Assembly (NCBI GenBank): GCA_013239625.1
Contig: MU053645.1
Location: 1,790,274-1,854,273, forward strand
Length of the DNA stretch: 64,000 bases
Direction: 5' to 3'
Origin: Lama guanicoe
Lineage: Eukaryota
Position numbers and translations under genes: made by a program. Positions 1 through 64,000 of this stretch are shown one piece after another. The notes under the pieces were generated by a model. It was not told where the DNA came from, did no database searches, and was given only the letters and a program-made list of their open reading frames with translations. Numbering within the stretch: the first letter of the stretch is position 1; each line of letters starts with the position of its first letter.

Positions 1-159
1 CACAATGTCTTTTGTTTAATTATTACTTTTTTGTTTTTCTGAAATAAATGCCCTCTGTATAAGGCACAATGCCTGCTGAGGCATAGTGTCTGCCCAAAGA
101 GATGTGGCTCTGTTCTAACATCATCCACTCAGCTCAGCAAATGTAGAGACATCTTCCTT

Positions 160-595
160 CTAAGTGTACTGGTTAGGATTGAGGGCTCTGGAGACAGATA
201 GGTCCAAACTCCAGTTCTGCAGCATACAAACTGAGTGAGTTTGAATACTTTTACTTCACCTTACAGTCACATTGATTGCCTTATTGGTAAGACCAGGATT
301 ATGCAGGACTTACCGCAGACAATAAAACATTAAACAATTATTGTTTTGCATTTTGGTTTCTAAAAAGATAAATGGACAGGAATCACATTAGTTTAAAAAT
401 TCAACTGCAGAGATGTTGGGAAAGCTGGCCCTCTGGACCTTGGGAGAAGGAAAGAATGTGTCATTCCTCAGTTTCCTCTTCTGTAATTGGAAAACAATCA
501 TCCCTGCTTCATGCATTGTTACTGTGAGAATTGAGTTAACACATGAAAACATTTAGCACAGTGCTCTGCACACAGTAACAGCTCAATAAAAGTGA
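160..595 (+). mobile_element. Degenerate MIR SINE fragments
   Basis: MIR-like motifs: 'gggctctggagacagataggtccaaactccagttctgc', 'cctcagtttcctcttctgtaattgg' and 'catttagcacagtgctctgcacacagtaacagctcaataaa'. Confidence 0.5.
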
Positions 596-864
596 GCGGT
601 TTTTAACAAAACTTACAAGTTGAGATGGTTATAGTTTTGAGAGTTTGCATGCATCTTTTAAAGATTAATAATCTTATAACTGAATCCTACTCATCGAATG
701 ACAGATTTTGTATATCATTAACTTTCACTATAACCACTGTTGGATACCTAATTGTCTTGAGAATGTCTCAAAAGCACTTGACACAACTGACTTCTTGAAA
801 CACTATCATTTCTACATGTGACCAAACATAAAGTCAAGGGGTCATCCTGGATCCTGTCTGATCA

Positions 865-865
<1 letters not shown>

Positions 866-896
<31 letters not shown>
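866..896. repeat. (CA)n microsatellite
   Basis: About 15 perfect CA units. Confidence 0.95.
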
Positions 897-898
<2 letters not shown>

Positions 899-1289
899 CA
901 CAGCCACTGCAGGTCCCACCTGTCCCACCTCCTACACCCGCTGTCCAGGCCACCCCGACCTCTGCACACTGATGCAGCTCAGGGCCAATCCACTCTCGTC
1001 CCTCTCCTGGACTCTGCAAGCTTCTCCTAAGGGTTATCCCCACAGCTATCCTATCCCTGTCCAGTCCACTCCCCACACAGCGGCCAGAGTCAGCTTGTGA
1101 ACACGTGTATCAGAGCCTGTCGCCCCACATGCTAACCCTCCACCCTCGGAATGAACTCCAAACTCTTGACACGGCCCAGACCATGTGGCTCCTGTCTGCC
1201 CCGCCCTCATCTCCCACCACCTGCACCTCGTCTGCCAAGCCCCACCCACGTGAGATTGTCAACTGCTCCTGCAACCACCAGTGCAACGC

Positions 1290-1620
1290 ACATCACAGGG
1301 CGACTGACCCAAGGCCTGCCCAGGCCAGGTGTCCTCTTGTTGTTCAGGATTCAGCTCTAATGTCACTTCCTGGGGAAGAGCTTCACTGACAGCCTCATCT
1401 ATAATAATCCCTGTCCCCGTCATTTTTAGCCTATTTATGTGTATTTTCTTCAAAACACTCATACCCATATAGAAGCATCCTGCTTATTGATTTATTTTAC
1501 CTGCTTATTGCCAGTTTTCTCAAACTAGAGAAAAGCTCCTGGGACCCTCCTTGTCTTGTTCCCTGTGCTGTATCCCAGTGCCTATTTCAGGGCCTTGCAA
1601 ATAAATTACTGAATAAATAT
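1290..1620 (+). mobile_element. LINE-2 3' end fragment
   Basis: L2-like 'cagctctaatgtcacttcctggggaagagcttc' and 'gtcttgttccctgtgctgtatcccagtgcct...aaataaattactgaataaat' terminus. Confidence 0.5.
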
Positions 1621-1799
1621 TTCCTCCATGAAGGAATTGTTACCTACTTGACACAACATAGAGGAACAGATATTTAAAGCTGATTATCAGGTGCAAATAA
1701 CAATGAAATCAGACATTAAAAGATTCAAAAATTTTAGAAGATCTTCTTGCAAATTCTACAAGAGTGCTTTTCAAACTTGGATGAATACCAGAACAATTA

Positions 1800-1950
1800 G
1801 AGGTACTACTCAAAATGTAGACACCTGCCATTCCACCTCCCTGGTTTTGATTCAGCAGACCTAGGGTGGGCCCAGGAACCTGCAGTTTTAACAAGCACTC
1901 CCTGATCATTCTATGAAATGGTCCAAGGACCACACAGAAATCCTGATCTA
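1800..1950. mobile_element. MER5A-like hAT DNA transposon fragment
   Basis: 'gattcagcagacctagggtgggcccaggaacctgcagttttaacaagcactccc' resembles the MER5A core. Confidence 0.6.
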
Positions 1951-3298
1951 AATGGCTGACATTTTTTGTGTCCCATTAATTTAATGACTATCATGCAGAG
2001 TTCTATAATATCTGGGGTGTCTCTGTTAAGGTAATTACTTGAAAGCACACTAATCCTTCCCTCGATCTGTGAGCACAGATTGCTTTCTCACATGGCATCA
2101 CACCTAAACTCTATAATACTACTAGATGGTGGGGAGGACTGAATATTGTTATTTGGTTGTATAGGTGAGACTGGTGGAAGGGTAGGGACTTACCTGAAGT
2201 GTCCCAGTGATGGGGCTTGATCTCTTCACTTGCTTCAGAAACCTGTCTGGCAGACTCAACATCACACTTGGTTCTTTTCTATCAGCTCCAGCTTCTGGGG
2301 CTGAGAGTCCATACCCTTCTCTGATGTTCCACTAGAAAAGAGAGTCAGGGGAGAAGGCAGCACATGGAATTGAGAGTAGTGAGTGGAAAGGAAAGCACCT
2401 GAAACGCAGGGGAAGGGGTGAGGATGTTCTGCTTGTCCCATTCAGTTCACTGGAAACTGTGCAGTGATACTTTGCCCCTCCCCCAGCACCACCACACCGC
2501 CCCCTCCACACACAACAGTGACATTGAAGCTCACTCATCATGGACATGTAGGCTTATCCTTGCTTGTGGCACATGTCCAAGTACTCTCTCCGGAAGTCAT
2601 GCTATTATGTTAATATCAGATACATCACATAAACAGAACGAAGGTTGCAAATCTGGAATGGAACTAACATTGCTGAGAACCTACTAGATATCACATGCTA
2701 TAGGCTGTTATTTTTTATTTTCAAATTCTCAAAGCAATGCTCTGTGGGCATCATTACTTCCTTTCTATAGATGGAGACAGGCTCAGAGAAGAATGTATGT
2801 GTACAAAGAATTCAAGGGAGGTAGCAAATGGACACAGAGGTCAAATTGAAGGGCTAACACCGGCCCATTCTGGGACAATTTTAACATCAAAATACTTAAT
2901 GATAATAAACTCTTTGAGCAAAAATAGGACTCCAGGGGTCATACTTACACAAATGAATACAATTAATTAATGATGGGAAAAAGGGAAAGCTCAATCCTAC
3001 ACTCAAATGCTAGCTAATAATTCTAGGAGGAATGACAAAATTGGAAAAGCAGTGCTTGATAGAAACCATAGTAACGAGTGGCTCAGGTAAGAATCATAAA
3101 TAGATGCTCAGACTGCATCAAATCTCACTGCAGTCAGAGTCACCATGGTAACCATGCTGGCCAAGAAAAGCTGGGAAAAAATAAACAATATCCACCCTTA
3201 TGTTCCAATATTTGATAGGAATTAAATAGGACTGGCATAACACACAGTAATTAACCTCAAGTATTCTGCACAATAAAGATTCCTAGAAGCTTCAGCAA

Positions 3299-3362
3299 TA
3301 TACACATACATGTATACATACATATATGTCCATATATATATATTCATATATATATATATATG
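3299..3362. repeat. TA/CA-rich low-complexity microsatellite
   Basis: 'tacacatacatgtatatacatatat...tatatatatata'. Confidence 0.85.
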
Positions 3363-3774
3363 CTCTCTCTTTCCCTCTCCTCCCCTCTCCTCCCCTACCA
3401 CCCACTCTCTCTCACCATCCAATATCCCAAGAATTCACTGAGGTGGATTCACTGGAGTATAAAGAAGAAAATTCCCACAATTCAACAGATTCATTTCTGA
3501 TCACATGCATAAATTTCAAAGGTACTGAACTATTTTAGTGATGGATTTTTCTGGAGATGACTTGTAGAATTGTCTCTGGGACATTTTTCTCTATAATTTC
3601 AGTAGATTGCCAATAATGGATAAAAGCTGACCTGGAAATACAGGAAATGCGTGTTATGCATCAAATACCCTTTCCATCCTAGAGTAGTCTGTGCTTTCAA
3701 CCAATAAGATTCCTCAACAACTTCTGTTGAACGTTTGGCTACTGACAGTTCAGTGAAAATAAAATACATGAAAA

Positions 3775-5450
3775 TTTTAATATTTTAATTAAAAATACTG
3801 CCATTTACAATACCAACAAGAAGTATGAGATACTTAGGGATAATCTCTCCAGAGATGTGCAACACCTACACACTGAACACTACAAAACATTGCTCAGAGA
3901 AACTAAAGAAAACCTAAATAAACAGAGGGATATGCTATTTTTGTGGTTTGGAAGACTCAGTATTGTAAAGATGTCTGTTCTTCTCAAACTGATCTATGGA
4001 TTCAATGAAATCACATTAAAAGTTCCAGCAGACCCTTTTTTAAAGAAATTGACAGGATGAGTCCTAATTGCATATGGAAATGAAAAATATGAAAGCGACA
4101 GACTATGAAAAACGACTTTGACAATAACAGGGTGGGAAGATAAACACCAGCTGATTTCAAGACTCATTATAAATCTATAACAATCAAGACAGTGTGGTAT
4201 TGGGGTGAAGGTAGAAATGTATATCAAAGGAACAAAATGAAGAGTCCAAAACAGACCCACACATATACGAACAACTGATTTACAACAAAGCTACAAAGGC
4301 AATTTGGTGGAGAAAGTATAATCTTTTCAACAAACAGTGCCTGGAGAAGTGGATATCCATACACACAAACATAAACTGTGATTCATATATAGAATCATAT
4401 ATAAAACTTAACTCAAAATGTATAATAAACCTGAATATAAAAGCAAAAATTATAAAAATTCTACCAGAAAACACAGCAGAAAGTCCTTGTGACACTGGAT
4501 TAGGCAAAAATTCCATAGATGAGAAACCAATACCGCAATCCATGAATTAATAAATCAATACACTGTATCTCCTGAGAATTAAACATTTCTGCTCTTCCAA
4601 AGACACTGTTGAGAGAAGGAAAAGACAAGCCACCGACTGGGAGAAAGTGTTTGAAAATCATGTATCTGATAAAGGACTTGTATCCAGGAAAATCCCACAA
4701 AAGTCACTAAGAAGGAATCAGACACTCAAATAAATTGGCAAAAATTCTGAATCGACATTGCACACACAAAAAATCAAATGCCAGATAAGTACTACATGAA
4801 ACGATGCTCAGCATCATTAATCATAGGGAAATGCAAGTTAAAACTTCAATGAAATATAAATACAAATAAAAACTTTAATGAAATGAGAATGGCGAAAATT
4901 AAAAAGATGGAACACACCAAGTCTTGGCAAGACTACAGGGGATGGAACACTCATACAACTGCTGGTGGAAATGAAAAAATGGTGTGATCACTTTGGAAAA
5001 CACTATAGCACTTTATTATAACGTTAATCTCACATATATCACATGATTCAGCCATTGCACTCCTATGCATTTATTCTAGAGGAAGAAGGTCTATGTTTAT
5101 GCAAAGACTAATACACAAATGTTCATAGTAGCTTTTTTCAAAAGAGCCCCAAATTGGAAACCACTGAAACATCTATTAATAGGTAAATGGATAAAACAAA
5201 TTGTGGTATATTTATATATTGGAATTCTACTAAGCAACACAAAAGAATTAACTACTGATATATGCAACAAAATGGATAAATCTAAAAATAATTATCATGA
5301 ATGAACAAATCCAGACCAAAAAAAAAAACAACAGAATAAAACTTCTTTGATTCTATTTAAATACATTTCCAGGACATGAAAACTAATCCACAGTGACAGA
5401 GAACTGGGTTTGCCTAGGGACAGGGCAGTGGGAGGGCTAAGGAGGCCATG
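3775..5450 (+). mobile_element. Old 5'-truncated L1 (3' part of ORF2 plus 3' UTR), degenerate
   Basis: Broken ORF2-like peptides: 'LHTEHYKTLLRETKENLNKQRD..WFGRLSIVKMSVLLKLIY' and 'MFIVAFFKRAPNWKPLKHLLIGKWIKQIVVY'; many stops and frameshifts. Confidence 0.85.
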
Positions 5451-6599
5451 TAGGACAGAACTGAAAATGTTATGTCCTGGAAAAATAATACTAATGACAT
5501 GTAAACCTATCTGAAAAAAAACCCTATCTGGTTATTTTAGGGGACATGGCTTGGTATTACTATATTGGGCAAACTGTAGAGTAATTAACATTTTTGAAAA
5601 TACAAAAATTCTTGTAATTGACATTTTAACTAACAGTTGAAAAATTCCAGGCTTCTTTAAAATTTTATTATATGGTGGATTAAAAACATGGAGTCCATGG
5701 AAGAATTTATATTGCAACATCAAATTGCTAGGAAGAGCTGTGAACGAACAGCATATTTCAACAACCATCTGGGAGATATATGGGAATCACTGATTATTAT
5801 TTATAGTGTCAGAAAAATATATGTAAGTTCATACACATGCATATTAAACAAAAGACCCTCAAGCTAGACAATTCATTGCTTTCAGACAAAGAAAGCATCT
5901 CTAACATGGGCCCAAGTGCTAATGCAAAGCATGTAGCTGCTGATGGAATGACATTCCACCTGCTAAACCTCTTCTTTCATGGTGAGATCAAAGCACTTTC
6001 TCTACTTTTAGGCTAGTTTGTGAAACTCACAGGAGCTATTCCACAACATGCTTTTGTTCAGATCTATGAACTCACTTGAATCAGGAGTCATATCCCACTA
6101 AAGATGTGAAGTGTTGGGGTCTCCGGGAAGCCCCTACCCTTGAACCTGGAGTAGGAGCTTCAGGAGCCATCAGGACACAGATCCTCATAACCTGCCTCCT
6201 TCAGACACCTGATATGAGCAGGGCCACTGGCATGAGGAGCTGCACAGGGAGAGACAGATCCAGCAATCACTATGCTTTACTGCTGTAACTGTGTGCCCAG
6301 CACCATGCTAGGCACTGGGTTAGTGACAATGACACGGATACGATTGGTTAGTGATCCTCACAACCAGATGTTACAACGGGCTTCTCATCAGGGCCTTTCT
6401 CTTCTCTTTTCCTCATCTATCCCTTAACAACAAAGTTGAAAAGGAATAAGCAATGGCCTGAATTCATACGACATCCATGATCCCGCAATAACCACAGGGC
6501 CATGGACTTACTCCTCTGTTATCACTGAACGTTCACACCAATCCTGTGGGTAAAGCATTCTCAGCCCCATTTTACAGAGGGGGAAGCTGAGGCTCAGAG

Positions 6600-7140
6600 A
6601 GAGTCGTTACCTGTCTCACTTCCCGCGCTCCTGCCTTTAGAAGGAAAGTGGCTCCAGGACACCCTTGGAGCTGGACACTGCACTCATCGGTGCCCGGGGT
6701 GTGGGGTTGGTGACGACCCCAATGTCTTTACCTACGAGACAGCCGAGGCACCGAGTCTCAAAGCAGGAAACGGAGACTTGGATATGGATCCCTTTGTCTC
6801 CTCACATCCCAGGAGGGCGGCCCAGCCCCCACCGCGGGGACCTACACCCTCAGCTGAGTCCCAAACATCTGAAGGCAGGACCCGCTCTTCTCGTCAGACC
6901 GCCTCAGTCTCGGTGGAAAGGTCGTTACGGTCGCCATATTGACGTCAGGTTTCTATGGCAACCGCGACGCGCAGGCAGGTCCGCCCACTCCGGAAATGCC
7001 TCCTCACGCTCCTCCACCCCCTGGATTTCGCTGAAAGCGGAGCACCTTTGCTCTTTCAGGCTGCCACCTGAGAAAGCATAATAATTAGAGGAACTAGACT
7101 GGGACCCGGGTAGTTTGCGGAAGTCTGCCCATTTGTTGGA
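6600..7140 (-). promoter_or_regulatory. CpG-rich promoter-like element, probably of a non-coding transcript
   Basis: Local CpG enrichment. YY1-like CGCCATATT 6932-6940, perfect CRE TGACGTCA 6940-6947, RFX X-box-like GTTTCTATGGCAAC 6949-6962, GC box 6981-6986, ETS-like CCGGAAAT 6990-6997 and GCGGAAGT 7117-7124. Minus-strand splice donors TAG|GTAAAG (6732/6731) and CAG|GTAACG (6611/6610). Confidence 0.65.
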
Positions 7141-7195
7141 ACAAAGCACATTCCTATAATACGGAAATTTTTTGCTTTAAAGAGGCAATAGGAGA

Positions 7196-7233
7196 ATATA
7201 GATATAGATATAGATATAGATATAGATATAGAT
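7196..7233. repeat. (GATATA)n hexanucleotide microsatellite
   Basis: About 6 tandem GATATA units. Confidence 0.9.
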
Positions 7234-8629
7234 CAGTATATACAGTATACAGAGACCCAGGGAGGTGTCTTAAGGTTCTTGGAGATGAGCTTGCTCTCAG
7301 AGAGTGAGCATGTAGAATCACAAGCCTTGCTAAGCAGTTAGTCATCTGTGGCAGAAAACTAAGACGCGGTCTATAATCGTGTGACTTGATGTAAAAAAAC
7401 GACAAAGAAAGTCATTTAAGAAATCTCAGAGATTTTTCAGGGAAGCAGGAATAGAATAAGGTAGTCATTTATTAGGCAGAAGCCTAGTCAATTAATCCAT
7501 ACATTGGTTTATCCTGGGGAGCTCTTATCCACCATTCCTGATATTTTCTTCTGTGTGGAAGGACATTCATTACCAAAGCACTTCCAGCCCCTCTACACTC
7601 ACTCTTTCTGTTTTGCAGGAATGACTTACCTGATTCTGAGGTTGGAAGGAGAAACAAGGGTTTCACAGCCCGGACTCTCTTTCTTTAAAACTCTTACAGC
7701 AAGCTGCCAACAGGGAGCATGTGTTCTGCCCTGCCCTCAGGGATGGGTCTTACAATTAGCTCACAGTTCTCCCCTTTTTGTGTCTCTCTAGCTCACCAAC
7801 TATTCCTATGTTACTGCTTTAAAATGCCTGTGTCATTATTGCCCCCCAAATACACCCTTGCTCTATGTCTGGGCCATAGACCAACTAAGAAATAGGGAAA
7901 AAAGAAAAGAATAAGAAGAACAATACATCAACTTGATTCCTTATAAAGGTGAAATTGGAGAAAGTGGCTTAGATTTGCTGGCAAATGGGCTTCCTATTAT
8001 GACGTCCAGAACTGGACAGACTTGTCCACTCGGCAGTGCTGCACTGGGACAGTCACTAAGGCCAAAGGCTGCAATGTGTGTCTATCGGCTGTCTGGTAGA
8101 AGAGTCCAGTCAATGCATACTCAGAGAAAGTGGCTTTCTTGCCAAAGGCAGTCCCTGTAGCAGGAGAAAGTGTTTCAAGAAACTTTTGAGAAACACTTCT
8201 CAAAGTGAATAAATACCCCTTGTTCTGAATGAATACCCACCAAGCCACCTTCTGAGGCTTCCCCCATGGAGCCATTGTGGCAACACTTTCTTAGTACCTT
8301 AATTCATGTGATTTTAGTGTGATTTTGTAATTATTATTATTTTCCAATTTCCAAGACTAGTGTGAATATCAGATAATCATGAATATTTCCCTAGAAAATT
8401 CCCTCAAGAAGGAACTGATGGGATGCTCAGAAATGTACTCCCTCACATAAACCAACACACAAACTATAGTCAAAATGATAACAAAGTCCTACCAAGCCTT
8501 CAAGGATAAGAGAATCCCTATATTACCCAATGATAATAGACCACAGAAAAAAGAGGTAACATTCACCACTATCATAATGTTTTGAATATCCATTTCTGCT
8601 TAGCAATAAATAAAACAATAACCATGTAT

Positions 8630-9070
8630 TATTTCTCAGGATTCTGTTGGTTTACTGGGCTCAGCTGGGTGTTTTTCTGCTCCATTTGATATCTGTTACC
8701 TGAGGCTGCAGTCATCTGGAGGCACCTCTCATCTGGAACATCCAAGACAGCCCATTCACATACATGAGAGTTAGTGCTGGCATCTGATGGGAGCTTACTG
8801 GGGCTACTGAATGGAGCATTTTGGGTCTTCTCTGCAGAGCTCTCCACATGTAGGGCTGCCAGATAAAACAGAGAACACCTAGTTAAATCTGGATTCCAGA
8901 CAACCAAGAAATATTTTTTTTTAGTGTCAAGTATGATGGTTAATTTCATGTGTCAACATGACTGGGACAAGGTGCCCAGATACTTGGACAAGTATTATTT
9001 TGGCTGTTTCTGTTATGTTTGGATGACATAAACATTTAAATAGGTAGACTTTGAGTAAAGCAGAATACTT
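8630..9070. mobile_element. Degenerate MaLR/ERVL LTR fragments (MLT-like)
   Basis: 'tgaggctgcagtcatctggagg...ccaagacagcccattcaca' and 'tgatggttaatttcatgtgtcaacatgactggg...tgcccagatacttgg' (MLT2-like start). Confidence 0.5.
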
Positions 9071-9189
9071 TTTCCAAGGACACATGCCTGGTAAGAGGCA
9101 GCATAGTTATTCTGGGTTATTGGATTCCAAAGTTGGGTTCTACACTGAATCTATGCATATATGGTGAGTAGTAATGTTTACTTTGCTCT

Positions 9190-9400
9190 AGAGCAGGTTT
9201 TCTCAACCTCAACACTGTTGACATTTTGGGTCAGAGAGCTCTTTGTTGTGAGGGCTGTTCTATGTATTGTGGGTGTTTAGCCTCCATCCATAAGATTTCA
9301 TTAGCACCCCTGGTGTGACTACCAAAAATGTTTCCAGATATTTCCACATGTCTCCTGGAGATGGGGAGCAAAATCACCACTTTTGGAGAACTACTGCTTT
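9190..9400. mobile_element. MER20-like hAT DNA transposon
   Basis: 'agcaggttttctcaacctcaacactgttgacattttgg...aaaatgtttccagatatttccacatgtctcctgg...aaatcaccacttttggagaactactgct', with inverted ends. Confidence 0.7.
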
Positions 9401-9666
9401 AGATACATATTTCTGACAGGTAGCTGGATACATAAGTCTGGAGTCAAGGAGAAATTTCTGAGATGGAGAGATGATTTGTAGGCTTATGGGGCCTGGCATG
9501 TAATAGATGTCCCATAAATATTTGTTTAATAAATTTAAATTGTCTTGAAAAGGGGACCTGGAAGCACCTACCCTCCACTTCTTTCTCCTGTTTGGTTTCT
9601 GTCTCACTTAGAGCTGTCCAGTCGCAGACTGTTTCCAATACGCTTCCTGTCCATAACAGAATCAGC

Positions 9667-9987
9667 ATGATTCTTCAGCAGCTCTTCCGGTCTTCCTCTG
9701 TCATTCAGGCTGCAGTCTCAGTCTCTTTGAGGAGGAACATTGGTGTTACAGCAGTGACATTTAATAAGGAACTTGATCCTGATCAGATACTCTTGGTGGA
9801 CAAGATTAGAGAATATAGAACTAAGCGACAGACATCTGGAGGACCTGTTGATACTGGCCCAGTGTATCAGCAAGAACAGGACAGGGAGCTTTTTAAGCTT
9901 AAGCAACTGTATGGTAAAGCAGACATGAATATGTTCCCTAACTTCACATTTGAAGAGCCTAAATTTGAAGCCATTGAAAAACCATAG
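9667..9987 (+). pseudogene. ATP5PF: Processed (intronless) retrocopy of ATP synthase peripheral stalk subunit F6 (coupling factor 6); ORF open for 106 aa
   Basis: The translation MILQQLFRSSSVIQAAVSVSLRRNIGVTAVTFNKELDP...QTSGGPVD...ELFKLKQLYGKADMN.FPNFTFEEPKFE..EKP matches ATP5PF/ATP5J. There are no introns. A TAG at 9985-9987 precedes TCC TGA, the probable ancestral end. AATAAA at 10061-10066 and an A-run remnant at ~10084-10089. Confidence 0.92.
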
Positions 9988-10349
9988 TCCTGAAGAAATA
10001 ATGTAAAGGTTTTCTGGTAATTTGTCCTAGATTAGTTGTACAACTGATCAGAAGTATCAGAATAAACATACATTTCACAACTGAAAAAATGTAAAAGTGC
10101 TTATAAAATTGAGGGTCATCAAATCTTTTTCTATCCTTATACCAGTTCTACAAACTAAGGTAGGGTCATTCTTAAAAACTTTATGAAAATCTGCATTTTC
10201 AACTCAACACTTATTGCTTAGCTTTTGTTTCCCTTTGTAAAAGGAATGTATTTGAATGGTAGACTATGTCAAAATGGGTTACACTACCACCAGGTAAAGC
10301 CAGAGCCAGAATTCAACATTAAGATGGCAGAACAAAAGGGTGAAGTTCC

Positions 10350-10565
10350 AGTGTAGCCTACATTTCTGTGCCAGACACCATGCTAAGTAGTTTAATGACA
10401 TTAACATATTTGATCTTCACAACAGCCCTTTAAAGTTTTATCACCATTTATGGATCAGAAGTTCAAGGTACAGAGAGGTTAAGAAACTTGTCTAGGGTTA
10501 CATGGTTAGTCGGTGACAGAGGGAGGGACCTACCCAGGACTAGATGGTATTAAAGCCCATTGATA
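10350..10565 (-). mobile_element. MIR SINE
   Basis: 'gtgccagacaccatgctaag...tttgatcttcacaacagccctt...aaggtacagagaggttaagaaacttgtctagggttacatggttagt'. Confidence 0.65.
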
Positions 10566-12367
10566 CTAACCAAGAAGGTATCCTACCTCCAACAAATATC
10601 CCTAGAGCCTCAACCAGGGTCTGGAACTCAGTGAATTTTTAACTGAATTGAACTTAATATAGTGACTGAATATAGAATTCTGGTGAGCCTGCAGCATGAC
10701 TCACCTTGGACTTACATGGAAAAGTATCTCCCTTTAGAAACTCAAAGTGTTTTTCTGGATGGAAATGACTTTATTCTCTGGCCCAGACCTAGCTGGCTGG
10801 GAGAAGAGGCTGATGTAATCCTCTCTGACAGGTCAGACCACATCGGATACAGTGACTTACCCAAGGTCATCCCAGGGTTATGAGGTGAGGTCTGCCCAGG
10901 GAGATCGCCTGGCTGGTACTGCAGGGTCCTGTACAAGATACACATAAACAGCTTTTGATCCTGTGTAGCACCTCACCTTTCAAGGGATCAGTGGATAAGT
11001 TTTTCTTGAACTTATCTGCAGGGAGAAGTAAGGGCACATGACAGCACATGAAACAAGAACAAACAGGATGATGATTTTCTTCCTTTTCCCTAACTTCTCC
11101 AGGGGAGGAGAGCAGAAAACAGCAGGTTTTCCAGGAGTTCTCTCCTTGCTCCCTTTCTTCCCCTTTGCTCTAGCCCAGTCCTTTGTGACATTAGAGGAAT
11201 GTAGACAAAAGCCAGGAAGCTGGGGTACCCTGAGAGAGGGACAGAAAGATAGGAAGTGCCTGACAACCAGAATAGTGCATCAGGAAACACAGGTACTGGA
11301 GCCCATGCTCTGGCTGTTGGTTGATCGGTCAGGCTCTCGGTTTCCAACTGTTTCCTTTTGCAGTATTATCACTCTACCTCATAGCAATGAAGCTCACCGA
11401 TAAAACAAATGTACATTTTCCAAGTAAGAATAACAGAGATTAAGTGACTTACAGACATGAATGTCACAGAGTTATTCCAGGGAGGTCTCCTGTCTCTTTT
11501 GCGCCCATGTCCAGGGTCCTGTCTGGAAGACATAATATTAGGCTTTGATCTCACCCTTCAGGATCTCAAAGAAAACACTCTTCTTTCATGTAAAACAAGG
11601 AGGTAAGATAGAGGGACAGGGAAACAGGGGAAACACAGGGAATGGAATAAGTGCTGACTTCATTCCTTTACCCCAAACTCCATTCATGGGGTACATGACT
11701 CAATTGAATGGAAATGGTGCAAACACCTCTTTTCTTCCCCAGACCCATCAGGGCACTCATTCCACTGCATAAAATGACATTGACTCACAGTCAAAATAGA
11801 AACGTGTATGTATTTTCCTTCTCTCCATATGCTTTCCAGATCATGTTCCCCTCAAATATGTACACACCTGTAGTTCACACTCTCCTGCCCCTTCTTATTA
11901 CTAGTGGGATAAAGCTCCACCAGATTCCTGACTCTAGGCAAATCTGTCCTCAGATAGTGCAAGTCCCTCTTCCTTCTCCCTCCAAATGTACTGCTCAGCT
12001 CCTGTCTTCATGGCTATTAAGGCTGGAAAGAAAAGGGGCCAACATTCCAAGACAGTGACCTTATGGGTTCCTGCGTCCTCAGGGCCCTGAATGCCTCCTG
12101 ATTTACATGTTTTTTTTTCAAATCAGACAACTTTATGGAAGCAGAAGATATAAGAAGAAGAAAATGTAAACATGTCAAATTTATATGTATTTTCTGTTGT
12201 GCAACTTTGTTTGGGACCAAATATTGTTCTGTGCAGTAACCTAAAAATTTTAAAGTAAGTGTGACCACATTCTTTGTTAAGTGAAGCTGGCATAAGGTGT
12301 GTCTTCAAATGGCTTTTAAAACCTAGGGCAAAAATTGAATTTGCTTTATTGAGGGATAGATATATTC

Positions 12368-12730
12368 TTTTTTGTGTGTATGATTCAATATTTGTATAGA
12401 TTATACTCCATTTAAAGTTATTATAAAATATTGTCTATATTCCCTGTGTTGTACAATACATCTTGGTATCTTACTTATTTTATTATTTTTATTTCTACTG
12501 AAGTATAGTTGATTTAAAATACTGTGTTAGTTTCAGGTGTACAGCATAGTGATTCAGTATTTTTGCAGATTAGATTCCATTATAGGTTACTGCAATATAA
12601 TGGGTATACCTCCCTGTGCTATGCAGTATATCCTTGTTGCTTATCTATTTTATACATAGTAGTTTGTATCTGTTTATCCCATATCCCTAATTTGTCCCTA
12701 CTCCCTTCTCTCTCCCCTTTGGTAATCCCA
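12368..12730 (-). mobile_element. Two adjacent short L1 3'-end fragments of the laurasiatherian/cetartiodactyl type
   Basis: 'gaagtatagttgatttaaaatactgtgttagtttcaggtgtacagcatagtgattcagtattt...ctccctgtgctatgcagtatatccttg'; T-rich left ends. Confidence 0.65.
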
Positions 12731-12869
12731 GAGCGTATGAAATTTGTGTTCCTCTTGGGAACTGATACCAAAATGCAGTGGCAGAATTGTTTATAGTCCT
12801 CTCCTGGGATTTGTAACCAGTGCATAGGGTACCCTATACCTTTGGGATTGATAACCAGTGCACAGTAAT

Positions 12870-14190
12870 CTCCTCCACAAAAACAGTATGGAGGCTCCTC
12901 AAAAAAACTGAAAATAGAAATACTATATGACCCTGCAGTCTCAATTCTGGGTATTTATCCAAAAGAATTGAAATCAGGACTCTAAGATCCTGCACTATCA
13001 TGTTTATTGTAGCACTATTTACAATAGCCAAGATGTGGCAACAACCTAAATATGCATCAACAGATAAGGGAATAAAGAAAATATGGCATATACATATAAT
13101 AGATTATTACTCAGCCTTAAAAAAAGAAGGAAGTTCTGCAATATACAACAACATGGATAAACCCTGAATACATTATACTAAGTGAAACAAACCAGGCACA
13201 GGAAGACAAACATTGTATGATTCTACTTATTTTGATATCTAAAATAGTCAAATTCATAGAATTAAAAAGTCAAATGGTGTTTTCTAGGGGCTAGGGAGAT
13301 GGGGAAGTGAAGAGTTACCAATCAATGCTCGTAAGGTTTCAGTTAAGCAAGATGAGTAAGTTCTCGAGATCTTCTGTATAACATTATACAAATAGTCATC
13401 AATACTGCACACTTAAAAAATTGTTAAGAGGGTGAATCTCATATTAAGTGTTCTTATTACAATAAAATAAAATGAAATAAAATAAAATAGGAAAAAAAGA
13501 TAGTCAACCAATAATTCTAAATCTGGCAAAAACTGTCCTTCAAAAATGAGGGTGAAATTAAGACATTTACAGACAAACAAAGCTGAGGGAGTTTATTACC
13601 ACTAGACTTGCTCATGAAAAATGCTAGAGAGAGTCCTTCAATTTGGACAGAAAATATCACATACAGTTACTTGAAGCCATATTAAAATACACAGATCTCC
13701 AGTGAAAGCAAATAGATGGACAAACTATAAAAACAAGTGTGATTATAATTTTGGCTTGTAACTCCATTCTTTATTTTATACAGGAATTAAAAGACTAATG
13801 CACAAAAATTCATTATAAACCTATTTTAACGGGTAGGCAACATGTAAAGATTAAATTTGTGACACCAATAACATAAAGTTGGTGGGGGGACAGAACCATA
13901 AAGAGTAGAGTTTTTGTATATGATTGAAGCAAAGTTGGTTTCAATTTACATTACACTGTTATAACTCCAGGATAGTTTATGTGATTCTCATCACAACCAG
14001 AAAGAAAATATTTGTAGAATATACACAAAAGGAAAAGAGAAGGGAATCAAAATGTGTAATGACAAAAAATCAATTAAACACAAATGAAGGCAGCAATGAA
14101 GGAAATGAGGGACAAAAAAAAGCAGTAAGATATACAGAAAACAATATAATAGCAAAGTAAATCCTTTCCTCTCTGTGTATAACTTCACAG
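12870..14190 (+). mobile_element. L1 fragments: 3' end with A-rich tail (~12870-13498), then an ORF1/inter-ORF fragment
   Basis: 'ctactatatgaccctgcagtctcaattctgggtatttatccaaaagaattgaaatcagg...aataaaataaaat' and 'ctgtccttcaaaaatgagggtgaaattaagacatttacagacaaacaaagctgagggagtttattaccactagac'. Confidence 0.75.
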
Positions 14191-14749
14191 TTGGCCCTGC
14201 AGCCACAGATTCAACCAATCGCAATCAGGTAGTACAGAGCCCTCTCTGCTTATCTCTGGACACCTACTCTCAGCTGGACAGTGTTATGCATCCTGTTAGA
14301 AAATCTTCTGAAAGAAGCTCTGACTCCTAGAGGTGCCATGTCCCTCTCAATAGTCATTGCCAAGGTTTCCCTGAAGGAGAGGAGAACTCCAGAACCTTGC
14401 AAAATGTTGAAAAAAATCTGCGTTCAAACCCATGTTGTTCAAGGGTCTACTATACTCATATTTCTTGATAGCTTTCAATCTACAGCAAAGCCTCACTTCC
14501 TTAAACCCTCCCCCAATCACCTAACACAAGTCCTAATCCTAAAACAAGTCATTTCTAAAACTCCCTTATTGAAGGACCCCATGATTCTTCACGGTGTGTG
14601 CTCTCACTCTCTGCAACCTAACCTGTTCAAATACAGGTGATTTTTGGCTGGAGGCCATTGCCATTCATGATCTTTGATGAAGCAGTACCACTTCAAGGAC
14701 TCTGTCATACAGAAATGTTCAAACAGGCAAGAAGTCATAAACAATGGTG

Positions 14750-14965
14750 TATCAATTTTCACAGAAAAAATGTAAGAATATGCTAAAGAATACAAAATAA
14801 TAAACTAAAAATTATGTTGCATGGAAAGTACAAAAGGCTGCTGAGAGAAATTAAAGAAGACCTAAATAAATAGATATATTTTGTTCATGGGTCAGAAGAT
14901 TCAATATTATTAAAATGTCAGTTCTCCCCAGATTGATCTGTTTTTTTAGGGGGGAGGTAATTAGG

Positions 14966-14996
<31 letters not shown>

Positions 14997-16530
14997 TATG
15001 TAGGTACTGGGGATTGAACCCAGGACCTCATGCATGCTAAACAACTTGCTCCCAGCTGGACTTTTTATGGAAATGGACAGGCTGATTCTAAAATTCATAT
15101 GGGAAAGGATGAGCAAGAATAATCAAAATTAATGAAAAATAATAGAGGACTCACACTGCCTGACTTTAAGACATTATAAAGTCACAGTAATCAAGACAAG
15201 TGTGGTATTGTAATAAAGATACACAAGTAGATCAATGGGACAGAATAAAGTATCAAGAAAAAGATCCATACATACAGAGACAATTGATTTTTGACAAAGA
15301 TACAAAGGTAACTCAGTGGAAAAAGAAGAGTCTTTTAAGCAAGTGATGCTGTAACAATTGAATATCACTATGCCAAAGTTGAACTTCAACCTATATATAT
15401 AGTGTGAACCATACACAAAAAACTCAAAGTGGTTCATAGGCCTGATTGTAAAACCTAAAACTGTAAAACTTTTAGAATATAGGATAAAATCTTTATGACC
15501 TCAGTTAGACAACAATTTCTTACATATAACACCAAAACACAACTGGTAAAATAACTGTTCTTCACTAAAATTAAAAGCTTCTGGTCTTCAGAAGACATTT
15601 TTAAGAGAATAAAAAGACAAACCACAGACTGGGAGAAAATATTTGTAAAACATAAATCTAATAATAGACTTGTATCCAGTATATATAAAGAACTCTTAAA
15701 AAACAATAAAAATGAACCACTCAATTTAAAAAAGGGGGCAAAATATTTACATATACTTCACCAAAGATATATTGATGGCAAATACCCACATAAGAATATA
15801 TTCAACATCAGTAATTATTAGAGAAATGCAAATTAGGACTACAATGAGATATGGCTAAAATTAAAATATCAACCATATTAAGCATTTGCAGGGAAGGAAT
15901 CAGAACCCTCATATACTGTTGTGGGAATGTAAAGTGGTACAACCACTTTGGAAAATGTAGAAGTTAAATATACACCTACCATATGATCCAGTCATCCCGC
16001 TCCTAGGTATTTATCCAAGAGAAAAGCAAAGTGTATGTCCACAGAAACAGTTGTACACGAAACAGTTCTAGGAGCTTTATTTGTAGTAGCTCAAATCCGG
16101 AAATAACCCAAATGTCCATCAACAGGTGAAGGGATAAACAAACTGTGGTATAACCATATAGTTGAATAGTACTTGGCAATAAAAAGCAATGAACTATTGA
16201 TACACATAACAACATGGATGGAGCTCAAATAATTATGCTGAGTGAGAGAAGCCAGCCCCCTTCCCCCTTCAAAAGAATACATGCTGTATGATTCCTTTTA
16301 TGTAAAATTACAGAAAATGAAAATGATTCTATATTGTCAGAAAGCAGATCAGTGGTTGTCTGGGGAGAAGTGGGAGGGATGGATTACAAAGGAGCATGAA
16401 GAAACTTTTGGGGGTGATGAATATGTTCGCTATCTTGATAGTGATGGTTTTGTGTCTGTGTACATATATTAAAACTTATCAAATTTGTACAGCTTGCGTA
16501 TCTCAATTATCTCTCAGTAAAGCTATTAAG
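14750..16530 (+). mobile_element. Old 5'-truncated L1 (ORF2 3' part plus 3' UTR), interrupted by a SINE
   Basis: Typical ORF2 3' nucleotide motifs ('aatcaagacaagtgtggtattg', 'gactgggagaaaatatttg', 'ccatatgatccagtcatcccgctcctaggtatttatccaagag'). Confidence 0.8.
14941..15045 (-). mobile_element. tRNA-derived SINE (camelid Vic-1-like), 5'-truncated
   Basis: 'ggtactggggattgaacccaggacctcatgcatgctaa' (B-box GGTTCAATCC on the minus strand) with a (TTTA)n tail; same family as the copies at 27.1, 27.9 and 46.1 kb. Confidence 0.75.
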
Positions 16531-18004
16531 TAAAAAGTTAAATTGCAGTATAATACTAAATTAGGAGGATCATTGAAAAGACAAAAAGGCAAGTTACAGA
16601 ATACTCTAGTCCTATTTTTGCAAAAGAAATAAATTTATGCATATTATTCATTAAGAGGATATGCAATGAAAGATTAAGGCACTATTCACCAAATGTTAGC
16701 ACAGGAAAAACATTAAGAGATTCAAAAATATTTGTAGAAGCCTATTTATTGACATGGAAAGATGATCACAACATACAGTTAGTGGGGGGGGAAGCAAGTT
16801 ACAAACAATATTTACAGTATGATCTTGTTTTAGTTTCTTAACAATTAACAATCTCAAAGCATATAACCCAATAGTTTTACACATTGAGACATTCTCTTCA
16901 GTTCAAATCCATACAGTCATTTCAGACTTGTCTTCTGATTCCCAGCAAGGTATAGCCACATGCCTAAGGGACATGTGCATTTAGAGGAAGTTAAGAATTT
17001 CAAGACTGGCAGAGACATTATCTACAGCAAAACTGAATCATTAAAACCAGCCTGTGAGCCTGGAAGGCCACCACATAACAAAGAAAGAGGACTATAAAGT
17101 TGTGTAACTAGAGTGGGTTCTTTATCAGACAAAACAGCTATGCCACCTGCCTGCTGTGGGAATCTAGGAAAAAGTTTAATCCTCATTGGAGGGGATTCCG
17201 AATAATGAGTTATAATCATAAATATCAATACCTAGCTCAGAGGACCATGGTGAGAAGAGGAAACCTGTAAAATATAGTGCCAACACAGAGTCTGACATGA
17301 GTCTCAGGAAATGTTGCCTCCCTACACCTACCTCCTCCCTCCTCTCCTGTGAGATGGCCTGACGTAAATGAAACAGCCTAATATAAGAGTTACAAATGTA
17401 GCAAAATAAAAAAATGAGCATTACATTTTATCTGAGATTCAGGGCCATTTGTGTTTGTGGAATGAGTTATCTGATTCAGGTACAATAGCGGGAAAACAGT
17501 AATTCCTTTCACATTAAGTAGCCTGCAGCAACCCTGCCTTCTTTACCTTTTGAGAGTGCACATTTGGCAACGAGTGTATGTGTGTGTATGTATGTGAATA
17601 TGTGTACTATTAGATATCTTCTTGTGTATATATGCTCTATTTCTGCAACTAGATGATAAATTCAAGGATATTTTCTTTTTTAACCATTTGAAGCCACAAA
17701 TGGATCTAAGCAGATACTAATTAACAAGTTAGCTTACTTACGATGCACCAGTTTGCTATCTTCTTAAGTTAAATGGTAAAGAGCTCCCCATCTACACAAG
17801 ACAAAAATCAATAGCTGTTTTCAGCTCACAATAAAATATTACTTTGACAAAATGGTCTAGCTCAAACCTAGACTGTCACAGGTAATATTGTGTTACAGAC
17901 ATAACGTATAATGTACACACTATAATAACCAAAACATTACACATGGGAACAGATAGCCTATCAGAGTTTGGAGATTGTTCAAACCAGTCTATTTCTGGCT
18001 CATT

Positions 18005-19687
18005 TTACATTGTTTCAATAATCACTTTAACTTCACGGAAAATGGCCATGAGTGTATTGTAACTCAAGTGATCAACAACTACAATTGAGCCCTTTCTGAT
18101 ATGCTCCTTTATGTTAATAAATATGGCCACAGCACTAACAAGATTGGCTTTTGCCTCTTTCTGGTTAAAGATGAGTTTTAATGCTGCTAATGCCTCTGTA
18201 TTGATCATGTCTCTGGCTGCAGTTGGATTTTCAGACATATTCAAAAGTACTTTCAAAACAAGATTTCTGGTTTTACGATTTCCCAGGGATAGCAAATGGA
18301 AAAGCTCTGAAAAGTAACTGGCAACAATGTGGTGATGGTTAGAATCAGTAGTCAGTTGTCCTAGTATCTTTAATCCAGACTGCTGTCCGGGTGAGTTCAA
18401 GGGAAAAGACATGGTTTCCTTACACATATGCTTAACATGTAATTCAACCTTGCGTTGTCTTTCATCTCCAGAGGGGGGATTCAGAGTAATTACTGCCTTT
18501 TTTCTCATCTCAGAGGAAGGAAAACTGAGTAAGCTTTCAATAAGTGTCACTACACCCACCTCATTAATGAACTCTTGGGCAAATGGGTGAACATTAATGA
18601 TCCCCATCGCAATCTGAGCGATTTTATGAATAAGAGGATCAGTAGTTGACTTAAGTAAGGTAACCAGTTTTTCAAATTCCTCAGAATCCATGTAGCATTC
18701 CATTTTGCAAGGGCAAGCAAATGGCTTAATCCCATTCACCTCCCTGATCCTGATTTGGCGTCTAATCTCCTCTATGGTCTGGATGCAAGGGTCAGAACCA
18801 AATGCGTACTCAGGGACAGGCTGTGTGCCTGAGGGAGTGCTCCTAGAAGAGCACGCTGTTGCCGCAGGCAAAGAATGGGTACTTTCCTCAGCTGAGGCCA
18901 GGACAATATACGAAGGAGGCTTTGTCTCAGATGAGGCCTGGGATCTAAAGCCTAACACTGCTGGAGTTACAGCAGGGGCTTTGGGCCAGATCGTTACCTC
19001 AGACCAGTCCTTGGGTCTATCTTTCTCATTAATTTCATCCACAGGTTGGGGCCTGATTATCCTGCTCACAGGTCTAGGGTTAGGGTCAAAACTAGTTTCA
19101 TCTCCATCCCAAAACCAGTTCCCAATAACGTTCTCTTCCTCCTCCTCTTCAGCCGCTGTCTTAGTCTTGCCACTGGCCCCAGCCACAGGCTCCAACTTCT
19201 CAGCACAGGACAGGGGACTAACATTAGCTTTACCTTCATCCTTAGCACAGATATGATTACCAGACTCTTCTCCATTCCAGAACCAGGGGCTATCACTGGC
19301 CTCTTCCCCAGCCCAGAAAGAGGTATCAACACCAGTCTTATCTTTACATGTAGATCTGGACTCAGCACTAGCTTCAGCCACAGAACAAAACCGAGATGAT
19401 CTAGTGGCTTCATCTTCAGCTTTGGGCCTAAAATCTGACAGGGCTCCTTCCTTCATCTCAGTAACAATCTTGTTCTTAGATGCTACCTTCATCTTTGCCC
19501 CTGCATCTTCCTGAGGCCCTGCCTTGGCTACTGCTTTGGCCGGGGTCTTGGCTACAGATCTGACTACGCCAGTAGCCTCCCTCTTTGCTTCAGCCTCTAC
19601 ACCAGCCCTTTTTTCAGTTTTGGCCTTCTTTTTATTCTCATTCTTTCTATTCCTATTCCTTCTACTTGCATTCTTAACCCCAGTCAT
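18005..19687 (-). CDS. BHLHB9: BHLHB9 / GPRASP3 (G-protein-coupled receptor-associated sorting protein 3), 560 aa, CDS in a single exon
   Basis: Intact ORF. Acidic GASP-type WFW motifs (PWFWNGEE, EENVIGNWFWDGDE) and a C-terminal armadillo-like GASP/ARMCX domain ending ...DHLSYNTLMAIFREVKVIIETM, closely matching BHLHB9 as recalled. Good Kozak context on the minus strand (ACCATGA). Confidence 0.95.
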   Translation of the reverse strand: MTGVKNASRRNRNRKNENKKKAKTEKRAGVEAEAKREATGVVRSVAKTPAKAVAKAGPQEDAGAKMKVASKNKIVTEMKEGALSDFRPKAEDEATRSSRFCSVAEASAESRSTCKDKTGVDTSFWAGEEASDSPWFWNGEESGNHICAKDEGKANVSPLSCAEKLEPVAGASGKTKTAAEEEEEENVIGNWFWDGDETSFDPNPRPVSRIIRPQPVDEINEKDRPKDWSEVTIWPKAPAVTPAVLGFRSQASSETKPPSYIVLASAEESTHSLPAATACSSRSTPSGTQPVPEYAFGSDPCIQTIEEIRRQIRIREVNGIKPFACPCKMECYMDSEEFEKLVTLLKSTTDPLIHKIAQIAMGIINVHPFAQEFINEVGVVTLIESLLSFPSSEMRKKAVITLNPPSGDERQRKVELHVKHMCKETMSFPLNSPGQQSGLKILGQLTTDSNHHHIVASYFSELFHLLSLGNRKTRNLVLKVLLNMSENPTAARDMINTEALAALKLIFNQKEAKANLVSAVAIFINIKEHIRKGSIVVVDHLSYNTLMAIFREVKVIIETM

Positions 19688-20070
19688 GGTTGAAGCCCAG
19701 TTATATAGATAGCTCTATAATCTTGGCCTTGGTCCTCAATGTGTCCCAGGTCAGTGTCTTGATACTCTTTTACTGGACTGAAGGTGATGATCTTCTGTCA
19801 CTCCAAGGCCACCACAGCCACCACTGGAGATAGATCTGAGGTGGAAGAAGGAAATGGGCTTTGAGTCTCTTCCAACTGTGCTTCTCTATGCAGACAGCCA
19901 CACAGGACATGAGAGAACAAAGACAGACGGTGTAGTAGAAGTGGAATAGTAGGGTGCTCATGCTCACACTCACCTTGGATCCAAATGAACAGCTGTTGTC
20001 CGCTTTCTTAATTAAATTCAAAATGAACAGCTACCTGCAGACTTCTACAGAATGGTATAAAGGAATAAAC
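19688..20070 (-). other. BHLHB9: Predicted BHLHB9 5'-UTR structure: coding-exon acceptor at 19835, intron 19836-19973, non-coding exon 19974-20070
   Basis: Minus strand: ttccttcttccacctcAG|ATCTAT acceptor, CCAAG|GTGAGT donor, ctaactttttgtctatccatAG|GTTT acceptor. Confidence 0.6.
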
Positions 20071-21088
20071 CTATGGATAGACAAAAAGTTAGAGGAGAGA
20101 AAACAGAAGAGACTGAGATGGCCCAATGTGACAAGTATTACAACATATACTTCTGCATATTCAAGGCCATGTTAAGTATCTCCCACCTGTCCCCTCCTCC
20201 CAAACGATTCCCCATCCACTTCCAGAAAGCCTGTAGCTTGTCTAACTACACCTTCTCTCAACTCTGAAGTCATTCATTTTCCTTGGACAAAAATATGAGG
20301 TGCAAGAGTGGGTAGTGGAACAGAGACAACTGTATTTAGAAGGCAAGCAGTGAAAAAGATGGGGACTATATTTCAGTACCATCTTGCATGCCCCTGCTTT
20401 TTCCCCCTTCCCCACACATATATAGTTCCTACCTCATTCACCACCTATGCCAACCAGCCCACAAAGCAGGCATCCGCAGGAGAAGTCTTTCCCACCACAA
20501 AACAGTCCACTAGCTGGAGAAGAGTCACACACCCTACAGAGAGAGGAGGAGCATTTAGCAAAACACCAAGAGAATATGTTGACAATGGTAGTAAAATACC
20601 AGGTTAATGGACAGATTCCCAGAACTCAGGCCCTAAAACCTCCTTTTCAAGAATCAGGAAATAAATAAATGGATGTCCACAAAATCTTCTATGGGACTAC
20701 ACCCGTAGCAAAATAAGAGGGAGGGGCTGTGACAGGTGGCTGGGGTTTAGGTTTCCAGAACCAGAAACTGAAGAAGCAGACTGACTTCAGGCGTTCTAAA
20801 TGAACACTTCAGAAAAATTTTCGTATTCTGAACTGCCATTCCCACACCTCAACATATTAACGTGAGCTGGCATGTAGAGATTCCAAACGAGAAAGGTGGA
20901 TTAATACCACATTATTTACTGACATGGATCCTTTCCGTAACAGTCGATTAACCCCTCACCCTGTCATTTGCTTGCATTTAACTGAGCTCAAGCTCTAAAT
21001 ATGGAAAGCAATAAAACTACCATTTTAAGAGGCATATAAACTTTTCATTTTGGTGTCTTCATAAACTACTCGCTTACTTCCTCTTTCG

Positions 21089-22655
21089 CTGAAATCGCCA
21101 GACCTACCGCGCAGACAGGAGACTTTGGCATCAAAGAGGCGCCTGTGGGAAGGGACAGCACCCAGGACGCGGGACCCACAGGTCCCTTCCCAGAATCCGG
21201 GCCCCCGCACCCGCCCGCTCGGCCCCCAGCTCCGACCGCCACCCCAGCCCCGGCCCCGGCGGCCTCCCCGGGCGCCCCCACCCCAGCTCCCCTCCGCCAT
21301 GTCTCCCGCAGCAGCACCCCCACAGCCCTCTCCCGGCACAGACACCGTCGAGGGCGGGGCGCGGGCGCCCGGAAAGCTGACCCGGGAGCCGCCGCGCCGT
21401 TCGCCTGCCAGGATCCCAGCCAGCGTCTGCGGCCAGACCCCGCGCCCCGGGTCCCGTCCGCGCCGGTCGCCGCCGCCTCAGCGCCAGGGGGCCCCCGGAG
21501 CTGCGCACCTCCCTCGGGGACCGGCTCCAGCCGCGTCGCCTCCCGCTCGCCAGGCTGCCGGGGTCCGCGGGGCAGGCTGTGAGCTGCTCGTCGCCCCCCA
21601 CGACACCCCCACTTGCCTGCACAGGCTCAGGGCCCGGGTGGTCGGCCTGGCCCTCCGGTCGGAGCTCCTCACTCGGATTCCCACCGCTCTCCGTGCGCTC
21701 AGAATGGCAAAGAGGCGGCCCGCCCCCCGCGCCGCTGCGCCAAACCGGGCAGGGGCTGCGCAGGATGCGGCACCAACCGCTCGCGGCGAGGGTGTCGGGA
21801 AGGGGGGCGGAGGGATACGGCACGAATGGGCTCGACGCCCCCTCCCAGGCCCACCGTAGTTCCGACCCAGAGGGGGCGGGGCCGGGAGGAACCCCAGCCT
21901 GAGGGGCGGGGCCACGCCAGCCCGCCTCGCCCGCCCCCCGCGGCCCCCGCGCGCCGCGACCACCCCCACACTTCTGGCCCCACAGTGTGTGGGGCCGGCG
22001 AGCGGTCGGCGGTGGGGGCCGGGGTCGGGAGGTCCGGAGGGGCCGCGCTGAGGGGAGCAGCGGATGGATACAGACCGCCCCTCGGTGTGTGTGAACCCCG
22101 AGACTGCTCGGTGTCCGCCCCCCCTCCCCTCCCCTCCGCTCCGCTCCGCTCCCCTGCCCCCCCGCCCGCCATCCTTCCGGGATGCAGATGGGAGAGGGGC
22201 TGTGAGCGCGACCCTCCCCGGTTCTGCTTTCCACGTTCAGGGGCCGCGGTCGGGAGGAAGGTGGGAGGGGGCGCCCACGAAGCCCGAGCCACTGCCCCTC
22301 TTCTAAGGGAAGGCAGCCCTAGACCTCTGGTCTGAGGAGACAAACCACTTGTTTGCGCCAGCGTCGTCATTTTTTCTGCCACACTGCTGTTTTCTCGTTC
22401 GCGGTGGTAACACGCTTTGCCATCGCGCGGTCCCCGCAGCTGCCCAGGAAAGAGGGCCCTTCCCTGTCGGGACCCGCACCGGGTCGTACAGTCCCCCCGC
22501 CTCTCACCCCACAGCCCAGTGTCAGGCACCAGGTAGGGCCTGTCCTGGCGCCTCTTCCTGGGTTCTGTCTGTCAAGTCTTCTCCTGCAGTCACTTCCACC
22601 CTCCCATCATCTTTGGCAGTGAGGGAATGTGGCAGGGGTTCGAATCCATTTGGAT
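21089..22655 (-). promoter_or_regulatory. BHLHB9: CpG-island promoter and predicted first non-coding exons of BHLHB9 (copy A of the duplicated cassette)
   Basis: Very GC- and CpG-rich, with repeated GGGGCGGGGCC GC boxes (~21874 and ~21903). Initiator/YY1-like GCCATT on the minus strand (21703-21708). CAG|GCAAGT donor at 21617/21616. Predicted exon 21108-21142 between cccacAG and GTAGGT. Lies about 1.4 kb upstream of the CDS. Confidence 0.8.
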
Positions 22656-22689
22656 ATCAGCCACTTGGATGTACGCCTGTCTAGTTTAT

Positions 22690-23755
22690 CCATTAGGGCT
22701 GTTAACGTATTTTAATCATACTTATTTTTAATTCCCTGTCTGATAATACCAAAACCTGCATTATAGCTGAGCCTGGTTCTGATGCTTTGTATCCTTAATT
22801 TATGCTTTTTCTTGTCTTTTAGTGTGTTTTATAATTTTGTGTTGAAAGCTGGATATGATGTTGGGTAAAAAGAACTGAAAAAGTACATAGACGTTTAGTG
22901 AGAAGTTTTATGTTAAGCTGGTTAGCAATTGTGCTGTGTGTAATGTTTGCTATAGCCATAGGTGCCAGAGTCTTCAAATTCCTCTAGTGTCCTTATTTTT
23001 GTATCTCCTCTTAACTTTGGGCTTCCCTAATTGCTTCTTGCAGAGACTGCCGGCATCTTGCAACTCTTTAGCTGCACTCCACTGTTACTATCCTGGAGGC
23101 CTGTTAGCATGTGGAGGAGAGGAAGTGTTTATAATCTTACGGTTAAATTCCTGCCGTTTGTGGGCGCGTGTCCCTATACTATGACCTTCAGAAGTGTTTC
23201 TTTAGCTTCTTTCTCCCCCTTATAGGACAATGGAAGGCTAGAGTGGGCTAGATAGGAGGAATGCCTTTCTGTCAACTGGGATAAGGCTCTAGGAAAGTCT
23301 TTTCCACTGGAGAATAGGTCCTTGTTGTAGAGAAGACTCTGGGGGTGTATTTCTCAAGAGTACACTTCCCCTCCCACTGTCAGTCACGAGGGGATCTTTT
23401 GGGGATCTTCACTGTGCGAACCTGCTGGAGTTCCTGGAGGTAAAGCCCACTGAGCCTCTATGGCTGCAGGTCCCTAGAAGTTTCTCACTTTCATACTATT
23501 CCACCCGCAGTCTCCAGCAATTTGTCAAAATTACCATTTAAGTGTCCTTACCTGTTTATGTCTCTAGCAGTTTCTGCTCTATGTAGAGAGAGATAGGCTA
23601 TGACTGTCTGGATTTGTCTTTTCTCCAGAATTTGGGGTGGTCATTTGCCCTATGACCACAGTTCTAAGGTAAGCTACTGATTTTCAGTTTGTTCAGTATT
23701 TTTTTTCTGGTTATAAGTACAGGAGCAATGACTTCCAAGCTTTTTACATGTCAGT
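22690..23755 (-). mobile_element. L1 5'-region fragment (L1M-type), homologous to 45640-47660
   Basis: Shares colinear motifs with the L1 5' end at 45.6-47.7 kb (for example 'tctccagcaatttgtcaaaattaccatttaagtgtccttacc' and 'atgacttccaagctttttacat'). Confidence 0.7.
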
Positions 23756-24064
23756 CTGGCCAGTCTGGAGTATAGATTTTAAGAGGGTAGCTAAAGGCCA
23801 GTGAACACAGCTTTTGCCCTCTTTTTTTCAGCTGAACTTCGGAACTGGGAATAAAGTTGCCCTTGAAAACCTGGCTGCTCCATAAATATTTGCTCTTTTT
23901 CTTCCCAGGGATAGAAAATTTATGTGGCTCCCTGAACCTGGCATCTCAGCCCCCAAATTCTTAACCTTGATTGTAGATTAGAATTCAGACTTCCTAAATC
24001 AAAGTTCTCAGTGGTGAGGTCTGAGCAACTGTGACTTAACTCCAGGAGAAAAGACATCTCTGTT

Positions 24065-24092
24065 ACCACCACCACCACCACCACCACCACCA
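24065..24092. repeat. (ACC)n trinucleotide microsatellite
   Basis: 9 perfect ACC units. Confidence 0.95.
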
Positions 24093-25869
24093 TCAAGAGG
24101 CAGTGCACTCTACTACTAAGTGCTTAGACTTGAGTGACCAGTTTCTGAGCCCTGGAAGCACCTTCTAAAAGGAGGCTGCATGGTAGAGTAAGGACTCTCT
24201 CCTCTGGGCTTTACTCTGGGAACTTGGCCAGACTTCAGAGCCACACACTCTAAAGTTTGAATAGAGACTTTACCACTAACTATTTGTGTCACTTTGGGAA
24301 AGGTACTTAATGTTTTTATAACTCAGTTAAGTCATCCCTCAAAGGGGGTTGGTAATAACTACTTCACTGGATTCTTGTGCACACTAAATGAGAAACTATA
24401 TGATATTCAGAAATATCTGCATGTATCAGGCCTTCGTGGCTCCTTCTAAAATTGTGATCTAGTCATATTATGGGATGAGCTGGGGAAAGCAGTAGATGAG
24501 AATTCCATAGAGATCATAATTGCTAAGACATCGCCACTGGTCTCTTTGTCACTGTAACCTAAGTGCTTTGTATACTCTCTGTTGCTTAACATACCACCTT
24601 ACTAAAAGAACGTCACTTTTGCATAAGTATGCCTCCCTCCTCCTTGTAGTGATGTGCCACAGGGGGGCTAATCCCAATTCCAGAGGTGAGTCTGCTTGAT
24701 CTAGGGCTATTCCATCCCCTTGGTACTCTGGTTCTGGAAGGGGTGGTGACGGAACTCTGCTCAATGAGACATGAAGAGAAGTTTGCAAAAGGACTTTTGA
24801 AGAAAGCGTCCTCACTCATAAGAAAAGGCCATCAGTAAAGATTGTCTCCTTTTCTTCCTTGGGAAGCTGCTTGACTCCAAGAATTATTGCAGCCATCAAG
24901 TTTCAGCCTTAGGACGGAAGTTGATATTGTGAATGGCAGAAGAAAGAGGTGGAAAAGGGCTGAGTCCTTGGCTGAGTCAAGCAATCATCAAGGCTGCCTT
25001 GCCTTAGAACTTCCAATCTGTGGATAATAAATTTCCTTACTAAGTTAAATTTAGTTGAGTTCCTTGTTATATGGAACAATGCTAAGTGATATGTATACTC
25101 AGGCACAAAACAATGCCTCAATGCATAATAGTTCCTGACTTTTGTCTGTTGGTAAGCACCTACCTCTTAAAAACAGTGGCAGAACTCATGTTTCCACGTT
25201 AAAGAAAAACTAGATTCTGAACGTCTTGTCTAATGATTGCTAGAGATCTGACAACTGTGATTGCCTTCTGTTCTAGATTGAAAAGGAATGCCTCAGGCAG
25301 AAAAATCCAACCTTTCTTTTAGGGGGTTCAGAGATACATTAAATACTTGAGCTCACAGATAAACCTAGTTTCAATTCAGAGAGTCATTGTGTAAAAGTGC
25401 ACCCATGTGAAATATCCATGGTGTAAAGATATCAAAGGTTACCTGCTTTCAATTTAGGTGACTGTACTGAAGTTGAGAAAAATAAATTTAGTGTATATAG
25501 TCAGAAAGTTTTGGTTAACTTTCCCCAGGTGTACTGCACTAAGCAACAAAGCTATAAAAAGAGGTGGCTATTTAGGATTTATCAAGAACTGGGATTTTGC
25601 CAGGACAGTGGAGCCAGGCACTAGAGGATGAGGTAGCAGATCAATGGTCCATGATGGACCATTCAGTAGGGAAGGAAGGAAGAGCTGAAGTATGCCAATA
25701 TACAGGTAGAAGGGGCTAAGAGACAGGGAGTCTAACAACACTAAGGTTCAAGTTTCTTTATGATGAATAAAGTACTTTGCTACAAGCTGTAAGGAACAGA
25801 AAATCTGATGATGAAGATAGTGATGGTGACGATGGCAGCTTTCAGTGGTAATTAGCACATGAGGGAAAT

Positions 25870-26125
25870 TGATGTAGCGCAGTGGTAACACACACCAGAT
25901 CCAGATTCAAACTAGAAAGGCTTGACTCTTCAGCTTCTCTGCTAATCAAATCAAGCTCTGCTAATTGAGCTTGCCAAGTTATCAGTCTGTGCCTCAGCTT
26001 CTTCATGTGTAGAACAATAACAGTAACAGCATCTTCTCTATAAGTTTGTTTTGAGGATTAAATAAGTTAATATATTTAGAACCCTTAGGGGAATATCTGG
26101 CATTTATAAAGCACCCTATTAACAA
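25870..26125 (+). mobile_element. MIR SINE
   Basis: 'tctgtgcctcagcttcttcatgtgtagaa...gttttgaggattaaataagttaatatatttagaacccttag'. Confidence 0.65.
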
Positions 26126-26131
26126 TAATTA

Positions 26132-26480
26132 TCATCAGCCTTCTGTATCCTTGGATCCCACATCCATGGATTCAACCAACCATGGTTCAAAAGTACTTGA
26201 AAAAAAGGATTCCAGAAAGTTCCAGAAATCAAGACTTTAATTTGCCACACACTGGCAAGTATTTAAGTAGCATTTTCATTGTATTTACAATATTTACATA
26301 GAATTTACATTGTATTAGGTATTGTAAGTACTCTAGAAATGATTTAAAGTATATGGGAAGATGTGCATAGGTTATGTGCAAATAGTATACCATTTTGTAT
26401 AAGGAACTTCAGTGTCTGGATTTTAGTATCTGTGAGTGGTATTGGGACCAATCCCCCTTGGATACAGAGGGACAACTGTA
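26132..26480. mobile_element. MER2/Tigger-type TcMar DNA transposon (MITE, ~350 bp)
   Basis: Inverted ends 'cagccttctgtatcc' and 'ggatacagagggacaactgta'; internal 'catccatggattcaaccaac' and 'tacattgtattaggtattgtaagta.tctagaaatgatttaaagtata'. Confidence 0.8.
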
Positions 26481-27126
26481 CTATGAAAAGTAATAAAAGG
26501 CTCAGGCATTGTGGTCAGACAGACTAGGGTTTGATTCACACTTTCAGAGTCCAAGTTTCTTCCTCTATGCTACCTACCCCGCAACACTAGTTCTGTCTTA
26601 TTCATAAAAAGAGTCCAGTACATGACATAAAAACAAATGCTTAAATAGAGGTGAATAAAATACTGTGTAAGTACACACGATGGAGGAATTCTTTCCTATC
26701 AGGGGCAAAGAATAAGAGTGAGAGTATCAGAAAGACTTCAAACAGCATTTGAGCTAAGCCTAAAAGATGATTATGTTTCCCACAGGCAGAGAAAGGGCAT
26801 GAGAGCACTGAAACCTGGGGGAACAGTGTGGGGAAACACACAGAAGTAGTAAAGCACAGAGTATAGTTGGGTTGGGAAATAGAAGATAGTCCAATGTGGC
26901 TTGAGTGCAGACAGAGTGAAGCAGGCTTGGACTAGGTGAGACACGAGTGAATGCCACCTTACACTGTGTGTCTTTATCTCATTCGAGTCCTGGCCCTGAC
27001 TTGGAAGAATGTGTTAGAAATTGAGATGGGAAGGTAGAATTGTATGGAAGGGCACAGGGCCTTGAAACCCTCCATAGGGAACCTGGTCATATTTTATACA
27101 GGAGAGCCCACTGAAGGTTGTCATTG

Positions 27127-27213
27127 TTTTTTTAACAGAGGTACTGGGGATTGAGCCCAGGACCTCATGCATGCTAAGCACACACTCTACCATTGAGCTA
27201 TAACCTCCATCCC
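27127..27213 (-). mobile_element. tRNA-derived SINE (camelid Vic-1-like)
   Basis: 'gaggtactggggattgagcccaggacctcatgcatgctaagcacacactctaccattgagctataacctcc'; A and B boxes on the minus strand. Confidence 0.8.
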
Positions 27214-27892
27214 AGAATTTGTTTTTGTTTTTGTTTTTGTTTTTTTGAAATTGAGGTGGAGTAGAAGGTAAGCTTTGTTGTCAGATATAACTTTCATTTA
27301 TTCGTGATTGGACAGATGAAAAACGCACCCTAATTTTATCCCCAAGCAGCAACAGAGTAGGTCAGGTGACATCTGAACCGGTCCCGATATATATTACATG
27401 AGATAGCCCATACTGTATATCCAGAAAGTGGGTAGAAACAAAAGGGCCATATGAGTGATGAAGTATTTACTCCAACTACACCCCCAGGAAAAAATTGAAG
27501 GATGATCCTGGCCCTTACAAGTGCTACCCAAGGAGTGATGAGAACAGAGATAATGATCTTCATGAATGGACACAGAAACACACACACATGCACACGCACA
27601 CGCACAGACATAACACGCTTACCCTGTCCTTTGGCTGAGACTGAAAAAAATCCACAGGCGTGAATTAGTTATGTATCTGCCCTGGGATGCATGTGGGACT
27701 TAGAGGTATCTGTGTGGGCCACAATGTGAAGTTCCCCAAATATAAATGCAGTACTCTCAGGAGGAAATCTAGGCTGAGGGGGCTCTGATAAGAAAAAAAT
27801 ATATAGAGAGAACTTTAAAAATCATCTAAATTGCAGATGCAAGCCACAAAAACATATGCTGCTTTTTCACCCGTAATAGTGGGCTCTGCCTC

Positions 27893-27996
27893 CTTTATTT
27901 TATTTAAAAAATGTTTTAATTGGAGGTACTAAAGATTGAACCCATGACCCTGTGCATGCTAAGCACGCACTCTGCCACTGAGCCATACTCTCCCCC
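27893..27996 (-). mobile_element. tRNA-derived SINE (camelid Vic-1-like)
   Basis: 'ggaggtactaaagattgaacccatgaccctgtgcatgctaagcacgcactctgccactgagccatactctcccc'. Confidence 0.75.
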
Positions 27997-28054
27997 TCTT
28001 CTTCATTTTAACTTGTTTATGTATGATGCATAGGTGGCTGCTAAAAATAGGGAT

Positions 28055-28760
28055 GTGTTACACTACTGAGATCAATTCTTTGACACCAACTACCTGGAGT
28101 TAGCATCAGACTCCATGGTATTTAAGGGTGCAATCCTCAACAATACTGCCCCCATGTGAGATCAGATGCCAGTTACAAGTCTTGGGGGCCACCCATACTT
28201 CTGACTGACAGTTATAAATTCAGGGTTCCCACAACCTCCTCAGGTTGGATAATTTACTAGAACAACTCATGGAACTCACTAAAAGTGCTATATGTAGAAT
28301 TATAGTTCTACTGTAGTTTTATTAGAAAGGATACACATAGGACAAGGTCTGGAAGGGTCTTAGGCATACAGCCTCCATGCACTCTTCCCATGGATTCAGG
28401 GCAACATCACTCTCCCTGGGTATCAGTGTGTTTACCAACCAGGAAGTTCCACTGATCCCTAAGTTTTCACTGGGGTTTCATTACTTAGGCTCGATTGAAT
28501 AAATCATTGGTCATATGATTGAACTCCACATCTAGCCCTCCTCCCCTCTCTAGAGTTCCTGCTGGCCTAAAGGTCCAACTCTAACTATGTGGTTGGTCCT
28601 TCCAGTGACCAGCCGCAATCTGAAGCTAACTAGGGTCCTACAGTCTGTTCACCAGCATAAAAAAGATACTCCTATTAATCAAGAAATTAGAAGTTTTTTT
28701 GAAGCTCTGTGCAAGGAGCTAAGGACGAAGGTTAGATATGTTCTTTCTTATACCACACCA
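28055..28760. mobile_element. Solo LTR, MER21-like
   Basis: TG...CA-bounded ~700-bp element with 'gacaccaactacctggagttagcatcagactcc' and 'caggttggataatttactagaacaactcatggaactca', reminiscent of MER21-family LTRs. Confidence 0.55.
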
Positions 28761-29879
28761 TGTTTGAGGCATTTTGTCAAACTCTAAAAGCACACAGACA
28801 CAGACAAGAGACTACAAAGCTTGAGGGGAAAGGCCATAATCTAACCATTGGTCCTAATACTTACATTACCAGAATTCTGGAGAGTAGAGGGAAGAGGATA
28901 ATAACAAAGGAGGCAGGGGTAAGAGAGGAGGAAGTAGGAGGCTTCAACCTCTATAATCTTACCCACGTGCCCGCTGCTCAATTCTAGCTTTTAAAAGTAA
29001 ACAGGAGGGCCTGAAGTAGTTTTACCCCATAGTTTCAACTCTATAGTGAGTATAAAAATAAGGATATGAGTGGGTTTAGGAAAATGCATTACTTTCTAGT
29101 GACACTTCCCTAAAATGCCTTGTCATCCAGTGGATCCCCGGGGCAGGGGTTGGGGTAGGAGGTGGGATATTCAGTTAGAAAGAGGACAAGGACTTTCCAA
29201 GGGCTGCTACCTAAGATAAGACCAAAGGAGCAAGTCCTAAGAAGTGGGCAGAAAGCAAAATACAAGGAAGACAGCAAAGTATCTGCAGAGAGGACACATC
29301 TGAGACCATCCATAAAGCAGTTTCCATACGTGGTTCCCAGAAAAACCCTGTTCTGAGGCCCAGGACAGAAGCAGGAGGGAGCCTCAGGGGGAGTAGCAGC
29401 TTTTGAGTTCCTAGATGGGAAGGAGCTGCTGCCTGGGGCTCAGATCCAGAAATCATCTTCGGAATCGAGAAGCTTGGCAGTATCCCAAAGAGAAATCTTA
29501 TATGAAGGGCCCAAAGCATCTAGATGCCCTCCTCCTGAGTCTGTTCTCTCCCCTTCCCTAAAGCTACCCAGACTGGGGTTCCTTCCCCTTTTGCAGCTCC
29601 AGGCACCTGGAGCCTTGGCGCCCTCCCTCAATTTCGAGCTGGTCTCAGCTATCCTCACCTTCTGGAAAAGACAGACAGTAGAGAGTGAACGCCAAGTAGG
29701 TGGGAGGAAGGTAGTGTAGCTCACAGTTCCCATCCTCACACCTGCCTTTCCAGAGCCAGCGCCACGAGTGTACACAAATTGGGTGTTCACGAATTGCCAC
29801 TTCACCGTTCCCTGTCTCTGGTCACCCCTGAAGCCAACTCCCTCCACGTGTCCACCTCCCCCACCCACACAGAGAAACA

Positions 29880-30460
29880 CAGATTCACACTGCGCTGGGC
29901 GGGGAGCCTGGGGTGAGGGCAGGGGTGTTCGGAAGGCAGGGGAGAGAGACAGAGGGTCCGAGGCACTTCCTGCACCCGGATCTAGTCTCAGCCAGCGCCC
30001 CTCACGGATGCCACTTCTCGGCCTCGAACCTACCTCCTCCAACAGCGACGGCCGTTTCCCTCCACGAAGGCCTCCCGCGGGATGACTTCCTGCGTCTGGA
30101 GCTCCTGGACAAAAACAGACCCCGGCTAAGACGCTCGCGATTGGCTGAGGGACTGTATCCTCTCCCAACAAGTGCCGTAATTCTGGGCGCCCGAGGGATT
30201 CGTTTTCAGGCTAGTGCAGCATGCAGACCCCCACCCACACACCATCACATCCTACCACTCCTCCCACGGCCGTCCGTCAATCGTCAGGTGTAAGTCCTTC
30301 CTGTCCCTTTGCAGCTGAGCGCGACACACCTCCACGCCCGTCCAAGGGACAGCGCGGTCACGTGACCCGCCGTCAGCCCCACGTGACCGCGCAGGCCGCT
30401 TGTCTGCCGCAGCCCTGCAGCACCGATGGCAGTCTTCTGCCTCTGGGCTCGAGCTGCTTG
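29880..30460. promoter_or_regulatory. CpG-rich promoter-like element between GPRASP2 and BHLHB9 (candidate distal BHLHB9 promoter)
   Basis: CpG cluster with palindrome GGTCACGTGACC 30356-30367, CACGTGACC 30380-30388, reverse CCAAT box (GATTGG ~30139) and ETS-like ACTTCCTG (~30085 and ~29965). Confidence 0.65.
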
Positions 30461-31898
30461 CTAGAACAGTCTGAAGCTCCTGACCGTGCTGAAGATACAG
30501 AGCTGGAAGGAAGGCTGGGCCGGAGCCAAGCTTCCAGCCCTAGGCTGGGCCTTGCTCTGTAGGAGCACAGGGCTGGCGACGAACGCTCGATGAGGAGTTT
30601 CGAGACAACTGACTTTCAGTACTGATTCTGTATAAAACTCGGGTGACATAATAAAACACTCCCGGGATCTGTCTTGAGAAATATCGATAGGCAAAACTCG
30701 CATTTCCACCACTGGGATGATCTCTATTAACACCTGTGGTTTGTGAAGAGAGGCAAAACTGCCACTTTGCCCTACTTCCCTGAACCTTGCACCCTAGAAT
30801 CGGGTGGGGTGGGCGGAGAAAAAAGCATATTGCACTTACAGAAAAATTTTACAAAAATTGGGTAAAGACAGCATAGCTTACTGGATATTAGTTAAATCCA
30901 GTGTTGGGATTTACTTTCTACTGATCCAGCAAGTTTTCAATCATGAGAGACTGATGTTAACTTGCAGATGTCTTGTCTAATAGGTATGGAAATGATTTAT
31001 GTCCAGTGCAACAGAGAGCATCAATGGTTTCAGTTTATTGCCCTTAAGATATTAATCAGCTTTGTATTTGACCCAGCAATGTTACACTTTTATTAATTTT
31101 GTTTGTATAAAATTGAATGTATATTGTTATATTGATTGTATTGTGTATATTGTATATACACATCTCCTTCGACAATTTTCATAATCTTAGTAGTTAACTG
31201 TGTTGAAAAAAATCTTCCATATGTTCATTTCTAATTTACAAATCATGATTTTACCTTTTCAAAAATTAACAGCATCCTCAGACAAAACAAAAATAACATT
31301 TTCATCATGTCTGAAAATAATGAAACATGATTATTTCCCACAAGTCTGGATTTCCTCTCCTAATAACTCTATCCCTCACTTCTGTAATTCTTCTGTCTGA
31401 AGTTATGGCATGATCTTTTCACTTGTTATTGTGAATACACATAACATAAAATCATTTTGACCACATTAAAGTGTACAATTCAGTGGTATTAAGTACATTC
31501 ACAATGTTGTGCAACCATCACCACTATCTACTTCTAGAACTTTGTTGTCACTCCAGAGGAAATGCTATGATTTTTTTTTTATGTAATAGTCATGTAAAAA
31601 GGTTGCCATCATTCTACAGGAGAGTAGTATAAACTTAGCGACCCTGGTAATTTTACTTTTCTTTAAATAAACATTTCATAAGCTAGTCTTTCTTAAGTGT
31701 CATTCCTTTTCAACTTTTCTAGATAAGTTTATCTCTAGAAATTCTTTTTAACACTTAGTTTATTCATTTATAACTGTATCCTTTCCAACATGTCCACCTA
31801 TAACTTGAGGCACTAGATGTAAGCATATTAAAAGAAAAAACCCTGTCTTATTATTATATCTCCCCATGCCTGTCTCTGAAAACTTTTTTTAGCATAGT

Positions 31899-32028
31899 GT
31901 ATTTTTTTAGACTTTTTTTAATTGAGTTATAGTCATTTTACAATGTTATGTCAAATTCCAGTGTAGATCACAATTGTTCAGTTATACATGAACATGCATA
32001 TATTCATTGTCACTTTTTTTTCACCCTG
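31899..32028 (-). mobile_element. Short 5'-truncated lineage-specific L1 3' tail with target-site duplication
   Basis: 'ttttttaattgagttatagtcattttacaatgttatgtcaaattccagtgtag...' flanked by TAGCATAGT at 31890-31898 and 32029-32037. Confidence 0.6.
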
Positions 32029-32749
32029 TAGCATAGTATTTTTTCTAGATATGAGATATATGAAGTTTCTCAGCAAGTCACATTGAAATTGCATAGAAAT
32101 TGTGTCTATTTACACATTTTCAACATGGGATCTAATTTTCAATAGATGATATCACATTCTTCTCTATTTCACTGGACATAAAAGAATCAGTGCCATTTCA
32201 TGCCAATAAATAGATCATTTTTAATAGCTGCATGGTATTTCCTTAATACTTTCCTTGGACTAGGATCACAAAGAAAATCTTATTCCTAACCCCATTTAAT
32301 TGGTGACACTGAAGCAACACCTGTACTTTGAATTGCCAAATGTGTAGATTTGGCCAATTTAGTTCTTCAAACTGGCCTCGTTCCAACTGCAACCCTCACT
32401 AAATGTCTCACTTATGCCAGGCAGATAGGTTACATTCATGCTACTGGAACAGATTTTCCAATTACACACTTTTCTTCATACCACTACTGCTCATTTCCAA
32501 GAATGACCTACTGGGTTGTCTTATCCTACTTTTCAGTGGCCAATTTAAGTGGGTCCCACTTCTCTGGTGCATTCCTCAAATACCACAGCCCACAGAAATC
32601 CCTTCCTTCTTGAGCTCCAGGAATGGGATTTTTCCAATGAGGGTCTATTTGTCATACTACTAATTATCTATGTTTGTAAGTGTGCCCATGTACCTACACC
32701 TGGATTTTAAACTGAAGAAGGGTCACTTTGGCCAATTTTCACATAGAAC

Positions 32750-32755
32750 TTTATT
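32750..32755 (-). terminator. GPRASP2: Candidate GPRASP2 polyadenylation signal (AATAAA)
   Basis: TTTATT on the plus strand, ~320 nt downstream of the stop codon. Confidence 0.65.
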
Positions 32756-33071
32756 GAAAACACAGACTCGAATAGAGAACCATATGTTTAAACAACAAAT
32801 AGCAGGGTAGCTTACACACACGGCTCAGTTCATTGAAAGCTCAATACTGAAAATACTGCAATCTGGACAGCAAGACAAATATCAACAAATTTTTTTCAGC
32901 ACTAATAGTCATTTGGCATCCACAAAATGATCCAGCTCAAATCAAGAATTGGACAATGTTAACATCAGCGTCAAAAATATAAGTTACAACATAAAACCAG
33001 ACTGAAAACCAAAGCACTACTCAGGGCTCTTTGGGAACATAAGGCTGATCAGAGGCAGGTGGTTAATCCTA

Positions 33072-35648
33072 TTAGCTTTTTTGTCCCTCAGGATCATTCT
33101 GATTGTCTAGTTGGACTTGCAGTTCCTCAGCTAACTTCTCAAACTCGTGGAATGCAGAAATAAGCGGCTCAAGACTGAAATCATCATCAATTAAGGACAT
33201 TGTTCCACTTTTTATAATATTACTGATATTCTGAAACATTTTAATAACAATCTGAATGTTATCGTTTGTCTCTTCTATGTTAAAGAGCCCCACAAATATT
33301 GATAGAGCTTTGGCACTGAATAGTTTTTTTGCCACCATAGGATTTTCAGACAAATTCAATAGCATTTTCAGAACATGAAACTTTGTTCTTGCATTGCCTG
33401 TAGTTAATAAGGAGAGAAACCCAGACATATAATTGGCAACCAGTGTGTGATAGTCAGTAGTTGTAGTAAGGTGTCTAAGCATCCTTAATCCAAGCAGCTG
33501 CTCAGGGGAACCCATGCTATGAGCAAGGGTTTCTTCACACACTTGACATACGAATGTCTCAATCATGTTCAGATTTGGATAAGGTGGAGCCATGTGAATC
33601 ATATTTTCCAAAAAACTTGTCCTAACACGGGAGGAGGGATAATTGAGCAAGGTTTCAATAAGTGAGACAACACCTGAATCACGAATGAAATCGCGGGTAA
33701 ATTGAGAAGCACTCCTCATACCCATTGCAATTTTAGATATTTCATGAATAAAAGGATCTCGAATTTTGTCCATTAACAGAAGGAGTTCTTCAAACTCTTC
33801 AGGACCAATTTTAAGCTCACATTGTATGCAGCTGCAGGACCAATTCTCAGGCTCTGCACTCTCCTTGGCCTTAAGATGCTCTCGAATTTCCCTGACTGAC
33901 CGGTAGGATGCATCATAGTGAAATGGGAACTCAGGGTCAGGTTGATCAGGCTGCAGCAAAGACTCCTGGTCTTCCCCTTCTGGGGTAACCTCCACAATCT
34001 TGGGCTTTCCCTCAAACATTTCAGAGTACACAGATGCTACTGCTTCTTCAGGAATTCTAAATGGGCTTGGGGATGGGAAGCCAACCCCATGACAAAGACC
34101 AGGTTTGAATTCAACAGTAACCTCATCCCAGGTTTGGGGCCTGGATGATACATTAACTTCCTCCTCAGCTGAATCTCTGAACCTGGGAGCAGCCTTGTAC
34201 ACGGGACGGGGATTTAAGTCAAAGCAGGCCTCATCCCTGTCCCAGAACCAGGACCCAAATATGGCCTCTTCTTCAGACTCTGGCCTGGCCTCTTCTTTGG
34301 CCACAGCTCCCAAATTGGACTTATCCTCTGTCCAGAACAAGGACCCACCAATGGCCCCCTCCTCAGCCCCTGGCTCGGATTCACAGATAGCCGTAGCCCC
34401 AGCTTCCATACCAGCCTCTTTCTCTGCCCAGAACCAGGACCCAATAATGACGTCTTCCTCAAATCTGGACTCTTGTTTGGCTCTATCACTGTTGTTAACA
34501 TCATTCTGGGCCCTGGACTTCAAGATAGTATTAGGCTCTTCCTTGTCTCTGGGCCTGAATCTACTATTGGCCTCTTCTCCAGGCAAAAACCAAGACTCCT
34601 TATAGTACTCATCTTCAGACTCAGATTCAAAAAAGTCCTCTCTCTTTGTCCGGAGCTTGGACCTGATATTTGCCTCATCCCTGACTCTGGGCCTGAACAA
34701 GTTATTGGTATTTTCTCCAGCCCACAAGCAGAATGGGTTGCCAGACTCTTCCTCAGACCCAGACCAGGAATCAATATAGGGATCTTGCTTGGATCTGGGC
34801 TTGGATCTGGGATTAGGCTGATGCTTGGCCCTATGCCTGGACCTGGTATTGGCCTCTTCTCTGGGCCATGATCTGATACTGGCCGCTTCTCCAGCCCAGA
34901 AAGAAGACATTGTAGAGGTCTCATCTGCTGACCAGAATCCAGACTCATTAGAGGCCTCCTCTCTGGCCCTGGGCCTGGGATAGCACCAAGACCCTGTATT
35001 AGTTTCCTCCCCTGATCCAAACCAGGGTTGGATTCCTGTCTGAACCTGGGAGCCAGGAAAGGTCTCAGTCTCCACACCGACCAATTCCCTATCCACAGGT
35101 AGGCCCATAGGTTTAGCAACTGACCCAGACTCAGAACTGACCAGTGGCCAGGCTACCGCATTGTTCTGGGACACGCTCTCTGTTTGGGACATGGCCTCAG
35201 CCCCAAACTCAGTCTGGGCCCAAGCCTGGGCTTCATCCTTGGGCCGTGTCCCAGGGATTGCCTTGGCTTCAGTCTTAGGACGTGCCCCACCTACTGCTCT
35301 GGCCTCAGTTTTGGGCCTCGCTCCTGCCACCACTTGGGATTCAGTTTTGGGCCTTGCCCCGGCAATTGCCTGGGACTCAGTTTTGGGTCTTGCCCCGGCC
35401 ATTGCCTGGGACTCAGTTTTGGGTCTTGCCCCAGCCATAGCCTTGGACTCAGTTTTGGGCCTTGCCCCAGCCACAGACTTGGACTCAGTTTTGGGCCTTG
35501 CCCCAGGCATTGCCTGGGCCTGGGTCCTAACTTTAGGTCTGACCACCATTGGGACTTCATTCTCTCTCTCAGCTCCACCCCCAACCTCTTCTCCAGGCTT
35601 CTTTTCACGCTTGGCCTGGGCGCTAGGCTCAACCTCAGCCCCAGTCAT
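33072..35648 (-). CDS. GPRASP2: G-protein-coupled receptor-associated sorting protein 2 (GASP-2), 858 aa, CDS in a single exon
   Basis: Intact ORF from the first ATG ([13 protein letters not shown]...). N-terminal GARPKTE repeats, central GASP motifs ([22 protein letters not shown]) and a C-terminal armadillo-like domain (…[24 protein letters not shown]…[11 protein letters not shown]). The ORF-track start at 35735 is an upstream GTG. Confidence 0.96.
35232..35510 (-). repeat. GPRASP2: Coding 36-bp tandem repeat (8 units of a 12-aa GARPKTExxxxx motif) in GPRASP2
   Basis: 'ctcagttttgggccttgcccc' recurs every 36 nt; seven GARPKTE units plus one GTRPKDE unit. Confidence 0.9.
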
Positions 35649-36353
35649 AGTACAAGTTACAAGGGAGGCCCCGTTAAACACTCCTATCCCAGTCTCAGTC
35701 TCTACCACAGATCTGTCACAGTACTGGATCTTCACACTCTAATCTTTCGATGATTCAGGTGATACAGTTGGAAACAAAAGTTAGTCAATCACCAGTCCAA
35801 CAGGCAGTCAGCCTCCTTCCCAAGCCCAGCCTCAGCCAATATTGCAGACAAAGAGGAAGCACAAGCAAGCTGGGGGAGGATGGATGGCTCCCGGGTGGGT
35901 GCAGACCTGTTGAGGGTGGTGGTCAGCCCCAAATCCCACACCACCAGAGCTGCCACTGGAGATCAATCTAGGAAGAGAGAATGACATGGGGCTTTGAGTC
36001 TCTTCCAATTGTGTCGCTCCACGCAAACACACACAGAGACTGGACCTTTAATGCTTAGTGGGACAGTTAGGTTATCAGAAGGTCTCTCTGCCACCCTCAT
36101 TTTGCGCACACCCTTTACTCCCAGAGCTTTGCCTGCTACAAAAGAGGTGTGAAAATGGTGGGAAAGTGTTTTGGTAATGGGAGAGGCTGAGGAGCACCCA
36201 GACCAGACCCTAATCACTCCTGGACCTGTGTTGGTCTCCTCTAGACCACTCAAAGTGGTACCCACTCTCATACCAACCTGCACTTATGTGGTGCAATTTT
36301 CCTCTTCTTGCTTTGTCCAGTAGTATTAAGCCCTAAGCAGATAGCAGGCCCTC
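35649..36353 (-). other. GPRASP2: Predicted GPRASP2 5'-UTR structure: coding-exon acceptor at 35967 and a candidate non-coding exon 36278-36353
   Basis: Minus strand: cattctctcttcctAG|ATTGATCTCCAGTGG acceptor (homologous to the BHLHB9 acceptor), tgcttatccatAG acceptor and GCAG|GTTGGT donor. Confidence 0.5.
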
Positions 36354-37373
36354 CTATGGATAAGCAAACATATAGGAGAAAATGGAGTCTGAGTGCTTGT
36401 TTGACAGGTAGGTACTTTGACCTCTGACACACACATCTTTCTGTTTAAGGGTCTCATTTGGTGTTTCCAGTCTCCTGGTTCCTGCTCTCAGGTCTTCTCA
36501 CATCCACAGTCCAATCCACACTTACCCCAATATTCCTAATATCTCCTGCAAAAATGGGCAAAGGGTTCTGCAGAAGTATGCAAATCTGGAAGACAGTAGG
36601 ACACGTGAATCAAAAACACCCAATTGGATGAAATATACCTGTCAGTCTTACTTTGTAGCTATCCCCTGCATTGTCCCTCTTCAAACAAACCTCCAGACTT
36701 GATCCAGTCTCTTCCTCCTTTCCTTTCTTGCAGAAGTGACCAGCCTTACAGCAGCTCTATGGACAAAAGATGAAAAGGTAAGACAGGAGACCAGGTAGCT
36801 ACTAAGCGCCTGGTGGACAGACCAATACCAAGGATGGGAATCTATATGTTGTCTTTAAATATTTAGAGTTCTCCTGGTAGAAGATTATCATTTTATTTAG
36901 GCTATTTCTGCGTTCCCAATAACAAACGACATCTCTTGACGTCACACTCTTCGCATTGCTCTCTTCTCCAATTCTAAGGATTCACCACTAGGTGTACCAC
37001 ATCCCTTTGCCTTGCGCAGCATAAATTGGGGGAAGGGCGCCCGCATATTCTAGAAAACAGGTTGTGCAGTGGTACTTGCATTTAAGACTTAACCCTGACC
37101 CTCACCTCCCAGCCCATCTCTTCCACCCTCAATTTTGTGGAGATGAGGAAGGAAGGCAAGAGAAGTGTGTAGAAACCTGTTAGAGAAGGCAATTCTAGAA
37201 GGTATTCCCGGATGCCTTCTTGCTCTGGTCGCAGTCACCCCACCCCATTCGGGTCTCCAGTCAATGGCTGCTGCCCACCCCCACCTCCCAACCCCACACA
37301 CCTTCAGAAATACAGGCTCGTTTCCTGCTCTTCGTTTTTCTCAAGCCTCTCCACTACAGATGCACCCCTTGGC

Positions 37374-38940
37374 CTGAAATCGCCAGACCTACCGCGCAGA
37401 CAGGAGACTTTGGCATCAAAGAGGCGCCTGTGGGAAGGGACAGCACCCAGGACGCGGGACCCACAGGTCCCTTCCCAGAATCCGGGCCCCCGCACCCGCC
37501 CGCTCGGCCCCCAGCTCCGACCGCCACCCCAGCCCCGGCCCCGGCGGCCTCCCCGGGCGCCCCCACCCCAGCTCCCCTCCGCCATGTCTCCCGCAGCAGC
37601 ACCCCCACAGCCCTCTCCCGGCACAGACACCGTCGAGGGCGGGGCGCGGGCGCCCGGAAAGCTGACCCGGGAGCCGCCGCGCCGTTCGCCTGCCAGGATC
37701 CCAGCCAGCGTCTGCGGCCAGACCCCGCGCCCCGGGTCCCGTCCGCGCCGGTCGCCGCCGCCTCAGCGCCAGGGGGCCCCCGGAGCTGCGCACCTCCCTC
37801 GGGGACCGGCTCCAGCCGCGTCGCCTCCCGCTCGCCAGGCTGCCGGGGTCCGCGGGGCAGGCTGTGAGCTGCTCGTCGCCCCCCACGACACCCCCACTTG
37901 CCTGCACAGGCTCAGGGCCCGGGTGGTCGGCCTGGCCCTCCGGTCGGAGCTCCTCACTCGGATTCCCACCGCTCTCCGTGCGCTCAGAATGGCAAAGAGG
38001 CGGCCCGCCCCCCGCGCCGCTGCGCCAAACCGGGCAGGGGCTGCGCAGGATGCGGCACCAACCGCTCGCGGCGAGGGTGTCGGGAAGGGGGGCGGAGGGA
38101 TACGGCACGAATGGGCTCGACGCCCCCTCCCAGGCCCACCGTAGTTCCGACCCAGAGGGGGCGGGGCCGGGAGGAACCCCAGCCTGAGGGGCGGGGCCAC
38201 GCCAGCCCGCCTCGCCCGCCCCCCGCGGCCCCCGCGCGCCGCGACCACCCCCACACTTCTGGCCCCACAGTGTGTGGGGCCGGCGAGCGGTCGGCGGTGG
38301 GGGCCGGGGTCGGGAGGTCCGGAGGGGCCGCGCTGAGGGGAGCAGCGGATGGATACAGACCGCCCCTCGGTGTGTGTGAACCCCGAGACTGCTCGGTGTC
38401 CGCCCCCCCTCCCCTCCCCTCCGCTCCGCTCCGCTCCCCTGCCCCCCCGCCCGCCATCCTTCCGGGATGCAGATGGGAGAGGGGCTGTGAGCGCGACCCT
38501 CCCCGGTTCTGCTTTCCACGTTCAGGGGCCGCGGTCGGGAGGAAGGTGGGAGGGGGCGCCCACGAAGCCCGAGCCACTGCCCCTCTTCTAAGGGAAGGCA
38601 GCCCTAGACCTCTGGTCTGAGGAGACAAACCACTTGTTTGCGCCAGCGTCGTCATTTTTTCTGCCACACTGCTGTTTTCTCGTTCGCGGTGGTAACACGC
38701 TTTGCCATCGCGCGGTCCCCGCAGCTGCCCAGGAAAGAGGGCCCTTCCCTGTCGGGACCCGCACCGGGTCGTACAGTCCCCCCGCCTCTCACCCCACAGC
38801 CCAGTGTCAGGCACCAGGTAGGGCCTGTCCTGGCGCCTCTTCCTGGGTTCTGTCTGTCAAGTCTTCTCCTGCAGTCACTTCCACCCTCCCATCATCTTTG
38901 GCAGTGAGGGAATGTGGCAGGGGTTCGAATCCATTTGGAT
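37374..38940 (-). promoter_or_regulatory. GPRASP2: CpG-island promoter and predicted first non-coding exons of GPRASP2 (copy B of the duplicated cassette)
   Basis: Same sequence as 21089-22655; lies about 1.7 kb upstream of the GPRASP2 ATG. Confidence 0.8.
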
Positions 38941-39204
38941 CTCAGCCACTTGCATGCACACCTGTCTGGTTTCCCCAACCGTTCTTTGGAGAAGGTTCCG
39001 TCATGCACCCACTGCCCCAGGACAGAAACCTGCTGGTTCTTCAATCCCCTGGCTCCTGTACCCCTACACCCTTCCTGTAGTCTTGAGCCCCTCTTCTCTG
39101 TGCTCCACGGGGCAAACAGCAACCCTAGTTAAGCACAACTGTGGTTGAGCACAAACCTGCTGGCACTGTTGTCCATTTTAAAACCCAATTCAATGGCACC
39201 CTCA

Positions 39205-39722
39205 CTTGGCAGGCTGCGTAAAGGTCTCCAAAGATGTCCACGTCCTATTCTCCAGTACCTGTAAGTATGTGATGTTATATGGCGAAGGAGAATTAAGGTT
39301 GCAGATGGAATTAAGATTGCTAATGAGCTGAATGTAAAATGAAGATTACACTGGATTATCCTGACCAATGCAATGGCAAGGGAACTTTTAAACGTGGAAG
39401 AGGCAGGCAGAAGTGTCAGTGTCACAGTGAAGTAGCATGAGAAAGACTCGACAGGTGGACAGGCCATTGCTGGTTTTATCTTGAAGATGGAAGGAAAGCC
39501 AGCGGCCAAGGATTGCAGGCTGACCCCAGAAGCTGAAAAAGGCAAGGAGACAGATTTTTTCCTAGAACCCCTTGGAGGAATGAAGCCTTTGTATCACCAT
39601 TTCAGACCAGTGAGTCCCTTTTCCTATTTTCAACCTTCAGCGTTGTAAGATATTTTATTGTTCCTTTTTTAAGTCAGCAAGATTGTGGTAATTTGTTATA
39701 GCAGCAGTGTGAACCAAATTCA
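39205..39722 (+). mobile_element. MLT1-type MaLR solo LTR
   Basis: 'ggcaggctgcgtaaaggtctccaaagatgtccacgtcctattctcc...ttaaggttgcagatggaattaag...gtggtaatttgttatagcagc'. Confidence 0.75.
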
Positions 39723-41129
39723 CTCTCCATCCTGATAAAGTCCATTCCCCCCTTGACCTTCTTTATTTGGGCTTCAGCCCTTGGGAGGATCAATCTGGGG
39801 TCTCATCTCTTACCTCTATAACTGCCTTCTCCAGCAGTTGCCTTCTTTGTTTTCTGAAGAGGGATTTTCCAATCATCTTTAAGGGTCACCTCAGAAAGAG
39901 TTTCTATTTGTTGAAAATCACTGGTGTTTACCAGGATGAAAGGGGAGCCTTATTTTACCATCAATTTTCATACATTTTCATATCAGCTTTTATTCGTTAT
40001 TATTTATTACAACTGTACAATATTTAGGTGACAGGGAAAAAAATCTAGATATGATTCTATACTGTATCCAGAGCCAACAGATGTCAATATTCAGAGAAAA
40101 GTATTTTACTGTACTTTTAAATGGCCTTAGCTGAATTGTAGATTATGTTTTCTTTATTCTATAGTATACTCTCTTGGGTGAATGCCAGGCTTGAAGAAGG
40201 GAGTCTGAGCTTTGCTGGGATCTGTGGGTGTGTGTGAATCTCTTTGCCTTCCTGAACTGTTCCTTCTGTTTCATAAAGTTTTTGGTGCCTTTCATTCATT
40301 CAACAAATACATATAGGCACTGGAGATACAATACAAACAATACAGAATGAAATCTTCTTGTAGAGGTTACATCTACTTGTAGTTTCATTCTTACTAAATT
40401 TCTTATCTAAAAACTTACAGATTTATCCAAAGCCATACCAGCACAATCTTATCCGGTAATTCTGGATGTAGTGAAATCTTGATTCCAAGACATTTACTGA
40501 CGGAGGAGTGAATCTACCAATAGCTGACAGATTTTACTGTAAGATTTTGAAATACCTGTCGGACAGTTTATTGTTAATTCATTTAAAGAAAAGAGGCTAT
40601 GACTCATTAACATTTATTTAACTGAGGAAGACCCTATTTTAAGCTCTTTATGTGTATTAGCTCACAAAAATATTGGATAGTATGGACTATGTAACAGGTG
40701 AGGAAACCAGCTCAGATAAATTGTTTCATCTTTAAAGTCAGAAAGCAAAATAAATGATCAAAATATTAAAAGGCTACTGACCTGTCTGACTCCTAAGTAG
40801 TATTTGTTTCATCCTAAAATGGAGTCCAGTCTAACAGATTCTGATGGCCAAGGTGCCACTCCCCTACGCCTCCACTAGCACCTGCATAACCCTGACTTGC
40901 CCCTGAAATCTAAGTCTCAGAACCAAATAAGCCCCAAGCGTTAAGCCCGGGATACAGAAGCAGCTGTGCTGTTTCATCATACCTTTAGCTCTGCCCCCAA
41001 CAACACCCCACCTGCTACATGCATATTTGTGTGGACCTTCACACTAGCATATTCCTTGCCTATGGAACACACATACCTACTACTCCTCTTCCCTCTTAGT
41101 CACCATGGACATAGACTGTTTTTGTCTAC

Positions 41130-44100
41130 TAAGTTTAACTTGGCTATTTTCTGTTGTTTTAATTTGCAATTCCATAATGACATATGATGATGAGCATCTT
41201 TTCATATGCTTATTTTCCATTTGCATATCTTTATTGGTCAGTTATCTGTTCAGATCCATTGCCCATTTTTTGATGGCATTTATTGTGCTCTTACTGTTAA
41301 ACTTTAAGAGTTCTTTGTATATTTTGGATATCAATCTTCTATCAGATGTCTGTTTTGCAAAGCTTTTCAAGCTCCAGCTTGCCTTGTCATTCTATTAACA
41401 GAGTATTTTGCAGAGAAAATTTATCTTTAATGAAGTCCAACTTACCAATATTCTCTTTCATGGATCACACTTTTGATGTTGCATCTACAAAGTCCTTGCC
41501 AAATCCAAAGTAACCTAGATCTTTTATTATGTTATCTTCTAGGAGTTTTATAATTTTGCCTTTTCGATGTAAGTCTATGATCCATTTTAAGTTAACATTA
41601 GTGAAAGATGTAAGATACGTGTCTAGATTCATTTTCTTTTGCATGTAGATGGCCAGTCATTCTAGCACCATTTGTCGAAACGATTATCCTTTCTCCATTA
41701 AATTACCTTTGCTCCTTGGTTAACAACTGGTTGACTATATTTGTGTGTATCTATTTCTGGTCTCTCTCTTTTGTTACATTGATCTATTTGTCTTTTCTTT
41801 TGCCAGTACCACACTGTCTTGTTTACTGTAGCTTTATGGAAAGTACTGAAGTTGGGTAATGTCAGTCCTCTGATGTTCATCTCCTCCAATATTGTATTTT
41901 CTATTTTTGGTCTTTTGCCTTTCAATATAAACTTTAGAATCTGTTTGCTGCTATCCACAAGATAACTTGCAGGGATTTTGATTGGGATTGCATTGAACCT
42001 ATAATTTGAGAAGAACTGATATCTTGATGATATTGAGTCTACCTATACTTGCGCATGAGATATCTCCTGCATTTATTTAGATCTTCTTTGATTTCTTTTA
42101 TCAGTGTTTTGTAGTTTTCCTCATACAGATATTGTACATATTTTGTTAGATTTGTGCCTAAATATTTCATTTTTAGTGCTAATATAAATGGTATTGTTTT
42201 TAATTTCAAATTCCATTTTTTTCATTGCTGGTGTGTAAGAAAAATTGAATTTTGTATATTAACTTCATATCCTGCAACATTGCTATACTTGCTAATTAGT
42301 TTCAGGTTTTTTTTGTTGATTCTTTGAGATTCTTACAGAAACAATCATGTTATCTGTGATTAAGTACAGTTTTAATTCTTCCTTTCCCATCTGTATACTC
42401 TTATCTCTTTTTCTTCTCTTATTGCATTAGCTAGGACTTCCAGTGTGACATTAAACAGGAATGATAAGTGGGAGTATTCTTTCCTTATTCCTAATCTTAG
42501 CAGAAAAGCATCTAGTTGCTCAGCCTTATGATGTTAGCTGTAGGGGTTTTTTGTAGGTATTCTTTATGAAGTTTAAGGAGTTCTACCTTACTCCTAGTTT
42601 TCTCAGGGTTTTTTTTAAATCATGAATGGGTGTTGAATTCTGCCAGATGCTTTTTCTTCTCTAAATGATCATATTTTTCTTTAGCCTTTGATGTGATGGA
42701 TTACACTAATTAATTTTCAAATGTTGAATCAGTCTTGTATACTTGGAATAAATTCCACTAGATTGTGGTGTATAATTCTTTTTTTTCTTAGTTAAGGGTA
42801 GACAAATATAATCCTTTTTATACATTGTTGGACTTTATTGGTTAGTATTTTGTCAGGATTTTTACATCTATGGGCATGAAAGTATTGGTCTGTAGTTTTT
42901 CCTTTTTGTAATGTATTTGCTTGGTTTGGTACTAGGGTAATGCTGGTCTCATAGAATATTGGGAGGAATTATTCCCTCAACTTCTAATTTTCTTTGAGAG
43001 ATTGTATAAAATTGGTATAAGTTCTTCATTAAATGTTTGATATAATTCACCAGTGAACCTTTCTGAGCCTGGTGTTTTCTCTTTTGGAAGGTTGTTAAAC
43101 ATTGATTCAATCTCTTTAATAGTTACAGTTTATGCAGATTACCTATTTATCCTTGTGTTAAGTTTTGGCAGATTGTGTCTTTAAAGGGATTATAATTCTT
43201 TTAGGTTATCAATGTTTTGGACAAAGTTGTTCATACTATTCCTTTATTATTCTTTCAATGTCCATGGGAACATTTCTGGTATTAGCAATTTGTGTCTTTT
43301 TTACCTTTTCTTAGTTAACTTGGCTAGTGGCTTATAAATTTAATTAATCTTTCAAAGAACCAACTTTTGGTTTTACTGAATTTCTCTATTGATTTACTGT
43401 TTTCAGTGTCATTGGTTTCTGCTCTAATTTTTTAATCTCTTTTCTTCTGCTTACTTTGGATTTAATTTTTTTTCTCTAGTGGCTAAGGTGGAAACTTCAA
43501 TTATTGATTTTAGATTTTTTTCCTTTCTAAAATATATTCATTCAGTGCTATAAATTTCCCTTTAAGTATCCCACAACTTTGACAAATTTTCATAATATTT
43601 TAAAAAATATTTAAAAATTTCTCTTGGGAGATCTTTAACCCATGTGCTATTTAGAAGTGTATTGGGTAATCTCCAAATGTTTTAAGGTTTCCAGTTGTTT
43701 TTCTGTAACTGACGTTTAGTTTAATTCCATTGTGATCTGAGAACATGACTTAAATGATATCTATTCTTTTAAAATTTTAAAGGTATGTTTTATGTCCTAG
43801 AATGTGATCTATCTTGGTGAATGTTCCATGTGAGCTTGAGAAGAATGTGTATTCTGCTGTTTTGGATGAAATATTTTATAAATATTAATTAGATACTATT
43901 GATCGATGGTGTTGTTCAGTTCAAGTTTGTTTTTACTGACTTTGTATCTGCTGAGTCTGTCAGTTACTGATAGAGAGGTGGTGAAGTCTCCAACTATAAT
44001 AGTGGATTTGTCTTTTTTCTCTTTGTGATTCTGTCAGTTTTTGCCCCATGTATTTCTGCATTTTGTTGTTAGATGCATACACATTAAGGACTGTTAAGTC

Positions 44101-47100
44101 TCCTTTGAGAATTGGGCCACTTATCAGTATGCAGTTCCTCCCTTCTCCTGGGAATGTTCCATGCTCTGCATCCTGCTTTGTCTGAAATTAATAGAGCTAC
44201 TCCAGCTTTCATTTGTTTAGTATTATCATGATATTTCTTTCTCCATCCCTTTATTTTTATCTGTGTATTTATAGTTCAAGTGGGTTTCTTGTAGACTGCA
44301 TGTAGCTGGATCTTATTTTTTTAATCCACCCTGACAGTCTTATCTTTTTTGATTGGTGTTAGACCACTGATGTCTAAAGTGATCATTGATATAGATAAAT
44401 ACCTACCATATTTGTTACTGTTTTCCATATGTTTCCATTTTTGTTTCTTTTTTAGTCTTTTTTTCTGCCTTCTCTGTTTTAAATTATACATTTTATGTTA
44501 CCATTTTCTCTCTTCTCATAGCATAAAAATGACACTTTTATTTTTACTTTTTTAGTGGTTGCCCTAAAGTTTGCAATATCCAAGTTCACTCTCAAATAAC
44601 ACTACACTGCTTCATAGGCAGTGCAAGTTCTTTGTAACAGAGTATTTCCAATTCCTCCCTCTCATCCCTTATAACATTGCTGTCATTCATTTCACTTATT
44701 TATAAGCTGTAATCACCACATGCATTGCTGATATTTTTACTTTGAACAAATTATAATCTGTTAAATCAACTAAGAATAAAAAGATAGATTTCATTTTACT
44801 TTCATTTATTCCTTAACACTCTTCCTTTTTTGATAGATATGAGTTTTTTTGATCTGTATAATTTTCCTTTTCTCTGAAAAATTTTGATTAACATCCCTAA
44901 AGGACAAGTCTACTGGGGACCAAATTCTCTCAATTTTTATTTGTCTGAGATGTTTTTATTTCTCCTTCACCTTCAAAGAATAATTTCACTGGATACAGAA
45001 TTCTAGGTTGGTGTTTTTTTACTTCAACACTTTAAAAATTTCTTTCTACCTTCTTCTTGCTTGTATGTTTCTGAAGAGAAATGTGATTTAATTCTTACCC
45101 CTGCTCCTCCATAGGTAATATGGTTGATATCTCTGGCTTTTTTCAATGTTTTCTTTTTGTCTTTGATATTCTTCCATTTGAATATGATATGCCTAGGTGT
45201 AGATTTTATGGTTTTTATCCTTCTTGATGTTCTCTGAGATTCCTAATCTATGGTTTGAAGTGTGTCACTAATTTTGGAAACTTCTCAGTCATTATTACTT
45301 CAGATACTTCCTCTGTTTCTCCCTTTCTGTTATTTCTATCACATGTATGCAACACCTTTTGTAATTATCCCACAGTTCATGGATATTCTGTTCAGTCTTT
45401 CTCATTCTTTTATCTCTTTGTATTCTCTTTTGGAAGTTCCTACTGACATTTCTTTAAGCTCATTGATTCTATTCTCAGCCATGTTCAGTCTATTGTGGAG
45501 CTCATCAAAAAATTCTTCATTTCTTTTACACTTTTTGATTTCTAGCATTCACTTTTGATTCTTTCTTAGGGTTTCCAGCTCTGTGCTTATATTACCCATC
45601 TGTTTTTGCATGTTGTCCAGTTTTTCCATTAGAGCACTTAGCATATTAACCATAGTTGTTTTAAATTATTAATCTTATAATTCCAAAATTTCTGCCATAT
45701 CTGAATCTAGTTCTGATGCTTGCTCTGTGTCTTGATACTGGTGTGTGGATTTTTTTTATCTGTTTGTTTTGTTTTGATTTTTAGTATGCCTTGTAATTTT
45801 CTGTTAACTGGTAGACAACATGGGTTAAAGAAACTGAGGTAAATATACCTTTAGTGTGAGGTTTTATGTTTATCTAGCTAGGAGTAAGGATATGTATACC
45901 ACTTGCTATAGCTGTGTGTGTCAGAGGCTAAATATTCTTCTGATGTTCTTGTTTTTGTCTCCCCTGCTGTCCTTGGGTTTCCCTAGAGAATTTTTTTAAA
46001 AACAGAATTATGACCTTGCTGAAGCTGGGAAGGCATCTTGATACTGTATGTGATACAAATGATGCTTTTACAAGGATTCCACTTCTAGCTTTTATCTTAA
46101 TATTTAAAAATCAATGTGGAGGAGGGAGGGTATAGCTCAAGTGATAGACTGCATGCTTAGCGTGCACAAGGTCCTGGGTTCAATCCCCAGTACCTCCTCT
46201 AAAAATAAATAAATAAACAAACCTAACCAGCACCCCCCCAATTCCATGAATTTAAAAAGCAATGTGGAATCATCACAGAACCATGCTTCCCAAATTTTAT
46301 TCCATTGAACACCAGGATGTTAAGGGGCATTCTATTTTTTTAGCCTGCTCTAATGAACCTAGGAAATGTTGCTATAGAAGACCCTGAAATATTTTGATTA
46401 AAATGATGTGAAAGACCTATGAATAGAGTTTAAAAGAGAAAGTACTTTTTAGGAGTAAAATAAAGCTGAGGGAAGGCTAAGTGGCTGTAAGGAGTTAGAG
46501 GGTTATTATTAGCTAGGTATACCACAGCTGCCTTATTGCCATGAAGTCAGAAATTGACATATTGCAGCAAGAGAGAGATGGGTTAGAAATGGACTGCCTG
46601 GTGAGGGTGTGAGATAAAAATATTAACTTATTGTGAGAGAGCACATCACCTTCAGCTTTGGATACATGATAGGAGAGGCAGAAAACCATTTAAGGATGAT
46701 TTATGTGTCTTGCTGCCTGGAGCTGCCAGGAAGCTGAATCTTGGAATTTCTTTCTCACTCCAGAATTCCATAATTCTATTACTGTGGACCCTAGGATGAG
46801 GAGTAGAGACTTTTTCTTAAATAGGGTCTGAGATGTACACTTCTTTCAGAATTAATCTGCTGTTATTATACATGAGTCTCATTGATGTGTTTGAATGGTG
46901 TGGAAGGAATGGGAAACATTCTATGGTTCTGTTATTTTGTCTCAGTGTTTCAGTGAGCCTTTGTCCTTGGTTTGTGACTTTCACAAGTGCTTCTCAGTTT
47001 TTTTTTTTCTTTTTTAGGTGAGACAGGAAGTCTAGAAGAAGCTAGAGTTGTGTATTTTCCTCTGGTCTGTGACCTCACAAATGTTTCATACCTTTTTTCA

Positions 47101-47660
47101 TTCCAAGGCAAGATAAGAAATGCTAGATGTGGCTGGAGTTGGAAAAAAAAAGCCTTTCCCCAGGTGGGGTAAGGCTCTGGTAGCCTTTTCCCATTCAGAG
47201 TAGGCAGCTGTCATGAAGAATGTTTTGACTGTATTTCAAAATGGTTACTCTTCCCATCCCTCTGCTATATCCATGAGGGAACACTTCTTGGCTCTTCACC
47301 TTGAGAACTGAGTGGTTTTCCTGGAGGTCAAATCCACAAAAGCTCCTATACGATTGTGACACACAGAATTTCTCACTCCTCTGATGGTCCACACTTAGCC
47401 TCCAGCAATTTACCAAAATTACCATCTAAGTATTCTTACCAGTTTATGGCTCCAGTGGAGTCTATTCTGGGTAAGCAGATCTCAACTGTGATTCTCAGTC
47501 TGTCTGTTTCTCCAGATTTTGTGGTGGTGGTTTGCCCTATAACCTTTGTTCTCTGGATCCAAGAAAAGCCAGGTATTTTCAGGCTTTTTTTTCAGCTTTT
47601 TCATGTTGTAAGTTTGGGAGTCATGACTTCCAAGCTCTTTATATATTGCAGCTGAAACCA
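41130..47660 (-). mobile_element. Long degenerate L1 (ORF2 through the 5' region), interrupted at ~46000-46803
   Basis: Antisense ORF2-like peptides (for example 'ILKFILKGKRPKIENTILEEMNIRGLTLPNFSTFHKATVNKTVWYWQKKRQIDQ'); T-rich plus strand. Confidence 0.85.
46121..46249 (+). mobile_element. Full-length tRNA-derived SINE (camelid Vic-1-like) with target-site duplication
   Basis: 'gggagggtatagctcaagtgatagactgcatgcttagcgtgcacaaggtcctgggttcaatccccagtacctcc' with an AAAT tail; flanked by ATTTAAAAA(T/G)CAATGTGGA at 46102-46120 and 46250-46268. Confidence 0.85.
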
Positions 47661-49079
47661 AATTTTGGATAGAAGACTTCATTTATGCTGTTTGATGTGT
47701 TGACAGCTATTTTTCAAGTCTCTGTATACCCCTTTAACTCTACTCCTCTACCTTGTTCAAGTACTTATCCAAATTGACCACTTGATAAGTGTTACTGTGT
47801 CACATAAAGGAAGTGACAGAAGATGGGTAATGTTGTTTGTAACTAAGAGTTATTTAACAAAAATTGTTTGAACCAGTAATTCTACTTCTAGGAGTATGCC
47901 CTAAGGAAATAGCTAAGGATGTGCAAACCAATTTCACTACAAGTTTGTCAGTCCTCTTCTATCCCTTCAATTATGGGATGATTGCAGAGAGGAAAAACAC
48001 CACAGAGGGAGTGCACTGAAAGCATAGATAGAAAAACTGAGAGAAGTGATGCAGACAGCAGCAAACACAAATAACTACACAATCCACATGTTTTCAAGGT
48101 CTGTTCTCAGTATTCTGGAATTCATATCAGGTGACTGATCGTGTGGGGTAGCAGAGGGCAAAAATAATAATTGGACTGAAATAAATAAAAATACAAAAGT
48201 GAAAGGTGCCATTTACCAACAGAAATTTACTACAGGAGTGTTCATCTTGGAATTGTTTATAATAGGAAAAATAGATATAACCTAAATATATGAGTACAGG
48301 AAATTTGTTAATTATGGCAAGCTCAGGAGATGGAATTCAATGCCAATAAGAAATGGAAGTGTCCGTTTCAGAAACACCTTGTCAGCACTGTGCTTTTCAC
48401 TTTTTGTCAATATGATGGGTAAAAAATAGAATACTATTATTTTGATTTGTATCTCTACATTGTACAGGAGCATATCAGTCAGGACATACAATATCGAAGA
48501 AGCAGTGACAAATGACTCCCAAAACTCAGTAACTTAAAACAACAAAAGTATATTTCTTGTTCATACCACATATCCAGCACAGCTTGCTTGGAGCTACACT
48601 TACTAAGATTAAAGTGATGGAACAGTCACTACATGGAACATTGCTGATACCACGGACTAGGAAAACACAGATCATGACAAATCACACAGTGGCTATTAAA
48701 AATTTCTCCCCAGAACTGACAATAATCTTTCTGTTCTGTTTCACTGATTAAAGCAAGTTACATGGCCATAGCTATGTTCAAAAGGAATGGGGAAGTGCAA
48801 GACTAAGTGTCTGAAAACTTGACAACAGGAAATCTTGGTGAACAACAGTAATAATTAACCAAGGTTTCAAATCTTGTCATTGAGTTAGTTCTGCAAGTCC
48901 ATCTCATTTCCTGTGGTCTGAATTATTTATTTTTACTTACTCATTTTTCTATTGGGTTATTCACTCTACTGATTTGTACTATTTCTTTGTAAATTCTGAA
49001 AACTATCCCATAGATTGCCATACATGTTCTAACTAGTGTTTCCAGTAATATGCTATCTTTTCACTTGTTTATGGTAGTT

Positions 49080-50990
49080 GAACAGCAGCTTTATTGAGAT
49101 ACAATCCATATACCATACATTTCACCAATTTAAACTGTATAATTCAATGAATTTTAATATATTCAGAATTGTGAATTCATCATCAAAATCTATTTTGAAA
49201 CATTTTCATTAGCCCAGGAGTATACCCTGCAGCCCTTAGCTGTCTGATTCCATTGCCCGTACTTCCAAACCAAAGGCAACAACTAATCTACTTTCATCGC
49301 TATAAATTGGCCTGTCCTGGACATTTTATATAAATGGAATTGTATAATATGTGGTCCTTTGTTACTAGCTTCTTTCATTTACCGTGTTGTAACATGTGTC
49401 AGTACATTATTGGTTTGTTGCTGAAAATGATTCCATTACTTCATAAATATGCCACATTTTATTTACTCATTTATCAGCTGATGGACATTGGGGTTGTTTC
49501 CACTTATTGGCTATTATGAATAATGCTGCTATGAACATTTGTGTACATTTTGTGTGGATATATGTTTTCATTTCTCTTGGATATATACTTAGGAGTGGAA
49601 TTGATGGAACATATGGCCACCTTTTGAATAATTACGACTGTTTCCTAAAACAACTACACCATTTTACATCCCTACCAGCAGGATTTCAATATCTCCATAT
49701 CCTTGCCAGCACTTTTTATTATCTGTCTTTTGTATATAATCTTCCTAAAGGGTATGAAGTGGTACCTAATTGTGGTTTTGATTTTCCTGATGGCTGACAA
49801 TGTTGAGCATCTTTTCATGAGCTTATTGGCCATTTTTATATCTTCTTTGGAGAAATATCTATCCAAACCCTTTGACCATTTTATAATTGGATTATTTATC
49901 TTTTTATTACTGATTTATCCTTTTATTACTGAGTTAGAACAGTTCTTTATACATTTTAGATCCAAATCCCTTACCAAATATGATTTGCAAGATTCTCTCA
50001 CATTCTGTGGGTTGGCTTTTCACTTACTTGATTGTGCCTTTTGAAGCACAAAAGTTTTTAATTTTGATGAGGTCCAGCTTGTCTATTTTCCCTTCTGTTA
50101 CCTGTGATTTTGGTGTCATATGTGAGAAACTACCACCTAAACCAAGGTCACATAGATTTATTTATACCTATGTTTTCTTCTAAGTTTTATACTGTTAGCT
50201 CTTATATTTAGGTCTTTAATCAGTTTTGAGTTTTACAATATGGTATGAGATAGGGAACCAAATTCATTTTTTTTGCATGTGCCTGTGCAGTTGTGTCAGC
50301 ACCGTTTGTTGAAAAGACAATTCTTAACCCATTGTATGGGCCTTGCACCCTTGTCAAAACTCAATAAATATAAAGATTTGTTTCTGGACTCTCAATTCTA
50401 TTCCATTGATACATGTGTGTCTACCCTTATGTCTGCACCACACAGTCCTGATACTGCAGCTTTGTAATAAGTATCAAAATCTGATCGTCTGAATCCTCAA
50501 CTTTGTTCTTTTGTTTTGGCTATTCTGTATCCCTTGTATTTACATATAAAGTTTAGGAACAGCTTGTGAATTCCTTTTAAAAAGGGAGCTGTAATATGGT
50601 AGGATTGCATTGAATCTGTAGATGAATTTGGCCAGTATTGATACCTTGTCAATATTAACTTTTGCAATCCATGTACATAGGATGTTTTTCTGTTTGTTTA
50701 GTTCTTCTTTAATTTCTTTCAATGATGTTTTGTAGTTTTCAGTGTGCCAATCTTACACTTTTTTTGTTAAATTTATTTCTAAGTTTTTGTTCTTTTTAAT
50801 GCTATGTAGTTGTTTTAAAATTTTCATTGTTTGTTTGCTCATTACTATTGTATAAAAATACAACCAAGTTTTGTATATTGATATTTTATCATACAAATTT
50901 GCTGAACTTGTTTATTAGTTTTAACAGTTTTTTTAGTGGATTCCTTAGGGTTTTCTATATATAACATTAATTTATCTGCAGATGTTTTGG
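49080..50990 (-). mobile_element. 5'-truncated L1 (3' UTR plus ORF2 3' part)
   Basis: Begins with the L1M 3' end 'cagctttattgagatacaat'. Antisense peptides '[22 protein letters not shown]' and 'DKLMLYIENPKESTKK'. Confidence 0.85.
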
Positions 50991-51232
50991 TATTATAAAT
51001 CATGTTAACAATACCAGTTACCTTTATCAATCTTTTCTTAATGCACCCATTGGTTTCTGTCTAACCAGCAACAGCATTTTCTCTCACCAAGAATGTAAGT
51101 AAAAAAATTCTCCTAGTACTTTTATGTTTCAATAGTTGCATTTAAATCTTTGAACTAATTGCAGTTTATTTTGGTAGAATATATTTTATGTTATCTTTTT
51201 CTAAATTGGTTGCCACTTTACCAAATGCCATT

Positions 51233-54200
51233 AATTTATTGTGGTAAAATATACATGACATGCTATTTATTACTTTAATTATTTGTAAGTGTATAATTCA
51301 ATGGCATTAAATACATTCACAATGTTGTATAACCATCACTACTATTTATACCAAAGCATTTTCATCATTCCCAACAAAAACACTATACCCAACAAACAAT
51401 AACTCCTCTTTTTCCCCCTCCCCTAAGCTCCTGGTAACCACTATTCTACTTTATGTCTTCATAAATTTGCCTATTCTAGATACCTCATACAAGTGGAATC
51501 CTATAATACTTGCCCTTCTTTGTCTGCCTTATTTCACTAAGCATAATGTCTTCAAAGTCAATCTATGGAATAGTAAATATCAAAATAATTCCTATGGCTA
51601 AATATAATTCCATTTTATGTATATACCATATTTTGTGTACCCATTCATTCACCAATGGGATCTGAGGTTGTTTCCACTTTTTGGCTATTGTGAATAATAA
51701 TTCTAGGACACTGGTGTACACGTATCTATTCAAGTCACTGCTTTCAATTATTTTGGGTATATAGCTAGGTGTGGAATTGCTGGGTCACATGGTAGTTCTA
51801 TGTTTAACCTTGTGACAAGTTTTCAAAGTGTTTTCGACTACAGCCACGCTATTTTACATTCCCACCAGCAATGCACAAGAGTTCTAGTTTCTCCATATCC
51901 TTGTTAAAGCTTGTTATTTTACTTTAAAAAAATTTATAGCTATCCTAGTAGGTGTAAACTCGTATCTCATTTTGATTTTGATTTGCATTTCACTAATGAC
52001 TAATGATGTTTAAAATTTTTTTCATGTACTTATTGGCCATTTGTATATCTTCTCCAAACATATGTCTGTTTAAGTCCTTTGTCCATTTTTAAATTGAGTC
52101 ATTTGTTTTTTGTTGTTTAGTTTTAGGAGTCCTTAATATATTCTGGATATTAATCACTTTTAAGATCGATCTATTCCAAATATCACATTCAGTAGGTTGT
52201 CTCTTCATATTCTTGATAGTATCTTTTGGTGTACAAAAGTTCTTGATTTTTGATGAAGTCCAATTTATCTATTTTTGTTGTTGCTGTTGCCTGTGCTGTT
52301 TGGTATCATATCCCTGAAATTGTTGTCAAATCTAGTATCATGAAGTTTTCTCAAATGTTTTCTTCTGAAAGTTGTACAGTTTTAGCTCCTAAGTTTGAGT
52401 CATGGATTCATTTTGAGTTATTTTTTGTATAATGGTATAAAATAAGGGCCCAACTTCATTCTTCTACATGTGGATGTCCAGTTTCCCAGCACCATTTATT
52501 GAAAACACTGTCCCTTCTCCATGGAAGGGTCCTGAAACCCTTGTGGAAGACCAACTGACTACTGATTTTCTGTTTATATGTGGGTTCTCTATTCTATTCC
52601 ATGGGTCTATGTGAATGTCCTTATGCAATTATCATAGTGTTTTAACTACTATAGCTTTGTAGTAAGTTTCAAAGTTGGAAAGTGTGAGTACTCCAAGTTT
52701 ATTTTTTATATTTTCAAGACAATCATGGCTATTCAAGGCCCCTTCCAATTCCATATGAAGTTGAGTGCCAGCTTTCCCTTTTCTGCAAAAAAGGCTGTTT
52801 GAATTTTTATTGCATTGAATCTATAGATCCCTTTTGATAACACTGACATCTTAACAATGTTATGTTTCCTATTGTGAACAAAGAATATCTTTACATTTAT
52901 TTAGGTCTTCTTTAATTTTTTCAAGAATGTTTTATAGCATTCAGCAAACAAATCTTTCACCTCTTTGGTTAAATTATTACAAAACATTTAATTATTTTAG
53001 ATGTTATTGTAAAAGGAACTGCTGTCTTAACTTCCTTTTAGGATAGTTCATTGCTGCTGTATAGAAACACAACTGATTTTTGAGTGTTGTTCTTGTATCC
53101 TGCAACTTTACTAAGTTGGATTACTACCTCGAATAGCTTTCTTGTGGATTACTTGGGATTTTCTGTATAAAAGATCATATCAGCAGTGAGTAGAAATAGT
53201 TTTACCTCTTCCTTTCCAATCTGCTTGTCTTTTGTTTCTTCTTATCTAATAGCTCTGGCTAGAATTTCTAGTACAATAAAGAATACTAATAATGAAAGTG
53301 GGCAGTCATGTCTTGATCTTAGAGGAAAACCTTTCAGCTTTCACCACTGAGTATGATGTCAGCTGTGGAATTTTCATAAATATTTGTTGATCAAGTTGAG
53401 AAAATTTCACTCTATTTCTAGTTTTCTGAGTCTTTATTATGAAAGGGTATGGGATTTTATCAATGCCTTTTCTGTGTCAATTGAGATGACCATATTATTT
53501 TCTTTCATTTGTATTAGTGTGATGTATTACATTGGTTGATTTTCTTATGTTGAAACACTCTTGAATTCCTGGGGGGATAACTCCCATTTGGTTATGCTGA
53601 ATAATACTTTAAATATGCTATTGGATTTTCTTTGCTAATATTTTGTTGATAATATTTGCATTATAGTTATAAAGGATATTAGTTTATAATTTTATTTTCT
53701 TGTAGTATCTTCCTCTGGCTTTGGTATCAGGGTAATGCTGGCCTCACAGAAAGAGTTTCAGGAAGTGTTCCCTTCTCTTCAGTTATTTTGAAAGAATTTG
53801 AGAAGTATTGGTGTTAATTTTTCATTACATGCTTGATAGAATTCACTGGTGAAGGTACCTGGCCCAGGACTTTTCTTTTGGGAAGGTTTTTAATTACTGA
53901 TTCAATGTCTTTGTTCAGGTTTACTGAGATTTTTTACTATGGTAAAAATCACATAAAATTTAACGTCTTAACAATCTTTCAGTGTACAGTTGAGAAGGGT
54001 TAAGTATACTCACATTACTGTGCAAAAAATCTCCAGAACTTTTTCATCTTTCAAAACTGAAACTCTATACCCATTAAACAACTCCCCTCTTCCCCTCCCC
54101 CTAGACCATGGAAACCACTGTTCTACTTTCTGTAAATATGATTTGACTACTTTAGATACTTCACATAAGTGGAATCATATAGTATTTGTCTTTATGTGAC

Positions 54201-57200
54201 TGCTTAATTTCAATTAACATAATGTCATCAAGGTTACTTCCATATTGAAGCATGTGACAGGATTTCCTTCCTTCTAAATACTGAATAAAATTTCATTGTA
54301 TGCATATACACATTTTGTTTATCCATTCATTCTTCAATGGACATTTTGATTGCTTCCACCTCTTGGGTATAGTGAATAGTGCTGAATTCATTTATTAGTT
54401 CTATCAATTTGTATGTGTATGCAATCTTTAGCATTTTCTACATATAAGATCAAGTCATCTGTGAACAGAGAGAATTTTACTTCTTGCTTTCAAAATTGAA
54501 AGCTTTTTCTTTATTTTTGTTGCCTAATTGCTTTGTCTAGGACTTCTAATACTATGTTAAATAGAAGTGGTGAGTGGGTATCCTTGCTTTATTGCTGATT
54601 TTAGAGGGAAAGCTGTCAGGTTTCACCATGACTGCAATGTTAGATGTAGGCTTTTCACATATGACATCTATTATGTTGAAGAAGTTTTCTTCTATTTCTA
54701 GTTTATTGAGTGTTTTTGTCATGAAAAGGGGTTGAATATTTTCAAATTCTTTTTCTGCATGGATTGGTATGATCATGTGGTCTTCTGACTTCATTCTGTT
54801 AATGTGGTGTATTACATTGATTGATCTTCGTGTTCAACCTTGTGTTCCAGAAATAAATCTCACTCAGTTATGGTGTATAATTATTTTAATGTGCTGTGGA
54901 ATTTGGTTTTGTAGTATTCTGCTGGCAGTTTTTGTGCTAATTTTTGTCAAGAATATTGTTCTGTATTTTTCTTTCCTTGTAGTGTCTTATCAGGGTAATG
55001 TTTACCTCAGAATGAGCCTGGAAGTGTTCTCTGCTCTTCAGCTTTTTGGGAAGAGTTTCAGGAGGATGGTTGTTAAATTCTTCAAATGTTTGATAATTCT
55101 CCAGTGAAACCATCTCTTTCTGAACTTTTTTTGCTGGGAGACTTTTGATAACTGATTATATCTTCTTGTTACTGGTCTGTTCAGATTTTCTGTTTCTTCA
55201 TTATTCAGTTTTGGTAGGTTGTTTCTGGGAATGTATCCCTTTCTTCTTGTTTATCCAATTTGTTGGTGTAAACTAGTCCATAGTATTGTTTTATATAATC
55301 TTTTTTATGCTTGTGGCATTAGTTGTAATGTCCCCTGTTCCATTTCTGATTTTAGTTATTTGAGTCTTCTTTTTTTTTTCTTAGTTAATTCAGCTGAGGG
55401 TTTATCAGTTTTGTTGATCTTTTCAAATAACCACCTCTCAGTTTTTTAATCTCTATTTCATTTACATCTTCCCTAATCTTTATTATTTCCTTCCTTCTCC
55501 TAGCTTTGGGTTTAGTTTGTTCTTTTTATTGTTTCTTGAGGTTGTTGCTTTGAAATCTTACTTTTTTAAAAAAAAGTATGCATTTACAGCTGTAAACTTC
55601 CTTCTTGGCCCTGCTTTCCCTGCATCTCAGAAGTTTTGGTATGGTGTGTTTTTGTTTTCATTTGTCTCAAAGTATTTTCTAATTACCCCTGGGATTTCCT
55701 CTTTGAGTCATTGGTTGTTTAAGAGTGTGTTATTTAATTTCCGCATTTATGTATTTTCCCATTTTCCTTTTGTGATTGATTTCTAGTTTAATTCCACTGA
55801 GATCAGAAAAGCTACTTTGTGTGATTTCAATCTTCTTGAATTTAATTTGTTTTGTGGCCTAACATGTGGTCTATCCTGGAGAATATTCCATGTACACTTG
55901 AGAAGAATGTATATTTTGTTGTTGTTGAATGATCTTTATATGGCTGTTACATCCAATTGGACTATATTGTTGTTCAAGTCCTTGATTTCCTCATTGGTCT
56001 TTTGTCTGGTTGTTCTATCACTTTTTGAAAGAGGGGTATTGAAATCTGCTAATATCATTGTATTACTGTCTATTTCCCCTTTCAACTCTGTCAATTTTTA
56101 TTTGAAGCTCTGAGCTTTGGTGCATAAATATTTATATTTGGTATATCTTTTGGTGAATTGATTTTTTATTATTATATAATGTCCTGGTCTCTTACAAGAA
56201 ATTTTGATTTCAAAGTGTATTTTGTCTGATAGTATAGCCATTCTTGCTCTTTTAATCCATTTATATTTTAAAGTAGTTACTGATATAGGACAACTTACTA
56301 TTTCCACTTTAATTGATTTCTGTATTTCTTATAGATTTTTGTCCTTCCTTTCCTCTCTTATTGTCTTCAATTGTATTTCAATGATTTCTTTGTTGTGACA
56401 TGCTGTGGTTTTCTTCTCATTTTCTTTTGTGTATATTCTACAGAAATTTTCTTAGTGGTCACATATAACAATTACAATTGCAATTACATAAAACATCTTA
56501 AAGTTTTAGCATTCTATTTTAAATTATTTTAAGTTGATAAATCACATAAAACTCTATTTAAAAAGGTCCAGCTCCCTCACTTTATGTAATTGATGTCAGA
56601 ATTACATCTTTATATATACCCATTAACATAGATTTACAGTTTTTAAAAAATGCTTTTGTAATTTAACTGTTACATGCTAAAATTACAATAATACAGGTTA
56701 TTATGCTTGTCCATGCATTTCCTTTAACTGGAGAATCTTATATTTTAAATGGCCATTTGTTGCTGTTTACCATTCTTTTATTTCAAGTTGAAGGACTCTC
56801 TTTAGTGTTTCTTATAGAGTAGTTTTAATGACAATAAACTTCCTCAGCTTTTGTTTATCTGATAAAGACTTAATTTCTTCTTCATTTTAAAGAATAGTTT
56901 TGCCAGATAGTGTTTTTAGTTGACAGGGTTCCTCCCCACCCTCGGCACTTTGAATATATCACCCTCCTCTTTTCTGTCCTGAAAGGTTTCTTCTAGGAAA
57001 TCTACTGATAATCTTATGGATGTTCCCTTTTAGGTAACAAGTCATTTTCTCTTTCTGTTCAAGATTCTCTCCTTGTCTTTGACTTTAGTTTGACTATAAT
57101 TATGTCTTGATGTGGTTCTCTTTTAGTTCATCTTAGTTGTTCTTTGAGCTTCTTGAATTTATATGTCCATTTCTTTCCTCAGATTTGAGAAGTTTTTGGC

Positions 57201-60200
57201 CATTATTTATTCAAATAAGCTCTCTGTCCCTTTGTCTCTCCCTCTTCTTTTAGTGTAATACCTACAATGCATATATTGGTCTATTTGATATTGTCCCATA
57301 AGTCCCTTAGGTGCTCTTTACTTTTCTTCATTCACTTTTTTCTCCTCTGGGAGTATGATTTCAAATGACCTGTCTTCAAGTTTGCTGATACTTTGTTCAG
57401 CCTGCTCAGGTCTCCTGTTGAACTCCTCTAGTGAATTGTTCAATTTAGTTATTGTATTTTTCAGCTCCAGAATCTGTGTTTTTTAAAAAATAGTTTCAGT
57501 GTCTTTGTTGATATTTGCATTTTGTTCATGCGTTGTTCTCCTGACTTGACTTAGTTGTCTGTGTTCTCTTTCAGCTCATTGAGAATCTTTTGAACAATTA
57601 TTTTCAATTCTTTGACAGGGAGCTCACAAATCTGCATTTCTTTATGGTTGGTTTCTACAGTTTATTTTGTTCCTTTGATTAGGCCATGTTTTCCTGTTTC
57701 ACTGTATGCTCTATAATTTTTTGCTGGGAATTTGGGCATTTGAAAAAGAAACTACCTCTCCCAGTCTTTGTGTACTGGCTTTGCGCAAGGGAAGGCCTTT
57801 ATCAATCAGCCCAGTTAGAGTTTTTAGAACCTCTCAAATCTTTTCTGATCTCTTGCTCTACCCATTGTATGCCTACAGAACTGCATTTCTAACATGTTGG
57901 TGCTCACTTCTGTTTTCAGCAGCTTCCAAATTATGATACCAGTCCCATCATCACGCCAAGTCAGGTGAGGGGAAAAAAAAAACAGTTCCTCACCAGCCCC
58001 CAGACAAGATAGAAGATTGGATGCATGATCCACACTTTTTCCATACTGTGGGCAAAGCACAGGATGGCAGGTTTCCTCTCAGTTGCATAGTGCTATGCCA
58101 TGTAGATGTAGGGGCACAGATGGACACATAAAACACCACAATTTTTCCTACCCTTTTCTCTGAAATTCATTTTTGGATTTAGATTGGCCTGAGTATTTCG
58201 GTTTCTTAACTGGCTTCTTAATTTATCACAGAGGTAGTCTGGTCAGTATATTTCTGTTAACTCAGATTCTCTGTGGGGGAAAGAGGGCCTGATGCTTCCT
58301 AGTCAGTCATCTTGCTGATATCAGTCCAGTGATGAGATTTTGTATCTTCTTGAGTCAGTTTAGGTAATTTGGGTGTTTCAAGGAATTTCCCCTTTTCTTC
58401 TACGTTTTCTAATTTGTTGAAAAACAACTGTTTATAGTATTTTCTTTTAATACTTTTTATCTTTGTAAGACTGTTAGTAATGTCTCCTCTTTCATTTCTG
58501 ATTTTATTTTATTAACATTTTTATTGATTTATAATAATTTTACAATGTTGTATCATCATTTCTGATTTTAATTGACTCTTCTCTCCCTTTTTTTTTGTCA
58601 GTCTAGGTAAAGTTTTGTCAATATTGCTGATCTTTTCAAATAATCAACTTTAGATTTCATTAATTTTCTCCATCGTTTTTCTATCTTTTATTTTGCTTAT
58701 CTTACCCCCAATCTTTATTATTTACTTCCTTCTGTTACCTTTAGGTTTAGCTTGCTTTTCTTTTCCTAGTTCTGTAAGGTATAAAGTTAAGTTATTGATT
58801 TGAGACCTTTGTCTTTTTTAATGTATGCATTAACAGCTATAAATTTCTCTCTGAGAACTGGTTTTGCTCCATCTAAGTTTTGATATTTTATGTTTTTGTT
58901 TTCAGTCATCTCTAAGTTTTGTTTCTAATTTTCCTTGTGATTTCCTTTTTGACCTATTTGCTGTTTGTGGTAACCTCTGCAATTTGTGAATTTCCAGTTT
59001 TCCTTCTCTTATTGATTCTTAAGTTCATGCTATGTGGTTGGATAAGATACTTTGTATGGTATCTATCTTTTCAAATCTACTGAGACTTGTTTTATGGCTT
59101 AACATATGATCTTCCTCAGAGAATGTGCCATGTGCACTTGAGGAGAATGTATATTCTGCTTTTATTGGGTGGAGTGTTCTGCAAATGTTGATTAGGTCTA
59201 GTTGGCTTATTGTGTTGTTCAACTCTTTTATTTCCTTATTTTCTGCCTGCTTTATCTACACATTATAGAAAATGAGGTCTTTAATTGTTATTTCAGAACT
59301 ATTTATTTCTCCCTACAATTTTGTCAAATTTTGCTTCACATATTTAAGTGTCTACTAGGCATATGAATGTTTATATTTGTTATTATCTTCTGCTGTATTG
59401 AACCTTTATTAATACATAATGTCCTTTTCTGTCTTTCATTATCTTTTTAAAATTTAAGTCCTCTTTTTCTGATATTAGTATAGCCAGCACATCCTTCTAT
59501 TGGTTACTTTTTGCATGGAACATCTTTTTCTGTCCTTTTGTTTTCTACCTATATCTATTCTGGAGCTAAAGGGAGGCTCTTGTAGACAGCATATAGTTGG
59601 ATAATGTTTTTTAAAATAATACCTTCTGAAAATCTGTCTTTTGATTGTAGTGTTTAATTCATTTATAATTAAAGTAATTACTGATAAGGAGAGACTTACT
59701 TCTGTCATTTTGTTACTTGTTTTCCGTATGCCTGATAGCTTTTATGCCCCTAATTTCCTCTATTACTGCCATCTTCTATATTTAATTGATTTTTGTAGTG
59801 AAATGTTTAATTTCCTTCTCATTTTCTTTTGAGTATATTCTATAGATATTTTCTTTGTGGTTACCATGGGAAATACACTTAACATTCTAAAGTCACAACA
59901 ATCTAATTTGAATTTATAACAACTCAACTTAGCCTACAAAATTTTCCTTCTGTGTGGCTCCATCACCCTTCTTTCTATTATTGTTGTCACAGACTATATC
60001 TTTATACATTTTGTGCCTAATAACAGCTTAATGATTGCTTTTTTATGCATTTGTCTTTTAAACCATAAACCTTAAAAAATAAAATGTGGAGTTACAACCT
60101 CACATTCAAATGATGCTAACTTTTATAACTGCCCATTCATTTAACTTTACTGGATATCTTTATTTCTTCATAGAGCTTCAAGTTATTGTCTTGTTTCCTT

Positions 60201-61819
60201 TCATTTTAATCTATAGGACTTCCTTCAGCATTTCTTGCAAGGCATATCTAGTGGAAATGAACTCCCTCAGATTTTGCTTATCTGAGAATGTCTTAATTTA
60301 TCTCCTGCTTTTGAAAAACAGTTTTGCCAAATATAGAATTCTTGGTAGACTTCTTTTTCTTCAGCACTTTAAATATATAAACTCATTACGTTCTAGCCTC
60401 CAAGGTCTCTGATGCTGATAATCTTAATGAGGATCCCTTATATGTGACAAGTCACTTCTCTCTTACTGCTTTCAAGGTTCTCTCTTTATCTTTGTCCTTT
60501 GATAGTTTGATTATAATGTGTCTCAGTGTGGGTCAGTTTGTTTTCTCTACTTGGAGTTCATTAAGCTTCTCAGATTTGTACTTGCATGTATTTCAACAAA
60601 CTTGGGAAGTTTTCAGCCATTATTTCTTTGAATAAGCTCTCTGATTCTTTCTCTATTCTCCTTCTAGGATGCCCACAATGTTTACAATGGTCTGTTTGTC
60701 TGCTTGAAGGTGTCCCGTAGGTCCCTTAGGCTCTGTTCACTTTTATTATTTTTTTCTTCCTGTCCACTAGGCTCTATATTTCCATTGACCTGACTTCAAG
60801 TTAACTGATTCTTTTTCCTGTTGTTCACATATGCTTTTGAACTCCTTGAGTGTATTTTTCATTTCAGTTATTTTAACTTTCAGTTCCAAAATTTCTGTTT
60901 GGTTCCTTTTTATAATTTCTACATCTTTATCAATATTCTCATTTTGTTCATGCAGCATTTTCCTGTTTTGTCAATGTCTTTCTTTAGCTCTTTGAATGTC
61001 TTTAAGACAGTTGCTTTAAAGTCTTTGTCTAGTATGTTTGACATCTGTGCTTCCTCAGGTAAGTTTCCTGTAGATATATTTTGTCCCTTTTAATGAACCA
61101 TATTTTCATGTTTCTTTGTATGCCTTGTGATCTTTTGTTGAAACGGACATTTGAATCTATAATATGGTAACTGGAAATCAGATTACTTTCACCATATCCA
61201 GGGTTTAACTGGTTTTTATTTTATTGCTGTAGGGTGTCTCTGGAAATCAGCCTTAGGTGAAAGTTTAAGGCCTTCTCAGGGCTTTCCTGAGCCTGTATCT
61301 TTCCTTATGCTTCATAATGGCTTTCTAAATTACCCTGTATATGCAGTTGCTTTTGATTATCCAATTTTAAAAAAATAGTGCAGCTCCTTTACATGCCCTG
61401 GAAGCCACCTTAGCTGGTAAAACAGGTAAAACAGTGGTCAGCCTCTGTGCCTGCAACTTAGTGATCAAAGCAACTATCAGCAACCAGCACACAAACCCCT
61501 GATTCTTAGAGGACAATGTTCTTATTGTCTGCCCTGGCTCCAGCAAGTTATGATAGAAATGCAAGTAGTTGTCCCCATAGCTACCTGCCATGGGCCTGGA
61601 AAGTGGAGAATGAGTAGCTGCTAACACACTGAGGGTTGAAATTGACTTATGTTAACCGTAATTTACCAGCCAACCTTTCCCCAGGAAGCTGCAAGAGTTC
61701 AAATAGAATCCAGAGTTCCAAACCAGTCATTTCAGACAGTTTCTGCCAATTAAACTGTTTTCTAAGTGGAGACAGTTTCACAGCACTTTCTACTCCATCA
61801 TCTTCCCTGACATTACTCC
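51233..61819 (-). mobile_element. Apparently full-length old L1 (~6.2 kb net) with 12-bp target-site duplication, split by a nested L1
   Basis: 3' end 'tttattgtggtaaaatatacat' at ~51236. 5' end GGGAGTAATGTCAGGGAAGATGATGGAGTAG on the minus strand at ~61790-61820. CCAAATGCCATT at 51221-51232 and 61820-61831. Endonuclease-like (59025-59708) and ORF1-like (60767-60958) peptides. Confidence 0.85.
53934..58332 (-). mobile_element. Nested L1 (~4.4 kb, both ends present, internally deleted) with 9-bp target-site duplication
   Basis: Has its own 3' end ('ttactatggtaaaaatcacataaaattt') and 5' end (minus GGACTGATATCAGCAAGATGACTGACTAGGAAGC). TGAGATTTT at 53925-53933 and 58333-58341. Confidence 0.8.
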
Positions 61820-63764
61820 CCAAATGCCATTTTTGGAATAATCCATCTTTTCCCCACACTTGTCATGCCATCTTTTATTATACATGAAATCTCTGTATCT
61901 ATTCTGATCAGTTTCTGAATTCCAGTCTGCTCTATAGTTTTATTTTTAATTCATCACCAAATTATTTAATTATTGCAGTTTCATGATAAACATATTTTAA
62001 ATTCAGTTTCACATTTTGAATTTAAGGTCTATTTAAGTTAGTGCTACACTAAAGGAGGAATGAAACAGTAAGACACTAGTGAAATCCATGGTACCTTCTA
62101 GTTTTCACAATCACTACCAAATTATGTCTGTGCATTTTGTCACTTTAATCTAGTGCCTAGCACAGTGCTAATCACAGTGTTACTACTTGATAGAAGATGA
62201 GGATTCCTGGGCAACGTCTGTCAGATAGCAGCTCTTCATGCATGGAAGTCCAGCCCTCACTTGGCAAGAAGGGTACACACTCTGAGTACTCTTGTTAACT
62301 ATTTTTGCCTTCCTTTTCAGATTCTAATGACAGCAGCCCATAGGAGAACCTAACCCTTTGCCTTCTTGGTATGATGCATTCTAGGTTTAGTAAAGGTGAG
62401 GAAATCTTTGTGACATTTATAAAATTATCCAGAAAGGAGGAAAGCAATTGATATCTAATATTTGAATATGAGGCTTAATTAGGTGGACACACTGTCCCTT
62501 CTCATCAGCATCTGCATTCCTTTTAAAAGGTCTCAGGGCTCCCCATTATTGGTTGTTTAGATGCTGCCTATAGCACTTATTAGTGCTACCAGAAAGCTAA
62601 ACTGTCACTCACTTTTAAAATATTAATATGAAAGAATAAACAGAGTCTAATGTCTTAAGCTATGATAACCATCCTCACAGACATATTTTATCTTGTCACA
62701 TTGTCTGCCTAATTTCCTAATGATGTATTTCTTAAAGTGAAAGTGCTGAAGCCAAAAGTTTGGACCTCCTCTGTTCATTGACACTTACCACAAATTACTC
62801 CAGCTTAAAATTCATACCACATTACAGTCCTTATAGGAAGTTACTGACATGCCTGTTTACTCAATCCCTCTGATTTTATGTTTCCAATAATTAAAATGAA
62901 AAACCGTACCATTGTCATAGATGAAAACCAGTATGTTTCTTTCATTACATGTGAATTTAAGCATACCTTTAACATGTTAGTTGGCAATCTTTATTTCTTG
63001 TTTTGTTGCAAATCTCTTCATGCCCTTTACTCATTTTATTTTACATATCCTCATAAATTCCTTAAGATTTGTTCTTACCCCTCCTGGTTCTGAGATGGAT
63101 GCCTTGGTTGGTTAAATCCAAGCCCTGTGGTCTTCTCATGAATCACTGCAAAGCTGCCCTGGGAGGCACTTGTGCATAAGCTCCTGTCAATTACTGATCA
63201 CTAGGTAAGACAACTAACTGTGGCTAAAGCCTGAAACATAGTCCTTGACATAGTGCCCATCCTGTGAGAAATAATGTCAGAATGGCTATATTCCTCACTT
63301 CCCCAATGCCTTATTATTTTATTCCAATTTGTTTCCTATGAATTGGTATAGTTTTCTTGGTGCCACTTATGAAACTGAATTAAATTTGGGCATTCTATGT
63401 AAGTTAGCATTCCCACTTATAAAAATTTATCCTAATGAAATAGTAAAAGATGTCCAAAAATTTAATTAAAATTGTCACCCTTGAAAATCACCAGCTTGTC
63501 ATCTGTTACAGGCCAAAATTTAGAAATGACAGGGGTAAGGCAGCAATACAGTTGCAAGGGGAAAGAAAAATTCTATAGACATTCTCACACACACACACAA
63601 CCATGAATATACACATATATATATACAGTCCTGTGGGCTCTGTTGTTAAAATCATAAATTTGGGGGCAGAAGAAAGAGGGCAAATTAATTAATTCTTTGG
63701 TAGATTGATTCACATGATACACATGAAAAACATACTTTAAGAAATGAAAATAACTAAAAGGAAG

Positions 63765-64000
63765 TTAGTATTAGTTTCCTGTTGCTAGTGTAACAAATTG
63801 CCACAGACTGAGTGGCTAAGAACAACAGAAATTTATCTTCTCATAAGTCTAGAGGGGAGAGATCCAAAATCAGTATAACTAGGCTAAAATCAAGGTGTTG
63901 GTAGAACTGTGCTCCCTTCAGAGAGTCTCAGGAATGAAGAGACTCTTCCAGTATCTGGTGGCTACCAGCATTCCTTGGAATGAGCTGCATTACTCCAATC
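63765..64000 (-). mobile_element. MLT1-type MaLR LTR (runs off the window)
   Basis: 'gtattagtttcctgttgctagtgtaacaaattgccacagactgagtggcta.gaacaacagaaatttatcttctcata'. Confidence 0.75.

Follow-up and report, generated by a model that had tools for sequence, protein, structure and literature searches.

Near-identical CpG-island blocks upstream of GPRASP1, GPRASP2 and GPRASP3/BHLHB9 in Lama guanicoe are probably maintained by gene conversion

Analysis of a 64,000-bp window of the Lama guanicoe genome (contig MU053645.1, assembly GCA_013239625.1) and of related sequences showed that GPRASP1, GPRASP2 and GPRASP3/BHLHB9, whose coding parts are otherwise diverged, have one block in common. The best explanation, to which we give a probability of about 0.88, is that long-running non-allelic gene conversion, possibly GC-biased, keeps this three-copy CpG-island cassette near-identical while the remainders of the genes diverge. 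The recurrent conversion proposed in a preliminary description of this DNA was well supported by the mosaic pattern of identity, by the old shoulder with its diverged sequence, and by the way paralogues group within species in camelids and pangolins. The features of the locus are listed in Table 1.

Table 1. Positions of the features discussed, in window coordinates unless a contig is named.
Feature	Position	Strand	Remark
Copy A, CpG-island block, likely promoter and 5' non-coding exons	21089..22655	-	exact match to B and C
Copy A, candidate donors	22507, 21672, 21510, 21108	-	splice motif only
Copy B, block upstream of GPRASP2	37374..38940	-	exact match to A and C
Copy C, block upstream of GPRASP1, outside the window	G000:C1320:1895682-1897248		exact match to A and B
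Diverged A/B homology shoulder	22657..22688	.	27/32; P ~ 3e-12 by chance
Old interspersed repeat bounding copy A	from ~22678	.	~70% to other genomic copies
GPRASP3 predicted pre-coding 5' exon	19779..19905	-	71%, old homologue of 35911-36038
GPRASP3/BHLHB9 coding exon	18005..19687	-	560 aa, Arm_2 domain
GPRASP2 coding exon	33072..35648	-	858 aa, Arm_2 domain
Second CpG island, block D, 1,105 bp	29697..30801	-	identical to copy downstream of GPRASP1
Perfect patch, 2,669 bp, GPRASP2 and GPRASP1 only	37030..39698	-	includes copy B
GPRASP1/GPRASP2 perfect patches (366, 233, 115 bp)	35485..36249	-	first 54 codons and pre-coding exon
GPRASP1/GPRASP2 perfect patch, 242 bp	33561..33802	-	within Arm domain

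Pairwise comparison of copies A and B showed that 1,567 of 1,567 bases were equal at an offset of 16,285 bp; the mismatch-free repeat reported before was thus confirmed, and the exact match stopped at the edges given for it. Even with 20% background divergence, a match of this length would arise by chance with P ~ 1e-152, and chance is excluded. The cassette had been ascribed to two paralogues; a third identical copy (copy C) was found 68 kb beyond copy B, ahead of GPRASP1. The G+C content of the block was 72% with a CpG observed/expected ratio of 0.76, versus 42% and 0.2–0.25 in the flanks. Copy A, a 1,567-bp CpG island, lies 1.4–3.0 kb upstream of the coding exon of GPRASP3/BHLHB9. Judged from its sequence, the block is likely the promoter and the first non-coding exons of GPRASP1, GPRASP2 and GPRASP3/BHLHB9. 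Exon 1, intron 1 and exon 2 of the preliminary description are candidates defined by splice motifs.

Long ORFs of 223, 310 and 373 codons within the block were considered as genes and rejected. The open frames were explained by the high G+C content, the Camelus ferus reading had a frameshift and passed through a stop present in this block, and the database models read differing frames. The Rfam search gave no matches in 21200–23700. One metagenome scan gave no matches, and the other gave 199 pattern hits, none of which was confirmed. Six RNA runs contained 0.14–0.53 of the sampled words of 20089–23700, a share that says nothing on start sites; 14 DNA runs, four of them possible sources, stood at 0.88–0.99 of the sampled words, and these shares were not junction-specific.

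Beyond the block, the flanks of copies A and B could be aligned only in a 32-bp shoulder (27/32), in a pre-coding exon of 128 bp with 71% identity, and in an old repeat, in agreement with the diverged surroundings noted before. The predicted pre-coding exon of GPRASP3 was also homologous to its GPRASP1 and ARMCX5 equivalents, and was not converted with its counterpart at copy B. Because the diverged shoulder and the pre-coding exon stand at matching spacing, the homology between A and B is old. This bears on the explanation that a single recent camelid duplication put the GPRASP1/2 promoter before BHLHB9 (a promoter replacement) without ongoing exchange: in its favour, copy A has a sharp left edge past which no DNA could be aligned; the diverged right shoulder and the old pre-coding exon speak against it.

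Comparison of GPRASP1 with GPRASP2 showed six perfect runs (2669, 1105, 366, 242, 233 and 115 bp) within stretches of 78–81% identity. The homologous DNA flanking the longest run was 78% and 81% identical, and the run itself, common to B and C, took in an old interspersed repeat at ~39220–39720 (~70% identical to other genomic places). Six perfect B/C runs amid such DNA, together with the 27/32 shoulder at copy A, form the mosaic expected of conversion. The alpaca reference GPRASP1 and GPRASP2 proteins were likewise identical over their first 54 residues; counting against conversion, residue 42 differed between GPRASP1 and GPRASP2 of Camelus. The GPRASP3/BHLHB9 and GPRASP2 ORFs of the window each differed from the alpaca protein by three residues.

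The 1,105-bp run is the second island, block D, which its sequence and position suggest is likely a distal promoter of BHLHB9. The human GASP3 annotation begins 3 kb past the end of GASP2 (PMC1274310, Table 1). BHLHB9 likely has a further promoter, because this human start corresponds to the block D island, and the earlier statement that the genes are locked to one promoter is probably too strong.

In the same assembly, five unplaced contigs tiled the repeat and ended exactly at its edges, with 49-base overlaps at three junctions. Two of them had two sites each within the block unlike all three placed copies (four sites: 21301, 21307, 22179 and 22183), and two further differences lay in the B/C extension, so that three of the five contigs carried two differences each versus every placed copy. 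One variant letter agreed with copy A of C. ferus. Exact identity is doubtful because the unplaced contigs differ and one of their letters matches C. ferus; the true identity of the copies may be about 99.7% instead of 100%. We lean slightly towards the view that the conversion is real but the exact zero was made by the assembler, which would have filled or polished a collapsed repeat to one sequence at three places; this modifies the conversion reading and does not replace it. The number of contigs in the assembly (55,231), the edge-ending contigs and 49-base overlaps, which are the pattern of a short-read graph, and the variant letters all fit this view. Against it, the placed copies differ from the leftover contigs and are therefore not pasted contigs, two of the differences may be errors, as they fall within the initial 8 bases of a contig that adjoins a low-complexity gap, and the others may be alleles. 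A pure assembly artefact, with the block present once or twice and misplaced before BHLHB9, would suit a fragmented assembly and GC-rich DNA. Against it, the exact breaks of the leftover contigs at the A/B edges require a third left and a third right neighbour in the reads, and pangolin models have the block ahead of BHLHB9. It is also contradicted by a C. ferus model that reads across the copy-A junction; a pure artefact is very improbable.

Evidence for copy A in other species came from three or four automatically predicted gene models, compared as peptides, whose assemblies may homogenise repeats too. The Camelus ferus RefSeq model passed from the block into the A-only flank at the same left junction, with 19 of 20 codons matching. 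Its copy A showed seven amino-acid-visible differences from the present block, a count that leaves out the first 13 residues and the low-complexity residues 71–78. Two of the seven were C. ferus changes, and, one doubtful site aside, none could be demonstrated to be a llama-lineage change fixed in all three copies. In the Manis javanica model KAI5943965.1, copy B was followed colinearly by GPRASP2, block D, copy A and intron DNA specific to BHLHB9. One segment of the block is read twice in this model; over 120 nt the two readings required no difference from each other, and at least 19 from the camelid; in simulations, such agreement had P = 0.008 with copies 10% apart and occurred in 0 of 1000 at 15%. 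Two Smutsia gigantea models on separate contigs had 189 identical block-read residues and then continued into B/C-type and A-type DNA, respectively (P = 0.024 at 1% divergence; 0 of 2000 at 2%). The A-type assignment was based on 21 of 22 residues equal to the Manis A exon, although this model could instead represent the GPRASP1 copy. In the tested segment, the BHLHB9-side copy of both pangolin genera matched its sister copy and was ~15% off the camelids, and Manis A and B had two changes in common that were absent from Smutsia and the camelid.

A single camelid duplication would have to be repeated in each lineage, since pangolins too have the block at A, with pangolin- and Manis-specific changes common to B, and we regard it as very improbable. 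Strong purifying selection on regulatory sequence, without DNA exchange, might be proposed for a CpG island with one segment conserved in ARMCX5. It is hardly credible, as the tested segment is ~15% apart between camelid and pangolin but shows no difference between sister copies, every position is identical including the predicted intron and the old repeat, and the shared lineage-specific changes contradict it.

Paralogues were also compared in the GPRASP1/2 proteins, after the GPRASP1 records of Przewalski horse (P0089) and marmoset (P0092) had been replaced by P0251 and P0259 and alpaca had been added. Over the first 41 residues, the best orthologue was no closer than the species' own paralogue in 20 of 30 comparisons (same-species pairs, 16 of 22); over the last 165 residues, used as control, paralogue grouping was 0 of 30. 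Counting against conversion, an orthologue was nearer in the other 10 N-terminal comparisons, and the two simian pairs failed to group. With P0089 and P0092 kept and alpaca left out, the values were 21/30 (N-terminal) and 2/30 (C-terminal); the C-termini of these two records were GPRASP2-like. In the C-terminal tree, GPRASP1 and GPRASP2 were each monophyletic over 16 pairs, and the gene order was the same in the Manis model and the human table, as expected of an old duplication. On this peptide evidence, paralogues are nearer to each other within species at the converted head, the pattern that the preliminary description had named as support for concerted evolution.

That description had also raised whether the GPRASP1 and ARMCX5 promoters match. 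The GPRASP1 copy was identical, and ARMCX5 retained a 77% relic of the block. Between block and relic, 39 sites had G/C in the block versus A/T in ARMCX5, and 7 the opposite (p = 2e-6), a comparison made without an outgroup, to which CpG decay in ARMCX5 could contribute. The converted extensions were higher in G+C (0.53 vs 0.44; 0.47 vs 0.37), again without an outgroup for the direction of change. A GC bias of conversion is suggested by this unpolarised asymmetry.

In the proposed mechanism, ARMCX5, GPRASP1, GPRASP2 and GPRASP3 are tandem copies of one unit, as shown by their common strand and by the upstream segment, the pre-coding exon and the coding exon following one another alike in each, and most of the unit then diverged to ~80% or past alignment. 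Germ-line double-strand breaks would be repaired without crossover from a sister copy at a distance of 16, 68 or 84 kb, and this repair would spread new mutations to all copies, the outcome seen in camelids and pangolins. Tracts would end where homology is lost, for example at the old repeat adjoining copy A. Mismatch repair favouring G/C would lift the G+C content of the island. A crossover between two of the direct repeats would remove GPRASP2 (A–B) or GPRASP1 (B–C); such events are probably purged. ARMCX5, with its 77% relic, has left the exchange.

The preliminary description knew of no earlier account of conversion at this locus; Winter and Ponting reported in 2005 that, in human and mouse, the 5' UTRs of GASP1 and GASP2 evolve in concert (PMC1274310). 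Their 5' UTR conversion of BEX, WEX (TCEAL) and GASP genes at Xq22 concerns the same cluster and the same process, and their chimaeric genes, converted heads with divergent proteins and raised G+C resemble the present locus. Their main text does not contain the three-copy 1.6–2.7 kb cassette, block D, camelids or pangolins; in it GASP3 appears in Table 1 only, and Additional file 1, with the full list of inferred events, may include GASP3. The block was not classed as BGW (Bex/GASP/Wex), an element marked by a 57–60 bp motif in the first 5' exon, because the 2005 table marks none for GASP1, 2, 3 and 5. The BGW motif cluster of Navas-Perez et al. 2020 (PMC7586669) is, in the part of that paper considered, the same eutherian cluster with paralogous promoters of common origin and conversion of paralogues; its subject is a ~60-bp motif and Bex/Tceal coding conversion, unlike the present block, and its main text has no occurrence of Gprasp or Bhlhb9. 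BMP8A/B, DDX19A/B and TUBG1/2, concerted for >100 million years (PMC2720389, in part), share mosaic identity, raised G+C and persistence across mammals with this locus; in those pairs the converted parts are intragenic and the upstream DNA diverged, whereas here the upstream head is converted. GPRASP/BHLHB9 was not found in the supplements of two human conversion surveys (2 of 3 files of PMC10172114; 11 of 13 files of PMC3790853).

The present case extends the 2005 GASP1/GASP2 report to GPRASP3, camelids and pangolins. The locus offers a clean example, open to measurement, of conversion in regulatory heads instead of coding DNA, with the ARMCX5 relic as an internal control for tests of GC-biased conversion. 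In ChIP, methylation or 5' RNA experiments, short reads are not assignable among the copies, guides or probes designed for one promoter would hit all three, and the direct repeats predict recurrent 16-kb and 68-kb deletions. In the part of the literature considered, GPRASP2 has been associated with X-linked deafness and, in mice, with autism-like traits. If the copies are working promoters, regulatory variants would be common to three genes. More speculatively, and with a chance well short of even, GPRASP1, GPRASP2 and GPRASP3 may form a three-way promoter conversion network over most of placental evolution, under selection for a common control head that evolves jointly in the three genes, together with a second common island downstream. 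New regulatory mutations would then reach all three receptor-sorting genes, GC-biased conversion would build the CpG island, and ARMCX5 would represent the decay of the island after exit from the network.

Pairwise comparison bore out the perfect repeat claimed in the preliminary description: copy A, which precedes GPRASP3/BHLHB9, and copy B, which precedes GPRASP2, were identical at 1,567/1,567 bases, and the exact match stopped precisely at the limits listed in the table. The block was a CpG island with a G+C content of 0.72 and a CpG o/e of 0.76; the flanks had 0.42 and 0.21–0.25. The count of two copies proved too low, as a search of the animal's own genome revealed a third exact copy (C), 68,035 bases past B and upstream of a 1,378-aa GPRASP1. 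The suggested check on the GPRASP1 and ARMCX5 promoters thus gave an exact copy for the former; the ARMCX5-like gene, named from the gene order in PMC1274310 Table 1 and not from a protein search, was preceded only by a 77% relic of 345 bases. All four genes, on the same strand, had a common layout of upstream segment, pre-coding exon (predicted, about 128 bases) and coding exon. The GPRASP1, GPRASP2 and GPRASP3 proteins each differed from those of alpaca at 3 residues and from those of Old World camels at 9–24, which places the animal among the South American camelids.

Features of the repeat and its neighbourhood
Feature	Position	Strand	Description
Copy A	21089–22655		1,567-bp block
Copy B	37374–38940		1,567-bp block
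GPRASP3/BHLHB9 ORF, downstream of copy A		minus	single exon, 560 aa, Arm_2 domain
GPRASP2 ORF, downstream of copy B		minus	single exon, 858 aa, Arm_2 domain
Block D, two copies	29697–30801 (window); G000:C1320:1887347–1888451 (own-genome contig)		identical
GPRASP1/GPRASP2 perfect patch in Arm domain	33561–33802		242 bp

At the right edge of copy A, a 27/32 shoulder of decaying homology was followed by an old repeat from about 22678; at the left edge homology ended sharply, and 19906–21088 was single-copy. The A-side pre-coding exon was 71% alike at matching spacing (2,307 bases vs 2,459 and 2,482). Judged by this exon and the shoulder, copy A is an old homologue and not a fresh insertion. From pre-coding exon to start codon (19688–19778) there were 92 bases in GPRASP3, vs 263 in GPRASP2 and 268 in GPRASP1, and a pangolin model retained a longer intron-like read-through here, which suggests that camelid GPRASP3 lost part of its leader by deletion.

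Comparison of GPRASP1 with GPRASP2 showed six perfect runs of 2669, 1105, 366, 242, 233 and 115 bases, and the DNA between them was 78% and 81% identical. Within the 2669-base run lay an old interspersed repeat whose relatives elsewhere in the genome were only about 70% similar to it. The 1,105-base run, block D, was another CpG island and lay downstream of each gene. Besides these runs, the only exact direct match of at least 60 bases in the 171 kb examined was one 83-base tandem. At the Arm-domain patch of 242 bp, the GPRASP1 protein equalled GPRASP2 for more than 120 residues in horse, Przewalski horse and donkey; together these suggest that coding DNA was also converted between the two genes.

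The block D copy near GPRASP1 could be a distal GPRASP2 promoter, about 60 kb off. A weaker CpG island at 6001–7000, downstream of BHLHB9, resembled neither the block nor block D. The region 41000–64000, between GPRASP2 and GPRASP1, was A+T-rich (G+C 0.335) with many self-matches of 64–67%, which we take to be typical of old LINE fragments.

The assembly consisted of 55,231 contigs. Five small unplaced ones tiled the repeat (37030–37422, 21089–22103, 22176–22655, 38892–39496 and 39496–39698); three of their junctions overlapped by 49 bases, and their breaks coincided exactly with the A/B edges. Such breaks are not expected from B and C alone and point to a third left and right neighbour in the reads. 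Three of the five differed at 2 positions each from all placed copies, and the unplaced letter at 21301 agreed with Camelus ferus. The near-identity of the copies is real; the exact zero is doubtful, since unplaced contigs differ from every placed copy, and may partly be a product of the assembler. The 95% upper bound on copy divergence was 0.19% with 0 differences and 0.58% with 4. Mammalian DNA evolves at about 1–2.5 × 10^-9 substitutions per site per year, which would place the last homogenisation at most about 1–3 million years ago.

Other species were compared through protein records, that is, peptides of public gene models. C. ferus XP_032330587.1 crossed the block into the A-only flank (19/20 codons matching) and showed 7 amino-acid-visible differences from the block, residues 1–13 and 71–78 being set aside. 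KAI5943965.1 of Manis javanica, a fused automatic model, took in copy B with B-specific DNA, then GPRASP2 and block D, and lastly copy A together with intron and exon DNA specific to BHLHB9. It read the segment 21736–21607 twice, in two frames, and the two readings required 0 base differences over 120 bases, vs at least 19 from the camelid. By simulation, zero differences had probabilities of 0.40, 0.10, 0.008 and 0/1000 at true A/B divergences of 2, 5, 10 and 15%. Two Manis changes were required by both copies and were absent from Smutsia and the camelid. In Smutsia gigantea, two models on separate 20-kb contigs had 189 identical block-derived residues in common; one went on into B/C-type DNA and the other into an exon that agreed with the Manis A exon at 21/22 residues, though this second model could instead represent the GPRASP1 copy.

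In public automatic models P0273 (XP_032330587.1), P0118, P0274, P0278, P0117 and P0138, the CpG island is translated or GPRASP2 is joined to BHLHB9, and one model bears the name 'spidroin-1-like'; these are probably artefacts of annotation arising from the GC-rich block. Elephant records P0219–P0231 and P0235 contained several BHLHB9-like proteins per species, suggesting expansion of GPRASP3 in that lineage.

Terminal regions were compared in 15 lineages with GPRASP1 and GPRASP2 (11 same-species pairs, 4 from related species). Over the first 41 residues, the own paralogue was at least as close as the best orthologue in 20/30 cases, against 0/30 over the last 165 residues as control, and only the C-terminal tree set the two genes apart. 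The other ten N-terminal cases, among them the two simian pairs of the tree, oppose within-species grouping. The GPRASP1 records P0089 (Przewalski horse) and P0092 (marmoset) had GPRASP2-like C-termini, unlike those checked in horse, donkey, newer Przewalski and capuchin records, and are likely chimaeric.

The gene conversion inferred earlier remains well supported even if the exact zero was made by the assembler: the tandem paralogues are old, their identity is mosaic, and changes are common to the copies within a species. Repair of germ-line breaks would copy a sister locus 16, 68 or 84 kb off without crossover, and tracts would halt where homology runs out. Crossovers between copies would lose GPRASP2 or GPRASP1 and would probably be purged; a mouse deletion covering both genes is lethal, according to PMC6440958. 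Strong/weak differences between the block and the ARMCX5 relic were 39 vs 7 and converted extensions were higher in G+C (both comparisons without outgroup), which suggests GC-biased conversion. From the island, its position and its splice motifs, the block would act as a promoter. Human GASP3 annotation begins 3 kb past the end of GASP2 (PMC1274310 Table 1), at a position corresponding to block D; BHLHB9 thus likely has a second promoter there and would not be locked to the cassette, contrary to what had been proposed.

Conversion had been thought undescribed at this locus, but 5' UTR conversion with raised G+C, including GASP1/GASP2 in human and mouse, was published for the same cluster (Winter and Ponting 2005, PMC1274310). 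In the main text of that paper, GASP3 appears only in Table 1. No conversion involving BHLHB9/GPRASP3 was found in the literature searched, which held few subscription papers; the supplement of PMC1274310 may list it. The shared block is genuine and illustrates well a process already published for the locus; the present analysis contributes the involvement of a third gene, the extent of the cassette, another converted island, and data from camelids as well as pangolins.
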